Origin: Leptospira sp.
GTDB lineage: Bacteria > Spirochaetota > Leptospiria > Leptospirales > Leptospiraceae
Assembly: GCA_034439575.1 (NCBI GenBank)
Contig: JAWXAQ010000005.1
Coordinates: 83,108 to 147,107, forward strand
Length of the DNA stretch: 64,000 nucleotides
Direction of reading: 5' to 3'
Shown: piece after piece, positions 1 to 64,000 of the stretch
Numbering within the stretch: position 1 is the stretch's first letter
Layout of the letters: the number at the start of each line of letters is the position of its first letter
The notes under the pieces: model-generated
Told to the model about the DNA's origin: nothing
The model's input: the letters and a program-made list of their open reading frames with translations, nothing else
The model's database searches: none
Program-made: the position numbers and the translations under genes

Positions 1-279
1 ATCCTTTTTAAACCACATCCTCGCTCTGAACAAATTTTCAAAAATAAAGAAGAGTTACAAATTTGGTCTCAAATGTTACGTACTTTCTTTTGGGGAAAAC
101 GCAAACAAATCCAAGTTAGTCTACGGGAATCCCCTTTTTCCCAGGACCCACTTTTTCAAAAAGCCGTCAGTTCCGCTTGGGAAAAATTGGGCATCGCACC
201 CTCTAAGCGACCGGAAGAATTGAACAGAAAACAATTTCTGAATCTTGGTCAGGAATTACTTGACTCTTTGTCAAAATGA
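1..279 (+). CDS. rsmA: 16S rRNA m6,2A dimethyltransferase, C-terminal part (gene starts before window)
   Basis: Frame 1 is open from base 1; C-terminal KsgA-like motifs 'FFWGKRKQI' and 'GIAPSKRPEELNRKQF'. Confidence 0.8.
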   Translation: MLFKPHPRSEQIFKNKEELQIWSQMLRTFFWGKRKQIQVSLRESPFSQDPLFQKAVSSAWEKLGIAPSKRPEELNRKQFLNLGQELLDSLSK

Positions 280-296
280 TGGCAATAGTGATACTT

Positions 297-1544
297 ATGT
301 TTGAGAACTTCACGCCTCCCCCTTTTGTTACCTTTGCGATTCCAGGATTTTTTGTCCTGATCGGAATTGAAGTTGCTATTGGTGCTTGGAAAAATAGACA
401 ACTCTACCGCTTGAACGATTCCATAGCGGATCTAAGTACTGGGATTTTGTCTCAACTTTGGGGTCTTTTCCAAAAGGGCATTGGTCTTTTTGCCTACTTT
501 TATATCTATGAACACTTTCGTATTTTTGAATTTGCACTTAACAACCCTTGGGCTTGGGTTCTTTGTATCGTTGGCCAAGATTTTTGTTATTATTGGTCGC
601 ATAGACTCGCACACGAAGTGAATATCCTTTGGGCAGGGCATGTGATCCATCACCATAGCGAGGAATACAATCTTGTCGTGGCCCTTCGCCAAACAGGACT
701 TGGCGGGCTTATCTCTTGGATTTTTTATGTTCCTCTGGCACTAGTCGGATTTCACCCTTGGATGTATCTTGGATCAGGACAAATCAACTTAATTTACCAA
801 TTTTGGGTGCATACAAAAGCAGTGGGAAAAATTGGCAAGGTGGGCGAATATTTACTTTCCACTCCTTCCCACCACCGCGTTCACCATGCGATCAATCCGA
901 TCTATATAGATAGAAATCATGGTGGTATTTTTATCATATGGGATCGTCTATTTGGTACTTTCCAAGAAGAACTCGAACCATGTGTGTATGGAACGGTCAA
1001 ACCACTCAAGAGTTTCAATCCAGTCTATGCAAATGTTCATTACTATGTAGAACTCATCCAACAATCCTTCAAAGCAAAGGGTCTTTGGAATAAGGTATTG
1101 GTTTTTCTAAAAAGACCAGGTTGGATGCCACCAGAAGGAAATCGTCCGGCTGGCTATTTGCCGATTCCAGAAGTTAGTCCGGAACGCTTTGTCAAATACG
1201 ATCCAAATCCTAGCGCAGAGGTTCGTTCTTACACTACGGCTTGGTTTGTGGGCATATTATTATTGTCTTTTTCCTTTCTATTGTTTGTGACCAAGTTTTC
1301 TCTTCTTTCACAGATCCTATTTGCCTTATGGGTGACAATTTCCCTTGTCGCGGTCAATGCGATGATTGAAAGCAAATCTTGGGCTGTCTCTGTGGAAATC
1401 ACTCGTTTGATTTTCGGATTTTTGCTCTTGGGATACTTTGGCCTTGGTTGGGTTTCGTATGGAATCGGCATCGCGTTTCTTATGATGGCTGGTTTTCATT
1501 TTTATAGAAGCCAATCCAAGTCCTTTCAAAGTGTGAGTGCTTAA
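297..1544 (+). CDS. Sterol desaturase / alkylglycerol monooxygenase-like membrane protein (fatty acid hydroxylase superfamily)
   Basis: His boxes HRLAH, HVIHH and HHRVHH plus 'IDRNHGGIFIIWDRLFGTF'; several TM segments. Start could be 276. Confidence 0.85.
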   Translation: MFENFTPPPFVTFAIPGFFVLIGIEVAIGAWKNRQLYRLNDSIADLSTGILSQLWGLFQKGIGLFAYFYIYEHFRIFEFALNNPWAWVLCIVGQDFCYYWSHRLAHEVNILWAGHVIHHHSEEYNLVVALRQTGLGGLISWIFYVPLALVGFHPWMYLGSGQINLIYQFWVHTKAVGKIGKVGEYLLSTPSHHRVHHAINPIYIDRNHGGIFIIWDRLFGTFQEELEPCVYGTVKPLKSFNPVYANVHYYVELIQQSFKAKGLWNKVLVFLKRPGWMPPEGNRPAGYLPIPEVSPERFVKYDPNPSAEVRSYTTAWFVGILLLSFSFLLFVTKFSLLSQILFALWVTISLVAVNAMIESKSWAVSVEITRLIFGFLLLGYFGLGWVSYGIGIAFLMMAGFHFYRSQSKSFQSVSA

Positions 1545-1566
1545 AATTCTCTTAACTTACGATATT

Positions 1567-1597
1567 CACCTGAGAGGATCCCCCTCTCAGGTGTTTT
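1567..1597 (+). terminator. Intrinsic terminator after the desaturase
   Basis: 11-bp stem CACCTGAGAGG/CCTCTCAGGTG, 5-nt loop, then TTTT. Confidence 0.75.
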
Positions 1598-1745
1598 AAA
1601 ATTCCTTTGATTTCCAAATCCACTCTTGTCAGAATTTCCCCATATTTAAATTATGTCACTTTAGTGCCTTTTTGACTTAAATTTTTGTCCTCCTTTTCCT
1701 TGACCCAAGAGCTTGCCGTGAGATTTTGGCAGTGCACAATAAAAT

Positions 1746-2546
1746 GTGAGGGCGAAAAAGATGAAACGAAAAAGATCACTGTTTAGTATTCTAGGAGCCA
1801 TCCTACTGGTCGTATCCTTCTCAGCATTTGCATCCTACCAAAAGAAAAAAAATGAGCCAGTTTATCTCGATAACCAAGTTTTCCAAAGATATGGCGATGC
1901 TTGGGGACTTTGGGTCAATTTCCGAACGGAGAAAAAATCAATCGAAGAGAAAGTGGCAGAATTTGGAGCCAATCTAGACGAAGTTTACGAACTGAATGCC
2001 GTCCTAGAAAAAGAAAAAAAGAACTTAAAACGTTTTATCTTCATTCCCTATAGCAAATCCTATTCCCAAAAATTGCAAGAATCAGGAATGTTTCGTGAAG
2101 CAGTCGACTCTCAAATTGACCAATTCATTTGGCCAGTACTCCCCAATAACCGTTCACGGATTTCCTCTCGCATCGGCAGAAGGTGGAACACTTTACATAC
2201 AGGTGTGGACATTGCCATTCCTAAAGAGTCAATCGTCCTTGCAGCGGCTGATGGCGTAGTGGAAATCGCAGGACGAAGTGGAGATTATGGAAATACCGTA
2301 AAAATATACCACCATGACTTAAATCATTTTCATACAGTTTATGGGCACAACAACCAAGTCTTTGTTAAAGCAGGTGACATTGTCAAAAAAGGACAAATCA
2401 TCGCACTCTCAGGTAATACTGGCAAATCCACTGGTCCCCATGTTCATTTTGAAGTTAGATACCACAATGTGTATCTCAACCCAGAAAACTTTCTCACACC
2501 TTTTGAAGAAGGAGTTGCGACAAGTATGGTAGGTTTCGCTAATTAA
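1746..2546 (+). CDS. M23 family metallopeptidase with N-terminal signal/anchor
   Basis: HTGVD and STGPHVHFEVR zinc motifs; hydrophobic N-terminus. Start may be the ATG at 1761. Confidence 0.9.
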   Translation: MRAKKMKRKRSLFSILGAILLVVSFSAFASYQKKKNEPVYLDNQVFQRYGDAWGLWVNFRTEKKSIEEKVAEFGANLDEVYELNAVLEKEKKNLKRFIFIPYSKSYSQKLQESGMFREAVDSQIDQFIWPVLPNNRSRISSRIGRRWNTLHTGVDIAIPKESIVLAAADGVVEIAGRSGDYGNTVKIYHHDLNHFHTVYGHNNQVFVKAGDIVKKGQIIALSGNTGKSTGPHVHFEVRYHNVYLNPENFLTPFEEGVATSMVGFAN

Positions 2547-2549
2547 TCT

Positions 2550-3368
2550 GTGACATCCACTTTTCCGCTTAGAAGTTGGGTTCCTGAAATTCACAGGAAC
2601 CTAAACGAAACTATTCTTTTGAAGCCAGGCCTCGCTTGTTTTGATTTTGATAATACACTCATCCGAAATGATTTTGGCGAAAAATTAATGGAAGCCATTA
2701 TCCAAGATGGTATGGTCCATTTGCCAAAAGACCTTAGCCCTTATTTCAGAGATAAGGACTTTTGGAAAGATCATGAAATCCATCCACTCTCTCAAAAAGA
2801 ATCACTTATTTGGGAAGAGTACAGTTACCATTTAAAAGAATTCGGCATTGAAAATGGCTATCGTTGGACTTGTTTTTTATTTCAAGGCTTAAGCAAACAA
2901 ACGTTTTATGAATTGAGCAGGAGAAATTGGGAAAAAGTAGGAAAACTAAAGGGCGATATAGCTGTGTTTCCTCAAAAGGAAATGATAGACCTCATCCAAT
3001 TTTTAAATCAAAATTCCTGGGAAGTATATATTGTCACTGCCTCCCCTGAAGAAGGCATAGCCGCTATCGCATCTCACTTCTATGTGAAAGAGGAGAATGT
3101 AATCGGCATGAGACAAGTTAAATCTTCCACAGGAATAAGCGTTCCTGAAATCATTGAACCTTATACATATGGAGAAGGAAAAGTAAGTGCAATTCGTACA
3201 CGAATTGGAAAACTTCCTGATTTAGCCTTCGGCGATTCCTTCAACGACTTTCCTATGTTATGTGCATCCAAATTGGGAGTTGCGATTGATAAAGGAAATC
3301 CCGAATTTGTAGAAGCATGCCAAAAAAAACAAATCTTGATCCAACCCTACTTTTCACTTAGTTCTTAA
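2550..3368 (+). CDS. HAD-superfamily hydrolase (phosphoserine-phosphatase-like)
   Basis: DFDNTL motif I, IVTAS motif II, GDSFNDFPML motif IV. Confidence 0.85.
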   Translation: MTSTFPLRSWVPEIHRNLNETILLKPGLACFDFDNTLIRNDFGEKLMEAIIQDGMVHLPKDLSPYFRDKDFWKDHEIHPLSQKESLIWEEYSYHLKEFGIENGYRWTCFLFQGLSKQTFYELSRRNWEKVGKLKGDIAVFPQKEMIDLIQFLNQNSWEVYIVTASPEEGIAAIASHFYVKEENVIGMRQVKSSTGISVPEIIEPYTYGEGKVSAIRTRIGKLPDLAFGDSFNDFPMLCASKLGVAIDKGNPEFVEACQKKQILIQPYFSLSS

Positions 3369-3374
3369 TCTATT

Positions 3375-4064
3375 ATGAAACCTACACTAATCTTAGTATC
3401 AAATTCTATTGGCGATGACAAAGATTTACCTCCGCGAACAAAAGAATTATTGGAAAAAGCAGACCTGATTCTTGGCGAAGAACAACGTACGACCTCGACT
3501 CTTTTAAAAAGATTAGGGCTATCAAAAAATTTTGAGATATTCAATGAACATTCAACAAAAGAAGAATTGGAAGATCTTGTATTACGTTTAACACAGGTTC
3601 CACTCACTGTCATCATTTCTGATTCGGGTAGCCCAGGTCTTGAAGATCCAGCTCGTAAATTAGTTCCGAAAGCTTGGGATTATGGCATTACCGTTCAATC
3701 TGCACCTGGACCCACTGCGGCTATGGCTGCTTTGACGGCTTCTGGTTTCCAATCTTCCCCCTTTACCTTTGTCGGTTTTTTTCCAAAAGAGCAAAAAGAC
3801 AGAGAACGGGAACTAAAACACTACCTAAGTTTGGGTCATACTCTCGTATTTTATGAGACCCCATACCGAACCAAACATATGTTAGAATCTCTTTCTAAAG
3901 TTTTGCCAAATCAAAGACGTTTGTTTTTGAATTTGGACATTTCAACCCAATACGAAAAATCCTATCGTGGCTTAGCAAAAGATATTTTCAAACAAGCCGC
4001 AAACCATCCAAAAGCTATGCCTGTTTTTGTGATCGAAGAGAAAAATTCCAGACACAACGGATAG
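3375..4064 (+). CDS. rsmI: RsmI-family tetrapyrrole-type SAM methyltransferase
   Basis: Motifs 'SIGDDKDL', 'ISDSGSPGLEDP', 'PGPTA', 'FVGFFP', 'VFYETPYR'. Confidence 0.75.
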   Translation: MKPTLILVSNSIGDDKDLPPRTKELLEKADLILGEEQRTTSTLLKRLGLSKNFEIFNEHSTKEELEDLVLRLTQVPLTVIISDSGSPGLEDPARKLVPKAWDYGITVQSAPGPTAAMAALTASGFQSSPFTFVGFFPKEQKDRERELKHYLSLGHTLVFYETPYRTKHMLESLSKVLPNQRRLFLNLDISTQYEKSYRGLAKDIFKQAANHPKAMPVFVIEEKNSRHNG

Positions 4065-4101
4065 TTTCTTGACTCACCTCTGTTATATTGGATATTGAGT
4101 C

Positions 4102-4725
4102 ATGGTCACTAAACTCGAACCATCGGAAGATGAGAAAGAATCAGCCTTTGCTGAGGCTGGCGATTATATAACAGACGTCGTTAAGGAAAACTTAAAACTG
4201 ATTCGTCATACGAAAGGTTTTTCTTTGGATAAATTAGCGAATCGTTGCGGAGTCAGTCGTGCCATGCTCTCCCAAATCGAACAAGGAAAATCCGTTCCTA
4301 CGATCTCCGTCCTTTGGAAAATCGCGAATGGCCTGAGTGTTCCCTTTTCAGAACTCCTCAAAGAAAAAAACCAAGACGGTGTCCATGTTCTCAAAGCAGA
4401 AAACTCAAAAGTACTTTATTCAAATTCGAGAGTCTTTGCGAGTCGTGCCCTATTTCCTTTTTTAGGAAACCGTAAAACAGAATTTTACGAATTAGTTTTA
4501 AAGCCTGGTGGACATGAAGTAGCGGAAGCACATAAAACTGGCACAACAGAAAATATAGTCGTTGTTTCCGGCAAACTAAGGTTACGTGTAGGTGAAAAAG
4601 TTGTGGAATTGGAAGCAAAAGATTCCGTATTTTTTAAGGCAGATGTCTCTCATGAATATTCAAATCCAACTGACCAAGAAACTTTGATGTATTTGGTTAT
4701 GGATTATACGGATGAGGTAGGCTAA
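4102..4725 (+). CDS. XRE-family HTH regulator with C-terminal cupin domain
   Basis: HTH '[35 protein letters not shown]'; cupin '[18 protein letters not shown]...HEYSN'. Confidence 0.9.
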
Positions 4726-4735
4726 GGCCATTTCA

Positions 4736-5662
4736 TTGGAATACCGTGAAATAAAAATCAATTTACCGAAAGTCGGTTCTGACGACCTTTATTCATTATT
4801 AGAACTACTACAAGTAGCTGGGTATTATGAAATTCTATTTGATGGTGATGCACCGAAAGAACCAGACCAAGGAATTTTAAAAGAAAATACAAATATTCGA
4901 ATTTATTTAAATACTGATGAAATTCAAAAAGAAATTCAAATTATCGTATTTCTAAAAGTAAACTTTCCACATAACTCAAATTATGAAACTAGAATCATTG
5001 AAACTAGAGATTATGAAGAAGCTTACAAAGAATTTTACAAACCCTTTTCCATAGGTAAAAAGCTATGGGTGATCCCGACTTGGGAAAAAGGTTCAGAAGT
5101 CACAGAAAAACTTTGGAAAGATGAAAATGGGATTCCTTTATTTATAAACCCTGGTGTGGCATTTGGTACAGGGCATCATGAAACCACCAAACTGATATTA
5201 GAACGTTTAGATACACTTTCAGAAGCGGAAAAACCTTTTTTTCAGTCGGCTTGTGACTTAGGTTGCGGATCTGGGATTCTCTCTATTGGTCTTGCAAAAC
5301 TTGGTACGAAAAAAATATTCGCGTTGGACATTGATCCAAATGCCGTTAAGGCTGCATGGTCCAATTGGCAAGAAAATGATTTTTCACGTGATTATAAATT
5401 CACCGTGGAAGAGTCAGGCCTAGACAATGAACACTGTCTCAGTGAAACCTATGATTTAGCGATTGCTAATATTACTTTTGCAGTATTGTCGCAAAACATT
5501 CGTAATCTTGCCAAAATAAAATGCAAAAGGTTTATCTTTTCTGGAATCATCACTGAAAAAAAAGATGCCTTTATGGAATTGCTACATCAACATTTGCCAG
5601 GTGACCTACTCTATTCTTTCGAATGGAATGAATGGTGGGTGCTTGACTGGCAGAAAACTTAA
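4736..5662 (+). CDS. prmA: 50S ribosomal protein L11 methyltransferase
   Basis: 'INPGVAFGTGHHETT', 'DLGCGSGIL', 'DIDPNAV', 'IANI'; TTG start. Confidence 0.92.
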   Translation: MEYREIKINLPKVGSDDLYSLLELLQVAGYYEILFDGDAPKEPDQGILKENTNIRIYLNTDEIQKEIQIIVFLKVNFPHNSNYETRIIETRDYEEAYKEFYKPFSIGKKLWVIPTWEKGSEVTEKLWKDENGIPLFINPGVAFGTGHHETTKLILERLDTLSEAEKPFFQSACDLGCGSGILSIGLAKLGTKKIFALDIDPNAVKAAWSNWQENDFSRDYKFTVEESGLDNEHCLSETYDLAIANITFAVLSQNIRNLAKIKCKRFIFSGIITEKKDAFMELLHQHLPGDLLYSFEWNEWWVLDWQKT

Positions 5663-7770
5663 GTTTTTGTAAAATATTTAATCAGTCGCACTTGGTTACC
5701 TGAATCATTGTATTCTATGCGATCAAAAACTGATTTTGTCATATAGATACCTCTTCCATGTTGTTCATGCGCTTCATTGATAGATTCTATAGACTGGCTC
5801 ATAATTTTTTTATGATCAAATCCTTTTCCCTCATCTGTGATTCGATAGGCGACATACTCATCTGCCAATACATATTCGACCTTAATGGACTTGCGATTAT
5901 AACGCGGGTCTTCTTGTCTCTTCTGGAGAAATTCTAGATAATTTCCTTCGAGTAATGCTTGCGATTTTTCATCAAAGCCTATATTCAAATTTCCATGTTC
6001 TATCGCATTGATAATAATTTCTCTGAGTGAAGTTCTCACTTCGGTCTGCATAATGGATGTCATATGTTTTCCTAAATTAGCAGTCACTTTTTGAGAAACC
6101 AACTCTGCATTTCTTAAATAATTATTGATTGTAAAATCAATCCTTTCTGAATCCAAAAATCGAATCAAGGTATCTTCTACTTGAGGAATTAATGTAACAA
6201 GTATTTCGCGTAAATCACCAAATTCTATGTATTGTAGTCTTACAAACATATCCTTTGGCTCTTTGACATATTTTTGAGAAAATTCGACTACGAACTGATC
6301 GACTTTGCCAAGCATATTCAATTCTTGCAATTTTTCATTTAAATATAACAAATTGAAGCCGGCTTTTTTTCCCTTGATAGGATATAATAACTCTTCCAGC
6401 TTTTTACCTTTGATATCATCTGTGCGAAAACCAAGGTGCCTCGCAATGGACCTGTTTACATTGATGATACGAGTTTCTTCATTCAGAAGTAAAATGACTT
6501 CATTTGCTCCTTGAAAAATCTCCCGGAAACGTTTTTCTGATTCCTCGATTTTTACTTTCACATGCGACAACTCACGCAAATTTTCTCTAAGGCTTTTTGA
6601 TAGCGAATTGATTCTATCAGCCAGTCCAAGGGAAAGTAAAACCACTTCTAAAGCGGTACCAATTTGGATGGTCCATCTAGTGACATTATTATCAGGTAAA
6701 ATTCCTAAACTTTTCAATGCATATAATAGAACACCTAACAAAAAGAATGTCCAAGCGATCAAATAAAACTTAGCACTGCGACCTTTTTTTAAAAATGCAA
6801 TCACTCCACCTGCGATCATGATAAATGCCGAGATAATAGCGAATCCAATGGCTATCAGTGTTGCAAACCTATACGGTAGAATCAGAGTGAGAATACTCAC
6901 ACTCACCAATGTATAAAACCAATATTGCATTAATTTGGCAAAAAATGGAGCCAGTGACCTTAAACTCAAAAATTGGATCGCAAATAAAATACCGAGAAAA
7001 CTAGAGGAAACCATAAAAAATGGCAAACAAGAATTTGCCCACCATACAAAACTTGGCCAGATATATTGAAAGGCAATACCGTTGTTTGTTAAATGAAAAA
7101 AGGAAATATTTGTTATAAATAACACATAAAGTATGTAACTTATCTCTCGAGTAAAAACATAAATAGAAATATTGTATAAAACCATTACGAGCATAATACC
7201 GTAGAACAAACCAAAGATGATTTGTTCCTTATTCATTTTACTAACGAAGGCTTGCGTTGACCATGCAATCAAAGTTAGTGGAATGGTGGATTCTGATTTT
7301 AACCTCAGATAATAAACTGATGCGGAATTTGGTTTTTCAATTAAGGGAAATACGACATTTCGATAATTTAGATTTCTATCGGAAAAATCTCGTGAATCGC
7401 CTGAAATAGTAATCAGATTTTCTGGTATGTTTTTACCATAAATTTCTATTTCATCAAGTAGGGGAAAATCAAATTCGATTAACCAAGGCAAGGCGATATT
7501 TGTCTTATTTTCGACTGGGATTCGAACCCAAAACTGAGAGCTACTAAATCCTAAATTCTCGGAATCGGGTCGTTTGAATTTTTGATCCAACTTACCTGCA
7601 ATGATTTCTGTAGAGGTAAATTTACTTTCTGGGTCTTCTAATAAAGTAATATATCGAATCAAACCTTTTCTTTCCATCTCGGGTTTTAGAGGGAAAGGAA
7701 CATCTGCCTTTACGGCAAAAGAAAGGAACAAAACCGAAAAAAGAAAAAAGAACTTCAAATATGTTTTCAA
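5659..7770 (-). CDS. 7TM-DISM membrane sensor with PAS and RsbW-type HATPase domain
   Basis: Signal peptide; DISMED2 region ('GFSSSQFWVRI...FPLLDEI'); 7TM ending 'LEVVLLSLGLADRI'; PAS; C-terminal 'EIIINAIEHGN...DEGKGFD...HGRGIYM'. Confidence 0.85.
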   Translation of the reverse strand: MKTYLKFFFLFSVLFLSFAVKADVPFPLKPEMERKGLIRYITLLEDPESKFTSTEIIAGKLDQKFKRPDSENLGFSSSQFWVRIPVENKTNIALPWLIEFDFPLLDEIEIYGKNIPENLITISGDSRDFSDRNLNYRNVVFPLIEKPNSASVYYLRLKSESTIPLTLIAWSTQAFVSKMNKEQIIFGLFYGIMLVMVLYNISIYVFTREISYILYVLFITNISFFHLTNNGIAFQYIWPSFVWWANSCLPFFMVSSSFLGILFAIQFLSLRSLAPFFAKLMQYWFYTLVSVSILTLILPYRFATLIAIGFAIISAFIMIAGGVIAFLKKGRSAKFYLIAWTFFLLGVLLYALKSLGILPDNNVTRWTIQIGTALEVVLLSLGLADRINSLSKSLRENLRELSHVKVKIEESEKRFREIFQGANEVILLLNEETRIINVNRSIARHLGFRTDDIKGKKLEELLYPIKGKKAGFNLLYLNEKLQELNMLGKVDQFVVEFSQKYVKEPKDMFVRLQYIEFGDLREILVTLIPQVEDTLIRFLDSERIDFTINNYLRNAELVSQKVTANLGKHMTSIMQTEVRTSLREIIINAIEHGNLNIGFDEKSQALLEGNYLEFLQKRQEDPRYNRKSIKVEYVLADEYVAYRITDEGKGFDHKKIMSQSIESINEAHEQHGRGIYMTKSVFDRIEYNDSGNQVRLIKYFTKT

Positions 7771-7881
7771 ATGTAGTATCCGATACCTGTACTTAAGCTA
7801 AAAAAGCATACACAACTAGAACGGAATTTGGTAATTTTTCTAGCCTTTTTTCGGTTTCCGTAGAATTTAGGGGAAAGATTT

Positions 7882-9267
7882 ATGAATCGCAAAGATTTTA
7901 TTAAAAAAATTGGTATTACCGGATCCTTACTCACTTTAGCAAAGACCTCCCCTATTTTTGGCCAAACCGAAAATCATTCTGAATCAAAAACTACAACAAA
8001 GTCATCTTCAGATAAAACTGCGATTGTACTCGGAGGTGGACTTTCGGGTTTATATTCTGCCTATCTCCTCAAACAATCAGGTTATAAAGTGACCATTGTA
8101 GAACGGGGAGAAAGATTAGGTGGAAGAATCTTTACCTATGTAGATAAAAATCTTGGCATACAACAAGATTTAGGTGGTGAGTGGATTGGCGAAGGCCAGT
8201 CTGATATCAAAACTCTGGTCAAACAATTGGGATTAACCCTGAATGAATCACCTATTGCTTCAAAATTTCAGCTCAAAAGTTCAAATGAAAATTCTTTAAT
8301 AAAAATATCTCCTGCTTCTTTAGAAACCTTAGAGAAAGTAATCGAATTACACAAGTCGCTCGGTGAATCTAAAAAACAAGGTTTGGATAAGATCAATTTT
8401 TCATCTTATGTTAGATACCAAGGTATCACTGAAGATGAAATGCGATCCATAAACGAAATCTATCGTACGTTAGTTGGCGGAGATTTAAATCAAATTTCAA
8501 GTGAAGCTTTACTGAATGATTTGGCATCCCAAGAATCTTCACTTCGACCGAAGTATTATATTAATGGTGGTGCCGAAAAAATCATTAAAGGACTTACGGA
8601 TCTTCTCGGAAAAGAAACAGAAATTTCTTTGAATGATCCTGTTATAAAAGTGAGTCAAATTAAAAATTCAGTACAAGTCGAACTCACTTCTGGTAAAATG
8701 ATTAAAGCTAGTCTTTTGATTTGTACTATCCCACCACAAAACATTTTAGATATAAAATGGACTCCTTCTCTCCCAAAAGATATGACATATTCTAGTCTTC
8801 GAATGCAGTCAGGTCGCATTTCAAAAAATATGGCAATATGCAGAAAGAAAGACAGCGTAACACCTAACTTATTACTTTCTGATACACCAATGCAAGCTTT
8901 ATATGTTGCGAGTGATGAAGCTATTGGTGAAAATTTCTATGCTTTGACATCAATCACAAATGGTGACCGAGCCACTTTGATTGAAAGATCGAGTGAAACC
9001 CAAAAGAAAGCATTATTCAAATTATCAATACAAGAACTTAAACTCTCAGACGATATCCCAGATCAAAATTTTATTTTTCATTCGTTTCAAAAACTAACAG
9101 GACAAAGAGGGTTTGTTTCCCTCTATCCACCTGGCTCTTTTGGAATCAAGGAAACGTGGATCGAACCTTATGAGAGAGTTTTCTTTGCTGGTGAACACTT
9201 AGCAAAACATTCAGGAACGATGGATGCAGCAATAGAATCTGCCATCCAAGCGGTTAACAGAACTTAA
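7882..9267 (+). CDS. Flavin monoamine oxidase family protein with Tat-like signal
   Basis: N-terminal 'MNRKDFIKK'; FAD motif GGGLSG...ERGERLGGRI; C-terminal 'FFAGEH...GTMDAAIESA'. Confidence 0.85.
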   Translation: MNRKDFIKKIGITGSLLTLAKTSPIFGQTENHSESKTTTKSSSDKTAIVLGGGLSGLYSAYLLKQSGYKVTIVERGERLGGRIFTYVDKNLGIQQDLGGEWIGEGQSDIKTLVKQLGLTLNESPIASKFQLKSSNENSLIKISPASLETLEKVIELHKSLGESKKQGLDKINFSSYVRYQGITEDEMRSINEIYRTLVGGDLNQISSEALLNDLASQESSLRPKYYINGGAEKIIKGLTDLLGKETEISLNDPVIKVSQIKNSVQVELTSGKMIKASLLICTIPPQNILDIKWTPSLPKDMTYSSLRMQSGRISKNMAICRKKDSVTPNLLLSDTPMQALYVASDEAIGENFYALTSITNGDRATLIERSSETQKKALFKLSIQELKLSDDIPDQNFIFHSFQKLTGQRGFVSLYPPGSFGIKETWIEPYERVFFAGEHLAKHSGTMDAAIESAIQAVNRT

Positions 9268-9294
9268 ATCAGATTACATTTATCAAAATTTAGA

Positions 9295-10404
9295 TTATTT
9301 AAGCCCGAATAGGGTTCTTAGGATGATGGTATTTTTTATAAAGGTATCATAAATTAAAAAACTAAGGACCAATACCAAACTTACATGTATACCGAACTTA
9401 TAATATGGAGAGATATCTATGTTTCTTATAAAATAAGCAATTCCTAAAGAAATTGGATGGTGCAATAAATAAATAGGAAGACTTGAATCTACGAGATAAA
9501 CTGTGAATGGATTAGTAACATTTGCTATTTTTTGAAACAAAAAAACAAAAAAATAAGTCCAGACCAAAGGAGACATACTCCATAAAAATACATGCGTTAG
9601 TCGGATAATTTGATTTCCGTAATAATAGGGCATCCATAGGGGATCACTTATCTCTAATTGATAAAACAATATAAAAATCAGGATTCCGAGTATTAACAAA
9701 ATAGAACCTTCTAACTTTGATTTAATGATCTCAGAAATTAAAATTGATCTTTTAAAATAAGCCAATATCCCCACAAAGAAAAATCCACATTGATACATAA
9801 AGGTCAATTTATCTACCCCGATATAATCATCACCTCTAGGGAAAAAAGAATGAGCTAAGGTTGTAAAAATAAATGGAATCAGTATAAAAATGAATGATTG
9901 TAAAAAAGTGTTATCCGGTAAGTTCTTTGCTATAAATTTAAAAATAGATTTTGGAATCACAATAAAAATCAAACTGAAAAGAAATAGATCCACTAAAAAC
10001 CAAATATGAGAATGAGAAAAATTTTTGATCGTAAAAAAATCTGAAACAAAAGGAACCACTAGGACATTTGTGTATTTTAACTTCGCCACTAAATAATATT
10101 GGATAGGTGCAAAAAATATTAACCCGATGATCATAGGTATCAGGATTCTTTTGATTCTCCCTTCTATATAACTCTCTTTGCCTTTCTTTTCCCAGACTAA
10201 TACCGAAAAATAACCAGAAATAATGAAAAATAATGGCATTCGAAAGCTATGAACCCAAAAAGAAAAGTATCCAAAGGGCTCTGCGCGATTTAAATTTTGG
10301 ATCGCATAGCTAATTTTAGGTGCATAGACGATAGCGGCATGGAATACAATGCCGAGTAATAATGCAAAAGACCTCAAATTATCTAAATATAAAAGTCTTC
10401 CCAT
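9295..10404 (-). CDS. Acyltransferase family 3, OpgC/MdoC-like
   Basis: 'RLLYLDNLRSFALLLGIVFH', 'FRMPLFFIISGYF', 'HIWFL', 'PIYLLHHP'; polytopic membrane protein. Confidence 0.8.
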   Translation of the reverse strand: MGRLLYLDNLRSFALLLGIVFHAAIVYAPKISYAIQNLNRAEPFGYFSFWVHSFRMPLFFIISGYFSVLVWEKKGKESYIEGRIKRILIPMIIGLIFFAPIQYYLVAKLKYTNVLVVPFVSDFFTIKNFSHSHIWFLVDLFLFSLIFIVIPKSIFKFIAKNLPDNTFLQSFIFILIPFIFTTLAHSFFPRGDDYIGVDKLTFMYQCGFFFVGILAYFKRSILISEIIKSKLEGSILLILGILIFILFYQLEISDPLWMPYYYGNQIIRLTHVFLWSMSPLVWTYFFVFLFQKIANVTNPFTVYLVDSSLPIYLLHHPISLGIAYFIRNIDISPYYKFGIHVSLVLVLSFLIYDTFIKNTIILRTLFGLK

Positions 10405-10491
10405 TCCTTCTTATGAAAAATGTGATAAGCAATAATCGTCGATCCTTTTTCTTTCCTTGACAAACCAAATCATACTAGCTTGTCTTTTGTT

Positions 10492-10788
10492 ATGGAAACC
10501 TCGCCCAAGGAAGAACCATTTTTCTCTACTGTATCCGATGAGGAAATAGCGCGAGAAAGAAAAAAAGCCAAGGAATTGAAAAATACGGCTTGGTGGAAAA
10601 ATAAACGATCTTCTGGAACGTGCCATTATTGTGGGAAAAAATTTAAGGTAGATGAGTTGACTATGGATCACCTAATCCCACTCATTCGAGGTGGCTTATC
10701 AGTGAAATCAAACTTAGTCCCAGCGTGCAAAGAATGTAATTTCAAAAAAAAACATAGCCTCCCTTTCGAAAAGGATTTCTTTACATAA
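10492..10788 (+). CDS. Small HNH endonuclease domain protein
   Basis: CHYC...TMDHLIPLIRGG...NLVPACKECNFKK. Alternative TTG start at 10480. Confidence 0.88.
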   Translation: METSPKEEPFFSTVSDEEIARERKKAKELKNTAWWKNKRSSGTCHYCGKKFKVDELTMDHLIPLIRGGLSVKSNLVPACKECNFKKKHSLPFEKDFFT

Positions 10789-11153
10789 TGGATTTAAAAG
10801 ATCTCGGATTACAAAATGATGATTATTTACCGAGTCGTTCCTCAGAAGAAATTGATCTTGTAGATGAAAAAGGAAATAGTTTTTTATGGGAAGTTTTTTA
10901 TTCCTTTTCACTGAACGGAAATGAATATCTCGTTTTTATACCGACTTCTGAGGCAGAATATTATCTCGTGAATGTGGAGTTAGATGATCCTGACTCGGAT
11001 GTACCTGGTTATATTGTATTAAGACTTGGCAATGACGAGAACGGCGAAGAAATACTAGAAGAAATTATTGATCCAGATGAATTAGAAGAAGTCACAGAAT
11101 TTGTAGAAGATGAAATAGGATTCATTGGCCAATTTCTTAATCAGGGGGAATGA
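10788..11153 (+). CDS. Acidic DUF1292-like protein
   Basis: 'IDLVDEKGN...F.LNGNEYLVF...EILEEIIDPDELEEV' pattern; overlaps the HNH stop (TAATG). Confidence 0.65.
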   Translation: MDLKDLGLQNDDYLPSRSSEEIDLVDEKGNSFLWEVFYSFSLNGNEYLVFIPTSEAEYYLVNVELDDPDSDVPGYIVLRLGNDENGEEILEEIIDPDELEEVTEFVEDEIGFIGQFLNQGE

Positions 11154-11562
11154 CAAGAGTTTCGCCCTTACAAACGATTTCATTCTTTTGATTCGTCCAA
11201 ACGATTTTCATTCTTATCGCTTTTAGTTTTAAAATTTTTTCAATCACTTCCACCTTACATGTAATCGTATCACCAAAGAATACAGGTTTTCTAAATTTAG
11301 TATTCGTTTCTAAAGCCACAGTACCAAGACCTGGTAACTTCATCCCTAAAACAGGTGCTAGGAGTGAGGCCGCCAAACCACCATGTGCAATACGTGTTCC
11401 AAATACAGTCGTCTTTGCATACTCTTCATCGGTATGAAGTGGATTAAAATCTCCACTGATTCCCGCAAAAAGATACACATCTGTTTCTGTTATTGTTTTA
11501 GAAAAGGAAGCTGTTTCCTTTAGCACAATTTGTTCGTACGTTTTCCCTTTTTGATACATCAT
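11137..11562 (-). CDS. MaoC-family (R)-enoyl-CoA hydratase / dehydratase
   Basis: 'FAGISGDFNPLHTDEEYA', 'RIAHG', 'LPGLGT', 'KPVFFGD'. Confidence 0.92.
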   Translation of the reverse strand: MMYQKGKTYEQIVLKETASFSKTITETDVYLFAGISGDFNPLHTDEEYAKTTVFGTRIAHGGLAASLLAPVLGMKLPGLGTVALETNTKFRKPVFFGDTITCKVEVIEKILKLKAIRMKIVWTNQKNEIVCKGETLVIPPD

Positions 11563-12800
11563 AACACTTGTTTCTTGGACTTTGGTTGGAATTCAAAATG
11601 GTATAGAATCCCTTGATTTTCCTCAGATTTAATTTCTATAATTCGACCTACCATTTGGCTACATAGAGAAAATATGACTGATAAACCGATACTTTCAGCA
11701 CTCTGAATATCAAAACCTTTGGGAAATCCAATTCCATTATCAGAATATTGAAAATCCATTTTTTCATCATCAGCGATAGAAAGTTTTATTACTATTTCTG
11801 CATTATGTTTATCTATAAACGCATGCCTTAGTGAATTGGTTAACATTTCTGTAAGCATTAAACCGAGGGGAATTGCCAAAGTTAAATTGAGATCTTTAGA
11901 ATCTACGATTTGAACAATTCGTATATCCATACGCATGTACATCAATTTAATATTTTCAACGAGGCTTTCTATATAATCATTTGCATTTAACCTAGAAAGA
12001 TTTTTAGAACTATAAAGTTTTTCATGAACTAGGGCAATCGCCTTAATGCGAGCGATACTTTGTTCCAAAATAATAGCCGATTCCTTAGGTGCTGAATATG
12101 TTTGTAATTGTAAAAAGGATACAATTACAGCTAAATTGTTTTTAATTCTATGATGAACTTCTGTTAATAGAGTCTCATTTTCTTTTAATGAGATTTCCAA
12201 TAACTTTTGTTTCTCTATGTAGTCTGTAATATCAGTCGTGACGGCAATAGCTCTCCCTTCATTTTCTTCATAGTCAAAAAAATAAAGTCTGTTTTCAAGT
12301 CCCCACTTGATACGACCATCCGGAAACTTCAATCTGTATAAAATACCAGCTATATTTTCTGTTAAACGATTTGTCCATATATTTAACATTCGTTCATGGT
12401 CTTCTGGATGTAGCCTCTCCACTAATCGATTTGGTTCACGAATGATGGATTCCCTTGAATGTTCAAAAAATTTTGCCGTTTGATGAGAGATCATCTCCAC
12501 CTTCCAAGTGGAAGTATTAAAAACAATCACTGAGTCTTGGATCTCTTGTAGAATACTCTGATAAAGAAAATCCGCTTTCTTTTTTTCTTTTAAGGTTCTG
12601 TATTGACTGTCAAGTTCACGTTTAAGAAGTAAAAAAATGAGAATGGAAGAAATGGCGACATAGAACCAACCTTTATATGATTGAGCCATACGTATTCTTT
12701 CCGAATCATGATTAAAAATCGAAAGTGCATAATCAGAAAAATATATCCATAACACTCCAAGTAACAAATAAAGTAAGGAAACTCGGAGGGCGGCTTTCAT
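11559..12800 (-). CDS. Membrane sensor histidine kinase (PAS, HisKA_2 type)
   Basis: Two N-terminal TMs; PAS 'LHPEDHER'; H-box 'EVHHRIKNNL'; 'EMLTNSLRHAF', 'DNGIGF'. Confidence 0.92.
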   Translation of the reverse strand: MKAALRVSLLYLLLGVLWIYFSDYALSIFNHDSERIRMAQSYKGWFYVAISSILIFLLLKRELDSQYRTLKEKKKADFLYQSILQEIQDSVIVFNTSTWKVEMISHQTAKFFEHSRESIIREPNRLVERLHPEDHERMLNIWTNRLTENIAGILYRLKFPDGRIKWGLENRLYFFDYEENEGRAIAVTTDITDYIEKQKLLEISLKENETLLTEVHHRIKNNLAVIVSFLQLQTYSAPKESAIILEQSIARIKAIALVHEKLYSSKNLSRLNANDYIESLVENIKLMYMRMDIRIVQIVDSKDLNLTLAIPLGLMLTEMLTNSLRHAFIDKHNAEIVIKLSIADDEKMDFQYSDNGIGFPKGFDIQSAESIGLSVIFSLCSQMVGRIIEIKSEENQGILYHFEFQPKSKKQVL

Positions 12801-14375
12801 TTAACTAAACTCTTGTAATGTGCTAAACCTAACATTTACAGTATTTTCTATCTCCTGACTCAATCTCTGATATCCTTTCCATAGGTCATCCAATTCTTTT
12901 TCTACGAAACTTGACAATCTAGAAAGTGAAGCTAAGTATTTACCAACTAAATAGAAAGTCAATAAGCTTCTATCGACTAACTTTTCTTCTATTGTGTAAT
13001 GTACGAATGTTTTATTTGAATCTTGTTCAGAAAGAGATAAAATGACAAAAAGAGACAATGCATCAGCGAAGGCAAACTCTATGGATTGCAATTTTTTACG
13101 TGATGGTTCTGCATCCAATTTGACCAAAATTTCATAGAGTAAATTTTGTATGGTATCACTTGGACTTTTTTCACTTTCAATTCTTGAGAATTCTCCCATA
13201 AATTTTACTTTGCCAGGATACAAAGAAGAAATGATAGATCTTTGTATTTCACTAGTCCCTCCACCAATAGTTCCAAGTTTGACATCCCTATAAAATCTTT
13301 CGACAGCATATTCTTTCATATACCCATATCCACCAAGTAATTGGACAGAGTCTTTCGCCACATCTTCTGAGATCTCAGAAGAAATTAATTTTCCAAGTGA
13401 ACTTTCAAGAGGAGAAGGAATGCCTTTGTCTTTCCGATCGGCAACCCAATAAATCAAACGTCTAGCGGCTTGAATGTAGACCCAATTTCGAACTAAGATA
13501 TCCTTCATACCAAAAAAACTAGAAATTGATTTTCCAAATTGTATTCTTTCTTTAGCATAACGCATACCAGTGCGAAAACAAAATTCCATAGCACCTGAAA
13601 GTCCTGCTACGAAAACAGTACGTTCCCATTCTAAGGTTTCTTTACCAATTCGTAGAAAACCAGAATTAAGAGGCCCAAGTAAACTATCCTTAGGTAGTAT
13701 CATATCCTCAAAAACAAGTTCAGCAGTCATAGAAGTATGATGGCCAAGTTTTTTTAGCACCTTACTTACATTAAATCCTTTAAATTTCTCTTCGACAATA
13801 AATGCAGATATTCCAAGGGGTCCCCGCCCCTTTTCAGATGTCCGAGCCATAGTCACAAACACTTGGCCAATAGGTCCATTTGTGATAAACATCTTTGAGC
13901 CATTTAATTTCCAACCGCCATTGACTTCTTCTGCTTTTGTCAAAAGTGATGCGGCATCAGAACCTGAAGCTGGCTCACTTAACGCGAATCCTGCGATCCA
14001 TTCACCTGATGCAATTTTTGGAAGATATTTTTTCTTTTGTTCATCGGTTCCTTGAAACACAATTGGCATAGCGCCGATAATCATGTGAGCGGCCCATGAT
14101 AGTCCCATTCCCCCGTCCAGGCATCCAGCGGAAAAGGCATCTGTGGCATGAGAACATTGCAAACAACTTGCCCCTTGTCCTCCGTATTCAGAGGGGATGG
14201 ACAGTCCAGTCAATCCAGCCTTACTAAATTCTTTCCACAATTCCTCTGACCAAATTTCTTTCTCATCACGTTCTTCTGCAGAAGGTAATACTTTATCTCG
14301 AGCAAAATCAAAAACAGTTTCGTAAAAATCTTTATCTGTATCTTGCAGATAGGGATTTAATTTTGGGTTTCTCAT
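12801..14375 (-). CDS. Acyl-CoA dehydrogenase with C-terminal extension
   Basis: 'FALSEPASGSDA', 'LNGSKMFITNG', 'RIQFGK', 'QLLGGYGYMKEYAVERFYRD...GGTSEIQR'. Confidence 0.93.
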   Translation of the reverse strand: MRNPKLNPYLQDTDKDFYETVFDFARDKVLPSAEERDEKEIWSEELWKEFSKAGLTGLSIPSEYGGQGASCLQCSHATDAFSAGCLDGGMGLSWAAHMIIGAMPIVFQGTDEQKKKYLPKIASGEWIAGFALSEPASGSDAASLLTKAEEVNGGWKLNGSKMFITNGPIGQVFVTMARTSEKGRGPLGISAFIVEEKFKGFNVSKVLKKLGHHTSMTAELVFEDMILPKDSLLGPLNSGFLRIGKETLEWERTVFVAGLSGAMEFCFRTGMRYAKERIQFGKSISSFFGMKDILVRNWVYIQAARRLIYWVADRKDKGIPSPLESSLGKLISSEISEDVAKDSVQLLGGYGYMKEYAVERFYRDVKLGTIGGGTSEIQRSIISSLYPGKVKFMGEFSRIESEKSPSDTIQNLLYEILVKLDAEPSRKKLQSIEFAFADALSLFVILSLSEQDSNKTFVHYTIEEKLVDRSLLTFYLVGKYLASLSRLSSFVEKELDDLWKGYQRLSQEIENTVNVRFSTLQEFS

Positions 14376-16276
14376 GAAAATATCCTTTCAATTTGTTTTG
14401 TAAAAACATCTGCGATTATATTTCTTTTCATTTTAAGTGTCCTCGTCATTTCACGGTCGGGATCAAAAACCCTAGGCACAACATAGAAATTGTTAGCTGG
14501 AACAAGTTCGAAAGATTTAAAACCATTATCTCTAGAAATAATTTTAGATATTTCCGTTTTGTATAAATTTCGCACATTCACATTCTCATTCCAGGACTCA
14601 TATTTTCCAGTTATCTCCGGGAATTTTTTTTCAATTGCCTCAAAATTTGGAACAATAAGGGCACCAAGTGTTTTTCTATCATGACCGATAACCATCACCT
14701 GATCTATGTATGGTGAAGTCAGAAGTTTATCTTCTATAGGAATTGGTTCTATATTTTCGCCGCCAATAAGTGCAATCGTATCTTTGGAGCGCCCAGTGAA
14801 AACGAGTTCATTTCTATGCGTTAGTTGCATTAAATCTCCCGTATCAAAAAAACCATCCTCATCAAATACGACCGAATTAAGTTCAGGTCTCTTGTAATAT
14901 CCTTTGAGAATTTGATCAGATTTGATCCAAAGGGTTCCCTTCGCATATGGAGTTTTTAATTCACGAGATAATTCATCTTTTAATTTCAATTGGTAGCCAT
15001 CGATTGGCAATCCGACAGTTCCTCTTGTAGGTTTTTGATTCGAACGTATAGAAACCACAGCAGAAGTTTCCGTCATCCCATAACCTTCCAAAACTTTCAA
15101 ACCTATCGCAGAAAGAAATCCATCAACAACACTTGGTAAGGCGGAACCTGCAGAAATACAAATCCTTATCTTGCCTCCCAAGGCTTTATGTATGGCGGAA
15201 AATATTTTTATGGAAATTAGTTTTAGGGGTGAAAGTAATATTAATATAAAACATGAAATGAATCTTTTATATAAATCAATCATGAGATTTCTTTTTTGAA
15301 TGGCAAAATCATACCCCATAACAACCGATTTGTGCTTTGCCCATAAGGAACCGATTTTTAAGAAAAATTGAAACAATTTCTCTTTCATACCCCCTTCCTT
15401 TGTTACTTTCGCGATGATTCCGTTATAAACAGATTCCCATATACGTGGTACGGATGGAAACACTGTGGGTCGAAAATCTCTAAGATCATCTTTTAAGTTT
15501 GTCATATTTGAAACTAAAAATTGGATACCTAGAGTCAGTGTGGCATACTCAACGGCTCTCTCGAATGCATGCCAAGGCGGTAACAAACTGAGAGCCGTAT
15601 CATCAGAATTCATATCAAGCCGTGCAATGGTATTTGTAATAGCTGTGAGCCAACCTTTCTGAGTGAGCATAACTCCTTTTGGATTACCAGTTGTACCAGA
15701 AGTATAGATTAATGTTGCCAGTTCTTCTGGATTAATATCAGCTAATCTTTGTTTGATTGCTGAAGAATTTGCATTCAATAATTTTTGCCCAGACTCCATG
15801 AGTTTGGAAGCAGAATTTTCACCGAGCAAGTATTCACCAGTATCTGATTCTAAAATTACTAAAAATTCTAACTTTGGTAATTGTGATTTTAGATTTATAA
15901 TTCTTTGGTAGTCTTTTTGTTTTTGTACAACCAAAAATTTAGCTTCGGAATGATTTAAAATATATAAGATTTCATCATCGACAATATCAGTGCCTCGGGG
16001 AACGACAACCCCGCCAGCAGAAAGGATGGATAAATCCATTGAGAGCCAGTTAGTCGAAGCATCACAAAAAAATCCCACTCTGTCCCCAGGTTTTAATCCT
16101 ATACTGATCCAACCCGCAGTCAGTTGATCCACATTCTCTTTTAATTTTGAAAAAGAAATGCCAACAAATCCCTGCACCTTGTCTCTTTTCAAGAAACTTT
16201 GTTTCGAAGGAAAGGAAGTTGCAACATTCTGCAGAAGATGATAAAGTAACTCAGGTTTCGGATCCATGTTTTTCAT
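14372..16276 (-). CDS. fadD: Long-chain fatty acid--CoA ligase (AMP-binding)
   Basis: 'IYTSGTTGNPKGVMLT', 'EGYGMTET', 'FFDTGDL', 'GRSKDTI...GGENIEP'. Confidence 0.9.
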   Translation of the reverse strand: MKNMDPKPELLYHLLQNVATSFPSKQSFLKRDKVQGFVGISFSKLKENVDQLTAGWISIGLKPGDRVGFFCDASTNWLSMDLSILSAGGVVVPRGTDIVDDEILYILNHSEAKFLVVQKQKDYQRIINLKSQLPKLEFLVILESDTGEYLLGENSASKLMESGQKLLNANSSAIKQRLADINPEELATLIYTSGTTGNPKGVMLTQKGWLTAITNTIARLDMNSDDTALSLLPPWHAFERAVEYATLTLGIQFLVSNMTNLKDDLRDFRPTVFPSVPRIWESVYNGIIAKVTKEGGMKEKLFQFFLKIGSLWAKHKSVVMGYDFAIQKRNLMIDLYKRFISCFILILLSPLKLISIKIFSAIHKALGGKIRICISAGSALPSVVDGFLSAIGLKVLEGYGMTETSAVVSIRSNQKPTRGTVGLPIDGYQLKLKDELSRELKTPYAKGTLWIKSDQILKGYYKRPELNSVVFDEDGFFDTGDLMQLTHRNELVFTGRSKDTIALIGGENIEPIPIEDKLLTSPYIDQVMVIGHDRKTLGALIVPNFEAIEKKFPEITGKYESWNENVNVRNLYKTEISKIISRDNGFKSFELVPANNFYVVPRVFDPDREMTRTLKMKRNIIADVFTKQIERIFS

Positions 16277-16382
16277 TCCTTGCCCGAAGGATTCGGTCTT
16301 TCAGGATAAAAAACCACTGTTCGTTTTTTGCAAGTTTTTTCTCGATTTTTTGATTCAATTTTGCCTTAAGTAGGACGATTAT

Positions 16383-16991
16383 ATGTTTTTTTGGATTCAA
16401 AATGGACAAATGACGCCCAGATCACCGGAAATATCACGGAGATTGGTTCCTCCCGTCTATCATTCCGAAAAATCTGCAAGCTCAAAAAAAATTGAATCAG
16501 AGGAAGATCGAAGCGGAAACCGATCCAATTTCTTCCAAGATGCCAGGTCCGCCTATTTGGAATCTGAGGAAAAAATAGAATCCTTTCCTTTGTTATTTGC
16601 AAGTCAAGTGATGAGTAGCCCTGTATTTACGATCTCAGAAGACCAAAACATAGAAGAGGCAAAAATTCTTTTTATGGAAAAAAGATTTCGTCATATCCCA
16701 ATTTTGGACAAAAACCAAAAGCTAGTTGGAGTTCTTTCAGATAGAGATCTACTTAAAACCATTTCGTTTTCAGGAACCATCATTCACACGACTGTGAAAG
16801 AAATAATGGCAAAAAAAATCCTAACTGGTTCCTTGCAAACGGAAATCAGATATGCCGCAAAGGTAATGTTAGACGAAAAGGTAGGTTCATTACCGATAGT
16901 TGATGACAATGGAAAAATACTTGGCATCATCACAAGGACTGATTTAATTCGTGCCATGGTTAAATTTCCTGGTTTTACTCTACTCGCCTAA
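16383..16991 (+). CDS. CBS-domain pair protein
   Basis: Two CBS repeats ('VMSSPVFTI...FRHIPI...GVLSDRDL'; 'VGSLPIVD...GIITRTDL'). Confidence 0.9.
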   Translation: MFFWIQNGQMTPRSPEISRRLVPPVYHSEKSASSKKIESEEDRSGNRSNFFQDARSAYLESEEKIESFPLLFASQVMSSPVFTISEDQNIEEAKILFMEKRFRHIPILDKNQKLVGVLSDRDLLKTISFSGTIIHTTVKEIMAKKILTGSLQTEIRYAAKVMLDEKVGSLPIVDDNGKILGIITRTDLIRAMVKFPGFTLLA

Positions 16992-17013
16992 TGAAATACT
17001 GTCACGAGATCCT

Positions 17014-18471
17014 ATGAATTTTTATTCTGACTTCTTTATCATATTTATATACTTTGTTATTGTCTTCTTTTTTGGTTTTTATTTTTCAAAATCAAAATCA
17101 TCGGAATCTGATTTTTATTTAGGCAAAAAAGAAATTCATTGGATTTGGCTACTTTTTTCACTAGTAGCCACAGAAACTTCGAGTCTTACTTTTTTATCTA
17201 TCCCTTCCTTGTCATATAAGGGAGACTATTCGTTTTTACAAATTAGCATAGGTTATATTTTCGGCCGTACGATTGTAGCTTACTATTTATTACCAAGTTA
17301 TTTTGCAGGAGAGCGAATCTCCATATACGAATATCTAGGCGAAAAATTTGGAAAATCAGCGCAAAGATCTATGTCCTTGATTTTTACAGTTTCACGCATA
17401 TTAGGTGATGGGATTAGGCTCTATGTAACTTCTCTACCCATTGCCTTTCTTATAAACAAAATGGGAGGACTTCAACTTTCTGAATTTGAAATAGGAATCT
17501 TAGCATTATTTTTACTAAGTTTTGCCACCATCATTTACTCCGTATTTGGTGGATTCCGAGCCATAGTATTTACGGACTCATTGCAACTCTGTATATATTT
17601 ATTGGGCGGTATTTTTTCCTTATTTTTATTGATACATTTGATTTCGCCAATTGGTAGTGGATTTGATGTTTCAAAATTATTTCCGACTGGAATCAGCGAA
17701 AAACTAAGTCTTTTCCATTTTCAATTTATATCTGGTGATAATTCTTATTTCTTTGTATTTGCCATACTCGGTGGTGCATTCATATCTATCGGCTCACACG
17801 GTACTGACTTAATGCTTGTTCAACGAATCATTGCATCTAAAAATTTAAAAACAGGTCAAAAGATTTTAGTAACAAGTGGTGTATTTGTCTTTTTCCAATT
17901 TTTGTTATTTCTAAGCATAGGCACTTTACTCTATATTTATTATCAAGGCCAAAACATAGCACCTGATAAAGTATTTAGTTATTTTATCATTGAAAAAATC
18001 CCATCTCCCTTTTTAGGATTATTACTCTCTGCAATTCTTGCAAGTGCTATGTCTACGCTTTCGTCCACGATTAATTCACTTTCTTTGACTTGGGCGAGAG
18101 ACTGGGGGATGGACAAGTATTTTAGTCCCAAGATACTTAGTTTATTTTTTGGAATTGTACTTTTTATATCTTCTTTAATTCCATTTGCCTTGAATGAAAA
18201 TTTAGAAAAGAGCATATTAGAAATTGGGCTTACCATTTTTTCTTATACTTTAGGACCAAGCATTGCCCTATTTTTCTTTGCTAAAATGAAAAAAAATCAT
18301 CATTTCCCGAACTGGATCGTCTCTATTCTGTTATTTGGTTCAATCACTATACTCATTATCCTAGCTCAAATGATTAAACTACCATTCACCTTGCTTGTTC
18401 CTATCGGCATTTTAATCTTTTGTATAGGTTGGTTCCTATCAAATTTTATAGCTTCTTTATCGCGATCATAG
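17014..18471 (+). CDS. Sodium:solute symporter (SSS) family transporter
   Basis: 'SLVATETSSLTFLSIP', 'YSVFGGFRAIVFTD', 'DLMLVQR', 'ASAMSTLSSTINSL'. Confidence 0.92.
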   Translation: MNFYSDFFIIFIYFVIVFFFGFYFSKSKSSESDFYLGKKEIHWIWLLFSLVATETSSLTFLSIPSLSYKGDYSFLQISIGYIFGRTIVAYYLLPSYFAGERISIYEYLGEKFGKSAQRSMSLIFTVSRILGDGIRLYVTSLPIAFLINKMGGLQLSEFEIGILALFLLSFATIIYSVFGGFRAIVFTDSLQLCIYLLGGIFSLFLLIHLISPIGSGFDVSKLFPTGISEKLSLFHFQFISGDNSYFFVFAILGGAFISIGSHGTDLMLVQRIIASKNLKTGQKILVTSGVFVFFQFLLFLSIGTLLYIYYQGQNIAPDKVFSYFIIEKIPSPFLGLLLSAILASAMSTLSSTINSLSLTWARDWGMDKYFSPKILSLFFGIVLFISSLIPFALNENLEKSILEIGLTIFSYTLGPSIALFFFAKMKKNHHFPNWIVSILLFGSITILIILAQMIKLPFTLLVPIGILIFCIGWFLSNFIASLSRS

Positions 18472-21418
18472 CAATATCATCAGATAAAGCAGACATGCCA
18501 GACTGAGAAAGATTGAAGGTTGTATGTTTTTCTAAATCTTTTACAAATGAATTTACGATCTCGTTAACGCTAGTTTGACTGTTGTCCAATAAAATTTTAC
18601 TTACCTGCTCTCTTGTAAAAAAATCGCCAGAAGGACTACGGGCTTCATCTAAACCATCAGTGTATTGAAAAAAAACATCGCTACTATCCATAATAATCGC
18701 TCTTCTTTCAATCGTAGTTTCGAAAAAAGAATTTTCATCCATACCTAATGGCAATCCCCCTGCAGGTAATTCGTGAATCTTATTTTTTGAGGCATCAAAA
18801 TACAAAGGTTTGATATGACCTGCGGAAACATATTCAACTTGCGAATTTACAGGATCAAATAAAGCCAAGAAAAAAGTAATAAAAATATGATCGGGTGTTT
18901 CTTCATACAAACTAGCATTAGCCTCAAGTAAAACTTTTTTCAAATTTCTTTCCCCTCTGCGAAAAATAGAACGGATTTGTGAACGAAACAAAGCCATTAC
19001 GATAGCAGGACCGACACCATGATTTGATACATCGCCAATACAAAAAACTAATTTGCCATCATTTAATTCGATAAAATCATAATAGTCACCACCAACACCA
19101 GTCATTGCTTTATAAAAGGCAGCAATTTCGATTTTGTCAGAAAGACTTGTCGGTAACTTTTCGGGTAACAAACGTTTTTGTATTTCTTCAGCGGCAATTA
19201 ACTCACCTCGCATCTCATCTCTTTCTTTTAATCCAGAGACCATATCATTGAGTGAGTCCGTTAATATGCCAATTTCATCATAACCTGCCTTTGGAAAAGT
19301 TACATTCAAATTTCCTTTTTCGATTTGTTCTGCGTTTTTACTGATTACTTTAATGCGTCTAACAAATAAATGTGAAAAAATAAATGATAATAAAATAGCG
19401 AATAACCCGATAATGGCGACGTATCGCATTGTTTCTTCTCGGTTTTTTTTGATTTGGCGAATTCCATCTGTTCTATCTAATATGACAATATTAAAACCTA
19501 TAATATCTTTTTCTAATATTTCAAAAATTAAACCTCGTTTACCTTCAATTGATTCTAATAAAGGTTTACCATCCAATTCCCACATAGCCTCCTCTACTTC
19601 GGATCTACTATGCACCAATATTCCAGAATCATTATATATCTCTGTACCTCTTAATTTTGGTAATTCTGTCTCAGAATTTGCACTCAGGACCCAGTTACGA
19701 AAATGTGTATATTTGGTTTGAATTCTTTTTCGTTCATCTCCACTTTTATAGTATTTATTAATATTCGAATTTCCTGTTTTATAAGGAATAAAAGAAAAAT
19801 CATGTAAACTCGCGTCTCTCAAATACAAAACGGAATCATTTGACATTTCATGTATAAATTTTGTCCAATCGTCTTTTGAAGATTCGTGCAAGGCGATGTT
19901 ATCTCGCATTTCTTCTAACTGGCTTTCTAGTGTCTGGATTTTGTAATCGATCTCTTCTATCGAATATATTTTTTCATTTTCTTTTTGATTGCTTTTCGCT
20001 TTCAATTTCCACTCTGATAATTTTGCATTCAAATCATCAAAATTCTTTTTAAATTGTAATCCTTGTTCTTTCCATTTGATTTTATTTTCAGCGATCACGT
20101 TTTGATTTGGCAATAGTTCTTTAAATTTGGCCTCTCGTTTTGATATTAAACTGCGATATTTTTCTGTTAGTTCACGAAAAACTTTATCAGAACCTGGTTT
20201 CGTTTTTCCTGTTTTTCTAAGTTCACGCAATCGAATACGTATTTCAGTACTGAGTGTTTTAATTTCTTTTGCAATTTTTGTGTCTTCAATAAAATATTGA
20301 TTATAAAAGTCTTTTTCCTTTTGCAAGAAACCAAGAAGAGTGATTGCTCGCTCCGCCGAATCAGGATTTTTGAAAACTGGTTTAGTTAATACTTCAAATT
20401 GTCTGCCAACTACATCAATGGATTTGCTGTTAGAGTTAAATTGAGTTTCGATTTGTTTTTTCGAAAATAAGTCTGTGAGAATTTGTTTATATTCCTCACG
20501 TAAGAGCAATTTTTTACTCGTTTCCGGTGCCAGAGGAAATAGAGAAGCTGTATCTAAAGATTCTTTTCCATGTTTATCATATACAAATATTCTAATTTTA
20601 TCTGGTAATAATCCGATTGAATCGATTTTTTCTTTATAATTTCCTTTAAATATATTTAGCAAAGCTTTATTTAAATTTGACTCAAAGTTTAAAGCTTTCG
20701 CATCAGAAGTAATGATGTTTTTTGAAATTTGAATGAATTCTTTATTTAATTGATCCCTTTCTAAATTCAATTTTGATTTAGAAATTTCATCAATGGATGT
20801 ATCAGAAATATAAGCATTTATCGATTCTTTTAAGTCAGAAATTTCACGTACCCGAAATTTGTACTTTTCTGATTTTATTTTTTCTAAGGCCGCAGCTTTT
20901 GCAATCTTTTGAATTCTTTGATAGTTAATATCATCTATAGGCTTACCTGCTTCACCTTGAAGTTCATTTTTAATTTTTGATTCAAAAATAGAGATTTCCT
21001 TATCAGAAAGATAACGAGAGTAATAAGTATCAACTGAAGTATAAACATTTCCTCTTTTTACAGCAAGTCCAATGGATTGACCTAAATCTTTAAGAGTTCC
21101 TAAAAAACCAACTTCCTTACTAACTACCGTTCGTTTAAACTTTTTTAATTCACTTTTTTTTTCTTCGACTCGAATTTTGAATTCTTCAATCAAAACTAAA
21201 CTTCTATTTATATTTTCAAGTTCTAAAACTATACCATTCAAATAAACTAATGGATTTTTGATTTCAAGTTCCAACTTTTCTTGTAAGGCGTTTTTTTGTT
21301 GGCGATATGTGACGACAGAAGTCACGACCAGGATCACAGAGACCAATAAAATTGTGATAAAGGAAAGTTTTGTTCGTAAACCGGGTGTTATGATTCTCAA
21401 AATCTGTTTTTTATCCAT
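18446..21418 (-). CDS. SpoIIE/RsbU-type PP2C phosphatase with HAMP and very large extracytoplasmic domain
   Basis: TM1, ~630 aa charged region, TM2, HAMP ('DEIGILTDSLNDM'), PP2C 'VGGDYYD...GDVSNHG...YTDG...DDIAMI'. ATG at 21418 overlaps the upstream stop. Confidence 0.9.
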   Translation of the reverse strand: MDKKQILRIITPGLRTKLSFITILLVSVILVVTSVVTYRQQKNALQEKLELEIKNPLVYLNGIVLELENINRSLVLIEEFKIRVEEKKSELKKFKRTVVSKEVGFLGTLKDLGQSIGLAVKRGNVYTSVDTYYSRYLSDKEISIFESKIKNELQGEAGKPIDDINYQRIQKIAKAAALEKIKSEKYKFRVREISDLKESINAYISDTSIDEISKSKLNLERDQLNKEFIQISKNIITSDAKALNFESNLNKALLNIFKGNYKEKIDSIGLLPDKIRIFVYDKHGKESLDTASLFPLAPETSKKLLLREEYKQILTDLFSKKQIETQFNSNSKSIDVVGRQFEVLTKPVFKNPDSAERAITLLGFLQKEKDFYNQYFIEDTKIAKEIKTLSTEIRIRLRELRKTGKTKPGSDKVFRELTEKYRSLISKREAKFKELLPNQNVIAENKIKWKEQGLQFKKNFDDLNAKLSEWKLKAKSNQKENEKIYSIEEIDYKIQTLESQLEEMRDNIALHESSKDDWTKFIHEMSNDSVLYLRDASLHDFSFIPYKTGNSNINKYYKSGDERKRIQTKYTHFRNWVLSANSETELPKLRGTEIYNDSGILVHSRSEVEEAMWELDGKPLLESIEGKRGLIFEILEKDIIGFNIVILDRTDGIRQIKKNREETMRYVAIIGLFAILLSFIFSHLFVRRIKVISKNAEQIEKGNLNVTFPKAGYDEIGILTDSLNDMVSGLKERDEMRGELIAAEEIQKRLLPEKLPTSLSDKIEIAAFYKAMTGVGGDYYDFIELNDGKLVFCIGDVSNHGVGPAIVMALFRSQIRSIFRRGERNLKKVLLEANASLYEETPDHIFITFFLALFDPVNSQVEYVSAGHIKPLYFDASKNKIHELPAGGLPLGMDENSFFETTIERRAIIMDSSDVFFQYTDGLDEARSPSGDFFTREQVSKILLDNSQTSVNEIVNSFVKDLEKHTTFNLSQSGMSALSDDIAMIAIKKL

Positions 21419-21842
21419 GATTGTCTTTTCTGAAATGGAGATCCAATTTATTTTTATTTTCAGCAACAAGTCTCGTATAGTGAAGTGAAGCTACCTTTTT
21501 TATAGCATTCAAACCGAACCCACCATCGGCACCTGAAGCTAATTTTTGTTTTGAATCTGCACCAGTATATTTTGTTGGATCGAATGGCTTCCCAAAATCA
21601 ATCACAGTAAAGCAAAGATAATCAGTATATTCGAGGATTCTAATCTCTATTTTTTGGTCTAAACTTAATATTCCACCATGCTCTATAACATTTGTCACAA
21701 TTTCATCTAGGGAAAATATGATGCGATTTTGTAATTGTTTGGATACTAATTCAGAAACAAACTTTCTAATCTCACTTCTTAATAGAACTAAGGATCCTAA
21801 AGTCGGATCTAGGAAAATAATATTCTCTTTTACAACTTTCAT
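21411..21842 (-). CDS. RsbW-like anti-sigma factor Ser/Thr kinase
   Basis: 'DEIVTNVIEHG', 'DFGKPFDP', 'GGFGLNAI'. Confidence 0.88.
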   Translation of the reverse strand: MKVVKENIIFLDPTLGSLVLLRSEIRKFVSELVSKQLQNRIIFSLDEIVTNVIEHGGILSLDQKIEIRILEYTDYLCFTVIDFGKPFDPTKYTGADSKQKLASGADGGFGLNAIKKVASLHYTRLVAENKNKLDLHFRKDNHG

Positions 21843-21849
21843 TGCTTCA

Positions 21850-22191
21850 TTAAAAACTGGAAAGTGCCGCCTCGACAGTCGGGAAGATTTTTATTTTTTT
21901 TGTAAAATACATTAAATCCATTGTGTCTTTGACTTCTTTAGATAATCCGCTAAGGACTATTTCACCAGATTTTTCTTTTAAAAATTTCAAAGTAGCATTA
22001 AGCACACCGATCCCAGCAGAAGAAATGTAAGAAAGGTTTGCCATATCGAGCACAATATTTGTACTTCCATTTCCAATTATTAATTCCATCTGAAGCTTTA
22101 GATCAGGAGCAGTTTTTGCATCAATTTCGCCAGTCAATTTAAGCACCGCTGGATTTCCTACTTTTGTTTGTGATATTGTTAATTTATCCAT
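21850..22191 (-). CDS. STAS-domain anti-sigma factor antagonist (RsbV-like)
   Basis: 'LTGEIDAKTAP', phospho-Ser motif 'LSYISSAGIGVL'. Confidence 0.92.
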   Translation of the reverse strand: MDKLTISQTKVGNPAVLKLTGEIDAKTAPDLKLQMELIIGNGSTNIVLDMANLSYISSAGIGVLNATLKFLKEKSGEIVLSGLSKEVKDTMDLMYFTKKIKIFPTVEAALSSF

Positions 22192-23113
22192 TATCTTTCT
22201 TTTTTAACTCCTGCATTAAATCTTTAGATTGAATGATTCCGTATAATTTTCGTTCAAGGGCATCTATTTCGTAATAGAATTTAGTGTTGGGATCACCTTC
22301 GAAGATATATGCGAATTTTCGAATACCTTGAATTGCTTTTTTAGCATTTCCTTCCAATATTCCTTTTGTTACCGAATAATAAATATCTATCGCGAGAGTA
22401 TCCCATAAATTTTGTCTGAATCCAGCTTCTCTTTTATCGAGTGCCAATAATAAAGTTTCTACTTCGGACTTATTATATATTTCTGATTCATTATAGGTGA
22501 TGATATAATGGGATAACAATTTTCGACAACGAGCTAAGTTATTTGATCTTGTGGCTGTTAATACTTGTTGATAAAGATTGTGTATAGATTTTTCGAGATA
22601 AACTTTCTTTCTTGTCCCGTCTAAGCGAACCGTATCAAATGCTTCCCGCATATCATCCGCTGTAAAATTCTGAATTGTTTGTTCAAATTTTAATTCGCTC
22701 TCTTCGCTTGTAAGTTTAGCAAATTCCTTCAATGGCTTTTCAATTGCTAAAACAAATTCCGTTGATTCTTGTGCGCCGGCAAGTGTTGGCATTTCTTGCA
22801 TTCTTTCTAAAAAAAAGATACAGGCATCACCTAATGCGGATAAACTTTCAGAAATACTTTGTGCGATTAGGCGTTTGCAATGATGTCCAATGGCATGAGT
22901 ATAAGATGGGTCCTTGATATCTTCCTGGATTTTGTCCATGAGTTTAGCCGCTGTCGTTGCCAAATGGGCTCTATCTCTTTCAAAGCCCGCATAAGACAAA
23001 GGTTGATAGAGGTATGTAGTGAATTTTTTTTTGCCAGAAAGAGCCAGTAAACGTATGGTCTTTACTAACTCTAGGGAAAGTTCTACGGGGATAAAAGCTC
23101 TTCTATTTGACAT
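22184..23113 (-). CDS. Hypothetical helical protein, first gene of the partner-switching operon
   Basis: 309-aa ORF overlapping the STAS gene start; no motif recognised. Confidence 0.8.
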   Translation of the reverse strand: MSNRRAFIPVELSLELVKTIRLLALSGKKKFTTYLYQPLSYAGFERDRAHLATTAAKLMDKIQEDIKDPSYTHAIGHHCKRLIAQSISESLSALGDACIFFLERMQEMPTLAGAQESTEFVLAIEKPLKEFAKLTSEESELKFEQTIQNFTADDMREAFDTVRLDGTRKKVYLEKSIHNLYQQVLTATRSNNLARCRKLLSHYIITYNESEIYNKSEVETLLLALDKREAGFRQNLWDTLAIDIYYSVTKGILEGNAKKAIQGIRKFAYIFEGDPNTKFYYEIDALERKLYGIIQSKDLMQELKKKDNG

Positions 23114-23191
23114 ATAGCATTCGGAAACATTCCCTAAATGCTAATAGGCAGTCCAATGCGTAAAGCCAAATCTATTCGGCAAGTAACAAGA

Positions 23192-24481
23192 TTATCTCCG
23201 TCTAGATTTTTTTGCTGATGGTCCTCTTGATTGGCCACCAGATTGTCTATTTCCTTGAGGGCGACCTGATCGTCCCCCGCCACCACCACCGCCGTGGATT
23301 TTTGGAGCTTTGCCTGTATGTTCTTCTACTTTTGCAGAATGAAAAGCATGTTCACGATTCACTGGGATTTTGACATCAATTACTTTTTCAATATCTTTGA
23401 TTAACGACCGTTCATCGGCTTCGCAAATGGATATAGCAATGCCTTTTGCACCAGCTCTCGCCGTCCTTCCTATACGATGAACATATGTTTCTGGAACGTA
23501 CGGAATTTCGTAATTAATAACATGAGTTATAGCATCAATATCAATGCCTCGCGCGGCAAGATCTGTCGCAACCAAAGCGCGATTTTTCCCAGCACGAAAA
23601 TCTTCGAGTGCTCTTTGTCTCGCTGATTGAGATTTATTTCCATGAATGACATCGACCCGAACACCATTCTTTGCCAATAACTCAGCAACTTTATTGGCAC
23701 CGTGTTTTGTTTTTGTAAACACGATAACTCGATTCAATGCTTTGTCTTTAAAGAGTGAAAGTAATAGATCTTTTTTATGATCTTTGTCTACATACATTAC
23801 CGATTGTGCAATGAGTTCAACGGTGGATGATACAGGTGTCACATCAATTCTTATAGGATGCACGAGTATAGATCCTGCCAACTTCTCTATGTCAGGTGGC
23901 ATTGTTGCTGAGAAAAATAAGTTATGTCTTTTTTTCGGGAGAAAAGTTAAAATTTTACGTATGGAATGTATAAAACCCATATCAAGCATTCTATCTGCTT
24001 CATCTAAAACAAATACTTCTAGGTTTGATAAATTTATATATCTTTGGTCCATTAAATCGACTAGCCTTCCTGGAGTTGCGACTAACACATCAACTCCAGA
24101 AGCAAGTGCTTTCACTTGGGGAACTTGACCTACTCCACCAAATATAACAGCTGTCTTGATGCTTAAATTTTTTCCATAAATCTTAAAACTATCATGCACC
24201 TGGACCGCAAGTTCTCTAGTCGGTACAAGCACAAGACATCTAGGTTGTTTAGGGATGGTTTTTCGATTTTGTATAACGAGATTATGAAGAATTGGTAATG
24301 CGAAGGCGGCAGTTTTTCCTGTGCCAGTTTGAGCACAGCCGAGCAAGTCCTTACCTTCTAATAATAGGGGAATTGCTTGGATTTGTATGGGTGTAGGTAT
24401 GGAATAACCCGATTCTGTAACAGCCTTAAGGATGTGTGGATCAAGTTTTAAATCAGAAAAGGATTCTATTTTTTTTTGCAA
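23192..24481 (-). CDS. rhlE: DEAD-box RNA helicase, RhlE-like
   Basis: AQTGTGKT, PTRELA, DEAD, SAT, HRIGRTAR; Gly/Arg-rich tail; TTG start. Confidence 0.9.
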   Translation of the reverse strand: MQKKIESFSDLKLDPHILKAVTESGYSIPTPIQIQAIPLLLEGKDLLGCAQTGTGKTAAFALPILHNLVIQNRKTIPKQPRCLVLVPTRELAVQVHDSFKIYGKNLSIKTAVIFGGVGQVPQVKALASGVDVLVATPGRLVDLMDQRYINLSNLEVFVLDEADRMLDMGFIHSIRKILTFLPKKRHNLFFSATMPPDIEKLAGSILVHPIRIDVTPVSSTVELIAQSVMYVDKDHKKDLLLSLFKDKALNRVIVFTKTKHGANKVAELLAKNGVRVDVIHGNKSQSARQRALEDFRAGKNRALVATDLAARGIDIDAITHVINYEIPYVPETYVHRIGRTARAGAKGIAISICEADERSLIKDIEKVIDVKIPVNREHAFHSAKVEEHTGKAPKIHGGGGGGGRSGRPQGNRQSGGQSRGPSAKKSRRR

Positions 24482-24617
24482 GGTTTGCCTTCGTATTTCT
24501 TTCCAGGTTTTGGTAATGGCTTTGTTTGGATAGGGAAATAAATTGAAATAATTTTAACTTGTGGACAAGTTATTATAAATAAAAGTCAATTCTATTGACC
24601 ATTGGCCAACCCAAAAT

Positions 24618-25052
24618 ATGACACAGGTTTTTGAAATTTTTAGTCTTTTGAATTCTATAATATTTGCACTGATATCTTTTTTACATGTCTATTGGGCGTT
24701 TGGTGGTAAGTCATTCTTTTTATCAGCCATACCAAAAGACAGATCAGGAAAACTAATCTTCTCACCAGGGCCAATCGCATGTTTGATTGTCGCCTCGGGA
24801 TTGTTACTTTTTACTGCCTTAAATTTGTTAAATTTCTTCTCTTATTTTCCCAAGGAATATCAAAATTTCAACAAAGCGGCTTTCTTTTTGATCGCGCTAA
24901 TTTTTGGGCTCAGGGCGATTGGTGACTTATCCTATGTTGGATTTTTTAAAAAAGTTCGGTCTGGCGTTTTTGCCAAATGGGATACCTTGCTCTACTCACC
25001 ACTTTGTTTATTTCTTTCCCTTTCCCATTTAATATTGGGTCAAATTATTTAA
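24618..25052 (+). CDS. DUF3995-like membrane protein
   Basis: 'LHVYWAFGG...P', 'RAIGD..YVGFFK', 'DTLLYSPLCL'; four hydrophobic segments. Confidence 0.8.
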   Translation: MTQVFEIFSLLNSIIFALISFLHVYWAFGGKSFFLSAIPKDRSGKLIFSPGPIACLIVASGLLLFTALNLLNFFSYFPKEYQNFNKAAFFLIALIFGLRAIGDLSYVGFFKKVRSGVFAKWDTLLYSPLCLFLSLSHLILGQII

Positions 25053-25099
25053 TAAAAAAATTGACGATTTTATCCCTTTGAATCGTCTATAATATAACT

Positions 25100-25153
25100 A
25101 TGAAATCTTCCGCATTCATTCAAATTTCTCTACTCCTCCTCGAGCTCAAATAG
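25100..25153 (+). CDS. Leucine attenuator leader peptide MKSSAFIQISLLLLELK
   Basis: 17-codon ORF with a CTA CTC CTC CTC Leu run, directly upstream of a terminator and leuA; TATAAT at 25088-25093. Confidence 0.85.
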   Translation: MKSSAFIQISLLLLELK

Positions 25154-25215
25154 TTCGAGGGAGATAGAGCTTTTTGTTTAAGCCCGGTCCTCTCAAAAAG
25201 GATGCGGGCTTTTTT
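25127..25215 (+). promoter_or_regulatory. Ribosome-mediated transcription attenuator of leuA
   Basis: Segment 1 CTCTACTCCTCCTCGA pairs with segment 2 TCGAGGGAGATAGAG. Segment 2 can alternatively pair with AAGCCCGGTCCTCTC. The terminator follows. Confidence 0.8.
25180..25215 (+). terminator. Attenuator terminator hairpin
   Basis: AAGCCCG-GTCCT-loop-AGGA-TG-CGGGCTT followed by a T run. Confidence 0.85.
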
Positions 25216-25284
25216 GCTTTTAGCCCCGAAAAGCAAAAAAATTCCTCCTTCCAAAGACCGGCAAAAAGGAAGTAAGGAAAAAAA

Positions 25285-26472
25285 ATGAACGAACATAAAA
25301 CAAACAAAAGAAAAGTTTGGATACAAGACGTCACATTGCGGGACGGAAACCAGGCTTTAAAAAAACCTTGGACAAAATCTGAGAAAGAATCCGTGTTTGA
25401 CGCCTTAGTCGCGTTAAATGTAAATGGAATCGAAGTAGGATTTCCTTCCTCGAATCGAAACGAGTTTGAATCTGTACAGTCTTTGGCAAAAAAGGCACCC
25501 AAACACATAACAATTGCAGCTTTATCAAGGGCAAATGAAAAGGAAATACAAACCACTTGGGATGCCATTCAATTTGCAAAAACACCAAGGCTTCATATTG
25601 TTTATCCAGTCAGTGCATTTCAAATTCAAAACGTATTAAAAATTTCTAATGAACAAGTATTGGAAAAAATTTTTAATGCTATAAGTTTTGCACGAAAGAT
25701 TTCAGGTAAAGATACTAGCTTACAGTTTTCCGGAGAACATTTTGGAGATGCGATTGAAAATTTTGAATTCACCATAAAAGCATTTAACACTGCGATTGAA
25801 GCGGGGGCGACTGTGATCAATTTACCAAATACAGTGGAGCGTTATCGCCCCTTTTTGTTTGTCGATATGGTTCGTAGAGTCGTAGAAAAAATTCCAAGTC
25901 ATATAACAGTATCCGTTCATACTCATAACGATTTAGGTATGGCAACGGCAACGACGGTCGAAAGTTTTTATGCTGGTGCGACACAATTAGAAGTCGCATT
26001 GAATGGATTAGGTGAAAGAGCGGGCAATACAAATCTTTATGAAACTGCCATTGCACTTCATCAATGCGGCGAAGACGTCGATCTTAACTTTAAAAAAGTA
26101 TATCCTACTGCGAAATTTATTTCCGATTTAACAAAGATCCCTATTGGCGAAAAATCACCCATAGTTGGGGAAGATATATTTTCACACAGAAGTGGAATTC
26201 ACCAAGACGGTGTGACAAAAACAATTGGACAAAAAAAAGGAGCATATCGTACTTTTTCACCTGACTTTGTGGGCCGAGAAGACGAAGAAAAAATTTCTTT
26301 CACAAACCAATCAGGTGCCAAAGCGATCCAACATTTGTTATGGGAAGCTGGAAAAAAAATTGAGCCAGATAAAATCCAAATCCTATTTCACAAGGCTAAG
26401 GAAGTATCTAGCGCGGAAGAGAATCGAACCATTGAAATAGAAGAATTGTTATTTTGGGCAGAACAAGTTTGA
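25285..26472 (+). CDS. leuA: 2-isopropylmalate synthase, short form lacking the C-terminal regulatory domain
   Basis: 'DVTLRDGNQ', 'IEVGFP', 'INLPNTV', 'SVHTHNDLGMA', 'NGLGERAGN', 'HRSGIHQDG'; only 395 aa. Confidence 0.88.
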   Translation: MNEHKTNKRKVWIQDVTLRDGNQALKKPWTKSEKESVFDALVALNVNGIEVGFPSSNRNEFESVQSLAKKAPKHITIAALSRANEKEIQTTWDAIQFAKTPRLHIVYPVSAFQIQNVLKISNEQVLEKIFNAISFARKISGKDTSLQFSGEHFGDAIENFEFTIKAFNTAIEAGATVINLPNTVERYRPFLFVDMVRRVVEKIPSHITVSVHTHNDLGMATATTVESFYAGATQLEVALNGLGERAGNTNLYETAIALHQCGEDVDLNFKKVYPTAKFISDLTKIPIGEKSPIVGEDIFSHRSGIHQDGVTKTIGQKKGAYRTFSPDFVGREDEEKISFTNQSGAKAIQHLLWEAGKKIEPDKIQILFHKAKEVSSAEENRTIEIEELLFWAEQV

Positions 26473-26566
26473 AAACCATTCAGCTTAACTTCTATTTCAG
26501 TGTTGACAGTTTTATCATTGTTTGGTTAAATCTTGTCCGAGTCTTAAGGCTCTTATTGGAGAAACA

Positions 26567-28315
26567 ATGACAACAACAACTTTGATTCAAGGTGCTAGAA
26601 TATTTGATGGTTCAACAAAGCCATCTTTTGTTGGGGATATAAGAATCAAAGATGGCATCGTTCAGGAAATCGGAAATTCACTCAAAAAAAATGCGAAGGA
26701 AGAAGTCATAAATGCGAAAGGATTATGGCTCACTCCAGGATTTATTGATTTTCATACGCATTACGATGCAGAAATAGAAGTAGCACCCGACTTGTCTGAA
26801 TCAGTGCGGCACGGGATTACGACAATTGCGCTGGGAAGTTGTAGTTTAAGTTTAGCGTTAGGTGACCCTGTTGATCTAGCGGATATGTTCAGTCGCGTCG
26901 AAGCCATTCCCAGAAAGAACGTATTGCAAATACTAGAAAAAAGGAAAAACTGGAATAGTGCTAAAGAATACAAAGCACACTTAAACTCCCTACCCCTCGG
27001 TCCAAATGTAGTATCCTTTGCAGGGCATTCCGCAATTCGAGCTGAAGTCATGGGCCTGGAACGTTCTTTGACCAAAGGGGAAAATCCCACAAAGCAAGAG
27101 TTAAATGAGATGAAGGCCCACCTAGAAGAAGCACTTGATGCAGGATTTTTGGGTATGTCGATCAATACTCTTGTCTGGGATAAAATGGATGGTACTAGAT
27201 TTCGTTCTCGTCCCCTTCCATCAACTTTTGCTAGTTGGAGTGAATACCAATCCCTAAATCAAATTCTTCGCCGACGAGGGAAGGTTTTTCAAGGAGTCCC
27301 AAATGTTTCAACAAAGATCAATTTACTTATGTTTTTGTGGGAAGCCTTTGGAATCTTTCGAAAACCTTTAAAAACCACAATCATTTCTTTAATGGATGTC
27401 AAATATGATCCAAGGCTTTATAAATTATTAGGAATTATTGGTCGGATCACAAATAAACTTTTTGGTTCTGATTTTCGTTATCAATCCTTACCAGAACCTT
27501 TTGATTTGTATGCAGATGGAATGGATGTCGTCGTCTTCGAAGAGTTTGGTGCAGGTGCCTATGCGAATCATATTGAAGATGAACATGAACGTAAATTACT
27601 TATGAAAGATCCAAAGTACAGGTCTTGGTTTAAAAAACAATGGACCAATTGGTTTTTACCGCGCGTATTTCATCGAGACTTCTCAGAAACAAAAATTGTC
27701 TCCGCACCTAACAAATTACTTATTGGTAAATCTATCGACCAAATCGCCAAAGAAAGAGGAGTACATTCTGTCACAGCCTTCTTAGATCTAGTCGCAGAAT
27801 ATGGAAACGACATTCGTTGGTATACGGTTATGGCAAATCATAGATTGAAACCATTGCAAGAAATAGTCTCTCATCCAGACATATTGATAGGATTTTCAGA
27901 TGCTGGCGCTCATTTGCGGGGGATGGCTCATTATAACTTCCCACTTCGTATGCTTAAGTTAGTTTATGATGCCGAAAAAAATAAAACGCCATTTATGACA
28001 TTAGAATACGCAGTTCATCGTTTAACGGGAGAGATAGCGGATTGGTTTGGCATTGAAACAGGTTATATCAAAATCGGTAAACGTGCTGATCTTGTCCTCA
28101 TAGATCCAAATGAACTTAATGAGGAGCTAGCAAAAGATTTCGAAGCACCTATGCCTTTTATGAATGGTTTCAAAAGATGGGTGAGAAGAAATGATAAAAC
28201 CATCAAAAGAGTATTCATCAATGGTGCAGAGGCGATTAAAAATGGAAAACCTGTGGCGGCACTTGGTAAAAAGAAAATCTATGGCAAATTTTTAGAATCA
28301 AAAATGGGAACTTAA
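26567..28315 (+). CDS. N-acyl-D-amino-acid deacylase family amidohydrolase
   Basis: 'PGFIDFHTHYD', 'FSDAGAH', 'GKRADLV'; GGAG RBS before the ATG at 26567. Confidence 0.88.
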   Translation: MTTTTLIQGARIFDGSTKPSFVGDIRIKDGIVQEIGNSLKKNAKEEVINAKGLWLTPGFIDFHTHYDAEIEVAPDLSESVRHGITTIALGSCSLSLALGDPVDLADMFSRVEAIPRKNVLQILEKRKNWNSAKEYKAHLNSLPLGPNVVSFAGHSAIRAEVMGLERSLTKGENPTKQELNEMKAHLEEALDAGFLGMSINTLVWDKMDGTRFRSRPLPSTFASWSEYQSLNQILRRRGKVFQGVPNVSTKINLLMFLWEAFGIFRKPLKTTIISLMDVKYDPRLYKLLGIIGRITNKLFGSDFRYQSLPEPFDLYADGMDVVVFEEFGAGAYANHIEDEHERKLLMKDPKYRSWFKKQWTNWFLPRVFHRDFSETKIVSAPNKLLIGKSIDQIAKERGVHSVTAFLDLVAEYGNDIRWYTVMANHRLKPLQEIVSHPDILIGFSDAGAHLRGMAHYNFPLRMLKLVYDAEKNKTPFMTLEYAVHRLTGEIADWFGIETGYIKIGKRADLVLIDPNELNEELAKDFEAPMPFMNGFKRWVRRNDKTIKRVFINGAEAIKNGKPVAALGKKKIYGKFLESKMGT

Positions 28316-28487
28316 ACTATCAATTGATATAAAATAAATTTTTATGCAAACAAAATTGTTAAAATAATATACTGAATCGACAGAATTAAATTTCGCTAAA
28401 AAATAATCACGATTTGCTCTAAATTCAGTTCCAATTGCAGGCAAAAAACTTGAGGAAAGTATTTCTAGCCATGAGAATTTGGTTTTT

Positions 28488-30050
28488 ATGGGCTTATTGA
28501 ATCTACTTCTAGGCGCATTTGCTGCATTTTTGATTGCAACTGGAATCACTAAAGATCCAAACGTAGACAAAGGAAATGTAACGATCCAAAGTCCTCACGA
28601 AATCGTTCGTCCCAAAATGGATTTCGGAATCCTCAAGACAAAAGCAAAAAAACTCCAAGAGTCACCGTACTTAGAAGTTAAGCCCCACACTTCCAAAGAG
28701 TTGGCTTCTTTACCTTATGATAAATATAAGAATATTCGATTTTTGACTGAGAAGTCACTCTGGAGAAAAGATGGAAGTGCGTTTCAAATTCAATTTTTAC
28801 CTCCAGGACATTTATATAACCACTCCGTTTATCTAAATGAACTCATAGACGATGTCTACCAAGGCATTCCCTTTTTAGAAGAGTATTTTGATTGGTCTGA
28901 AGTTGGTAACATCAAACTCAGTCCCGAAATCGGACACACTGGATTTAAAATTCATTATCCTATCAATACCAATGAACATACAGATGAGTTCGCCGTCTTT
29001 CAAGGATCTAGTTATTTTAGAATTGTTTCCAAGGGTCAAGTGTATGGCTTATCAGCCAGAGGACTTAGCATTAACACAGGTTTAACGAATGTCCAAGAAG
29101 ATTTTCCTATCTTTAAAGAATTTTGGATCCAAAAACCTGGGACCAATGATTCTAAAATCATAATTTATGCATTATTAGATAGTAAATCTGCCACTGGTGC
29201 CTACCAATTCGAAATCACTCCAGGTGAAAATTCTAAAAGTATAGTCACAGCAGAAATTTATTTACGAAAACCAGTAGAAAAACTTGGGCTCACTCCCCTA
29301 ACAAGTATGTTTTGGTATGGAGAAAATTCTCAAATCCCACCTAACCAGGGATTTCCGGAAGTTCATGATTCAGATGGATTGCAAATACAAACTGCTCAAG
29401 GTGAAATGTATTGGCGACCGATTGATAATCCCAAAAAACCTCATACTCACCAAATTGAATTAGAAAATCCAAAAGGTTATGGTCTGATTCAAAGGGATCG
29501 TGAATTTGCAAGTTATGAAGATACCAATATGAAGTATCATTTAAGACCTAGTGCATGGATTGAACCAAATCAAAATTTCGGTAAAGGCTCACTTCAATTA
29601 TATAGATTCCCCACCAAACAAGACTCAGATGACAATGTAACTATGTTATGGGTTCCAAATGAAGTGCCGGAAGTTGGCCAACCAATCAATTTAGAATATA
29701 CAATTTATTGGAATGTGAATCCGCCAAAAAAAATTGCATATGTAGTTTCAACGCGTTCCAATCAAATCAAAGAAGGTGAACGTCAATTTTTCATTGATTT
29801 TAAAGGTGACATTTTACAATCATTTAACGAGACCAATCTTCCAACACCTGTTGTAGAATCCTGGAATGACCCTATTGACATAACGAATGTAAGCTTACAG
29901 ATGATTCCAGAATCAGAAAAAATCAGATTAAGTTTTTCAATTCCATCCAAACATTCAATTAAAAGTACAGAGCTCAAAGCCTATATCAAGGACAAAGAAG
30001 AAATCATTTCGGAAACCTGGATCACAACTTACGAACATGGAAACCAGTGA
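28488..30050 (+). CDS. opgG: Osmoregulated periplasmic glucan biosynthesis protein G/D
   Basis: 'YDKYKNIRF', 'FQGSSYFR', 'YGLSARGL', 'PLTSMFWYGE', 'PEVHDSDGL', 'GLIQRDR', 'RPSAWIEP'. Start uncertain. Confidence 0.88.
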   Translation: MGLLNLLLGAFAAFLIATGITKDPNVDKGNVTIQSPHEIVRPKMDFGILKTKAKKLQESPYLEVKPHTSKELASLPYDKYKNIRFLTEKSLWRKDGSAFQIQFLPPGHLYNHSVYLNELIDDVYQGIPFLEEYFDWSEVGNIKLSPEIGHTGFKIHYPINTNEHTDEFAVFQGSSYFRIVSKGQVYGLSARGLSINTGLTNVQEDFPIFKEFWIQKPGTNDSKIIIYALLDSKSATGAYQFEITPGENSKSIVTAEIYLRKPVEKLGLTPLTSMFWYGENSQIPPNQGFPEVHDSDGLQIQTAQGEMYWRPIDNPKKPHTHQIELENPKGYGLIQRDREFASYEDTNMKYHLRPSAWIEPNQNFGKGSLQLYRFPTKQDSDDNVTMLWVPNEVPEVGQPINLEYTIYWNVNPPKKIAYVVSTRSNQIKEGERQFFIDFKGDILQSFNETNLPTPVVESWNDPIDITNVSLQMIPESEKIRLSFSIPSKHSIKSTELKAYIKDKEEIISETWITTYEHGNQ

Positions 30051-30489
30051 AATAGTTTTGATCATTGAAAAACGTTTGCGAGTATTGGGTTTTACAGATC
30101 CACTTTGGATTGCAGAATCAATTCAAAATATTTTAAACAAAAGCGAAAACCAAAATCTAACTCAGGTTATGGATCAGTTTGATAAGTTTATTGAAGAGTA
30201 TTGGTTAAATAAACTGCAACTAGATCCTAAAAATTTTCCAGATATCAAATACGAAGGAAAATTTTTAGAACAATTAATGGAAGAGAATCATTTTGCTAAA
30301 AATGCCCAAATTTTAAAGGAACAATTTTCCTCGAGGGGAAAAGGATTTGGAAAAATGGTTCCAAGACCCATTGATTTTGGCGGATTTGCAAGGTTATCAG
30401 AAGATAAAATCGATAGAAAAACTTTATTTTTCACATCTATATTTTGGATTATAGTCTATTCGCTGATCACATATTTTTTTCTTCTCTAA
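30037..30489 (+). CDS. Hypothetical protein with C-terminal TM, between opgG and opgH
   Basis: 150-aa ORF overlapping the opgG stop and ending 6 nt before opgH. Confidence 0.75.
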   Translation: METSEIVLIIEKRLRVLGFTDPLWIAESIQNILNKSENQNLTQVMDQFDKFIEEYWLNKLQLDPKNFPDIKYEGKFLEQLMEENHFAKNAQILKEQFSSRGKGFGKMVPRPIDFGGFARLSEDKIDRKTLFFTSIFWIIVYSLITYFFLL

Positions 30490-30495
30490 ATTAAA

Positions 30496-32493
30496 ATGCC
30501 AAAATTAAAGCTAAATACATATACATTCAGAATTTTAACTTTTTGGGGATTTGTAAATTTATTATCTGGATTCGGCACATTCGTATATTATGAATTTCTA
30601 ACATTTAGACAATTCGATGGGATAGATGCAGTTTTGCTTTTTACTTTCTCATTATTATTCTTACACTTATCCTATGGCGCATCCATTGCTTTATTTGGAT
30701 TTTTACAGCATTTTTTTGGTGGTGATACATTAAGTTGTCGTTTAAGAGAATCAGAACTTGCAGACATACCTCTTGAAAATGTATCTGTCGCAGTGGTGAT
30801 TCCAATTTTCAATGAAAATCCAAATGAAGTTTATGACCGCATAGCAAGAATGTATAATGAATTAAAAAAATTCAATGAGCAAAAATCTTTCGATTTTTTT
30901 ATCCTGAGCGATTCAAATGATATTTCCGTTTGGTTAAAGGAAGAATCAGAATTCATTTCTCTATTAAAAAATACCAATGGCTGGGGCAGAATTTACTATC
31001 GTCGCAGAAAATCAAACACGAATGGTAAGAGTGGAAATATATCAGATTTTTGTAGACGTTTTGGAAAAAATTACCGTTATATGTTAGTCCTTGATGCTGA
31101 TAGTTATATGGATGCCAAGGGGATAATCCTACTAACAAAAAAAATGGAAAGCGAACCAACACTTGGTATTTTACAAACAAATCCATTAATTTATAAAGTA
31201 AAAACTTCATTTCAAAATATTTTTAAAAACTCACAATCACTCTATAGCGAATATTATCTGGCAGGAGCTAACTACTGGCAGATGAATTCAAGTTCTTTTT
31301 GGGGGCATAATGCAATGATTCGTTTGGATCCATTCATTGCTCATTGCGCATTACCAAAACTTCCAAAGTTTGGTGCCATCGGTGGAAAAATTCTAAGTCA
31401 TGACACCATTGAAGCCGCTTTAATACGACGTTCAGGGTATTCTGTTCGGTTTTCGCTTGATCCGATAGGAAGTTATGAAGAGTATCCACCAACTTGGATA
31501 GAGTCTTTACAACGTGACCAAAGATGGTGCCAAGGGAACATACAACATTTTTGGTTTTTAGGTGCGAAAGAATTAAATATGCATTCTAAAATTTCAATTC
31601 TGCTTGGCATTTTTTCTTACTTGTCTAGTCTCATGTGGCTCTTATTTATTTTCCTATCTTCATATTTATATCTATCTGATCTTAGATTTTTTCGATTAGC
31701 ATTCAACTCGCAAGATTTTGAATTAATTTTCAAAGAACTCTATTTACAAAAGGCGATACAATTGCAATGGATCACCTTATCCATGCTATTTGTGCCAAAA
31801 ATCATAGCTTTTATTATTGACTTGATTCTTCCTAAACGATTAGGGAACTCTCGCTTAAAGACGGCCAAATTTTTCATCATAGAAAGTTTCACTTCCTTCC
31901 TGATGGCACCAACTAACATGATCATGCATGTTCAATTTGTTATTTTCACTCTCTTTGGGAAAAAGGTAATTTGGAAAAATCAGAATCGAAATGTGAATAA
32001 AATATTAAATTTAAAAACTGCTTTTGCAAATTTTAAAATTCCGTTTGTTTTTGGAATATTATTATCATTCGGTTTATATCGATTGGAAATGTTATTATTC
32101 TTTTGGTTGTCACCTATTTGGATTTCCTGGATCCTTTCTCCTTTCCTTGCGATTTTAACATCTAAACCGATTCGTAATAATTTTATTACACCTAACAATG
32201 ATAAGAAATTAATAGAAAATGAAATCATTCAAAAGGATAATGCATTAAAATTAGCACTCACACATCCATATTTTTTTGGCATACATTTATTTATGGTGCG
32301 CGAGAGACTTTTGGAAAAACAAAAAACAAAAGATTCACTGCGAATTCTAAGCGAAAATCTCCTTCGGCTCGGCCCAAAGGAGATCAGTCCAAATGTAATT
32401 TCAAGAATCCTTCACAACAAAACAGCATTGTTATATTTCCATAATTTATATTGGAAAACTTTGCCTAATGACCGTTCGCCTTACTGGAATTAA
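30496..32493 (+). CDS. opgH: Glucans biosynthesis glucosyltransferase H
   Basis: 'PIFNE', 'FFILSDS', 'KSGNISDF', 'VLDADS', 'FWGHNAMIR', 'LSHD', 'RDQRWCQGN'. Confidence 0.95.
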   Translation: MPKLKLNTYTFRILTFWGFVNLLSGFGTFVYYEFLTFRQFDGIDAVLLFTFSLLFLHLSYGASIALFGFLQHFFGGDTLSCRLRESELADIPLENVSVAVVIPIFNENPNEVYDRIARMYNELKKFNEQKSFDFFILSDSNDISVWLKEESEFISLLKNTNGWGRIYYRRRKSNTNGKSGNISDFCRRFGKNYRYMLVLDADSYMDAKGIILLTKKMESEPTLGILQTNPLIYKVKTSFQNIFKNSQSLYSEYYLAGANYWQMNSSSFWGHNAMIRLDPFIAHCALPKLPKFGAIGGKILSHDTIEAALIRRSGYSVRFSLDPIGSYEEYPPTWIESLQRDQRWCQGNIQHFWFLGAKELNMHSKISILLGIFSYLSSLMWLLFIFLSSYLYLSDLRFFRLAFNSQDFELIFKELYLQKAIQLQWITLSMLFVPKIIAFIIDLILPKRLGNSRLKTAKFFIIESFTSFLMAPTNMIMHVQFVIFTLFGKKVIWKNQNRNVNKILNLKTAFANFKIPFVFGILLSFGLYRLEMLLFFWLSPIWISWILSPFLAILTSKPIRNNFITPNNDKKLIENEIIQKDNALKLALTHPYFFGIHLFMVRERLLEKQKTKDSLRILSENLLRLGPKEISPNVISRILHNKTALLYFHNLYWKTLPNDRSPYWN

Positions 32494-32508
32494 TCTTTTA
32501 TTTTTACT

Positions 32509-33345
32509 CTAACCTCTGATATGATATCCACCGTCTACGTTTCGAATTTCACCTGTGATTCGATTATTTTTTCTAAGTAGATAAACGACTTCATCAGCTA
32601 AATCTTGAGGTTTGGCATTTCCTAATGGTGATTTATTATCAGATTCCAAAACTGCTTCGGCTAATCCTTCAATAGCACTTCCTGCCTTACTCGCTGTATA
32701 TGGTGAGAACCTGATTGCATTTACTTGAATACCTTTTGCTTTACCAAGTTCATAAGCCAATTCTTTAGTGAGTCTTTCGAGAGCAGCCTTTGCGATTCCT
32801 ATATTTTTATATGGATGGCTGACTATTTTTTCTGCACCCAAATAACTTAATGCAAGAATTGAGGATTGTTTTTGCAAAACATCTTCAAAATACAGAGCTT
32901 TTGTCAATGCTAATAATGAATATGCGGATATATTCATAGCATCCATAAATTCTTCTCTACTGACTTCCAAAATTGGCTTCACCTTGCCTTGACGAATTGT
33001 TTTGTCCATTGCAATGGAATGAACGAAACCATTGATCTGAACATTTTCTTTTTTCAAAACTTTTACAAAATCATCAATACTTTCTTGAATGCCAACATCA
33101 AGAGCATATGTTCGCACTTCTTTACCAAGTTCACTTTGAACCGTCTTTTCAAAGTCAGAGAATGTTTTTTCCAAGTATGACAATCCATTTTCTGATAGAT
33201 TTTTATGGTGAATTGTTTTTCCGAGTCCAGTGCAAATTAAATTTGCACCTTGTTTTTTACATTCCTTCGCTATATACAGAGCTAAAGAAGATGAATCTGT
33301 AATTCCCGTTATAATGACCGTTTGATTTTTTAATACGTTTTCCAT
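32509..33345 (-). CDS. fabI: Enoyl-ACP reductase (SDR, FabI-like)
   Basis: 'ITGITDSSSLA', 'VHSIA', 'ISAYSL', 'LSYLGAE...YKNIGIAKAALE', 'VDGG'. Confidence 0.82.
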   Translation of the reverse strand: MENVLKNQTVIITGITDSSSLALYIAKECKKQGANLICTGLGKTIHHKNLSENGLSYLEKTFSDFEKTVQSELGKEVRTYALDVGIQESIDDFVKVLKKENVQINGFVHSIAMDKTIRQGKVKPILEVSREEFMDAMNISAYSLLALTKALYFEDVLQKQSSILALSYLGAEKIVSHPYKNIGIAKAALERLTKELAYELGKAKGIQVNAIRFSPYTASKAGSAIEGLAEAVLESDNKSPLGNAKPQDLADEVVYLLRKNNRITGEIRNVDGGYHIRG

Positions 33346-33353
33346 AAAATTTC

Positions 33354-33656
33354 CTAATTGAATCTTTCTCGTCTAACAACTTTTACATCTGAAGAAAAAA
33401 CAATCATCGCATATTTATCTAAATATTTATCAGTCATTATCTCGATTATTTTTTCAGCCTTTGACTCAGAAACTAATGATTCTATTCTAATACTTTTCCC
33501 TTCCCATGATGAGTTATGTATAGAATTCAAACCTTCTCCGCGAGCTTCCGTGATCGTGTATCCTTTAACAGAAACACTCTTTAGATCTTCAATGATCTTA
33601 TTTTCTATAGCATCGTCGGCTATAATTGTGATTAATTTTGCTGTATCTAATTTCAT
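33354..33656 (-). CDS. sbtB: PII-like SbtB-type regulator
   Basis: 'KLITII...KGYTITEARGEG...IRIESLV...VVRRERF'; directly after sbtA. ATG at 33656. Confidence 0.8.
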   Translation of the reverse strand: MKLDTAKLITIIADDAIENKIIEDLKSVSVKGYTITEARGEGLNSIHNSSWEGKSIRIESLVSESKAEKIIEIMTDKYLDKYAMIVFSSDVKVVRRERFN

Positions 33657-33657
33657 G

Positions 33658-34629
33658 TTATGCTCCATAAATGATTTTTGCCATAGACAAATAAAGTGGA
33701 ATGCCGATTGAAATATTAAAAGGAAACGTAATCGCAAGGGCAGCGGTTAAATAATAGGCTGGACTTGCTTCCGGAAGGGCAATCCGTATCGCAGAAGGTG
33801 CGGCAATGTAGGAAGCACTAGCGGCTAAGGTCGCAAGTATTGAAGCTCCGCCTAACGATAAACCTGCAATTTTTGCCAATAGTAATGCAAAAAATGAGCA
33901 CATTATTGGAAATATAATTCCAAACCCTATCAAAAACACTCCTGCTTTTTTAAGATCAGATAACCTTCTACCTGTTACAATTCCTACTTCAAGCAAAAAG
34001 AGTATCAGAACACCACGAAATGGGGTATCGAACAATGGCCCAAATTGTTCTAAACCCTTTTTACCTGAAAGTAAGCCAATCATTAGTCCACCTAACAAAA
34101 GCAATGTACCTTTCCCTGCAAATAATTCATGTAAAACTTTTTTCCAGGAATCGGAATCCTCTCCTGATTTTGATTTAACTATAAAAATTGCAATTATGAT
34201 CGCTGGGACTTCCATAATCGCAAGCATACTTGGCATAAACCCTTCGTAAGTGATATGTTGTGAGTCCATGAAAGCTAATGCTTCACTGAATGTGACTGCC
34301 GATACTGAACCATAATGTGCTGCGAGGGCTGCGGCATTGACCATATCATATTTCCCTAGTCTGGTTAATATCACGTAGGCAATGACCGGAATTGTAATGC
34401 ACAATAGTATAGCCGCGAGAGCCGGTTTATAAAATTCTTCTATGGTCGTATTACTTAATTTTACTCCACCTTTCAAGCCTATGGCGAGTAACAAATAAAT
34501 TGTCAAGCCTGTGTACATTCCGTCCGGAAATTTAAGATCACTTTTTATAAGTGTGGCAAAAATACCCAAAAAAAATGCTAAGAACATGGGAGTTCTTAGA
34601 TTTGATAACAATGCTTCTGCGATTTCCAT
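33658..34629 (-). CDS. sbtA: Sodium-dependent bicarbonate transporter, SbtA family
   Basis: 'KSDLKFP', 'YLLLAIGLKGG', 'AAHYGSVSAVTF', 'ASASYIAAP', 'ITFPFNI'. Confidence 0.9.
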   Translation of the reverse strand: MEIAEALLSNLRTPMFLAFFLGIFATLIKSDLKFPDGMYTGLTIYLLLAIGLKGGVKLSNTTIEEFYKPALAAILLCITIPVIAYVILTRLGKYDMVNAAALAAHYGSVSAVTFSEALAFMDSQHITYEGFMPSMLAIMEVPAIIIAIFIVKSKSGEDSDSWKKVLHELFAGKGTLLLLGGLMIGLLSGKKGLEQFGPLFDTPFRGVLILFLLEVGIVTGRRLSDLKKAGVFLIGFGIIFPIMCSFFALLLAKIAGLSLGGASILATLAASASYIAAPSAIRIALPEASPAYYLTAALAITFPFNISIGIPLYLSMAKIIYGA

Positions 34630-34638
34630 TTTGTCTCC

Positions 34639-35325
34639 TTACTTATTCATATCCAAGATAAATTTTTCTGTCAGGAATTCTACTTTGCCTGTTTCGAGAT
34701 CATAGATTCCTCCTACAATTTGAATTTCTTTGTTCTTTGTTAATTTTGATAAAACTGGTTCAAGATTACGCAAGGATTGCACTTGTAAGGCGACATTTAC
34801 TTTAACGCTGTTTTCTATATGATCCCCAGGCAAATTGAGTGCTTTTTCTGCTGCTGGCTTTATTGAATTTACTAGTGTGACGATATGACCCGGTACTTCG
34901 GGAACTTTACAGGCTGCAGCGACTGCACCGCACTTGCTATGTCCAAGCACTACAACCAACTTGGCACCCAATGCTACAGTAGCAAATTCGATGCTTCCCC
35001 AAGACGCATAAGAAGAAACTTGGCCTGCTGTCCTAACAATGAACAGGTCCCCTAATCCTTGATCAAAAATAATTTCACTTGGGACACGTGAATCCGAACA
35101 ACCAACTATGACCGCGAACGGTTTTTGTTGTATGGCTACTTCCTTCAAGCGATCAATTGACTGATTTGGTTTAAGTGTTTTGCCAGTGATAAACCTTTGA
35201 TTCCCATCTGTTAATCTCTGTAGTGCATCAATAGTTGCCTTATTTTGAGCATCTAGAGCTAGAGAATTAAAGAATAATGCGGTCACTAGAAATAGACCTT
35301 CCTTAGAATTAATTCTTTGTTTCAT
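34639..35325 (-). CDS. Beta-class carbonic anhydrase with putative signal peptide
   Basis: Zn motifs 'GCSDSRVP' and 'LGHSKCGAV'; 'GDLFIVRTAG'; hydrophobic N-terminus. Alternative start 35343. Confidence 0.93.
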   Translation of the reverse strand: MKQRINSKEGLFLVTALFFNSLALDAQNKATIDALQRLTDGNQRFITGKTLKPNQSIDRLKEVAIQQKPFAVIVGCSDSRVPSEIIFDQGLGDLFIVRTAGQVSSYASWGSIEFATVALGAKLVVVLGHSKCGAVAAACKVPEVPGHIVTLVNSIKPAAEKALNLPGDHIENSVKVNVALQVQSLRNLEPVLSKLTKNKEIQIVGGIYDLETGKVEFLTEKFILDMNK

Positions 35326-35369
35326 TTTTTCACCCTGCTTCATTTATATCAGAAAAGAGAAAAAAGGTC

Positions 35370-35391
35370 GTCCCAGCTTATAAGTTGGAAC
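35370..35391. promoter_or_regulatory. Imperfect inverted repeat, candidate operator between divergent CA operon and AraC gene
   Basis: GTCCCAGCTTATAAGTTGGAAC is symmetric at 18 of 22 positions and lies in a very short divergent gap. Confidence 0.5.
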
Positions 35392-35398
35392 TAAAAAA

Positions 35399-36967
35399 AT
35401 GATTCAGATAATTTTTAACTATTTGCTTTATTTAAGCCTACTCCTTGTTAGAGTTGGTCATTTACAGGCCTCAGATATAAACTCATCTTTTTCTTTAACT
35501 CCCAAAGGGCAAAATATAGAATATTTCCAAAAGTTGGATGAAAAATCATTAGTGATCCATTATGGTTTCAAAGAGGATAAAGTATCTTTTACGTTAGAAT
35601 CTCAAAATAACTTCAACAAACCAAAACAACATTTTTTGATCTTTCTTTGGAGCCATTTGGATGAAGTGGAAGTCTGTTTAAAAAATCTGCCATGTCAAAA
35701 AGCAGGTTATATTCAACCCGTATCAAACTGGCCTATCCAACAAATTTTTCCTACGTTTCCGATTGAATTGATTCCAAATGAAAATCAATCAATTGATATA
35801 CATATTAAATCAAAAAATTATATAGAATCTGAAATTAAACTCGTCTCCACAGAAGAACTGTTTGGACTAATTGGCTGGTACATTGGCCTTGTTATTATTT
35901 TTTTTGTGATCATATTTTTATTTCTTACTAGATTGATTTTTATATATTTTAAGTTTCGAAAACGATGGATGCTTTATTTGATCGCATTTCATTTTTCGAT
36001 ACTATTAGTTTTTATTTTTGGTTCTGGCATTGCGAATTTTTATTTATTTCCTACTTTAAGTATCCCACTTTCTTTATGTAAAAAAATAATTATAGGATTA
36101 CTAATCATTACAGGAAGCGCATGGCTTTCGAATTATTTTGAAACAAAAAAAAATCATCCAATCATTTATAAAATTTACCAAATAGCTATTTTATTTACGT
36201 TTTTATTAATATGTCTGAGCTTCACGGAAACCCCTAGACTTTTTATCTCTGTTTTCTATTCATGTTTGTATTTAGGATTAACTCTACTCTCATTAAAACT
36301 TGCGATATCAAAACTTAATGATCAATTAATACCTGCTCCATGGTTAATACTTAGCCTCTTATGCTTATTTACATTCGAAATTTTGAATATATTTTCTTAT
36401 GAAACCTTTGATTCGCATGATAGTAAAATTTATTTATTTTTTCTTGGAATTTTTTTACCGGCGAATGCTTTCTTTGTTTCGCGAACAATTAAAAGTCATA
36501 TAAAAGAAATAGAATCTGAATTGACCTTATCGAAATTAGAAATTCAAAAATTTAAACAAGATATCAATCAAACAATACACATCACACCAAAAAATGATAA
36601 AAAATCTCACTTAAACGGTGTTGATATAGAATTGATCCTTAGTAAATTAAATAATTTAATGATGTTAGATAAAGTATTTCGAGAAGAGGAGCTTCGTCTC
36701 TCCGACTTAGCCGCTTTACTTGGATTAAGTGTCCACCAAACTTCAGAAGTATTAAATCAATTTTTGAATATATCATTTGTTGATTTAATAAAGAAATATA
36801 GAATCGAAGAAGCAAAACGATTGTTACAAATGAATTTAAATAAATCCGTATTTGACATAGCCTTAGAATGTGGATTCACCTCTAAATCTGTATTCAATTC
36901 CGCGTTTCGTAAATATGTGGCTATGACACCTTTAGAATACAGGAAATATATTTCACAGAATCAGTGA
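35399..36967 (+). CDS. Membrane-bound AraC-family regulator (7TM-DISM-like sensor)
   Basis: Extracellular domain, ~7 TMs, C-terminal AraC HTH 'LRLSDLAALLGLSVHQTSEVLN...IALECGFTSKSVFNSAFRKYVAMTPLEYR'. Confidence 0.9.
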   Translation: MIQIIFNYLLYLSLLLVRVGHLQASDINSSFSLTPKGQNIEYFQKLDEKSLVIHYGFKEDKVSFTLESQNNFNKPKQHFLIFLWSHLDEVEVCLKNLPCQKAGYIQPVSNWPIQQIFPTFPIELIPNENQSIDIHIKSKNYIESEIKLVSTEELFGLIGWYIGLVIIFFVIIFLFLTRLIFIYFKFRKRWMLYLIAFHFSILLVFIFGSGIANFYLFPTLSIPLSLCKKIIIGLLIITGSAWLSNYFETKKNHPIIYKIYQIAILFTFLLICLSFTETPRLFISVFYSCLYLGLTLLSLKLAISKLNDQLIPAPWLILSLLCLFTFEILNIFSYETFDSHDSKIYLFFLGIFLPANAFFVSRTIKSHIKEIESELTLSKLEIQKFKQDINQTIHITPKNDKKSHLNGVDIELILSKLNNLMMLDKVFREEELRLSDLAALLGLSVHQTSEVLNQFLNISFVDLIKKYRIEEAKRLLQMNLNKSVFDIALECGFTSKSVFNSAFRKYVAMTPLEYRKYISQNQ

Positions 36968-37264
36968 ATTTGAAATTCGAAAGTAAATTCAATTAGACAA
37001 AGAACTGATTTAGGTATCTTTCTTATTTAAATAACACCGAGTAATCGCGGTCGGTTTCGTTAGGCAAATGCCTTGATTTGATTATGATTGGTTAAATCAA
37101 GAATTTTGTTGCCGCAAGTTGAAAGTGTTTCCATGGTATCTCAGGTTTCATCTCAAACCAGGTTTGGATGAGTACAACTATATATCGGTTTTGATCCATA
37201 AGATCAATTACATTCAAATAAAAGTTCTATGATATTGATAAAAGAATCCACTCTAAAATCTCAT

Positions 37265-37858
37265 TTACTTTATTGCCAAATTAGATAATTTTTTAGCATC
37301 TGAGGCTACATCCGCAAATCCCACTTTCAATTGTCTCATATATTTTATATCACGGGAAGATCGATATAACATTACACATCCTGTATGAACGATCAGAATT
37401 TTTTCGGCTACGCGTCTTGCATGATTTGATCTACCGTAAAACTTTATATAGGCGCGTTCTTGCATAGCTAACCATTCAGTTTCAATTGAGCGCAAAATAT
37501 TTATAAAATAAATTCTTTCTGATATATCAAGTTCGCTAGAAAATGCGGTAAATGGACAACCAAAAAATTCATTGCGCCTAGCAAGCATAATAAGCGATGT
37601 AGCCCAATTGGATAGATATTGATCAAATGTCTTTGCTCTCTTCTGTAAGCTTTCAAGCATTTCAAAAAGTATCGTCGAACGGTATTCGAGATATGCAAGT
37701 CCAAGTGAATTTTTTGATTCGAAATGGTAGTATAGAGTCGGTTTTTTAACACCGACTACACGAGTAATCTCATCCATTCCTGTGTTGTTGAATCCTTTAG
37801 AATAAAAAAGGACACTTGCTTTTTCTATAATTTTTCCCCGAGTGTTTAATTCGATCAA
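37265..37858 (-). CDS. TetR-family regulator (NemR/YxaF-like)
   Basis: 'KGFNNTGMDEITRVVGVKKPTLYYHFESK', 'FFGCPF'; TTG start overlapping the upstream TGA. Confidence 0.9.
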   Translation of the reverse strand: MIELNTRGKIIEKASVLFYSKGFNNTGMDEITRVVGVKKPTLYYHFESKNSLGLAYLEYRSTILFEMLESLQKRAKTFDQYLSNWATSLIMLARRNEFFGCPFTAFSSELDISERIYFINILRSIETEWLAMQERAYIKFYGRSNHARRVAEKILIVHTGCVMLYRSSRDIKYMRQLKVGFADVASDAKKLSNLAIK

Positions 37859-38568
37859 TTGACACCTTTTGATTTATCAAAAAGAAATGTAGCCCTCTCA
37901 GGATGGTATGTTTTCATATAATCTCGGAATTCGCCGAGTTTAAATGCACATGGATAACGATCACGATTCCAAAAATTTATTGGCTCACCAACGATATGCC
38001 ATGGAATCCCAATTCGACGATGATATTTGTATACGATTTTTTCCATATCTGCGATGCCGAGAAACTCATTTTCACGCTCAGAAAAATCTTGCATCAAGCC
38101 TCGTAACAAAAGATCGAATATGAAAATAGATTTTGTTCGATCTATATTATATTTTTCCAAAGCGTCTTTGTTGATAGCAGTGCGCCAACCATTGAAAACA
38201 AAATTTATTGAACCAGCATTCATATCACTAACAATCTTATTTAGATCGAGATTGTATTTTTCTTCTGTTGGTAATGCGGACTCTTGTTTTGATAAATCAT
38301 TAACGATTATTCCCCACGTACCCACTAATTCACCAGATGTATGTCGAACACCACACACTCTTGCACGTAAAAAATTTTCAAAGGCTGCTGGCGCGATTTC
38401 ATCCATAGGTACCTCTGGATCACCGCAAGTTGAACCAAATGCCTCGTTATAAACTGTGTAGATATGATGATTAAATTCTTCGATAGCATCAGTGCCGAGA
38501 AGCCATAGATCTAATTCACCGAAAGATTCAATTTTTTGAGAAACAGCACCAGAAAGCCCTAACTCCAT
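37855..38568 (-). CDS. Hypothetical protein, possible GNAT/acyl-synthase-like fold
   Basis: 237 aa with AAGGAG RBS; 'GELVGTWG', 'LPTEEKYNLDL', 'RTAI', 'YHRRIGIPWHIVGEP' pattern. Confidence 0.7.
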   Translation of the reverse strand: MELGLSGAVSQKIESFGELDLWLLGTDAIEEFNHHIYTVYNEAFGSTCGDPEVPMDEIAPAAFENFLRARVCGVRHTSGELVGTWGIIVNDLSKQESALPTEEKYNLDLNKIVSDMNAGSINFVFNGWRTAINKDALEKYNIDRTKSIFIFDLLLRGLMQDFSERENEFLGIADMEKIVYKYHRRIGIPWHIVGEPINFWNRDRYPCAFKLGEFRDYMKTYHPERATFLFDKSKGVN

Positions 38569-38620
38569 ATAAACTCCTTTAGCTTTGCAAAAATTCTAAA
38601 TATTAATTAAACTATATACC

Positions 38621-38632
38621 TACCGATCGGTA
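38621..38632. promoter_or_regulatory. Perfect palindrome TACCGATCGGTA, candidate TetR operator in a promoter spacer
   Basis: On the minus strand it lies within TTGATT-17 nt-TATATA, ~55 nt upstream of the GNAT-like/TetR operon. Confidence 0.7.
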
Positions 38633-38752
38633 TATAATCAAGTGAAAATCTCAATAAATCCGCCAACATAGTGACATGCCATTTGTTTTTCGTCACGTCA
38701 TAGAGAGTATCTTGAAATCAAAATTGGATTGTTAAATGAAAAATAGATATAA

Positions 38753-38971
38753 ATGGAAAACCATAATTCACTCACCTTGATTGATTCGCAGACTGGAAAT
38801 TTAGCTTTTAAAATTTTTCCTTCTGAAAATAACCTTTACTATAATCATTTCCATTTAGATTTTTTTTTCAAATTAAAAGATCAAAAAGAAATATCATGCA
38901 ATGGAATCTTATTTAATGATATTTATCATTCTCCCGAAGTTAAATTGAAAAAAGGATTGAAAATTAATTGA
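38753..38971 (+). pseudogene. Remnant of an AraC-family regulator N-terminal domain
   Basis: 'LTLIDSQTGNLAFKIFP' joined to 'FHLDFF...KEISCNGILFNDIY' resembles a cupin-AraC N-terminus with the middle and the HTH missing. Confidence 0.55.
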
Positions 38972-39132
38972 GATTTAACCTGAAATAGTTCTGTTGGTAT
39001 GATGCATGTCACTAGACTATAAATTGGTATGTTTGGCGATATGATCATAGCGACACTCTGTTCGTGAAATAAAGTAATTCTTTCCTTTAATATTTAATTT
39101 TATCCATCTGTTTACTTGAAATGGAGTAACAG

Positions 39133-39417
39133 TTGAAAATTATATTCAACCTATTAATTGCTCTTGTGTTTATAATAAACATAAGTGCAGAAAACTACAC
39201 CGTGTTTATTCATAGAAAATCTAGCAAAAACCAAAACGGCGTAGTAACAACAGCTAAAGGCCTTAACATTACAAAAGTAATAGCTCTGGTAGCAGCTTTC
39301 GGAAGCTCTAAATTAGCAAATGTGATTGAATGCACAACATATACTCAATATTCAGGTCACATCAGAGCGGTTTCTTTAACGTCTGCTGGATTGTATAAAA
39401 TCATAGCAAGATCATGA
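39133..39417 (+). pseudogene. Probable remnant of a secreted alpha/beta-hydrolase-like protein
   Basis: Signal-like N-terminus; 'VFIHR' (cf. FIHG) closely followed by 'ITKVIALVAAFGSSKLAN' (cf. GGSELA); nucleophile region absent. Confidence 0.4.
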
Positions 39418-39918
39418 ACGAAGGGAATCGTTAAGTTATTATCACCGAGACAAAAGTCTGTCAATTCGAATTACAATATATAAACTGTTTATATAAATAT
39501 ATTTTTTTTATATCACAGACATTAGGTGCTCACTAATTAGATAAATGCATTCCTGCACTGAAAATTTAAATCAATTATAATTATTATAACGATTAAACAC
39601 AATTACGATTTGCCTTTTACCTCTTCCAGAGATATTTGTTTATTCATCTTAGTTTCTTTTAGAACTGGTTGGGTCAAAAGCGAGAATAGCCCAGTTATAT
39701 GCAAGATTAGCATAAGAAGGCTCTATCATTGCTAAATGCAATTTTCAGAGTATTATAGATATAAAATTATTGTCGCCTTTATGCCATCTGGCATGTTATC
39801 ATGGAAATTGTGCCTAAAAGAATCAGCATCTCTAATTATTTTTCAAATCGGTTCTCGAAAACGATTACTTATTTCATTTGTGTTTGGTTAAGTGGTCGAA
39901 AATAGGCGATTGAATAGT

Positions 39919-41643
39919 ATGCCTCCAACTACAGATACTCAGATCGCTGAAATCACACCCCAAAAGTATACTGTTGTCAATGCGGCACGTTTGCTTATCA
40001 TCGTACTTGCGTCACTCGTATCTTTTCAATATGATTTTCTTTTTTTCCAAAATGCCTGCCTCGCCTTTGTAGTATTTTCCATGTTATGGTTTCTTGCCGA
40101 TGAAAAGGGATGGGTATCGCAGAATAAATATCCAATGATTGTCTTTATCCCAACTTTTTTAGATTTGATCATCATTTCTATTTTTTTGTATTTTACAGGT
40201 ACTTATTATTCCTTGGGTATTGCGGGATATATATACGCAACCGTTGTTTGTTCTTTGAATTTGAAAGTGCAACAAGGACTATTTTCTGTCATCCTATCGA
40301 TCTCATTCTATAGTGGATTATCTCTATTAGTATATTCGAATATTTTACCACATATCAATATTTTTGGTGAAGAATTTTATCTTAAGCCTGCTGGCCTACT
40401 CACCAATATTTTAATTTTTGCGATCATCACTATTGCACTTCATCTAATTGTCAAAAATCTTTCTTTAGAAAATCAAAGGCTACTACTACAAAAAGATGAA
40501 GAGAAAGCAAAAGCAGAGATAGCGAATCAAGTGAAGTCCCTGTTTCTTGCGAATATGAGTCATGAAATTCGCACACCAATGAATGGTATATTAGGAATGG
40601 CTGGACTTCTAAAGGATTCAACAATGAATTCTGAACAAAATGAATACTTGGATTCGATTTTAACTAGTGGTAATGCATTATTAGAGATCATCAATGATAT
40701 ATTAGATTTTTCTAAAATAGAATCTGGTAAAATGGAACTCGAATATCTCTCATTTCCAATACGCAACTTTCAACGTGAACTAACAAGTCTGTTCTTGCAT
40801 AAAATTCAAGAAAAGAATATCTCCCTCACTTTCCATTTCGACGAAGCAATTCCAGATAGAGTAATCATTGATCCAACTCGTTTGCGTCAGGTGCTAATTA
40901 ATCTCATTGGAAATTCGATTAAGTTTACTAAAATAGAAGGGAAAGTTGTGGTTTATGTTTCATTGATTCAGGAAAATCCGATCAAGATATTGTTCCGAAT
41001 TTGGGACAATGGCATAGGAATTCCTAGGGACATGATCTCCAAATTGTTCTCGCCTTTTGAGCAATTAGATCTATCCAAAACTCGTAACTTTGGTGGGACA
41101 GGTCTTGGCCTTGCGATTTCGAAACGACTTATTGAACTTATGAACGGTGAAATTAAAGTCTATAGTATTGAAGGTCAGGAAACTGAATTTTCCTTTTTCA
41201 TTTTTACTGATACTGCCGATGATGATCAGATTCAACATTACAAATTAGATCAACCCGTTAATATAGAATATAAAATTAATCCTGCATTGAGAATACTTGT
41301 TGTGGATGATAATCTCATCAACCAAAAGCTGGCAGTTAAACTAATTTCAAGAATGGGGATTAAGGTAGACCAAGCTTTCCAAGGCCAAGAAGCTATCGAT
41401 AAAGTAAAAACATCAACTTATGACATTATCTTTATGGACATGCAAATGCCCTTAGTAGATGGAATTACTGCCACAAAAGAAATTTTCAAACTAAATTTAA
41501 TTAGACCACCTAAGATTGTTGCTATGACTGCCAATGCATTCCCAGAAGACATTGAATTGTGTCTACGGGCCGGCATGTCTGATTTTCTCTCAAAACCTCT
41601 TGATCGAGATAAACTATATGCAATTATGGAAAGCGTATCCTAA
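39919..41643 (+). CDS. Membrane hybrid sensor histidine kinase (HisKA-HATPase-REC)
   Basis: '[18 protein letters not shown]', '[10 protein letters not shown]', '[10 protein letters not shown]', REC 'IFMDMQMP...MTANA...SKP'. Confidence 0.95.
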
Positions 41644-42284
41644 ACGTTAGAAATAATAACATTATATTACCCCCACCTCGTATTCTATCAAATAAAAAGC
41701 AAAATGATTATTTAACTAACTCCATTGCAAATCTTTTTCCATGATTTCAAAGAATAAAACTCAATTCTTTGGAAATACTCAAAATAGAATTACAAAAAGT
41801 CCGAAATATAAACTTATTTAGATTCATAGTTTATATGGAATTTTTAATGATCAATACCATGCCACCGAAATTTTTCGGTATACTGTTTCTAGAAGCCTTA
41901 TATAGAAAACTTTTTCTAGAGAAAAGCGCTTCCATTTTTCACATAACATACTTCATAACCAAAGAGAAAATATAACAAAGACAAACGACACCCATTAATG
42001 AATATCCGTTCCCTAAGATATACTTTCTACCCTACAAAAAAAAGAAAAGAAAATTCGATTTGATAGATATAAATTGCTAATAAATCTTCATTAGATGATA
42101 TTGATAATTTATCAAACGTTTGAGGGCACCCTTTTTTAAAGTTAAAACATAATCTTGGAAAAACTAGAATATTTCACTTAATTTTTAAAAATAATAAATT
42201 TGTTGTCAGAATTATTTTCAAAGATTATATTATGATAGATTTATATTAAATTATTTTAAAACTAAAACTTTGGTTATCTAGCAT

Positions 42285-43823
42285 ATGACGACAACAACGA
42301 AAAACAGAAAAATTTTATTAGTCGAAGACGAAGCAATTATTGCTCTAGCTACTAAAAAAGCACTAGAGCAATTTTATTATGATGTTATAACCGCATCATC
42401 ACCTGAATCAGCTATCAAATTTATTAAAGAAGAACTTTTTTTTGACTTAGTGTTAATGGATTTAGACTTAAATCATGAAATCGACGGAATTCAACTTGCT
42501 CAAAACATATTAAGCATTTTTGAAATTCCAATCGTATTCTTATCAAGCCATAACTCTCAAAAATTCATTGAAAAAACGGAACGAGTGACATCTTACGGTT
42601 TTATTGTTAAAACATCCAGTATAACAGTCGTCGACACCTCAATCAAAATGGCACTCAGACTATTTGAAGCAAAAAAATTCTTAGCGAGTGAATTAGAAAG
42701 TCATAAACTCACCACCAAGGCTTTGATAGAAAAGGAAGATAACTTAGCTACAACTCTCAATTCAATCGGCGATGCGGTTATTGTAACAGATATTAGAGGA
42801 AATATCACCAGGCTGAATCCTGCCGCAACACGGCTAACCGGATGGAATGTATCCGAGGCAGTCGGAAAACATATTGATGAAGTGTTTGTCATCTTTAATG
42901 TTTATTCGAAACAGGTGGTGACCAATCCAGTTAATATGGTTTTAGAGAGGGGGGAAATTGTTGGTTTGGCAAATCATACAACACTTCGTTCCAAAGATGG
43001 AATTGAATACCAAATCTCTGACATTGCCTCACCGATACGAGAATCAAATGGAAATTTGCGCGGAGCTGTGTTGGTCTTTAGTGATATTACAGAAAAATAC
43101 CGACAAGAGGAAGCAATTAGATTTAATGAAAACTTACTTTCTGAATCTCAGAGAATTGCTAAAATTGGAAGTTGGTCTTATAATGCATACTCGAACGAAC
43201 TAAAATGGTCCCAGGAAACATATAATATCTATGGGGTTAAAGATACTGATTTTCAAGTTACAATCGAAAATTTTCTCGCATTTGTTCATCCTGAAGATCT
43301 CACACGTGTTATTGAAAGTGGAAAACGAATTGAAGAAGGATACATGGACGGAGGTTATACCGACTTCCGTATTAAATTAAAATCTGGAGAAACTCGTTAT
43401 CTTCGTGGACATTCAGAAAAACTTCCTGCAACAGCTTATAGTCAAGAGCAGATGATTGGTACTGTACAAGATATAACGGACCAAACATTGGAAACTGAAA
43501 GATATAAATTTCTCTTTGGAATCACCTCCGATGCTGTTTTTGTCTCAGATTCAAATTTCATTGTTATTGATGTGAATCCCAGCTTTAATAAACTTATGGG
43601 ATACACAAAAGATGAGATTATAGGCAAGTCCTTATTGATCTTTATTTTTGATAGCGATGCCCACAAGGTAAACCAAAGGAGATTCCAAGAAGCACAAGAA
43701 CTGGGTAAAGTGGAATCGCAATGGAATTTTAAGACAAAAAATGGAGATGCTATTCAAGTGGATGTCATTTCGTATGCCATTTCAAAAAATAGCAGACTGG
43801 CAATCTTCAAAAAAGTAATTTAA
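42285..43823 (+). CDS. Receiver domain plus three PAS domains, no output domain
   Basis: REC 'ILLVEDE...LVLMDLDL'; PAS 'SIGDAVIVTD', 'IGSWSY...VHPED', 'DAVFVSD...VNPSF'. Confidence 0.85.
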   Translation: MTTTTKNRKILLVEDEAIIALATKKALEQFYYDVITASSPESAIKFIKEELFFDLVLMDLDLNHEIDGIQLAQNILSIFEIPIVFLSSHNSQKFIEKTERVTSYGFIVKTSSITVVDTSIKMALRLFEAKKFLASELESHKLTTKALIEKEDNLATTLNSIGDAVIVTDIRGNITRLNPAATRLTGWNVSEAVGKHIDEVFVIFNVYSKQVVTNPVNMVLERGEIVGLANHTTLRSKDGIEYQISDIASPIRESNGNLRGAVLVFSDITEKYRQEEAIRFNENLLSESQRIAKIGSWSYNAYSNELKWSQETYNIYGVKDTDFQVTIENFLAFVHPEDLTRVIESGKRIEEGYMDGGYTDFRIKLKSGETRYLRGHSEKLPATAYSQEQMIGTVQDITDQTLETERYKFLFGITSDAVFVSDSNFIVIDVNPSFNKLMGYTKDEIIGKSLLIFIFDSDAHKVNQRRFQEAQELGKVESQWNFKTKNGDAIQVDVISYAISKNSRLAIFKKVI

Positions 43824-43835
43824 TTCAAGCAAACC

Positions 43836-45122
43836 ATGAGCAATTTTTTCACTTACAACTAAAGGAAATATCCAAACCTATTCTTTGATACTCATCCATT
43901 GCAAGTATTTTGATTTTAACATTTGGATTCATTATTTTGGCTACTTTTCATCGTTCCTTTTCTTATGAGAATGCAGATAAAAGCATACAAATCGGAGCTC
44001 GTGTAACCTATGCAATATCTTATCTAAAGGAAAAATATACGGACAATAGAAAAGCATAATTGGCAGAATCATCATAACATAACATCGTTAAGCTATAATA
44101 TAGGTAAATATGAGAATCGATTCGATCGAGATTTAAATTATTTATTATCCCCCAATCCATTCAATGGCAAAAGAAGATGCCGAGGCGATTCAGACAAAAT
44201 ACACTCTATCAATTTTCAGATTCCACAACCATTGATACCGTATAACATATATTTGGCTGGCATATCGGTTTGTTCCAATCTAACTGTTGACGATATCATG
44301 AAATTTAGCAAAAAGAAAAACTCTCCAATTTATACTCCAAATACAGATTCCGATCCAATGGATAGATTCAGTGCTATCCAAGATATTGAAAATCAATATA
44401 TAAAATTTTATTATTCAGAAAAAAAATTGAAATATATAATTTTGTATAATGATCCGTTCCATTCATTTAAATCTGATTATGCGATAAATGCGATTTTAAT
44501 TCCAGAAACATACAATAGAGCAGAAAAAATAAAGAATTCTGAGTTTATTATAAAGAAAAATACAAAAAGTTATTTAGATTTGAAAGAAGCAAGAGTAAAA
44601 GAACAATTTCTTGGTGGAGAAGTCATCGAATCCAATTTCAAAATCACAGAAGGAACTAAAGAATATCATTTTTTTCGAGGATGGATTTCTAAGGACAACT
44701 TAATTCCGTTAAATGAATTGGAAAACCAGATTAGTAATATGAGTTAAAAAATTAATCCATCAGATTATAATGCTAACAATCCAATGGATTTTATTATGCC
44801 AGCAAGTGTTAATTTTAATGAAAATAATTTTCCTTATTTCAATAAAATTCTGAAGCAATCGGAACATTCTGAAGCATTGTGTAAAGATGGTAAATTAAAT
44901 GGTACTCAGTATAATTTTCCAATCAAATATCGATTCATAATGAAATTATATTTAGATGCAACGGAAATAATAGACTTTGATTCCAACCACAAACCAGAAT
45001 TAGTTTTTCTAGAATCCCAACTTTACAATCAAATTAATAATATGCAAAAGCCAAATTATGCAGAACCAATTTTAAATCTAAAAGAAAGAAATGGACTAAA
45101 AAATTGCGAAACCATAAACTAA
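43836..45122 (+). pseudogene. Fragmented gene (includes ORFs 44232-44747 and 44784-45122) upstream of alpha-2-macroglobulin
   Basis: TM-like segment near 43890-43950 in one frame; a long open frame from ~44028 to 44747 without a good start; the next frame opens at ~44737, overlapping the previous stop. Confidence 0.5.
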
Positions 45123-45144
45123 CCATATCGAAGTAGGATTATTC

Positions 45145-48100
45145 GTGCGATATAAACATTACATTATAGTTTCAACATCAATTATTTTTACCATTGGATT
45201 TATTACCTTTGCCATGACTTCGCAGTTGCTCCGAAAAGCCAAACGAAGTCTTTTTCCAAGTGATTGTCGGATTACTATAACTTTTGATACAAGTAGCTTA
45301 AAATACTATGAAGACCGATGGGATTATAATTTCCAAACTTCAGAGAAAGTTGAAATTAAAGAATTTGTGCGTGCCATTGAATTTTCACCAAATACTTCTT
45401 TTAATAATTACTATTCCCTCGAAAATAATTCATCCTATTCAAGTTTTAGTTTGAACCAATGGGAAATCCAACCTGAGACAAATTATAACATCAAAGTTGG
45501 CAAATTTTATTCTGAAAACGATTGCATTTATGATGCGAGTCAGACTTTCTCAATTCCTGCACTTCAAAGGAAACCGAATTTTTGGGCGGAAAGAGAAAGT
45601 GTATTTGAATCCAATCTCACAAAAGTATTGCCAATAAGTATATCAAATGTTAAAGAATTCAAAGTTCGATATTCATTAATTAATGCATCAAATGTCGTTC
45701 AAGCAGTTGGTCAATTAGGGAATAAATATTATACTTATAACAATGGTATTAATTGGAAGAACGCCAAATGGAAAACAGGCGAAAAGGCAAATAACAGGGG
45801 TGAACAAGGTATTGATTTAGACTCTTACTTCGGTGGTTCGCAGAAAAAAGGATTCCTTGCACTTGAACTAAGTGCAGATGTAATTGATGATAATAACAAA
45901 CAAGTATTAAAGGTTGAGAGTTTCATTCTTCAATCAACTAACTTAGGAATTACGGCAAAAAAAGATAATAAATCTATTCATGTTTGGGTAAATACTCTAA
46001 ATAAAGCTCAACCAGTTAATTCATCTTCGATTAGCCTCTTTCATAGAGGGGAACAAATGGGTAACTGCAAAACAGAGAAAGATGGCCATTGTGTTATACA
46101 ATTTTCAGGAAGCATAGAACCTAATAGATCAATTCTTGTAGCTGATGCAGAAGGAACTGATTCAGCATTTCTTTATTTAGGTGAATCTGAATTATATTCT
46201 TATGATTATGATTCCAATACCGCTTTAGTCCAAGGGAAAATTTACTTCGATAGAAAACTTTATCGTCCAGGAGATAAAGTGGAAGTAAAGGCATTTATAG
46301 GTGAAAAGAAAAATGGTCATTTTTCTTCCTTTGAAAGTAAAAGTGTGCAAGTTGCGGTTCGTGATTCAAAAGGTAAGGAAGTATATTCTAAATCTATAAT
46401 ATCCTCATATCAAGGAGGGGTAGCTTTTACTTATCCAATTTCCAAGGATTCTCCTCTTGGGCATTATACCGTATCATTGACATCCCCAGGTGCAACGTAT
46501 CAATTTTCCTCTGACACATTTCAAGTTGAAGAATTTAGACCAGTAAATTTTGCCGTTGATGTTGAAGTTCCGAAACAATTATCAAAAAAGGATAAATTAA
46601 AAGCAAAAATTATCGGAAAATACCTGTTTGGTGCGCCTATGACTGGTGCAAAAGTAAAATATTCTATTTTAAAAAAACAGAAGTCAATATATTTTCAAGA
46701 TCATTCTGATTATTCATTTGGTAATAGCTTTTATTATGATGACTATTATCAGGACAACACGGAAGATTCATCCGGATATTTGAGTGGCGAAGAATCGGAG
46801 TTAAACGCCAAAGGAGAATATTTAGTAGATACAAAAATAGAAAATATTGAATCTAAATTCACTACTTCAGATTCAGACATCTCTATTGTGGATCCATATA
46901 CTTTGCTATTAGAAGCATCAGTACTTGATATAGATGGAAAATCTGTGACAAAAACTGAATCTGTTTCTTATTTACCTTCCGATTCATTTGTCGGTCTTAA
47001 ATGTCAAGATCGTTATCAAGGAATGGAACAGCCATTTAAATTTGGAATTCTAACTGTTGATAAAGACGGCAAAGCAGTCACTGGAAAAGACTTAAAAGTT
47101 CATGTCATTTACAATGACTGGAGCTCTGTCTTATCAAAAGGAATTGGAAAATTACTCTTCAGATCCAACTCTCTGGAAAAAAAGATAGTAGAAACAAAAA
47201 AAATAGTATCAGGTACAAATTCCAATTTCGAATTCAAAGCCAAAGATTCTGGAAGTTATACATTAGTTGTGACAAATTCAGATGGAATGTATTCTCGCAT
47301 TGATTTTTATGCATATAAAAAAGAAACTTATTATGCATGGGATTTTCGTAGTGATGATTCTATCGAATTAAAATCCGATAAAAAAGATTATAAAATCGGT
47401 GATACTGCAAAAATCTTAATTAAATCCCCGTTAGCGGATGCAAGACTTCTTGTCGCTGTCGAAAGAGATGAAATCTATGAAACATATACTTACCAATTAA
47501 AAGGAAATAGTTTACCTTTAGAAATTCCTATCAAAGGAGAATACTTACCCAATGTAACAGTCAGTGTCGTATTATTAAGCGGACGCCAAAGTTTACCCAA
47601 AGACTCCTCTGAATCAGATGCAACCGAATTTAAAGATAATGATCTTGGAGCACCTAAGTCAAAATCAGGGAAAATTGTATTGAAAGTTGATACTTCAAGT
47701 AAAATTGCACCTTTGACTATCAAGACAGATAAAGAAGAATATGGACCACGAGATTTAGTTAAATTAACCATCAAAACTCATCCAGGATCAGAAGTTGCTG
47801 TGTCAGTTGCTGATAGAGGGGTTTTAGATTTAGTCGGATACAGATTTACGAATCCAGTTTCAACATTCTATAATCTTTGGGCCAATATTGTAAAAACATA
47901 TGAAATGAGAAATCTTATCATTAAACATTACGCCTATCAAAACAAAGGTGATAGTCCAGGTGGTGATTATGGCGATGAGGGCGGTGGAGGATTTGGTTTT
48001 GATTCGGAAGATGGAACTCGCAAAGATTTCCGTTATACGGCCTTTTGGAATCCAGCTTTAATAGCTGATAGCGTTGGAGAAGTAGAAATACAATTCAACT

Positions 48101-50262
48101 TGCCTGATAATTTAACTACATTTCGGATTATGGTCGCTTCCTCATATAACGGAACATATGGGGTAGAAAACAAAGAGTTTCGTGTAAAAAAAAGTTTGGT
48201 TTTACAAAAAATAGCATCACGATTCGTTAGGATCGGCGACGAACTAGAACTAGGTGTTTCGGCTACAAATAACACAAAGAAAAATTCAAAGTTTAAAATT
48301 AATGTCAAATCTGATTTTTTGGTTTCTAGTACTACTAATACGGATACGATAGATCTAAACGCGGGACAAACCAAAGAATATACGAAAAAAGTTAAATTAT
48401 CTAAGGAACAATATATTAAACTTCGTGAAAAACAGTCGGATGGAGAAATTTCTGTAGACTATATTGTTAACGCAGAACCTCTGTCTTACGCTGATTTTTC
48501 AGATCTCAAAAAAAATGATATTTCCGATTCTCTTAAAGTTAGTATTCCAATTAAAGAATTAGATATGGTCTCTGTTGCGAAGGCTTCAGGATTTACTGAT
48601 TCTAATTACAAATATCTAGTCAAATTTCCTTCGGCAGATCAAATTTTAGGAAATAGAGGACAAATTCGCACGAGTCTTTCAGCTACAGCTTTACAAGGTT
48701 TACGAAATGCTTTTGATTTTTATGAATCAAATCCATATTTTTGTATGGAACAGCGAACATCCGCTTACTTACTTTCCATTAGTTCCGGCTCATTACTCAA
48801 AGATTTTAAATACGCACCGCCAAACAAAGATTCATATGATTTTGCGAATATTGAAAAACTTTTTCTAGATGAGATGAACGATTTTCAATATGCGGATGGA
48901 AGTTTTGGACTATGGAAAGAAAAATATGGAAGATCGGGTTATCCATATCTTACAGCTTATGTATTAGAAACTATGCAATTAGCAAAAGAAAGAAACCTTC
49001 GTATAAATAATTCGGTTATAGCACCTGCGATTCGTTATCTGGAAGATTATATAAAAAATCCATCTGATTCGAAAGATGAATCCTGGCAAAATTTGGCTAA
49101 GATATATAGTGTTTTAGTTAAAGAAAAGCGAAATACCTCTTCACTAGAAAAATCTTTATCTGATAATTTCCAAGATCTTAACGCAAAGTCGCAAGGGACT
49201 TTTTTACTTGCACTGGCCGAGGCTAAAGGTATCTCATCTAAAAATTCAGATCCATCTTTTAAAAAGATGTACGATCAATATGCTAAGAAATTTATTTGGG
49301 AAAATGATCAAACGATTAAAGTAATCCAAGAAAATGAAAACCGTTTTTGGTATTCTTATTATTCTCATGCATCAGCACTGGCCATCTATCTTAGATTACA
49401 GATAAAAGTCGACTCTGATAACAAAAAAATTCCTTCTTTAGTGCAGCTCCTGTTACTTGAAAAAGCTATATCTTATTGGAATGACAGCCATAGTGCAGGT
49501 ACTTTAGCATTTGCTTTGCGAGAGTATCATGATAAATTTGAAATTGGATCTACCGAAACTTCAGCCTCAGTTTTTTTTGGGGAATCGAATCTTTTTAACG
49601 GATCATTTGCCCAAGACTCAAATGCACTTACGACAGAAAATTTTTCATTGGATAGACTATTTGGGAAAAGACCACCTAGCAATACCGAAATGAAGTTTCA
49701 GAGAACAAGTGATGGCGGTAGACTTTACTTTAGTTCCAGTTTCAATTACGTGCCAATTGATGAATCATTAAAATCATATTCAAACGGTATTAAAATTGAA
49801 AAAACAGTCTCCAAAGTAGTTGGACGTTCTGATTCCGAGGAACCGATTTTAGAAGAAGTTAGCGGAAAACTAGACAGAGGTCAAACATACTATGTTAAAC
49901 TAACAATAGAATCTGATGATGATAGAGCATTTCTGATGGTAGTAGATCCAATTCCATCCAATACTGAAATTGTAAATACATCTTTTTTAACTGAAAAATC
50001 TTATAATGAAGAATCTGATGAAGGTTCATCTGACGGAGATTATTCTGATTACGATTATTATGACGGAAATTCATTTACTGAATTTCGTGATGATCGTGCT
50101 TTATTTTCAAAAGATCGGTTGCGAAAAGGAGAAACAGAATTCCACTATTATTTGCGTCCTTTAGTAAAAGGAGTTTCTTTACTACCTGCCGCCAAAGCCT
50201 TTCTTATGTATCAATCTTCATTTCGCACGAATAATGCTACTTCTCGCATGAAAGTGGAGTAA
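45145..50262 (+). CDS. Bacterial alpha-2-macroglobulin (YfhM-like)
   Basis: 'FDRKLYRPGD', 'FQVEEFRP', 'RKDFRYTAFWNP', 'LPDNLTTFRI'; thioester motif CMEQ at 48742-48753; 'EFRDDRA'. Confidence 0.93.
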   Translation: MRYKHYIIVSTSIIFTIGFITFAMTSQLLRKAKRSLFPSDCRITITFDTSSLKYYEDRWDYNFQTSEKVEIKEFVRAIEFSPNTSFNNYYSLENNSSYSSFSLNQWEIQPETNYNIKVGKFYSENDCIYDASQTFSIPALQRKPNFWAERESVFESNLTKVLPISISNVKEFKVRYSLINASNVVQAVGQLGNKYYTYNNGINWKNAKWKTGEKANNRGEQGIDLDSYFGGSQKKGFLALELSADVIDDNNKQVLKVESFILQSTNLGITAKKDNKSIHVWVNTLNKAQPVNSSSISLFHRGEQMGNCKTEKDGHCVIQFSGSIEPNRSILVADAEGTDSAFLYLGESELYSYDYDSNTALVQGKIYFDRKLYRPGDKVEVKAFIGEKKNGHFSSFESKSVQVAVRDSKGKEVYSKSIISSYQGGVAFTYPISKDSPLGHYTVSLTSPGATYQFSSDTFQVEEFRPVNFAVDVEVPKQLSKKDKLKAKIIGKYLFGAPMTGAKVKYSILKKQKSIYFQDHSDYSFGNSFYYDDYYQDNTEDSSGYLSGEESELNAKGEYLVDTKIENIESKFTTSDSDISIVDPYTLLLEASVLDIDGKSVTKTESVSYLPSDSFVGLKCQDRYQGMEQPFKFGILTVDKDGKAVTGKDLKVHVIYNDWSSVLSKGIGKLLFRSNSLEKKIVETKKIVSGTNSNFEFKAKDSGSYTLVVTNSDGMYSRIDFYAYKKETYYAWDFRSDDSIELKSDKKDYKIGDTAKILIKSPLADARLLVAVERDEIYETYTYQLKGNSLPLEIPIKGEYLPNVTVSVVLLSGRQSLPKDSSESDATEFKDNDLGAPKSKSGKIVLKVDTSSKIAPLTIKTDKEEYGPRDLVKLTIKTHPGSEVAVSVADRGVLDLVGYRFTNPVSTFYNLWANIVKTYEMRNLIIKHYAYQNKGDSPGGDYGDEGGGGFGFDSEDGTRKDFRYTAFWNPALIADSVGEVEIQFNLPDNLTTFRIMVASSYNGTYGVENKEFRVKKSLVLQKIASRFVRIGDELELGVSATNNTKKNSKFKINVKSDFLVSSTTNTDTIDLNAGQTKEYTKKVKLSKEQYIKLREKQSDGEISVDYIVNAEPLSYADFSDLKKNDISDSLKVSIPIKELDMVSVAKASGFTDSNYKYLVKFPSADQILGNRGQIRTSLSATALQGLRNAFDFYESNPYFCMEQRTSAYLLSISSGSLLKDFKYAPPNKDSYDFANIEKLFLDEMNDFQYADGSFGLWKEKYGRSGYPYLTAYVLETMQLAKERNLRINNSVIAPAIRYLEDYIKNPSDSKDESWQNLAKIYSVLVKEKRNTSSLEKSLSDNFQDLNAKSQGTFLLALAEAKGISSKNSDPSFKKMYDQYAKKFIWENDQTIKVIQENENRFWYSYYSHASALAIYLRLQIKVDSDNKKIPSLVQLLLLEKAISYWNDSHSAGTLAFALREYHDKFEIGSTETSASVFFGESNLFNGSFAQDSNALTTENFSLDRLFGKRPPSNTEMKFQRTSDGGRLYFSSSFNYVPIDESLKSYSNGIKIEKTVSKVVGRSDSEEPILEEVSGKLDRGQTYYVKLTIESDDDRAFLMVVDPIPSNTEIVNTSFLTEKSYNEESDEGSSDGDYSDYDYYDGNSFTEFRDDRALFSKDRLRKGETEFHYYLRPLVKGVSLLPAAKAFLMYQSSFRTNNATSRMKVE

Positions 50263-50263
50263 A

Positions 50264-52426
50264 GTGCATCGATCAGAGTTTTTATCATTTATTTGGCTAA
50301 TTCCACCTTTTGTTTGTTTGGTGGGGTTAGCATTACCGCTACATCAAAATGACTTAAATAAAAAAATATCACTTAACATAAGATCCGCAGATAAAAAACA
50401 ATTTGGAAAAGGATTAAATGGGAATGGTGCTAATCAAGAATGGAAAAAACTTAGTGAATTTCCATACTATTTAAAAGAGATAATTATTCTGGCAGAAGAT
50501 AAGCGTTTTATTTACCATAATGGTATAGATCCGATTGCTATTGGGCATAGCATATATACAGGTATTTTCACAAAACAAAAGTTTAGAGGTGCATCAACTA
50601 TAACACAACAATTAGTTCGTTCAATAAATCCTGATATACTATCTTTACCTTTTCCAATTAGAAAAATAATTGAAATAGCTCTAGCATTAAAATATTCAAT
50701 GTGGATTAACAAAGATCAAATTTTGGAATCTTATTTAAATACAATTTCAATACATTCAAATTACGATGGTTTTCCAGCTGCCGCAAAAAGATATTTTAAG
50801 AAAGATATTCGTTTTTTATCAATACAAGAAAGTATTGCCTTAATTGTTCTTATACGATCGAACTCACCGCCTATATCAAAATTTAAGGAAAGATGTATTT
50901 CTCTTCGAGATAAATTCGATAAATCAATAGTAATGGATTTAGATTATTTAACTAATTCCCTAGAGCTAAACGGAAATACTGAAACTATAGAAAATTCAGT
51001 CTCGTCCGAAAATTTGCATTTCGAAAGATGGATTCGAACATTATATCCTGATCAAAAAGGCATTTTAAATACACATTTATCTTCAAATACCAATCATCAT
51101 ATACATAAAATTGTATTATCGGAATTGGAATCTTTAAAAAAATATAATGCGACAAATGCAGCCGTCATAGTTTTAAAATTATCAAAGGGCAATGAACCAC
51201 TCAAATTGATTAGTATGATTGGCTCAAAAAACTTTTTTGAAGAAAATTCTGGCCAAGTAAATGGAACCTTAGCATATCGTGACGCTGGAAGCACTCTGAA
51301 ACCATTGTTATATGGATTAGGTTTAGAAAAAAAAATTTTCACACCAAATTCTATTTTTCACGATGAAGAAAAATCATTCCAAATCAATCAATCAGGTGAG
51401 ATTTATTCACCAAGAAATGCAGATCTTCAATTTTGGGGAGATATGACACTTGCAGAAGCTCTAAGCAATTCAAGGAATATTCCTGCAGTTGATGCTCTTC
51501 AAAAGATTTCAATTACCGATTTTCATAAATTTCTTAGAATTATTGGATGGAATCATTTAAATCAAAACCCTGATAAATTCGGATTAGGCTTAGCATTAGG
51601 AACAGGAGGAACCACATTACTTCAGCTAACGTATGCTTATTCTAGTTATGCGATGAAAGGAAAATTGATTCCATTGGAAATTGGTACTATCGAAGGTATG
51701 CCAATCGCCATAGGTAAAGAAATAAAAATATTTTCGGATGAAACGGCCGAAGAAATAAGTTCTATATTAATGAATAACGAATTGAGAAAACGAGCTTTTG
51801 GGAACAGGAATTTTTTAGATTTTCCTTATCCTGTCGCCGTTAAAACTGGTACTTCAAAAGATTACAGGAATTCTTGGACTATTGGTTATACAAGCGGATA
51901 TGTCGTTGGAGTATGGGTAGGTAATTTCTCGGGAGAGAGATCAAATGAAGTATCCGGTACCTTTGGCGCAGGAAGAATATTTCACAGTGTTATGCGGTAT
52001 TTGATGGAGGATAATTCAGATAGAACATTTTCTTTTTCAAAACTACGCGAATATAAAATTTGTAGAAAAACTGGAAAATTAGCTAGTGAAAATTGCAATC
52101 ATTTAACAATACATATGCGAAACAACAATAAGTCTTTACCGATATGTAAAGATCATTTAGATAGTATCGAATCAGCTGAATTTATTTCTCCAATTGATGG
52201 ACAGATTTTTATTTATCATCCTTTTCTTAGAAAAGACACTCAATCTATTCCAATTCGAGTGAGAATTGCCAAAAATAAGAATGTTATAATCCTATGGAAT
52301 GAAAAAGAGACTTTGAAATTAAATTCGGATGGCCAAACAAAATTACCTTTGATTCAAGGAATTCATAATCTTACTCTAATAGCTGATAATCAAATTTTAC
52401 AAAATATACAAATCATTGTGAAATGA
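50264..52426 (+). CDS. pbpC: Penicillin-binding protein 1C
   Basis: Transglycosylase 'AEDKRFIYHNGID', 'GASTITQQL'; transpeptidase STLK, SRN, KTGT; adjacent to A2M. Confidence 0.9.
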   Translation: MHRSEFLSFIWLIPPFVCLVGLALPLHQNDLNKKISLNIRSADKKQFGKGLNGNGANQEWKKLSEFPYYLKEIIILAEDKRFIYHNGIDPIAIGHSIYTGIFTKQKFRGASTITQQLVRSINPDILSLPFPIRKIIEIALALKYSMWINKDQILESYLNTISIHSNYDGFPAAAKRYFKKDIRFLSIQESIALIVLIRSNSPPISKFKERCISLRDKFDKSIVMDLDYLTNSLELNGNTETIENSVSSENLHFERWIRTLYPDQKGILNTHLSSNTNHHIHKIVLSELESLKKYNATNAAVIVLKLSKGNEPLKLISMIGSKNFFEENSGQVNGTLAYRDAGSTLKPLLYGLGLEKKIFTPNSIFHDEEKSFQINQSGEIYSPRNADLQFWGDMTLAEALSNSRNIPAVDALQKISITDFHKFLRIIGWNHLNQNPDKFGLGLALGTGGTTLLQLTYAYSSYAMKGKLIPLEIGTIEGMPIAIGKEIKIFSDETAEEISSILMNNELRKRAFGNRNFLDFPYPVAVKTGTSKDYRNSWTIGYTSGYVVGVWVGNFSGERSNEVSGTFGAGRIFHSVMRYLMEDNSDRTFSFSKLREYKICRKTGKLASENCNHLTIHMRNNNKSLPICKDHLDSIESAEFISPIDGQIFIYHPFLRKDTQSIPIRVRIAKNKNVIILWNEKETLKLNSDGQTKLPLIQGIHNLTLIADNQILQNIQIIVK

Positions 52427-53991
52427 AAAACAAAAAGACCTTCTATTTTTATTTATTACTTTCGATTCTATTAATTTATATTTCTTCATCTTCATCCATT
52501 CTTTATTATTTAATAATATTTTCATCCTTATTGATTCTTTGGTTTTTTAAAAAATCAAATTCGTATTTTTTAATATTAATAAATTTTCTTATTTTTACTA
52601 TTTTATTTTGTCTGGCCCTCTACCAAAAAAAATACAATATCTCTATCAATTACTCTCTATTAATTTACTTTCTAGAAAATATTTTTTTTCTACGAGAGAA
52701 TCTTTTAGAATTTGTAATAGAGATTCCGCTAGGATTCAAAATTTCTTACATCTTTTTGTCCATTTCTATAATATGCCTAATCAAAAATCATTTTAAACTT
52801 GCTTTGGCTTTCTATTGTCTCATTTTAATTTTGGTATTTATTGCGCCTGACACTAATTATACATCAGCCAAAAGTAACAGAACTGAAACTCAGCTGACCG
52901 ATTCTTTACTATTTCCATACATTGGGAAGATAAGCAAACAAACGGATGTTATGATTTTTTTATTGGAAGGTGTTAGTGAATCTCATTTTACTAGCTCTGT
53001 AAACAATAATTTCAATAAAAAATATCCAAATTGGAAAATAGAAAATTTCTTTATATCAATGCCGCATAGCAGTAAAAGTATATATACTCTATTGACAGGC
53101 AAACTACAAATACACGAATCCCGCCCTAAAATTAATGACAATGATGCGAAATTTTCGCTTCCAAAACATTTTCAAAATTGGGGATATCAGACTTCTTTTT
53201 ATACATCACAACCATTAATAATCGAAAATCTTGAACAAATTTCCGAAACCTTTTTTATGGAAAGAGATGATCAAATTTCATTGAGTAAAAAATTTCCTTC
53301 TTTTTCATCATTTAGTTGGGGAATTGACGATGCTGTATTACTCGATCGAATTACTTTAGATTTAAATGTTAATAAGCCTCTCTTTTCTATATTATATTTT
53401 TCTAATACACATAGCCCTTATTTTGTTTCAGATCGTAATAGTTTTCTACTAGGAGACAAATCTGATTCCTTTTCTCGGTTCAAGGCGGCTCTAAATTATA
53501 ATTTTGAAATAATTGAACAAATTATTAACTTGGTCAAGAAAGAAAGAAATCGTGATACTTTGTTTATTATTATTTCTGATCATGGAGAAAGTTTTGGCGA
53601 AAGAAATTTTCATCATCACAACTATTCTCTATATGATTCTGAAACGAAAGTGCCAGCCATTTTTATTTATAATAAGGATTTAAAGCAAAGAATCTTTCAT
53701 AGTGGTGCTATGAAAGATTTTAAATTATCTTTATTATCTCTTTTTGAATCAAACAATTCAAATTCAAATTTCTTTACACTCGGATATAAACTGAAACTTC
53801 TATTAAAATCATGGAATTCTGATGCATATTTAGGTATAATTGAAGATGATAAAAAATTGATATTTCATAAAGAAAATAATCGATTATTTGAGTTAGACTT
53901 AATGGAATTTAATGAAAAAGAACTAACAGATAACAAAGATAAATTTAAATTTATGGATCAGTATACAAAATTATTAAATCAATTTCCATAA
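52423..53991 (+). CDS. Membrane-anchored sulfatase-like / LTA-synthase-family protein
   Basis: N-terminal TMs; 'IFLLEGV', 'SWGIDD', 'NTHSPY', 'ISDHGESFGE', 'VPAIF'. Confidence 0.8.
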   Translation: MKNKKTFYFYLLLSILLIYISSSSSILYYLIIFSSLLILWFFKKSNSYFLILINFLIFTILFCLALYQKKYNISINYSLLIYFLENIFFLRENLLEFVIEIPLGFKISYIFLSISIICLIKNHFKLALAFYCLILILVFIAPDTNYTSAKSNRTETQLTDSLLFPYIGKISKQTDVMIFLLEGVSESHFTSSVNNNFNKKYPNWKIENFFISMPHSSKSIYTLLTGKLQIHESRPKINDNDAKFSLPKHFQNWGYQTSFYTSQPLIIENLEQISETFFMERDDQISLSKKFPSFSSFSWGIDDAVLLDRITLDLNVNKPLFSILYFSNTHSPYFVSDRNSFLLGDKSDSFSRFKAALNYNFEIIEQIINLVKKERNRDTLFIIISDHGESFGERNFHHHNYSLYDSETKVPAIFIYNKDLKQRIFHSGAMKDFKLSLLSLFESNNSNSNFFTLGYKLKLLLKSWNSDAYLGIIEDDKKLIFHKENNRLFELDLMEFNEKELTDNKDKFKFMDQYTKLLNQFP

Positions 53992-54418
53992 ATTAAAATT
54001 GGAATTTATTCTTTTCTTGGAACAACATCAATTTTTTATATCACTTCTGGATCATTTTCTGGAATCAACGATTTCAAAATATAATCGCAAAGCAGGCAGT
54101 AATTCTAGCTGCTTGGGGTTCTTCAGAAACTGTATTAAATTTAACTTCTTTACACTATTCAATTGTATCTGACTTCGAATCATCTTTACTATGTTTGACT
54201 CCAGAATTTTTTATGGGAAATCCTGCTTCGCTATATGCCCTGTAAATATTTCAATCGAGCCTGAATTTAATATTTTTGATTTCATTGTGATATTTAATAA
54301 TCGACAGAGATTTATTTGGCCAGTATCTTTGATAGAATTCCTATTTTAATGTTCTCCATATCATGAATCATTTTATTCAAACACATTGAACTATAAGAAA
54401 AAACTGGAGTGCATACTC

Positions 54419-55948
54419 ATGAGTAATCTTTCTGAAGAAAAAAAAGAAATATTTAAATCATTAGAAAAACGCGCTAAAGATGCCAAATCAATCGAAGATA
54501 AAATATTTATAGGAATTGAAATTGCAAAATTTTATTTGAAAGAGAATAAGATTAATTCACAACCAAATAGTTTTCATAATAAATTAAATACACTGGAATT
54601 AGACGAATTCATTTTTCTATCAAATAAGAAATTCCTAGGATATTTATATTCTAAGAATCCTAACTTTGTTTCGAAGATTCTAAGTACTTCTTGCTACGAA
54701 GAAAATTTTACTCCCAAAATAGCATCTGTCCAAATAGATTTGCTAGAAGAAATTTTTTTGCATGGAAATATAACCGATTTCACAAAACTATTTGAAATAT
54801 TTAAAACACATTATGAAAATCAATTTGAAAAGAATATTGCCTTCAGAGAGGAGAAGTTATTAGAAAAATTTTTAAAACTTTTGATACTTACTGGCTTTGA
54901 AAAATATATAGCGTCTACACATAAGCTATTTAATAAACATACTTTAAATAAAAATTTATATATATTTCTGCTCGCTAAATCAAACGCATTGATTTCATGC
55001 GGAAAAAATAAAGAAGCAGTAGATTGTATGAGAGAATTAATTCCGTTCATAAATAAAGATCCATATTTACTTAGGGAGACTGCAGTTCGATTTAAAAAAC
55101 TAAATCAAATAGAAAACGTGGAATCTTACTTAAAATTTTCCATTCTTTTTTCAAAAAATAACAAAGATTATGATAACTATAATCTTTCTTTAGCAGAGTT
55201 ATTATTATGGAGCGGAAATATAAATGTATTAGAAAAAGAAAATCTATCTTTAGATTTTGGGATTTCAAAACTAGAAACCTTTTTTCATGTTGCAAATGCT
55301 CTCCATAATCTCGGCGAAAAAAACACTTATTTTAAGTTCATCGATCAAAGTTTAGTAGAAATAGAAAATACGATTCAGAATTATAAGGAAATGTATTTCG
55401 AATCTGATATTAGTTTCGATTATTACGGATCCGTTTCGAAAGCAAAATCTTTGTCAAGCGTAGTCATATCTTCCCTATTAGAGAATGGATACATAAAACA
55501 AGGATTAGAATTATATGCGGAAAATCCAGATTTAATGATTAAAATCAACATAAGCTCAAACAGTATCTGGAATTTTTTAGATTATATTTATACGAATTTA
55601 AATTTACCAGTAAATTTATACTTTGTTTCTATCTTTACGCTTCTCGATTATCCTGAAAAATTTGTAGAATATCTTTCATTTACCATAATTCAAACGCGAA
55701 GCAACTCTAAAATATTGACTGACTGTTTTATATTATATGGTATTTATCTTAAGTTAACGGATGAAAGCCCCTCGGTTCTAGAAAAAATAAATTCTATCAT
55801 CCCATATTCAGATCCTGGCGATTCCATAAATACTGATTCAAATGATATTTTTTTTAACGATTTGACATCCCCTAATGATAAAAATTCCAGATCGGACCAC
55901 TTAACAGCGGAAAGAATAAGTGAAATTCTCGGAGGAGAATTACCTTAA
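54419..55948 (+). CDS. Hypothetical helical (possibly TPR-like) protein
   Basis: Long ORF with GGAG RBS in very AT-rich DNA; no clear motif. Confidence 0.7.
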   Translation: MSNLSEEKKEIFKSLEKRAKDAKSIEDKIFIGIEIAKFYLKENKINSQPNSFHNKLNTLELDEFIFLSNKKFLGYLYSKNPNFVSKILSTSCYEENFTPKIASVQIDLLEEIFLHGNITDFTKLFEIFKTHYENQFEKNIAFREEKLLEKFLKLLILTGFEKYIASTHKLFNKHTLNKNLYIFLLAKSNALISCGKNKEAVDCMRELIPFINKDPYLLRETAVRFKKLNQIENVESYLKFSILFSKNNKDYDNYNLSLAELLLWSGNINVLEKENLSLDFGISKLETFFHVANALHNLGEKNTYFKFIDQSLVEIENTIQNYKEMYFESDISFDYYGSVSKAKSLSSVVISSLLENGYIKQGLELYAENPDLMIKINISSNSIWNFLDYIYTNLNLPVNLYFVSIFTLLDYPEKFVEYLSFTIIQTRSNSKILTDCFILYGIYLKLTDESPSVLEKINSIIPYSDPGDSINTDSNDIFFNDLTSPNDKNSRSDHLTAERISEILGGELP

Positions 55949-56250
55949 ATTTTGTAATCTTCAAACTTACTTCTAATTTCTTCCGAATACATTATTCTGC
56001 TCTTTTCTTATTTAGAATTAATTAACTACAGACAAGGATTATAACGATTTCTTTTAATGTAAGAAATTTCATAGAACTTTGGAAATGAATATTGTCTAGC
56101 TTAGCGTTCATATTTAAACTATTAACATATCTCTTATATATTTTTATAAAACTACGAACTAACTAACAGAAAATTTTTAACTAACTAAATATAGGTTTTA
56201 AAGATTACATTTTTGTGATAAGGAGAAAACCAGCACCGCCCACGAGCCAC

Positions 56251-56278
56251 ACCCCTCCACCCTAACTCGGGTGGGGGT
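56251..56278. repeat. GC-rich REP-like hairpin
   Basis: ACCCCTCCACCC-TAACTC-GGGTGGGGGT in AT-rich intergenic DNA, just before repeat copy 1. Confidence 0.5.
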
Positions 56279-56328
56279 TCGATCAATTATCGGCCTTATT
56301 ATGTCTCATCAAATCTCCCCTTCCATAG

Positions 56329-56488
56329 AAACAAAAAAAGCCCCACTGTTTAGGTGAGGCTTTTCTTTCTTTAACCATTTAACTGGCATTTGTCTTTGGT
56401 TGTTTCCCAACCGATTCCCGAGCTTTTCGAAGGACATTTACAATATACATCGTAACTTGACATGCCAAGATTCATTTATAAAAGGAGG
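56329..56488 (-). repeat. Structured intergenic element, copy 1 (27-nt internal deletion)
   Basis: Shares AAAAGCCCCACTGTTTAGGTGAGGCTTT...TTTAACCAT...CATTTACAATA...TTATAAAAGGAG with copy 3 and, more degenerately, copy 2. Confidence 0.9.
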
Positions 56489-57460
56489 ATTCAACTTATC
56501 CCACGGCAAACAACGGCTAATTCGAAATTGCCCTCCCTATGGCAAAGAAAAATACTTATATTTTTTCAGACGCTATCATCAATGAATTAGATTATCATCT
56601 TAGAATTATCTTTTTCTAAATTCCAATTTTTGGAAAAATTATACTTCACTTCAAACCTTACTCCGATAATTCCCATTTCTAAATCCTCCAAAAGGACAAA
56701 GCGTACGTCAGCTCCTACTTATTTCTTATGAATCTGAACATAAATTGATTTGGCAAAAACATTTCAGACCATTTATTTCTTGTTATTCGAAAAAATTAGA
56801 AAAGAAATTGTCCAATGCCCCTTTAAAGAAGCTCATAATATTATCAATACATTAAATTCGGATTATTCCAAATCAGTCAAATCCAGAAAGTGGATTCTAA
56901 TTAACTTGCATCAAATCTTCGTTTCACGTAAGGTTCCTCTCGCCTTTCCAGTTTGAAAAATGGCAATTAAATTTGAGGACATCTATTCCTTACAAGCATC
57001 AAAAAAAGGACTTAAAAAAAATTGTTAGTCGGCTATTTTACTAAAACCGACCCCGAAATCTTGTTTTAACATTTTATGAAAACTTATCTTTCTAACATTT
57101 TCGCCAGAACCGAGGCCCATGCCAAAAAAAACAAATCCTTCGGTCACGATTTATTATGTCACATTTTTTATGATTTTTTCCCGAAAAGTATAATCCCCTC
57201 TTAGCTGATTTACCCACTAATCGGGGGAATCCGTCCCAAAGAAGAGGAATCAATCCTGAGTTTGGCGGGTCAATTTCATCAAAAGACGAAGCCGTTTTCT
57301 ATGTGGCCAAAAGAGTCATTGAGCGTTTCTTAGGCGAAAAAAATGCGAAAATTTCATAGACTGAACCTGAATAATTTTTGTGCATTATGCGAAAATTTGC
57401 TTTAAATAATAATAGGAAGTTAACAATCGTTGCATAATCGAAAATAATAGGAAAAATATT

Positions 57461-60400
57461 ATGCTAATTAGAATTTTTTCGCTTTCTCTTGTATTCTTGA
57501 ATTTTCTTTCTTGCTTTGCCTTTTTGGACACAAAGGGATTTACAACTAAATCAGGAAAAGGATTTACCAGTGCTCTTGCGACCATGTTAGGAGCTGTTTC
57601 ATCAACTTCTTCGGGATTGGAAAATTCTGTCGATAGCACACCGGCGGGTTCAGGGGAAGTATCAACTTCCGGTGCAAGCCTCCGATCAACAGATGGTAAT
57701 TTGACTATTGATTTTCCCGAAGGTGCAGTAACAGAGAATATCGAATTCACCATCAGTAAATATACACAAGAAGATTCTGTGTATCCAGGCGCGTATGTGC
57801 CTACAAGCAGTGGTTATATTTTATCGCCCTCATATCATTTTAAAAAGCCTGTTACAGTCACAATGGCCCTCGATACCACGAAAATACAGGCTTTGAATCT
57901 TATTAAAGGAAATTCATTGGGTTTCTCTTATAGCCAAACGAGTGCCGAGGCAAATGCAGGAAAATTCCCTAGCTGGAGTATGCATAATACTACTGTTAGT
58001 GGAGACAAAGTAGTATTTACAACAGACACATTTTCGATTTTTGGTCTAGGCACACCACCGGCAGGCAATAGACCGCCTGTAAATTTAGGAGCCTTTTATC
58101 ATTTTAAACCAGGATGCAGTTATCTGCCTTATATGTTACGCACACAGGTATTTGATCCAGACGGTGATCCAATTGAAGTATATTTGATCACAGGTCCAAA
58201 AAACGGTGGTTCTATGGCGATTCGTATGACTAGAGAAGGAAGTACGAATTGGTACAATGCGCTCATACCTTATGAAGCGATGAAGCAAGTTGGAATCAAT
58301 ATGCAGATTTCAGTTCGGGACAGTTATGGAAATAACTCCCTTATACCGGGTTCAAATGTTTTTACGTATCCAGAAAGTTCAGGTATATCTACATTTATCA
58401 ACGATTACGACACAGACGTAGACAATGATGGTATTCTCTGTGCCTGGGAAAGAGACCACGGTAGATCAGATACTACTCCTTCCGATGTCGTTGCGGATAA
58501 TGATAGTGATGGAATTCCCAATACGGATGATCATACACCAAATGGTGAATCCAATCCTCAGATCGACTCCTTAGCCATTTTTCCTTCAGAAGTGACTATG
58601 GATTTAGGTGAAAACGCATTGTTTGGTGTCATGGCAAGTTATCTTGGTAATCCTCGCTTTGTGAATGCCTCAATTTCGGCGAATGGAATCGGCTTAAATG
58701 GAAATAACGTTGGAACGATGACTCGGAATATTTTTACTCCATCCGTTCCCGGTGCGGCGGCGGTGACAGCCAGTGTAAATGGTTTGAATGCTGTTGCTAC
58801 TGCGATTGTGCGTGATTCGCTTGGACCGAACGATATACTTGATTTAAGTGCATTCTCGATTTCCCAAAACAAAATTCGTTTAGAGTGGTCGGCTCCAGGA
58901 GATGATGGAATTTCTGGAAAAGCTACAGGATATCTGATTTTTAGATCTACTTCGCCAATAACAAATCATGCGACTTGTGCAGGTGCCCAGATTACTCATA
59001 ATCTAGTGCCAAAGACTGCCGGTGTTCGTGAAGCATTGGATGTTGCAGGATTAGTTCCCAACACGAACTATTACTTTTGTGTGATAGCAATGGATGACTC
59101 TGGTAATTTTAATCGATGGAACGGAGGTTCGGTGCTAGCAAGAACCTGGACATCTCCTGATCTTAGCGCTCCAAATGATATTAACAATCTAGTCGCTGTT
59201 CCATTGGGTATCGATAGGATTCAGCTAAATTGGACTGCAGTCGGAGATGATGCAAATGTAGGAATGGCATCAAATTATGAAATTCATCGTAGCACAAGTC
59301 CCATCACTCACTTGAATAGCTGTATTTCTTCAGTTGAAGTTCCTAATGCGATCTCACCTGCAGCCGTTGGAACCAATTTGAGTCTCATTGTATCCAATTT
59401 GTCTGACAACACACAATACTATTTTTGTGCACTTGCGGTAGACGATGTAGGTAATTATAGCAATTGGACTTCAAATGTTTCGGCTACAACTCTTCGTGCC
59501 AATCTTCCTCCTACAGCGGTAATGAATATTTACCAATTAGATTGGGGAAAAGGAGACGCCATTCAACTTAGAGCATTAGTTTCTGATGCTGATGGTATAG
59601 CGTGTAATGCAAACGTCGGAAATTACCAATATGAATGGTCAGTGGTATCAAAACCTACGAATTCAAATTTAACAAATTCGAGCATAACTAATCAAACTTC
59701 TTTAGCGGCAAGTGTTACTCCTGATAAAATCGGAAAATACACATTTCAGATAAAATTTACTGATGATGCTGGTAGCTGTGGGGGCGGTGCGAAGAATGCA
59801 ATCGCAACGATAGTATTAAGTGTCGTTCCGAAATTTGCTTGGGTAAAATCAATCACAACTGGTATGTATGGATCTTATTTTTCGTCCGTTGCTACCGATG
59901 CGGCTGGAAATATCTATGCCGCTGGTATACAAAGGGGTATAGATAATTATTCTTATGGCCCTGGAGTTTCGGCTACTTCCACTTCCAATGATATCAATGC
60001 CGTATTAGTAAAATATGATCCATCCGGCAATGCACTTTGGGCTAGGGCAATCAGCAATGGAACAGAGTATTCCAATTATTCGGGTGTCGCGGTTGATGCC
60101 AATGGGAATGTCTATGTTGCGGGTGGACAAGGCGGTAGAGGCACATTTCATTACGGATCTGGCGTCTTTTTAACAGGTGTTACAATAGGTTGGAATCCCA
60201 CTTTGGTTAAGTTCGATTCAAATGGGAACGCACTCTGGGCAAAAGGTCTCGTCTCATCTAACGGAAGTGATTCAGCTTTTCAAACTATAAAAATCGACAA
60301 CCAAGGAAATGTCTATGTGGCTGGGCTTGAAGGTGCAGGTTATTTTGACTATGGAAATGGAAGTTCGGTTACTGCCTCAGCTGGACAAAACCTAGTTATA

Positions 60401-61216
60401 GTAAAGTATGATTCAAATGGAAATGCGATATGGGCTAGAACTAGTTCATCGTCAATTAGTACAGGAGCTAAGGGACTGGCAATAGATGCAAATGGCGATG
60501 TCATAGTAATAGGAAGGCAGTATGGCCTTGGTTCTGCTCAATATGGCAACGTTTCTTTAACTAGCGCCTCAAGAGGAGAAAATCCTACCTTACTGAAATA
60601 TAACTCCTTTGGTAATGCCTTATGGGGTAGTACAATATTTTCCGCATCTAACAACGGTTCAGGAGCTGGTTCAGCTTTCAATGCAATTTCAGTGGATATC
60701 TCAGGCTATATCTACGTTGCAGGCTATCAATTACCAAATGATTCTATTAATTATGGAGGTAGTGGTGTAGTTATAAACACTGGAACAAATATGCTTGGTT
60801 TTGTATTGAGTTATGGCTCAAATGGAATAGCACGATGGTCGAAAATTCCAACCATCAATGGGACTTCTACTGGACATGAATTATATGGAATTCAGTCTGA
60901 TATAAACGGAAATATATACGTTAGTGGTTATCAAGGTGGGTCCGCTACATATGATTATGGAAATGGTGTCAATTTCACTTTAGCAACAAACATTGGTTAT
61001 CCAATCATTTTAAAATTGAGTTCGACAGGATTTCCTCAATGGATAAAAAGTATTCATTCTGGAGATGGCGGAGGATTCAGAGGGATTACCTTAGATCAGA
61101 ATAATTCTATTATTTTGGCAGGGTCGAAAGGTAGAAATGTTTTCTATGAAAACAATCTCCAAGTAATAAGTCTTACTGGTTCTGATTCAGTCATAACGAA
61201 AATAAGCCAAGATTAA
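57461..61216 (+). CDS. Large surface lipoprotein: ZU5-like, Ca-binding DxDxDG, Ig-like, two FN3, PKD-like and beta-propeller (SBBP-like) regions
   Basis: Lipobox-like 'LNFLSC'; 'DVDNDG', 'DNDSDG'; FN3 'LEWSAPGDDG...L.PNTNYYF' twice; repeated 'VAVDANGNVYVAG...VKYDSNGNA.W'. Confidence 0.85.
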   Translation: MLIRIFSLSLVFLNFLSCFAFLDTKGFTTKSGKGFTSALATMLGAVSSTSSGLENSVDSTPAGSGEVSTSGASLRSTDGNLTIDFPEGAVTENIEFTISKYTQEDSVYPGAYVPTSSGYILSPSYHFKKPVTVTMALDTTKIQALNLIKGNSLGFSYSQTSAEANAGKFPSWSMHNTTVSGDKVVFTTDTFSIFGLGTPPAGNRPPVNLGAFYHFKPGCSYLPYMLRTQVFDPDGDPIEVYLITGPKNGGSMAIRMTREGSTNWYNALIPYEAMKQVGINMQISVRDSYGNNSLIPGSNVFTYPESSGISTFINDYDTDVDNDGILCAWERDHGRSDTTPSDVVADNDSDGIPNTDDHTPNGESNPQIDSLAIFPSEVTMDLGENALFGVMASYLGNPRFVNASISANGIGLNGNNVGTMTRNIFTPSVPGAAAVTASVNGLNAVATAIVRDSLGPNDILDLSAFSISQNKIRLEWSAPGDDGISGKATGYLIFRSTSPITNHATCAGAQITHNLVPKTAGVREALDVAGLVPNTNYYFCVIAMDDSGNFNRWNGGSVLARTWTSPDLSAPNDINNLVAVPLGIDRIQLNWTAVGDDANVGMASNYEIHRSTSPITHLNSCISSVEVPNAISPAAVGTNLSLIVSNLSDNTQYYFCALAVDDVGNYSNWTSNVSATTLRANLPPTAVMNIYQLDWGKGDAIQLRALVSDADGIACNANVGNYQYEWSVVSKPTNSNLTNSSITNQTSLAASVTPDKIGKYTFQIKFTDDAGSCGGGAKNAIATIVLSVVPKFAWVKSITTGMYGSYFSSVATDAAGNIYAAGIQRGIDNYSYGPGVSATSTSNDINAVLVKYDPSGNALWARAISNGTEYSNYSGVAVDANGNVYVAGGQGGRGTFHYGSGVFLTGVTIGWNPTLVKFDSNGNALWAKGLVSSNGSDSAFQTIKIDNQGNVYVAGLEGAGYFDYGNGSSVTASAGQNLVIVKYDSNGNAIWARTSSSSISTGAKGLAIDANGDVIVIGRQYGLGSAQYGNVSLTSASRGENPTLLKYNSFGNALWGSTIFSASNNGSGAGSAFNAISVDISGYIYVAGYQLPNDSINYGGSGVVINTGTNMLGFVLSYGSNGIARWSKIPTINGTSTGHELYGIQSDINGNIYVSGYQGGSATYDYGNGVNFTLATNIGYPIILKLSSTGFPQWIKSIHSGDGGGFRGITLDQNNSIILAGSKGRNVFYENNLQVISLTGSDSVITKISQD

Positions 61217-61232
61217 AGATTTTTACCCTACC

Positions 61233-61271
61233 AAAGAGTCACTTCTTCGAAAGAAAGGGAGTGACTCTTTT
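61233..61271 (+). terminator. Intrinsic terminator after the lipoprotein gene
   Basis: AAAGAGTCACTTCTT...AAGGGAGTGACTCTTTT, 17 nt after the stop. Confidence 0.85.
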
Positions 61272-61472
61272 ATTGAATTTCTTCTGTGATTTCAGAATAC
61301 CTAAATGATTCCAATTCAATTGTAATAAAAGTTCTCCGTTATCTGACACAAAAGGAAGCGGATTGAGATGATGATAAAATTCAAAAGTGTAACCCGCTTA
61401 CTAACATGATATACGATCGAAATGACCGTTATTGCTATTCCTTCCCCCCTCCCCCATCTCAAAACTCACTAG

Positions 61473-61649
61473 AAAAGCCCCACGTATTAGGTTAGGCTTT
61501 TCTTTCTTTAACCAGCGCATTAGCTTTTGACTTAGCTGTTTCCCGACTGGCTCCTGAGCTTGTCGAGGGACATTTACAATAAACAACGTAGCGTGACCAT
61601 TACGGTTCACCTAACAAGGGATGGTTAAATTGTTCCTTTATAAAAGGAG
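61473..61649 (-). repeat. Structured intergenic element, copy 2
   Basis: Aligns end to end with copy 3, e.g. CAACGTAGCGTGACCATT and CTAACAAGGGATGGTTAAATTGTTCCTTTATAAAAGGAG are identical. Confidence 0.92.
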
Positions 61650-61772
61650 AACTAAGCTTTGCTCGCTAAAAACTCTTAGAATATTTTCCTACTGAAAATA
61701 TTCTGTGGCTACCTTGTTAGGACTTCATCCTCTTCACGAGTTTCAACTTAGAACTGCCTCTCCTTGCGATTA

Positions 61773-61910
61773 TAGGGCGAGTCCCCAAACACCTCTCGTA
61801 GTTCCGAACTCAATTCAGAAGTGATGAATAAATTCACAATTCGTTGGGGTCGGGCTATCCAGGGCTTTGGTCGCCTTGCGACCGCTAACGCGCCCTTACT
61901 ATCCCTCTCG
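61773..61910. repeat. GC-rich multi-stem REP/MITE-like element
   Basis: CCCCAA(A)C/GTTGGGG arms; GGTCGC-CTT-GCGACC hairpin inside AGGGC/GCCCT. Confidence 0.5.
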
Positions 61911-62409
61911 CTGAGGAAATGAAGACACTTATTTTCATTTCTTTAAAAACAAAAGAGAATTCTTATTTGCCAGCCTTCACTCGAGAATCAGAACACAAAT
62001 ATTTAAGGCAAAACCATTTTAGAAATTTTATTGCCAGTAAAACGGAAAAAGTTGAATCCACTTTTGCAAAATTTCAAATTGGAAGTTAGCAGATGTTGAA
62101 AAACTTCTCGCCTATTGGAAAAATATAGTCGCCACTCGCTCCGACTGGCTTCCCACGGTACAGCGGGCTCACCGCAAGTAATGGACATTCTGTCCCGAAT
62201 ATCGGGTTTCCCTTCTGGATTCGGAGACTGGATCTTATCAAAAGGCTAAGGACTTTCCTAAGTGGTTAAATAACATAGCGATGAAATAAATCTTCGCTGA
62301 ATCATCCAATTATAACAATCCAAATGCGACAAAACGAAATACTCAATTTTGACAATGCAATTAATAATTATAATCGCCTTTTAGTTACCCGCCTAACGAT
62401 AAAGGCCAG

Positions 62410-62479
62410 TGTGTCGCAAAGATCGGGCATCCCTATTTTGTTTGGGATTTTGGTTCAGGAAAAACCCCTACCAAAGTCC
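62410..62479 (+). repeat. ~70-bp degenerate direct repeat, copy A
   Basis: TGTGTCGC..ATCGGGCATCCCT..TTGGGA..GGTTCAGGAAAAACCCCTACCAA matches 63738-63808. Confidence 0.75.
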
Positions 62480-62653
62480 AAAGTGGCTAAAAGGTCGATG
62501 CAAATTTGGGGTAAGCCTTCTGTTTGTCGGGACTTGGTCTGGGACAAAATCTAACCCATATCCTAAGTAGTTTTAAAGTAATAAGATCAAAGGAAAAAGC
62601 ATTCCGTACAACAAATTACTGACGATTTCGATAGGTTTTTCAGTTGTTATTCG

Positions 62654-62681
62654 TTGACCGGTAATTCTCAGCACTTATATT
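62654..62681 (+). promoter_or_regulatory. Putative sigma70 promoter of the tail-collar gene
   Basis: TTGACC-16 nt-TATATT ending 11 nt before the ATG. Confidence 0.5.
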
Positions 62682-62692
62682 AGGAAATAGAA

Positions 62693-63289
62693 ATGGTAAT
62701 CAATTCTCCTCATCAGCACAAAACGCGCGCTAGCGAGAACATAAAGAGCGGATTTTTGAAAGGTGTTGGATTCGGACTAGGGCTCCTAACAACGAGCCTT
62801 TTTGCAGCTGCAACAGCCATGAAAGTCTTCTCGGCTGGGGAAGCGCTGAGTTCTTCCAAAATCAATCAAAACTTTGCCATTGCGGCGCCAGAAGGTGCAA
62901 TCGTTCCCTTTTATCTAGATAGCTGTCCTGACGGTTGGGCAGCCGCCGACGGAACCAACGGGACTCCAGACCTGCGAGGTCTTTTTGTGCGTGGTCGCGA
63001 CAATGTCGGTACCGGTGCCGCAGGGAACGATCCAAGTGGTAATCGTGCTATCGGAAATCTACAGACGGATGCATTTCAGGGCCATTGGCATTTACCCTCA
63101 TTAGGAACCAGATTTCTAGAATACACTTCCACGTCGAATATAGCTTCAGGTGGAGGTAATGCCAATGGTGAGTTTCAAAGTACTGCAACAGGCAGCCCAA
63201 CGACTGACGGAGCTAACGGAACCCCACGAACTGCAACCGAAACTCGCCCAAAAAACGTAGCACTCACTTTTTGTATGCGTAAAAATTAA
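62693..63289 (+). CDS. Secreted protein with phage tail-collar / tail-fibre-tip domain
   Basis: Signal-like 'GVGFGLGLLTTSLFAAA'; collar 'PEGAIVPF...CPDGWAAADG...TPDLRGLFVRG'; 'QTDAFQGHWH'; 'ETRPKNVAL'. Confidence 0.85.
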   Translation: MVINSPHQHKTRASENIKSGFLKGVGFGLGLLTTSLFAAATAMKVFSAGEALSSSKINQNFAIAAPEGAIVPFYLDSCPDGWAAADGTNGTPDLRGLFVRGRDNVGTGAAGNDPSGNRAIGNLQTDAFQGHWHLPSLGTRFLEYTSTSNIASGGGNANGEFQSTATGSPTTDGANGTPRTATETRPKNVALTFCMRKN

Positions 63290-63335
63290 TTTTTGAGCTC
63301 AAAAAAGAATGATGCCACTTCAATAAAGAATTGAA

Positions 63336-63584
63336 ATGAATGTTATCGAGCGTAAAACAACCATTAGGTTCATACTTTCAATTGCTCTCCTTTTACTCCC
63401 CGTATCCTGCAGCCTGGATTTAAACCATGCATATGATACCAAAACCACAGAATATTTCAAAACGCAGATAAAGATCTGCATTGCCCAGAGATTCAGGAAT
63501 TGCCAAATCTTTGGAGTGAACTATGGGGGCAGTTGCCTTTTCGATGAAAATCTGTTCGACGATGGTTGCACGTACTCACCATAA
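63336..63584 (+). CDS. Small Cys-rich putative lipoprotein
   Basis: Basic N-terminus, hydrophobic core, 'LLLPVSC' lipobox-like motif, four further Cys. Confidence 0.6.
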   Translation: MNVIERKTTIRFILSIALLLLPVSCSLDLNHAYDTKTTEYFKTQIKICIAQRFRNCQIFGVNYGGSCLFDENLFDDGCTYSP

Positions 63585-63737
63585 AATCGTTAAAGACAGC
63601 TTCATCGAATAAAGTTCTCAACCCTGCACTCTTTGGATTGATCGCATTAGACAAAATCAGACCAATTGTTTCAATCAATGTATCCACGGAATAAAAAATA
63701 ATCGCCTTTAAGCATGTCGGCTTCCTATACAGTGCAT

Positions 63738-63808
63738 TGTGTCGCGAGAATCAGGTATCCCTTTTGTTTTTTTGGGGATCGGATCTGGTAAAAGCCTTAC
63801 CAACTTCC
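63738..63808 (+). repeat. ~70-bp degenerate direct repeat, copy B
   Basis: TGTGTCGC..ATCAGGTATCCCT..TTGGGG..GGATCTGGTAAAAGCCTTACCAA matches 62410-62479. Confidence 0.75.
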
Positions 63809-63832
63809 TATATAGTTAATTCCCTCTCCAAC

Positions 63833-64000
63833 AAACAAAAAAAGCCCCACTGTTTAGGTGAGGCTTTCTTTCTTTAACCATATAACTGGCATTTATCTTT
63901 AGTTGTTTCCAACCAATCATTTACAATATACAACGTAGCGTGACCATTCCGATTCATCTAACAAGGGATGGTTAAATTGTTCCTTTATAAAAGGAGGTGA
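63833..64000 (-). repeat. Structured intergenic element, copy 3 (runs off window edge); candidate ncRNA
   Basis: Minus strand: UCACCUCCUUU head, UUUAACCAU/AUGGUUAAA helix, GGUUG-GAAA-CAACU hairpin, GCCUCAC/GUGGGGC-U7 terminator. Confidence 0.9.

Follow-up and report, generated by a model that had tools for sequence, protein, structure and literature searches.

A candidate leucine leader-peptide attenuator precedes the stand-alone leuA2 gene of Leptospira and is conserved in Leptospiraceae and Fibrobacteria

A short leader ORF containing consecutive Leu codons, three alternative RNA pairings predicted in silico and an intrinsic terminator precede leuA2 in the window (the 64-kb stretch of Leptospira sp. 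DNA analysed here), and this leader element is conserved with the gene well beyond chance. We propose, with a probability of roughly 0.8, that the element is a classical ribosome-mediated transcription attenuator, a sensor of charged tRNA-Leu that governs the stand-alone leuA2 gene. From its organisation we infer that the leader is translated, where its transcript begins and that leuA2 expression responds to leucine. A first-pass annotation of the sequence had suggested that a Leu leader peptide governs attenuation ahead of a short-form 2-isopropylmalate synthase (IPMS), and the proposal is supported here both by the anatomy of the locus and by its conservation at 57 loci. Every feature described below lies on the + strand.

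The leader ORF occupies 25100–25153 and comprises 17 codons (translation MKSSAFIQISLLLLELK), running from an ATG at 25100 to a TAG at 25151–25153; the coordinates and the translation, including four consecutive Leu codons, agree with those first annotated. These four codons (CTA CTC CTC CTC, 25130–25141) are followed by GAG and then by a fifth Leu codon (CTC, 25145–25147), and the whole of 25130–25147 is taken to form the regulatory stretch. CTC is a rare Leu codon, accounting for just 8.9% of Leu codons in the 26 long ORFs of the window, yet for 50 of the 76 Leu codons in S-clade leaders. The leu leader of E. coli likewise uses rare Leu codons. A TGA at 25079 leaves the frame with no in-frame start further upstream, and no GGAG/AGGA-type SD sequence is present in 25080–25099 ahead of the leader ATG, as the annotation had also stated.

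Three pairings are predicted from folding of the leader RNA. Hairpin 1:2 (25128–25169; −20.6 kcal/mol), an anti-antiterminator or pause hairpin, uses the Leu codons as its 5' arm and displays the stop codon in its loop. The antiterminator pairing 2:3 (25157–25194; −12.7 kcal/mol) is incompatible with both hairpin 1:2 and the terminator (25180–25216; −16.1 kcal/mol), the latter consisting of a hairpin at 25180–25211 and a run of UUUUUU at 25211–25216. Folding therefore recovers the mutually exclusive stems and the U-tailed terminator which had been noted before leuA. The U-run can also pair with a downstream A-run in a predicted AU-rich hairpin (25211–25239; −9.8 kcal/mol). The locus thus combines tandem Leu codons in a short ORF ahead of an IPMS gene, an intrinsic terminator between that ORF and the structural gene, and a terminator-exclusive antiterminator together with an upstream pairing which involves the regulatory codons. 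A simple promoter and terminator scan found neither the leader promoter nor the terminator, the former because of its 21-nt spacing to TATAAT and the latter because its stem contains a mismatch.

The leader as a whole (25100–25290) is more stable than expected (folding z = −4.3, with none of 200 shuffles as stable). Taken singly, the window's antiterminator scores no higher than shuffled versions of region 2 (z = −0.4; 68 of 200 as good), and the argument that the pairing exceeds chance consequently rests on conservation. Moreover, when the stalled ribosome is masked, the minimum free energy structure still contains the terminator, which counts against an attenuator; the antiterminator emerges solely in snapshots of co-transcriptional folding from which region 4 is absent. 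Since the terminator persists in the masked optimum, antitermination must be kinetic.

Conservation was analysed at 57 loci from Leptospira, other Leptospiraceae and Fibrobacteria, scoring a Leu-run mini-ORF as an ATG-initiated ORF of 8–40 aa that has 3 or more Leu codons in a row and lies within 400 nt upstream of the gene. Such a mini-ORF precedes the leuA2 orthologue in 56 of 57 loci, with the stop codon only a few codons beyond the in-frame run, and the remaining locus has a GTG start; the same search returned a hit in 2 of 57 reverse complements, in 4.5% of shuffles and in 26 of 775 other 400-nt chunks. Conservation of the Leu run upstream of orthologues, which the first-pass annotation had put forward as a check, is therefore borne out. 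More distant genes (loci L061–L080, about 35% identity, from Collinsella and others) were treated as non-orthologous, and among the 18 of these with enough upstream sequence an LLL mini-ORF was found in 2, which is the level of chance. A hairpin and U-run follow 46–71 nt past the leader stop codon in 56 of 57 loci, locus L026 having the hairpin without the U-run, and compensatory changes occur at 6 of the 9 consensus pairs of the terminator (58 sequences). The antiterminator formed by region 2 and the 5' arm of the terminator has a median duplex energy of −14.9 kcal/mol over the 57 loci and a median z of −2.3 against dinucleotide shuffles (z < −2 in 36 of 57). Among 20 Fibrobacteria, 92.9% of its cells are paired, compared with 36–60% when the partner columns are slid, and two pairs show compensatory changes. 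Pairings 1:2 and 2:3 draw upon the same part of region 2 in all 57 loci. For pairing 1:2, shuffles do about as well across the family (median z = −0.7, 57 loci), because purine-rich and pyrimidine-rich strands pair in any order, and it is retained as anatomy rather than as evidence.

The complementary composition of these strands also bears on a different explanation, in which CUCCUC is simply the pyrimidine strand of a helix belonging to an RNA-only switch, be it a riboswitch, a T-box-like element or an RNA bound by a protein, and the ORF goes untranslated. Region 1, the 5' arm of the terminator and the anti-SD strand all resemble CUCC, and region 2, the 3' arm of the terminator and the SD resemble GGAG, so that base-pairing alone constrains these leader sequences. 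Such a constraint does not account for a run read in the frame of an ATG and soon followed by a stop codon at a frequency far above that in the controls, nor for the retention of Leu through synonymous codons. Across the leaders, Leu is encoded by CTC, CTT, CTA, CTG, TTA and TTG, the peptide varies between 14 and 22 aa in length and the rest of its sequence differs from locus to locus; this pattern argues that selection acts upon the coding of Leu rather than upon one RNA sequence. The gap between promoter and terminator, of about 115 nt, is mostly ORF and leaves no room for a ligand-binding fold. No Rfam family reached its gathering score in the 64-kb window, the Leu_leader, Leu/Phe leader and T-box models being unmatched, and the 15 matches with E <= 10 in 24900–25400 include neither a leader nor a T-box family. 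We regard an RNA-only switch as very unlikely.

The ORF could alternatively encode a functional hydrophobic micropeptide with the hairpin as its own terminator, leuA2 being unrelated. The predicted peptide is indeed small and hydrophobic and the terminator does follow directly, but what the clades have in common is the Leu run alone, the remaining sequence and the length being variable, and the codons of the peptide double as helix 1. Furthermore, the element accompanies leuA or leuA2 in two phyla despite differing flanking genes, which are DUF3995 in the window and a 251-aa ORF (unassigned) and RapA in Fibrobacteria. This explanation appears extremely improbable, and an attenuator acting on the downstream gene is much preferred.

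That downstream gene (leuA2, 25285–26472) encodes a short-form IPMS of 395 aa, an enzyme whose product is the first committed intermediate of leucine. Its translation scores 680.7 bits with NCBIfam NF042434 (IPMS_Lepto LeuA2; cut-off 500) and contains HMGL-like, IPMS_D2 and HCS_D2 domains only; the LeuA allosteric domain PF08502 (LeuA_dimer) was not found in the 395-aa product, in keeping with the annotation of a LeuA without a regulatory domain. The protein is a member of the Leptospira short-form LeuA2 group (NF042434), from which it shows no difference. Short-form LeuA2 of Leptospira was reportedly described by Zhang et al. in J Biol Chem in 2014, and the accessible literature on it does not deal with its regulation. 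Leptospira LeuA2 is stated, with reference to Zhang et al., to be leucine-insensitive in its IPMS activity, and the genus also has a long, feedback-inhibited LeuA1 (PMC12345160). Because LeuA2 lacks the allosteric domain, the Leu attenuator would be the sole leucine-dependent control of this enzyme that is visible in the sequence. The same leader and terminator nevertheless precede Fibrobacteria enzymes of 519–537 aa which do contain PF08502. Attenuation and allosteric control coexist in these long-form relatives, and attenuation is therefore no simple substitute for a lost domain; the earlier suggestion that it had replaced allosteric control does not hold in the form given, considering also that Leptospira keeps LeuA1. 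In a quick-search tree of the catalytic region the Fibrobacteria fall within the Leptospiraceae sequences, and we take no order of events from this tree because its outgroup branch is very long.

Upstream of the leader, a −35-like box (TTGACG, 25061–25066) lies just after an A-run and belongs to a conserved TTGAC(A/G/T) motif kept at the same place in the S clade, the P2 clade and other Leptospiraceae. The TATAAT at 25088–25093, which ends 6 nt ahead of the leader ATG and had been pointed out in the first-pass annotation, is not the conserved element, since T is present at the sixth position of the hexamer in just 3 of 12 S-clade sequences. The conserved element is an overlapping GTCTA box (25085–25089; the two together span 25085–25093), which is the probable −10 region. 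Across Leptospira the arrangement is TTGAC-N19-GTCT(A/G)A, which would place the transcription start site (TSS) at the leader ATG or 2–4 nt upstream. The geometry in Fibrobacteria is canonical (TTGCGC-N17-TATCAT-N6-ATG), and there and in other Leptospiraceae the −35 box lies 28–29 nt from the ATG, which fits a TSS at the ATG. The short spacing between the promoter boxes and the leader ATG is fixed in every clade.

On this basis the mRNA from which the leader is read is probably leaderless or nearly so. A dRNA-seq study reports about 440 leaderless mRNAs for L. interrogans (PMC5243855). For the L. interrogans orthologue, the primary TSSs listed there are at positions 2853 (30 °C) and 2800 (37 °C) of locus L019, that is, 28 and 81 nt upstream of the start codon and hence inside or after the terminator; none of the listed TSSs is at the leader ATG (position 2697), and the supplements list no sRNA at this leader. 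Expression of the orthologue in these data is low (mean coverage about 10–13). The lack of an SD and the fixed distance from promoter to ATG favour the leaderless start proposed in the first-pass annotation, and the location of the listed L. interrogans primary TSSs speaks against it.

The unusual promoter raises the possibility that regulation is exerted mainly there, with TTGAC-N19-GTCT(A/G)A bound under stress by a transcription factor or an alternative sigma factor of the ECF type, and the leader and terminator setting the basal level only. No TAnnnT hexamer is as well conserved as GTCT(A/G)A, and 19 nt from TTGAC is too far for standard sigma-70 spacing. The GTCTAA/TCTGA sequence resembles the −10 element of E. 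coli sigma-E promoters. Nor is this a general promoter type here: TTGACN{17,22}GTCTR has 2 matches in the 64-kb window against 0.81 expected, and is the leader promoter in 16 of 17 fetched loci having a match. The TSS study could identify no general promoter motif and notes that Leptospira encode several ECF sigma factors (PMC5243855). The large paraquat induction described below could also be promoter-driven. However, Fibrobacteria and other Leptospiraceae lack the GTCTA box and have −35 and −10 elements of ordinary geometry, yet retain both Leu leader and terminator, and control at the promoter leaves the in-frame Leu run and the three alternative pairings unexplained. We consider predominant promoter control unlikely, albeit a serious contender, and promoter control and attenuation are not mutually exclusive layers.

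Under the attenuation mechanism that we favour, transcription would start at the leader AUG or a few nucleotides before it, and a ribosome would translate the 17-codon leader. With ample Leu-tRNA the ribosome would reach the UAG in the loop of hairpin 1:2 and cover region 2 (25154–25169), allowing the terminator (25180–25211 and the U-run) to form and transcription to end near 25215. When Leu-tRNA is scarce, the ribosome would stall at the rare CUA/CUC codons (25130–25147), so that region 2 would be available for pairing with the terminator's 5' arm (25157–25194), permitting read-through into leuA2. In the absence of translation, hairpin 1:2 would form, followed by termination.

Regulation in Leptospira is poorly understood and, to our knowledge, few cis-regulatory RNAs are known in the genus. 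The paradigm for the proposed mechanism is provided by leuL and trp of E. coli and Salmonella, in which a four-region logic (1:2, 2:3 and 3:4) governs an intrinsic terminator. The Leptospira element resembles leuL in this logic, in its tandem rare Leu codons, in a stop codon near region 2 and in its terminator. It differs in preceding one isozyme gene rather than leuABCD, in a probably leaderless rather than SD-led mRNA, and in having no Rfam match. Leu leaders are also described in Actinobacteria, including LeuL1 of Streptomyces lividans (MRFGLLLLSCRGEGL) and the Corynebacterium leu leader (PMC8079986, PMC5784534; see also PMC1262725), and leaderless Leu leader peptides have been mapped before the monocistronic leuA of S. 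lividans (PMC8079986). In these, too, a Leu-run ORF is found at the 5' end of the transcript before a stand-alone leuA, with ribosome stalling proposed as the control. They belong to a different phylum and we saw no sequence similarity; the TSS in Streptomyces is mapped, whereas that of the window's element is deduced from sequence; and the S. lividans leader is described as having no typical Rho-independent terminator (PMC8079986), unlike the Leptospira-type element with its conserved hairpin and U-run. Within Leptospira itself, the ilvB motif described by Brewer et al. in 2021 (PMC8632094) was reinterpreted in 2023 as a putative BCAA/Thr uORF attenuator (PMC10272879), so that the first-pass remark that no described classical attenuator was known in spirochaetes needs amending. 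The leuA2 leader and the ilvB motif share the genus, the pathway family, a predicted uORF with regulatory codons and a proposal of attenuation; the ilvB motif differs in its gene, in its Val rather than Leu codons and in having just seven representatives. The searched text of both papers makes no mention of leuA, and our literature search returned no description of this class of Leu leader attenuator in Leptospiraceae or Fibrobacteria.

The main value of the leader may lie in offering a hypothetical mechanism for a known response. In L. interrogans, leuA2 is the most strongly paraquat-induced gene and protein (PMC12345160), with log2FC values of 5.86 and 6.58, or roughly 60–100-fold, compared with −0.56 to +0.31 for its neighbours (PMC12345160 supplement); it is therefore regulated on its own. 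The text of that study assigns roles to the enzyme and gives no mechanism of induction, the terms 'attenuat-', 'leader' and 'terminator' being absent from it. A conserved Leu attenuator is a candidate mechanism for induction by superoxide and fits the model of PMC12345160 in which LeuA2 backs up damaged LeuA1. Oxidative damage to leucine synthesis or to the supply of Leu-tRNA would cause ribosomes to stall at the Leu codons, so that the terminator would open and a feedback-insensitive backup enzyme be turned on; candidate targets are LeuA1, the Fe-S isopropylmalate isomerase and the tRNA reading the rare CUC/CUU codons. A second layer may be added past the terminator by a predicted hairpin (25242–25279) in which a CU-rich stretch pairs with the leuA2 SD (AAGGAAGUAAGGAA) and which would keep leaky read-through silent. 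In the window this SD has a P(unpaired) of 0.22, against 0.60 for shuffles, of which 6 in 100 are as low. The full proposal, that the leader is the mechanism of superoxide induction, acts as a combined oxidative and nutrient sensor with the additional SD layer, and belongs to a module common to Leptospiraceae and Fibrobacteria which comprises a promoter at the ATG, the Leu leader itself, a terminator of the GCCCACUCC type and the gene, is tentative, and we lean somewhat against its holding in every part. Two other transcriptome studies also list an IPMS, which may be either paralogue, as regulated, LIC10409 at −3.34 in host chambers and LBJ_RS12795 at +3.4.

The gene at 25285-26472 (forward strand, like all leader features given here) encodes a 395-residue protein with HMGL-like and IPMS_D2 domains. 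Its match to the NCBIfam model NF042434, "2-isopropylmalate synthase LeuA2", reaches 680.7 bits (cut-off 500). A domain scan of these 395 residues did not find PF08502, the LeuA allosteric domain, which confirms the first-pass annotation of a short isopropylmalate synthase devoid of a regulatory domain. The 64-kb window contains no further leucine genes. Upstream of leuA2 lies a leader open reading frame of 17 codons with an ATG start (MKSSAFIQISLLLLELK, 25100-25153), in which four tandem Leu codons (CTA CTC CTC CTC, 25130-25141) are followed by a fifth (CTC, 25145-25147), in agreement with the Leu-rich leader described earlier. There is no Shine-Dalgarno-like sequence in the 20 nt 5' of its ATG.

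For comparison, 80 loci encoding relatives were fetched. Sixty of them (L001-L060, 48-79% identity) come from Leptospira (groups S, P1 and P2), other Leptospiraceae and Fibrobacteria, and the remainder (L061-L080; Collinsella and others), about 35% identical, were handled as a separate family. Conservation was counted over the 57 loci of L001-L060 with at least 300 nt upstream, L040, L048 and L058 being excluded for too short an upstream sequence. An ATG-initiated frame of 8-40 codons with at least three consecutive Leu residues, located within 400 nt upstream, is present in 56/57 loci, and the remaining one (L037) has the same frame with a GTG start. The Leu run is therefore conserved upstream of orthologues, a check proposed at the outset: the frequency in controls was 2/57 for reverse complements, 4.5% for mononucleotide shuffles, 26/775 for 400-nt chunks taken elsewhere in those loci and 2/18 for the distant group. 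The length of the leader peptide and the residues outside the run vary among clades, and all six Leu codons serve in leaders, with Leu itself kept; we infer that the run is conserved as coding sequence rather than as RNA only. The codons are rare ones. CTC makes up 50 of the 76 Leu codons in S-clade leaders, compared with 8.9% in 26 long window ORFs and 3% in leuA2 bodies, and Fibrobacteria leaders use CTT and CTA, with gene-body shares of 3% and 1%.

The 191 nt from the leader ATG to the next gene fold at -59.5 kcal/mol (z = -4.3; 0/200 shuffles equally stable). The mutually exclusive stems and U-tailed terminator anticipated before leuA were recovered by folding: a 1:2 hairpin with the Leu codons as its 5' arm and the stop codon in its loop (25128-25169, -20.6 kcal/mol), a terminator hairpin followed by UUUUUU (25180-25211, -16.1 kcal/mol) and, when folded before region 4 is made, a 2:3 antiterminator between region 2 and the terminator 5' arm (25157-25194, -12.7 kcal/mol). 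These predicted pairings are arranged in four regions, as in a classical attenuator. A hairpin with a U-run occurs 46-71 nt 3' of the leader stop in 56/57 loci (L026 has the hairpin and no U-run), RNAalifold recovers the terminator from a 58-sequence alignment with compensatory changes in 6/9 pairs, and the Fibrobacteria terminator, GCCCACUCC...GGAGUGGGC, is nearly identical. The 2:3 pairing was scored as region 2 against the terminator 5' arm plus loop, with dinucleotide shuffles of region 2 as the null; its median energy across 57 loci is -14.9 kcal/mol, with z at a median of -2.3 (z < -2 in 36/57), and the stretches of region 2 used in 2:3 and 1:2 overlap in 57/57. In 20 Fibrobacteria a 7-pair antiterminator is paired in 92.9% of cells versus 36-60% with partner columns slid; compensatory changes at two of its pairs probably represent one event, because both come from two closely related sequences. 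In the window itself, 2:3 does no better than shuffles (z = -0.4), and nor does 1:2 across the 57 loci (median z = -0.7), where purine-rich and pyrimidine-rich strands pair irrespective of order. Masking a stalled ribosome does not remove the terminator from the thermodynamic optimum, and so the switch must be kinetic, as it is in textbook attenuators.

Leader-peptide attenuation is itself textbook knowledge. In this scheme, a ribosome at the leader stop codon would cover region 2, stalling at the Leu codons would keep that region free, and a falling supply of Leu-tRNA would open the terminator and induce leuA2. The comparative evidence supports this attenuator reading well, and we put its probability at roughly 0.8. 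Leaderless Leu leader peptides, mapped or predicted, precede monocistronic leuA in Actinobacteria (PMC8079986 and PMC5784534, in excerpt). The suggestion that no attenuator had been described in spirochaetes is not supported: a Leptospira "ilvB motif" with seven representatives (PMC8632094) was re-read in 2023 as a uORF containing three or more Val codons, which fits attenuation (PMC10272879, in excerpt). Literature searches found no published description of the leuA2 leader; "leuA" is absent from the text of PMC8632094, as are "attenuat", "leader" and "terminator" from that of PMC12345160.

The promoter assignment had to be revised. TATAAT (25088-25093, ending 6 nt 5' of the leader ATG) had been taken as the promoter element and is unconserved, with T at hexamer position 6 in only 3/12 S-clade sequences. 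The conserved Leptospira leader promoter instead comprises an A-run, TTGAC (TTGACG in the window, 25061-25066), 19 nt and GTCT(A/G)A, the last lying 6 nt (P1), 9 nt (S) or 10 nt (P2) from the leader ATG. This element spans 25061-25089 in the window and occupies the same place in L001-L017, L030 and L059. It is off standard sigma-70 spacing and no common promoter type: the pattern has 2 window matches against 0.81 expected, and 17 fetched loci match, 16 of them at the leader promoter. Its GTCT(A/G)A box resembles sigma-E-type -10 elements. Fibrobacteria have a canonical leader promoter (TTGCGC-N17-TATCAT-N6-ATG) whose -35/-10 boxes end 6 nt before the ATG, and the -35 box of other Leptospiraceae is 28-29 nt away from it; both geometries place the predicted transcription start site (TSS) on the A of the leader ATG. 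Together with the lack of a Shine-Dalgarno sequence before the leader ATG in any clade compared, this makes it likely that the leader mRNA has no 5' UTR or one of just a few nt. L. interrogans has many leaderless mRNAs, with about 440 UTRs below 10 nt and a TSS on the start codon in 184 cases (PMC5243855, in excerpt). The same study does not directly support the leaderless start proposed at the ATG. The primary TSSs it gives for the L. interrogans orthologue, LMANv2_230017 (L019, 2881-4167), lie 28 nt (30 °C) and 81 nt (37 °C) upstream of the gene's start codon; coverage of this gene was low, about 10-13. In L019 these TSSs map to position 2853, downstream of the terminator, and position 2800, within it, with the leader ATG at 2697. 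No sRNA at this leader is among those listed there.

The proposal that attenuation replaces allosteric control is not supported by the Fibrobacteria homologues, which are 498-537 residues long (L031-L058) and sit behind the same type of leader and terminator. PF08502 was found in both homologues scanned, and therefore the nearest long-form relatives combine attenuation with the allosteric domain. In addition, Leptospira retains the long LeuA1 (PMC12345160), whose gene has its primary TSS just 66 nt 5' of the start codon (PMC5243855, in excerpt), leaving scant room for an attenuator. For LeuA2 itself, attenuation is the sole leucine-dependent control visible in the sequence. In a quick tree with a long outgroup branch, Leptospiraceae and Fibrobacteria form one strongly supported clade, with Fibrobacteria as one clade within it. 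Three contigs labelled Bifidobacterium or Bifidobacteriales (L035, L040, L048) carry a Fibrobacteria-type gene and cluster with Fibrobacteria, and a MAG labelled L. interrogans (L030) clusters with a Leptospiraceae MAG, distant from L. interrogans L019; these bin labels look doubtful.

leuA2 (LIMLP_15720) is the L. interrogans gene most strongly induced by paraquat, with log2FC values of 5.86 (10 µM) and 6.58 (50 µM) versus 2.05 for H2O2, while its neighbours are unchanged under paraquat (-0.42/-0.56 and 0.22/0.31) and the LeuA2 protein is also increased (PMC12345160). The roles suggested for LeuA2 in that study are backup of an oxidised LeuA1 or CoA release, with no mechanism of induction given (PMC12345160). 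The attenuator is a candidate for that mechanism, although the stress signal could instead be carried by the conserved GTCTA promoter box. A peptide from residue 2 of the annotated L. interrogans LeuA2 confirms the start codon, so the gap of about 63 nt after the terminator is real. In the window, the corresponding segment is predicted to form an AU-rich hairpin between the terminator U-run and a downstream A-run (25211-25239, -9.8 kcal/mol) and a hairpin between a CU-rich stretch and the leuA2 Shine-Dalgarno sequence (25242-25279). The latter sequence has a median P(unpaired) of 0.20 in the terminator-to-start segment versus 0.36 with the upstream part shuffled; 13/33 Leptospiraceae loci fall at or below 5/100 shuffles, and the window falls at 6/100. 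This modelled pairing may provide a second, translational layer of control. CU-rich pairing of this kind is also predicted between terminator and leuA2 start in L002-L033.

The neighbours of leuA2 encode an RhlE-type helicase, a DUF3995 protein, an amidohydrolase and OpgG/OpgH-like proteins. A separate promoter probably serves the amidohydrolase gene (ATG at 26568), with TTGACA-N17-TTAAAT upstream (26503-26567); co-transcription with leuA2, 3' of which no terminator was seen, is conceivable. Elsewhere in the window, a SpoIIE/HAMP phosphatase (1007 aa), a HATPase_c_2 anti-sigma-type kinase and a STAS anti-anti-sigma protein stand in a row as a partner-switching set (18446-22191, reverse strand). 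A carbonic anhydrase, an SbtA-type bicarbonate transporter and a P-II-like protein are grouped at 33354-35343 (reverse strand) in what looks like an inorganic-carbon uptake cluster, and a transglycosylase/transpeptidase comes after a bacterial alpha-2-macroglobulin (1705 aa) in a PBP1C-like pairing (45145-52426, forward strand).
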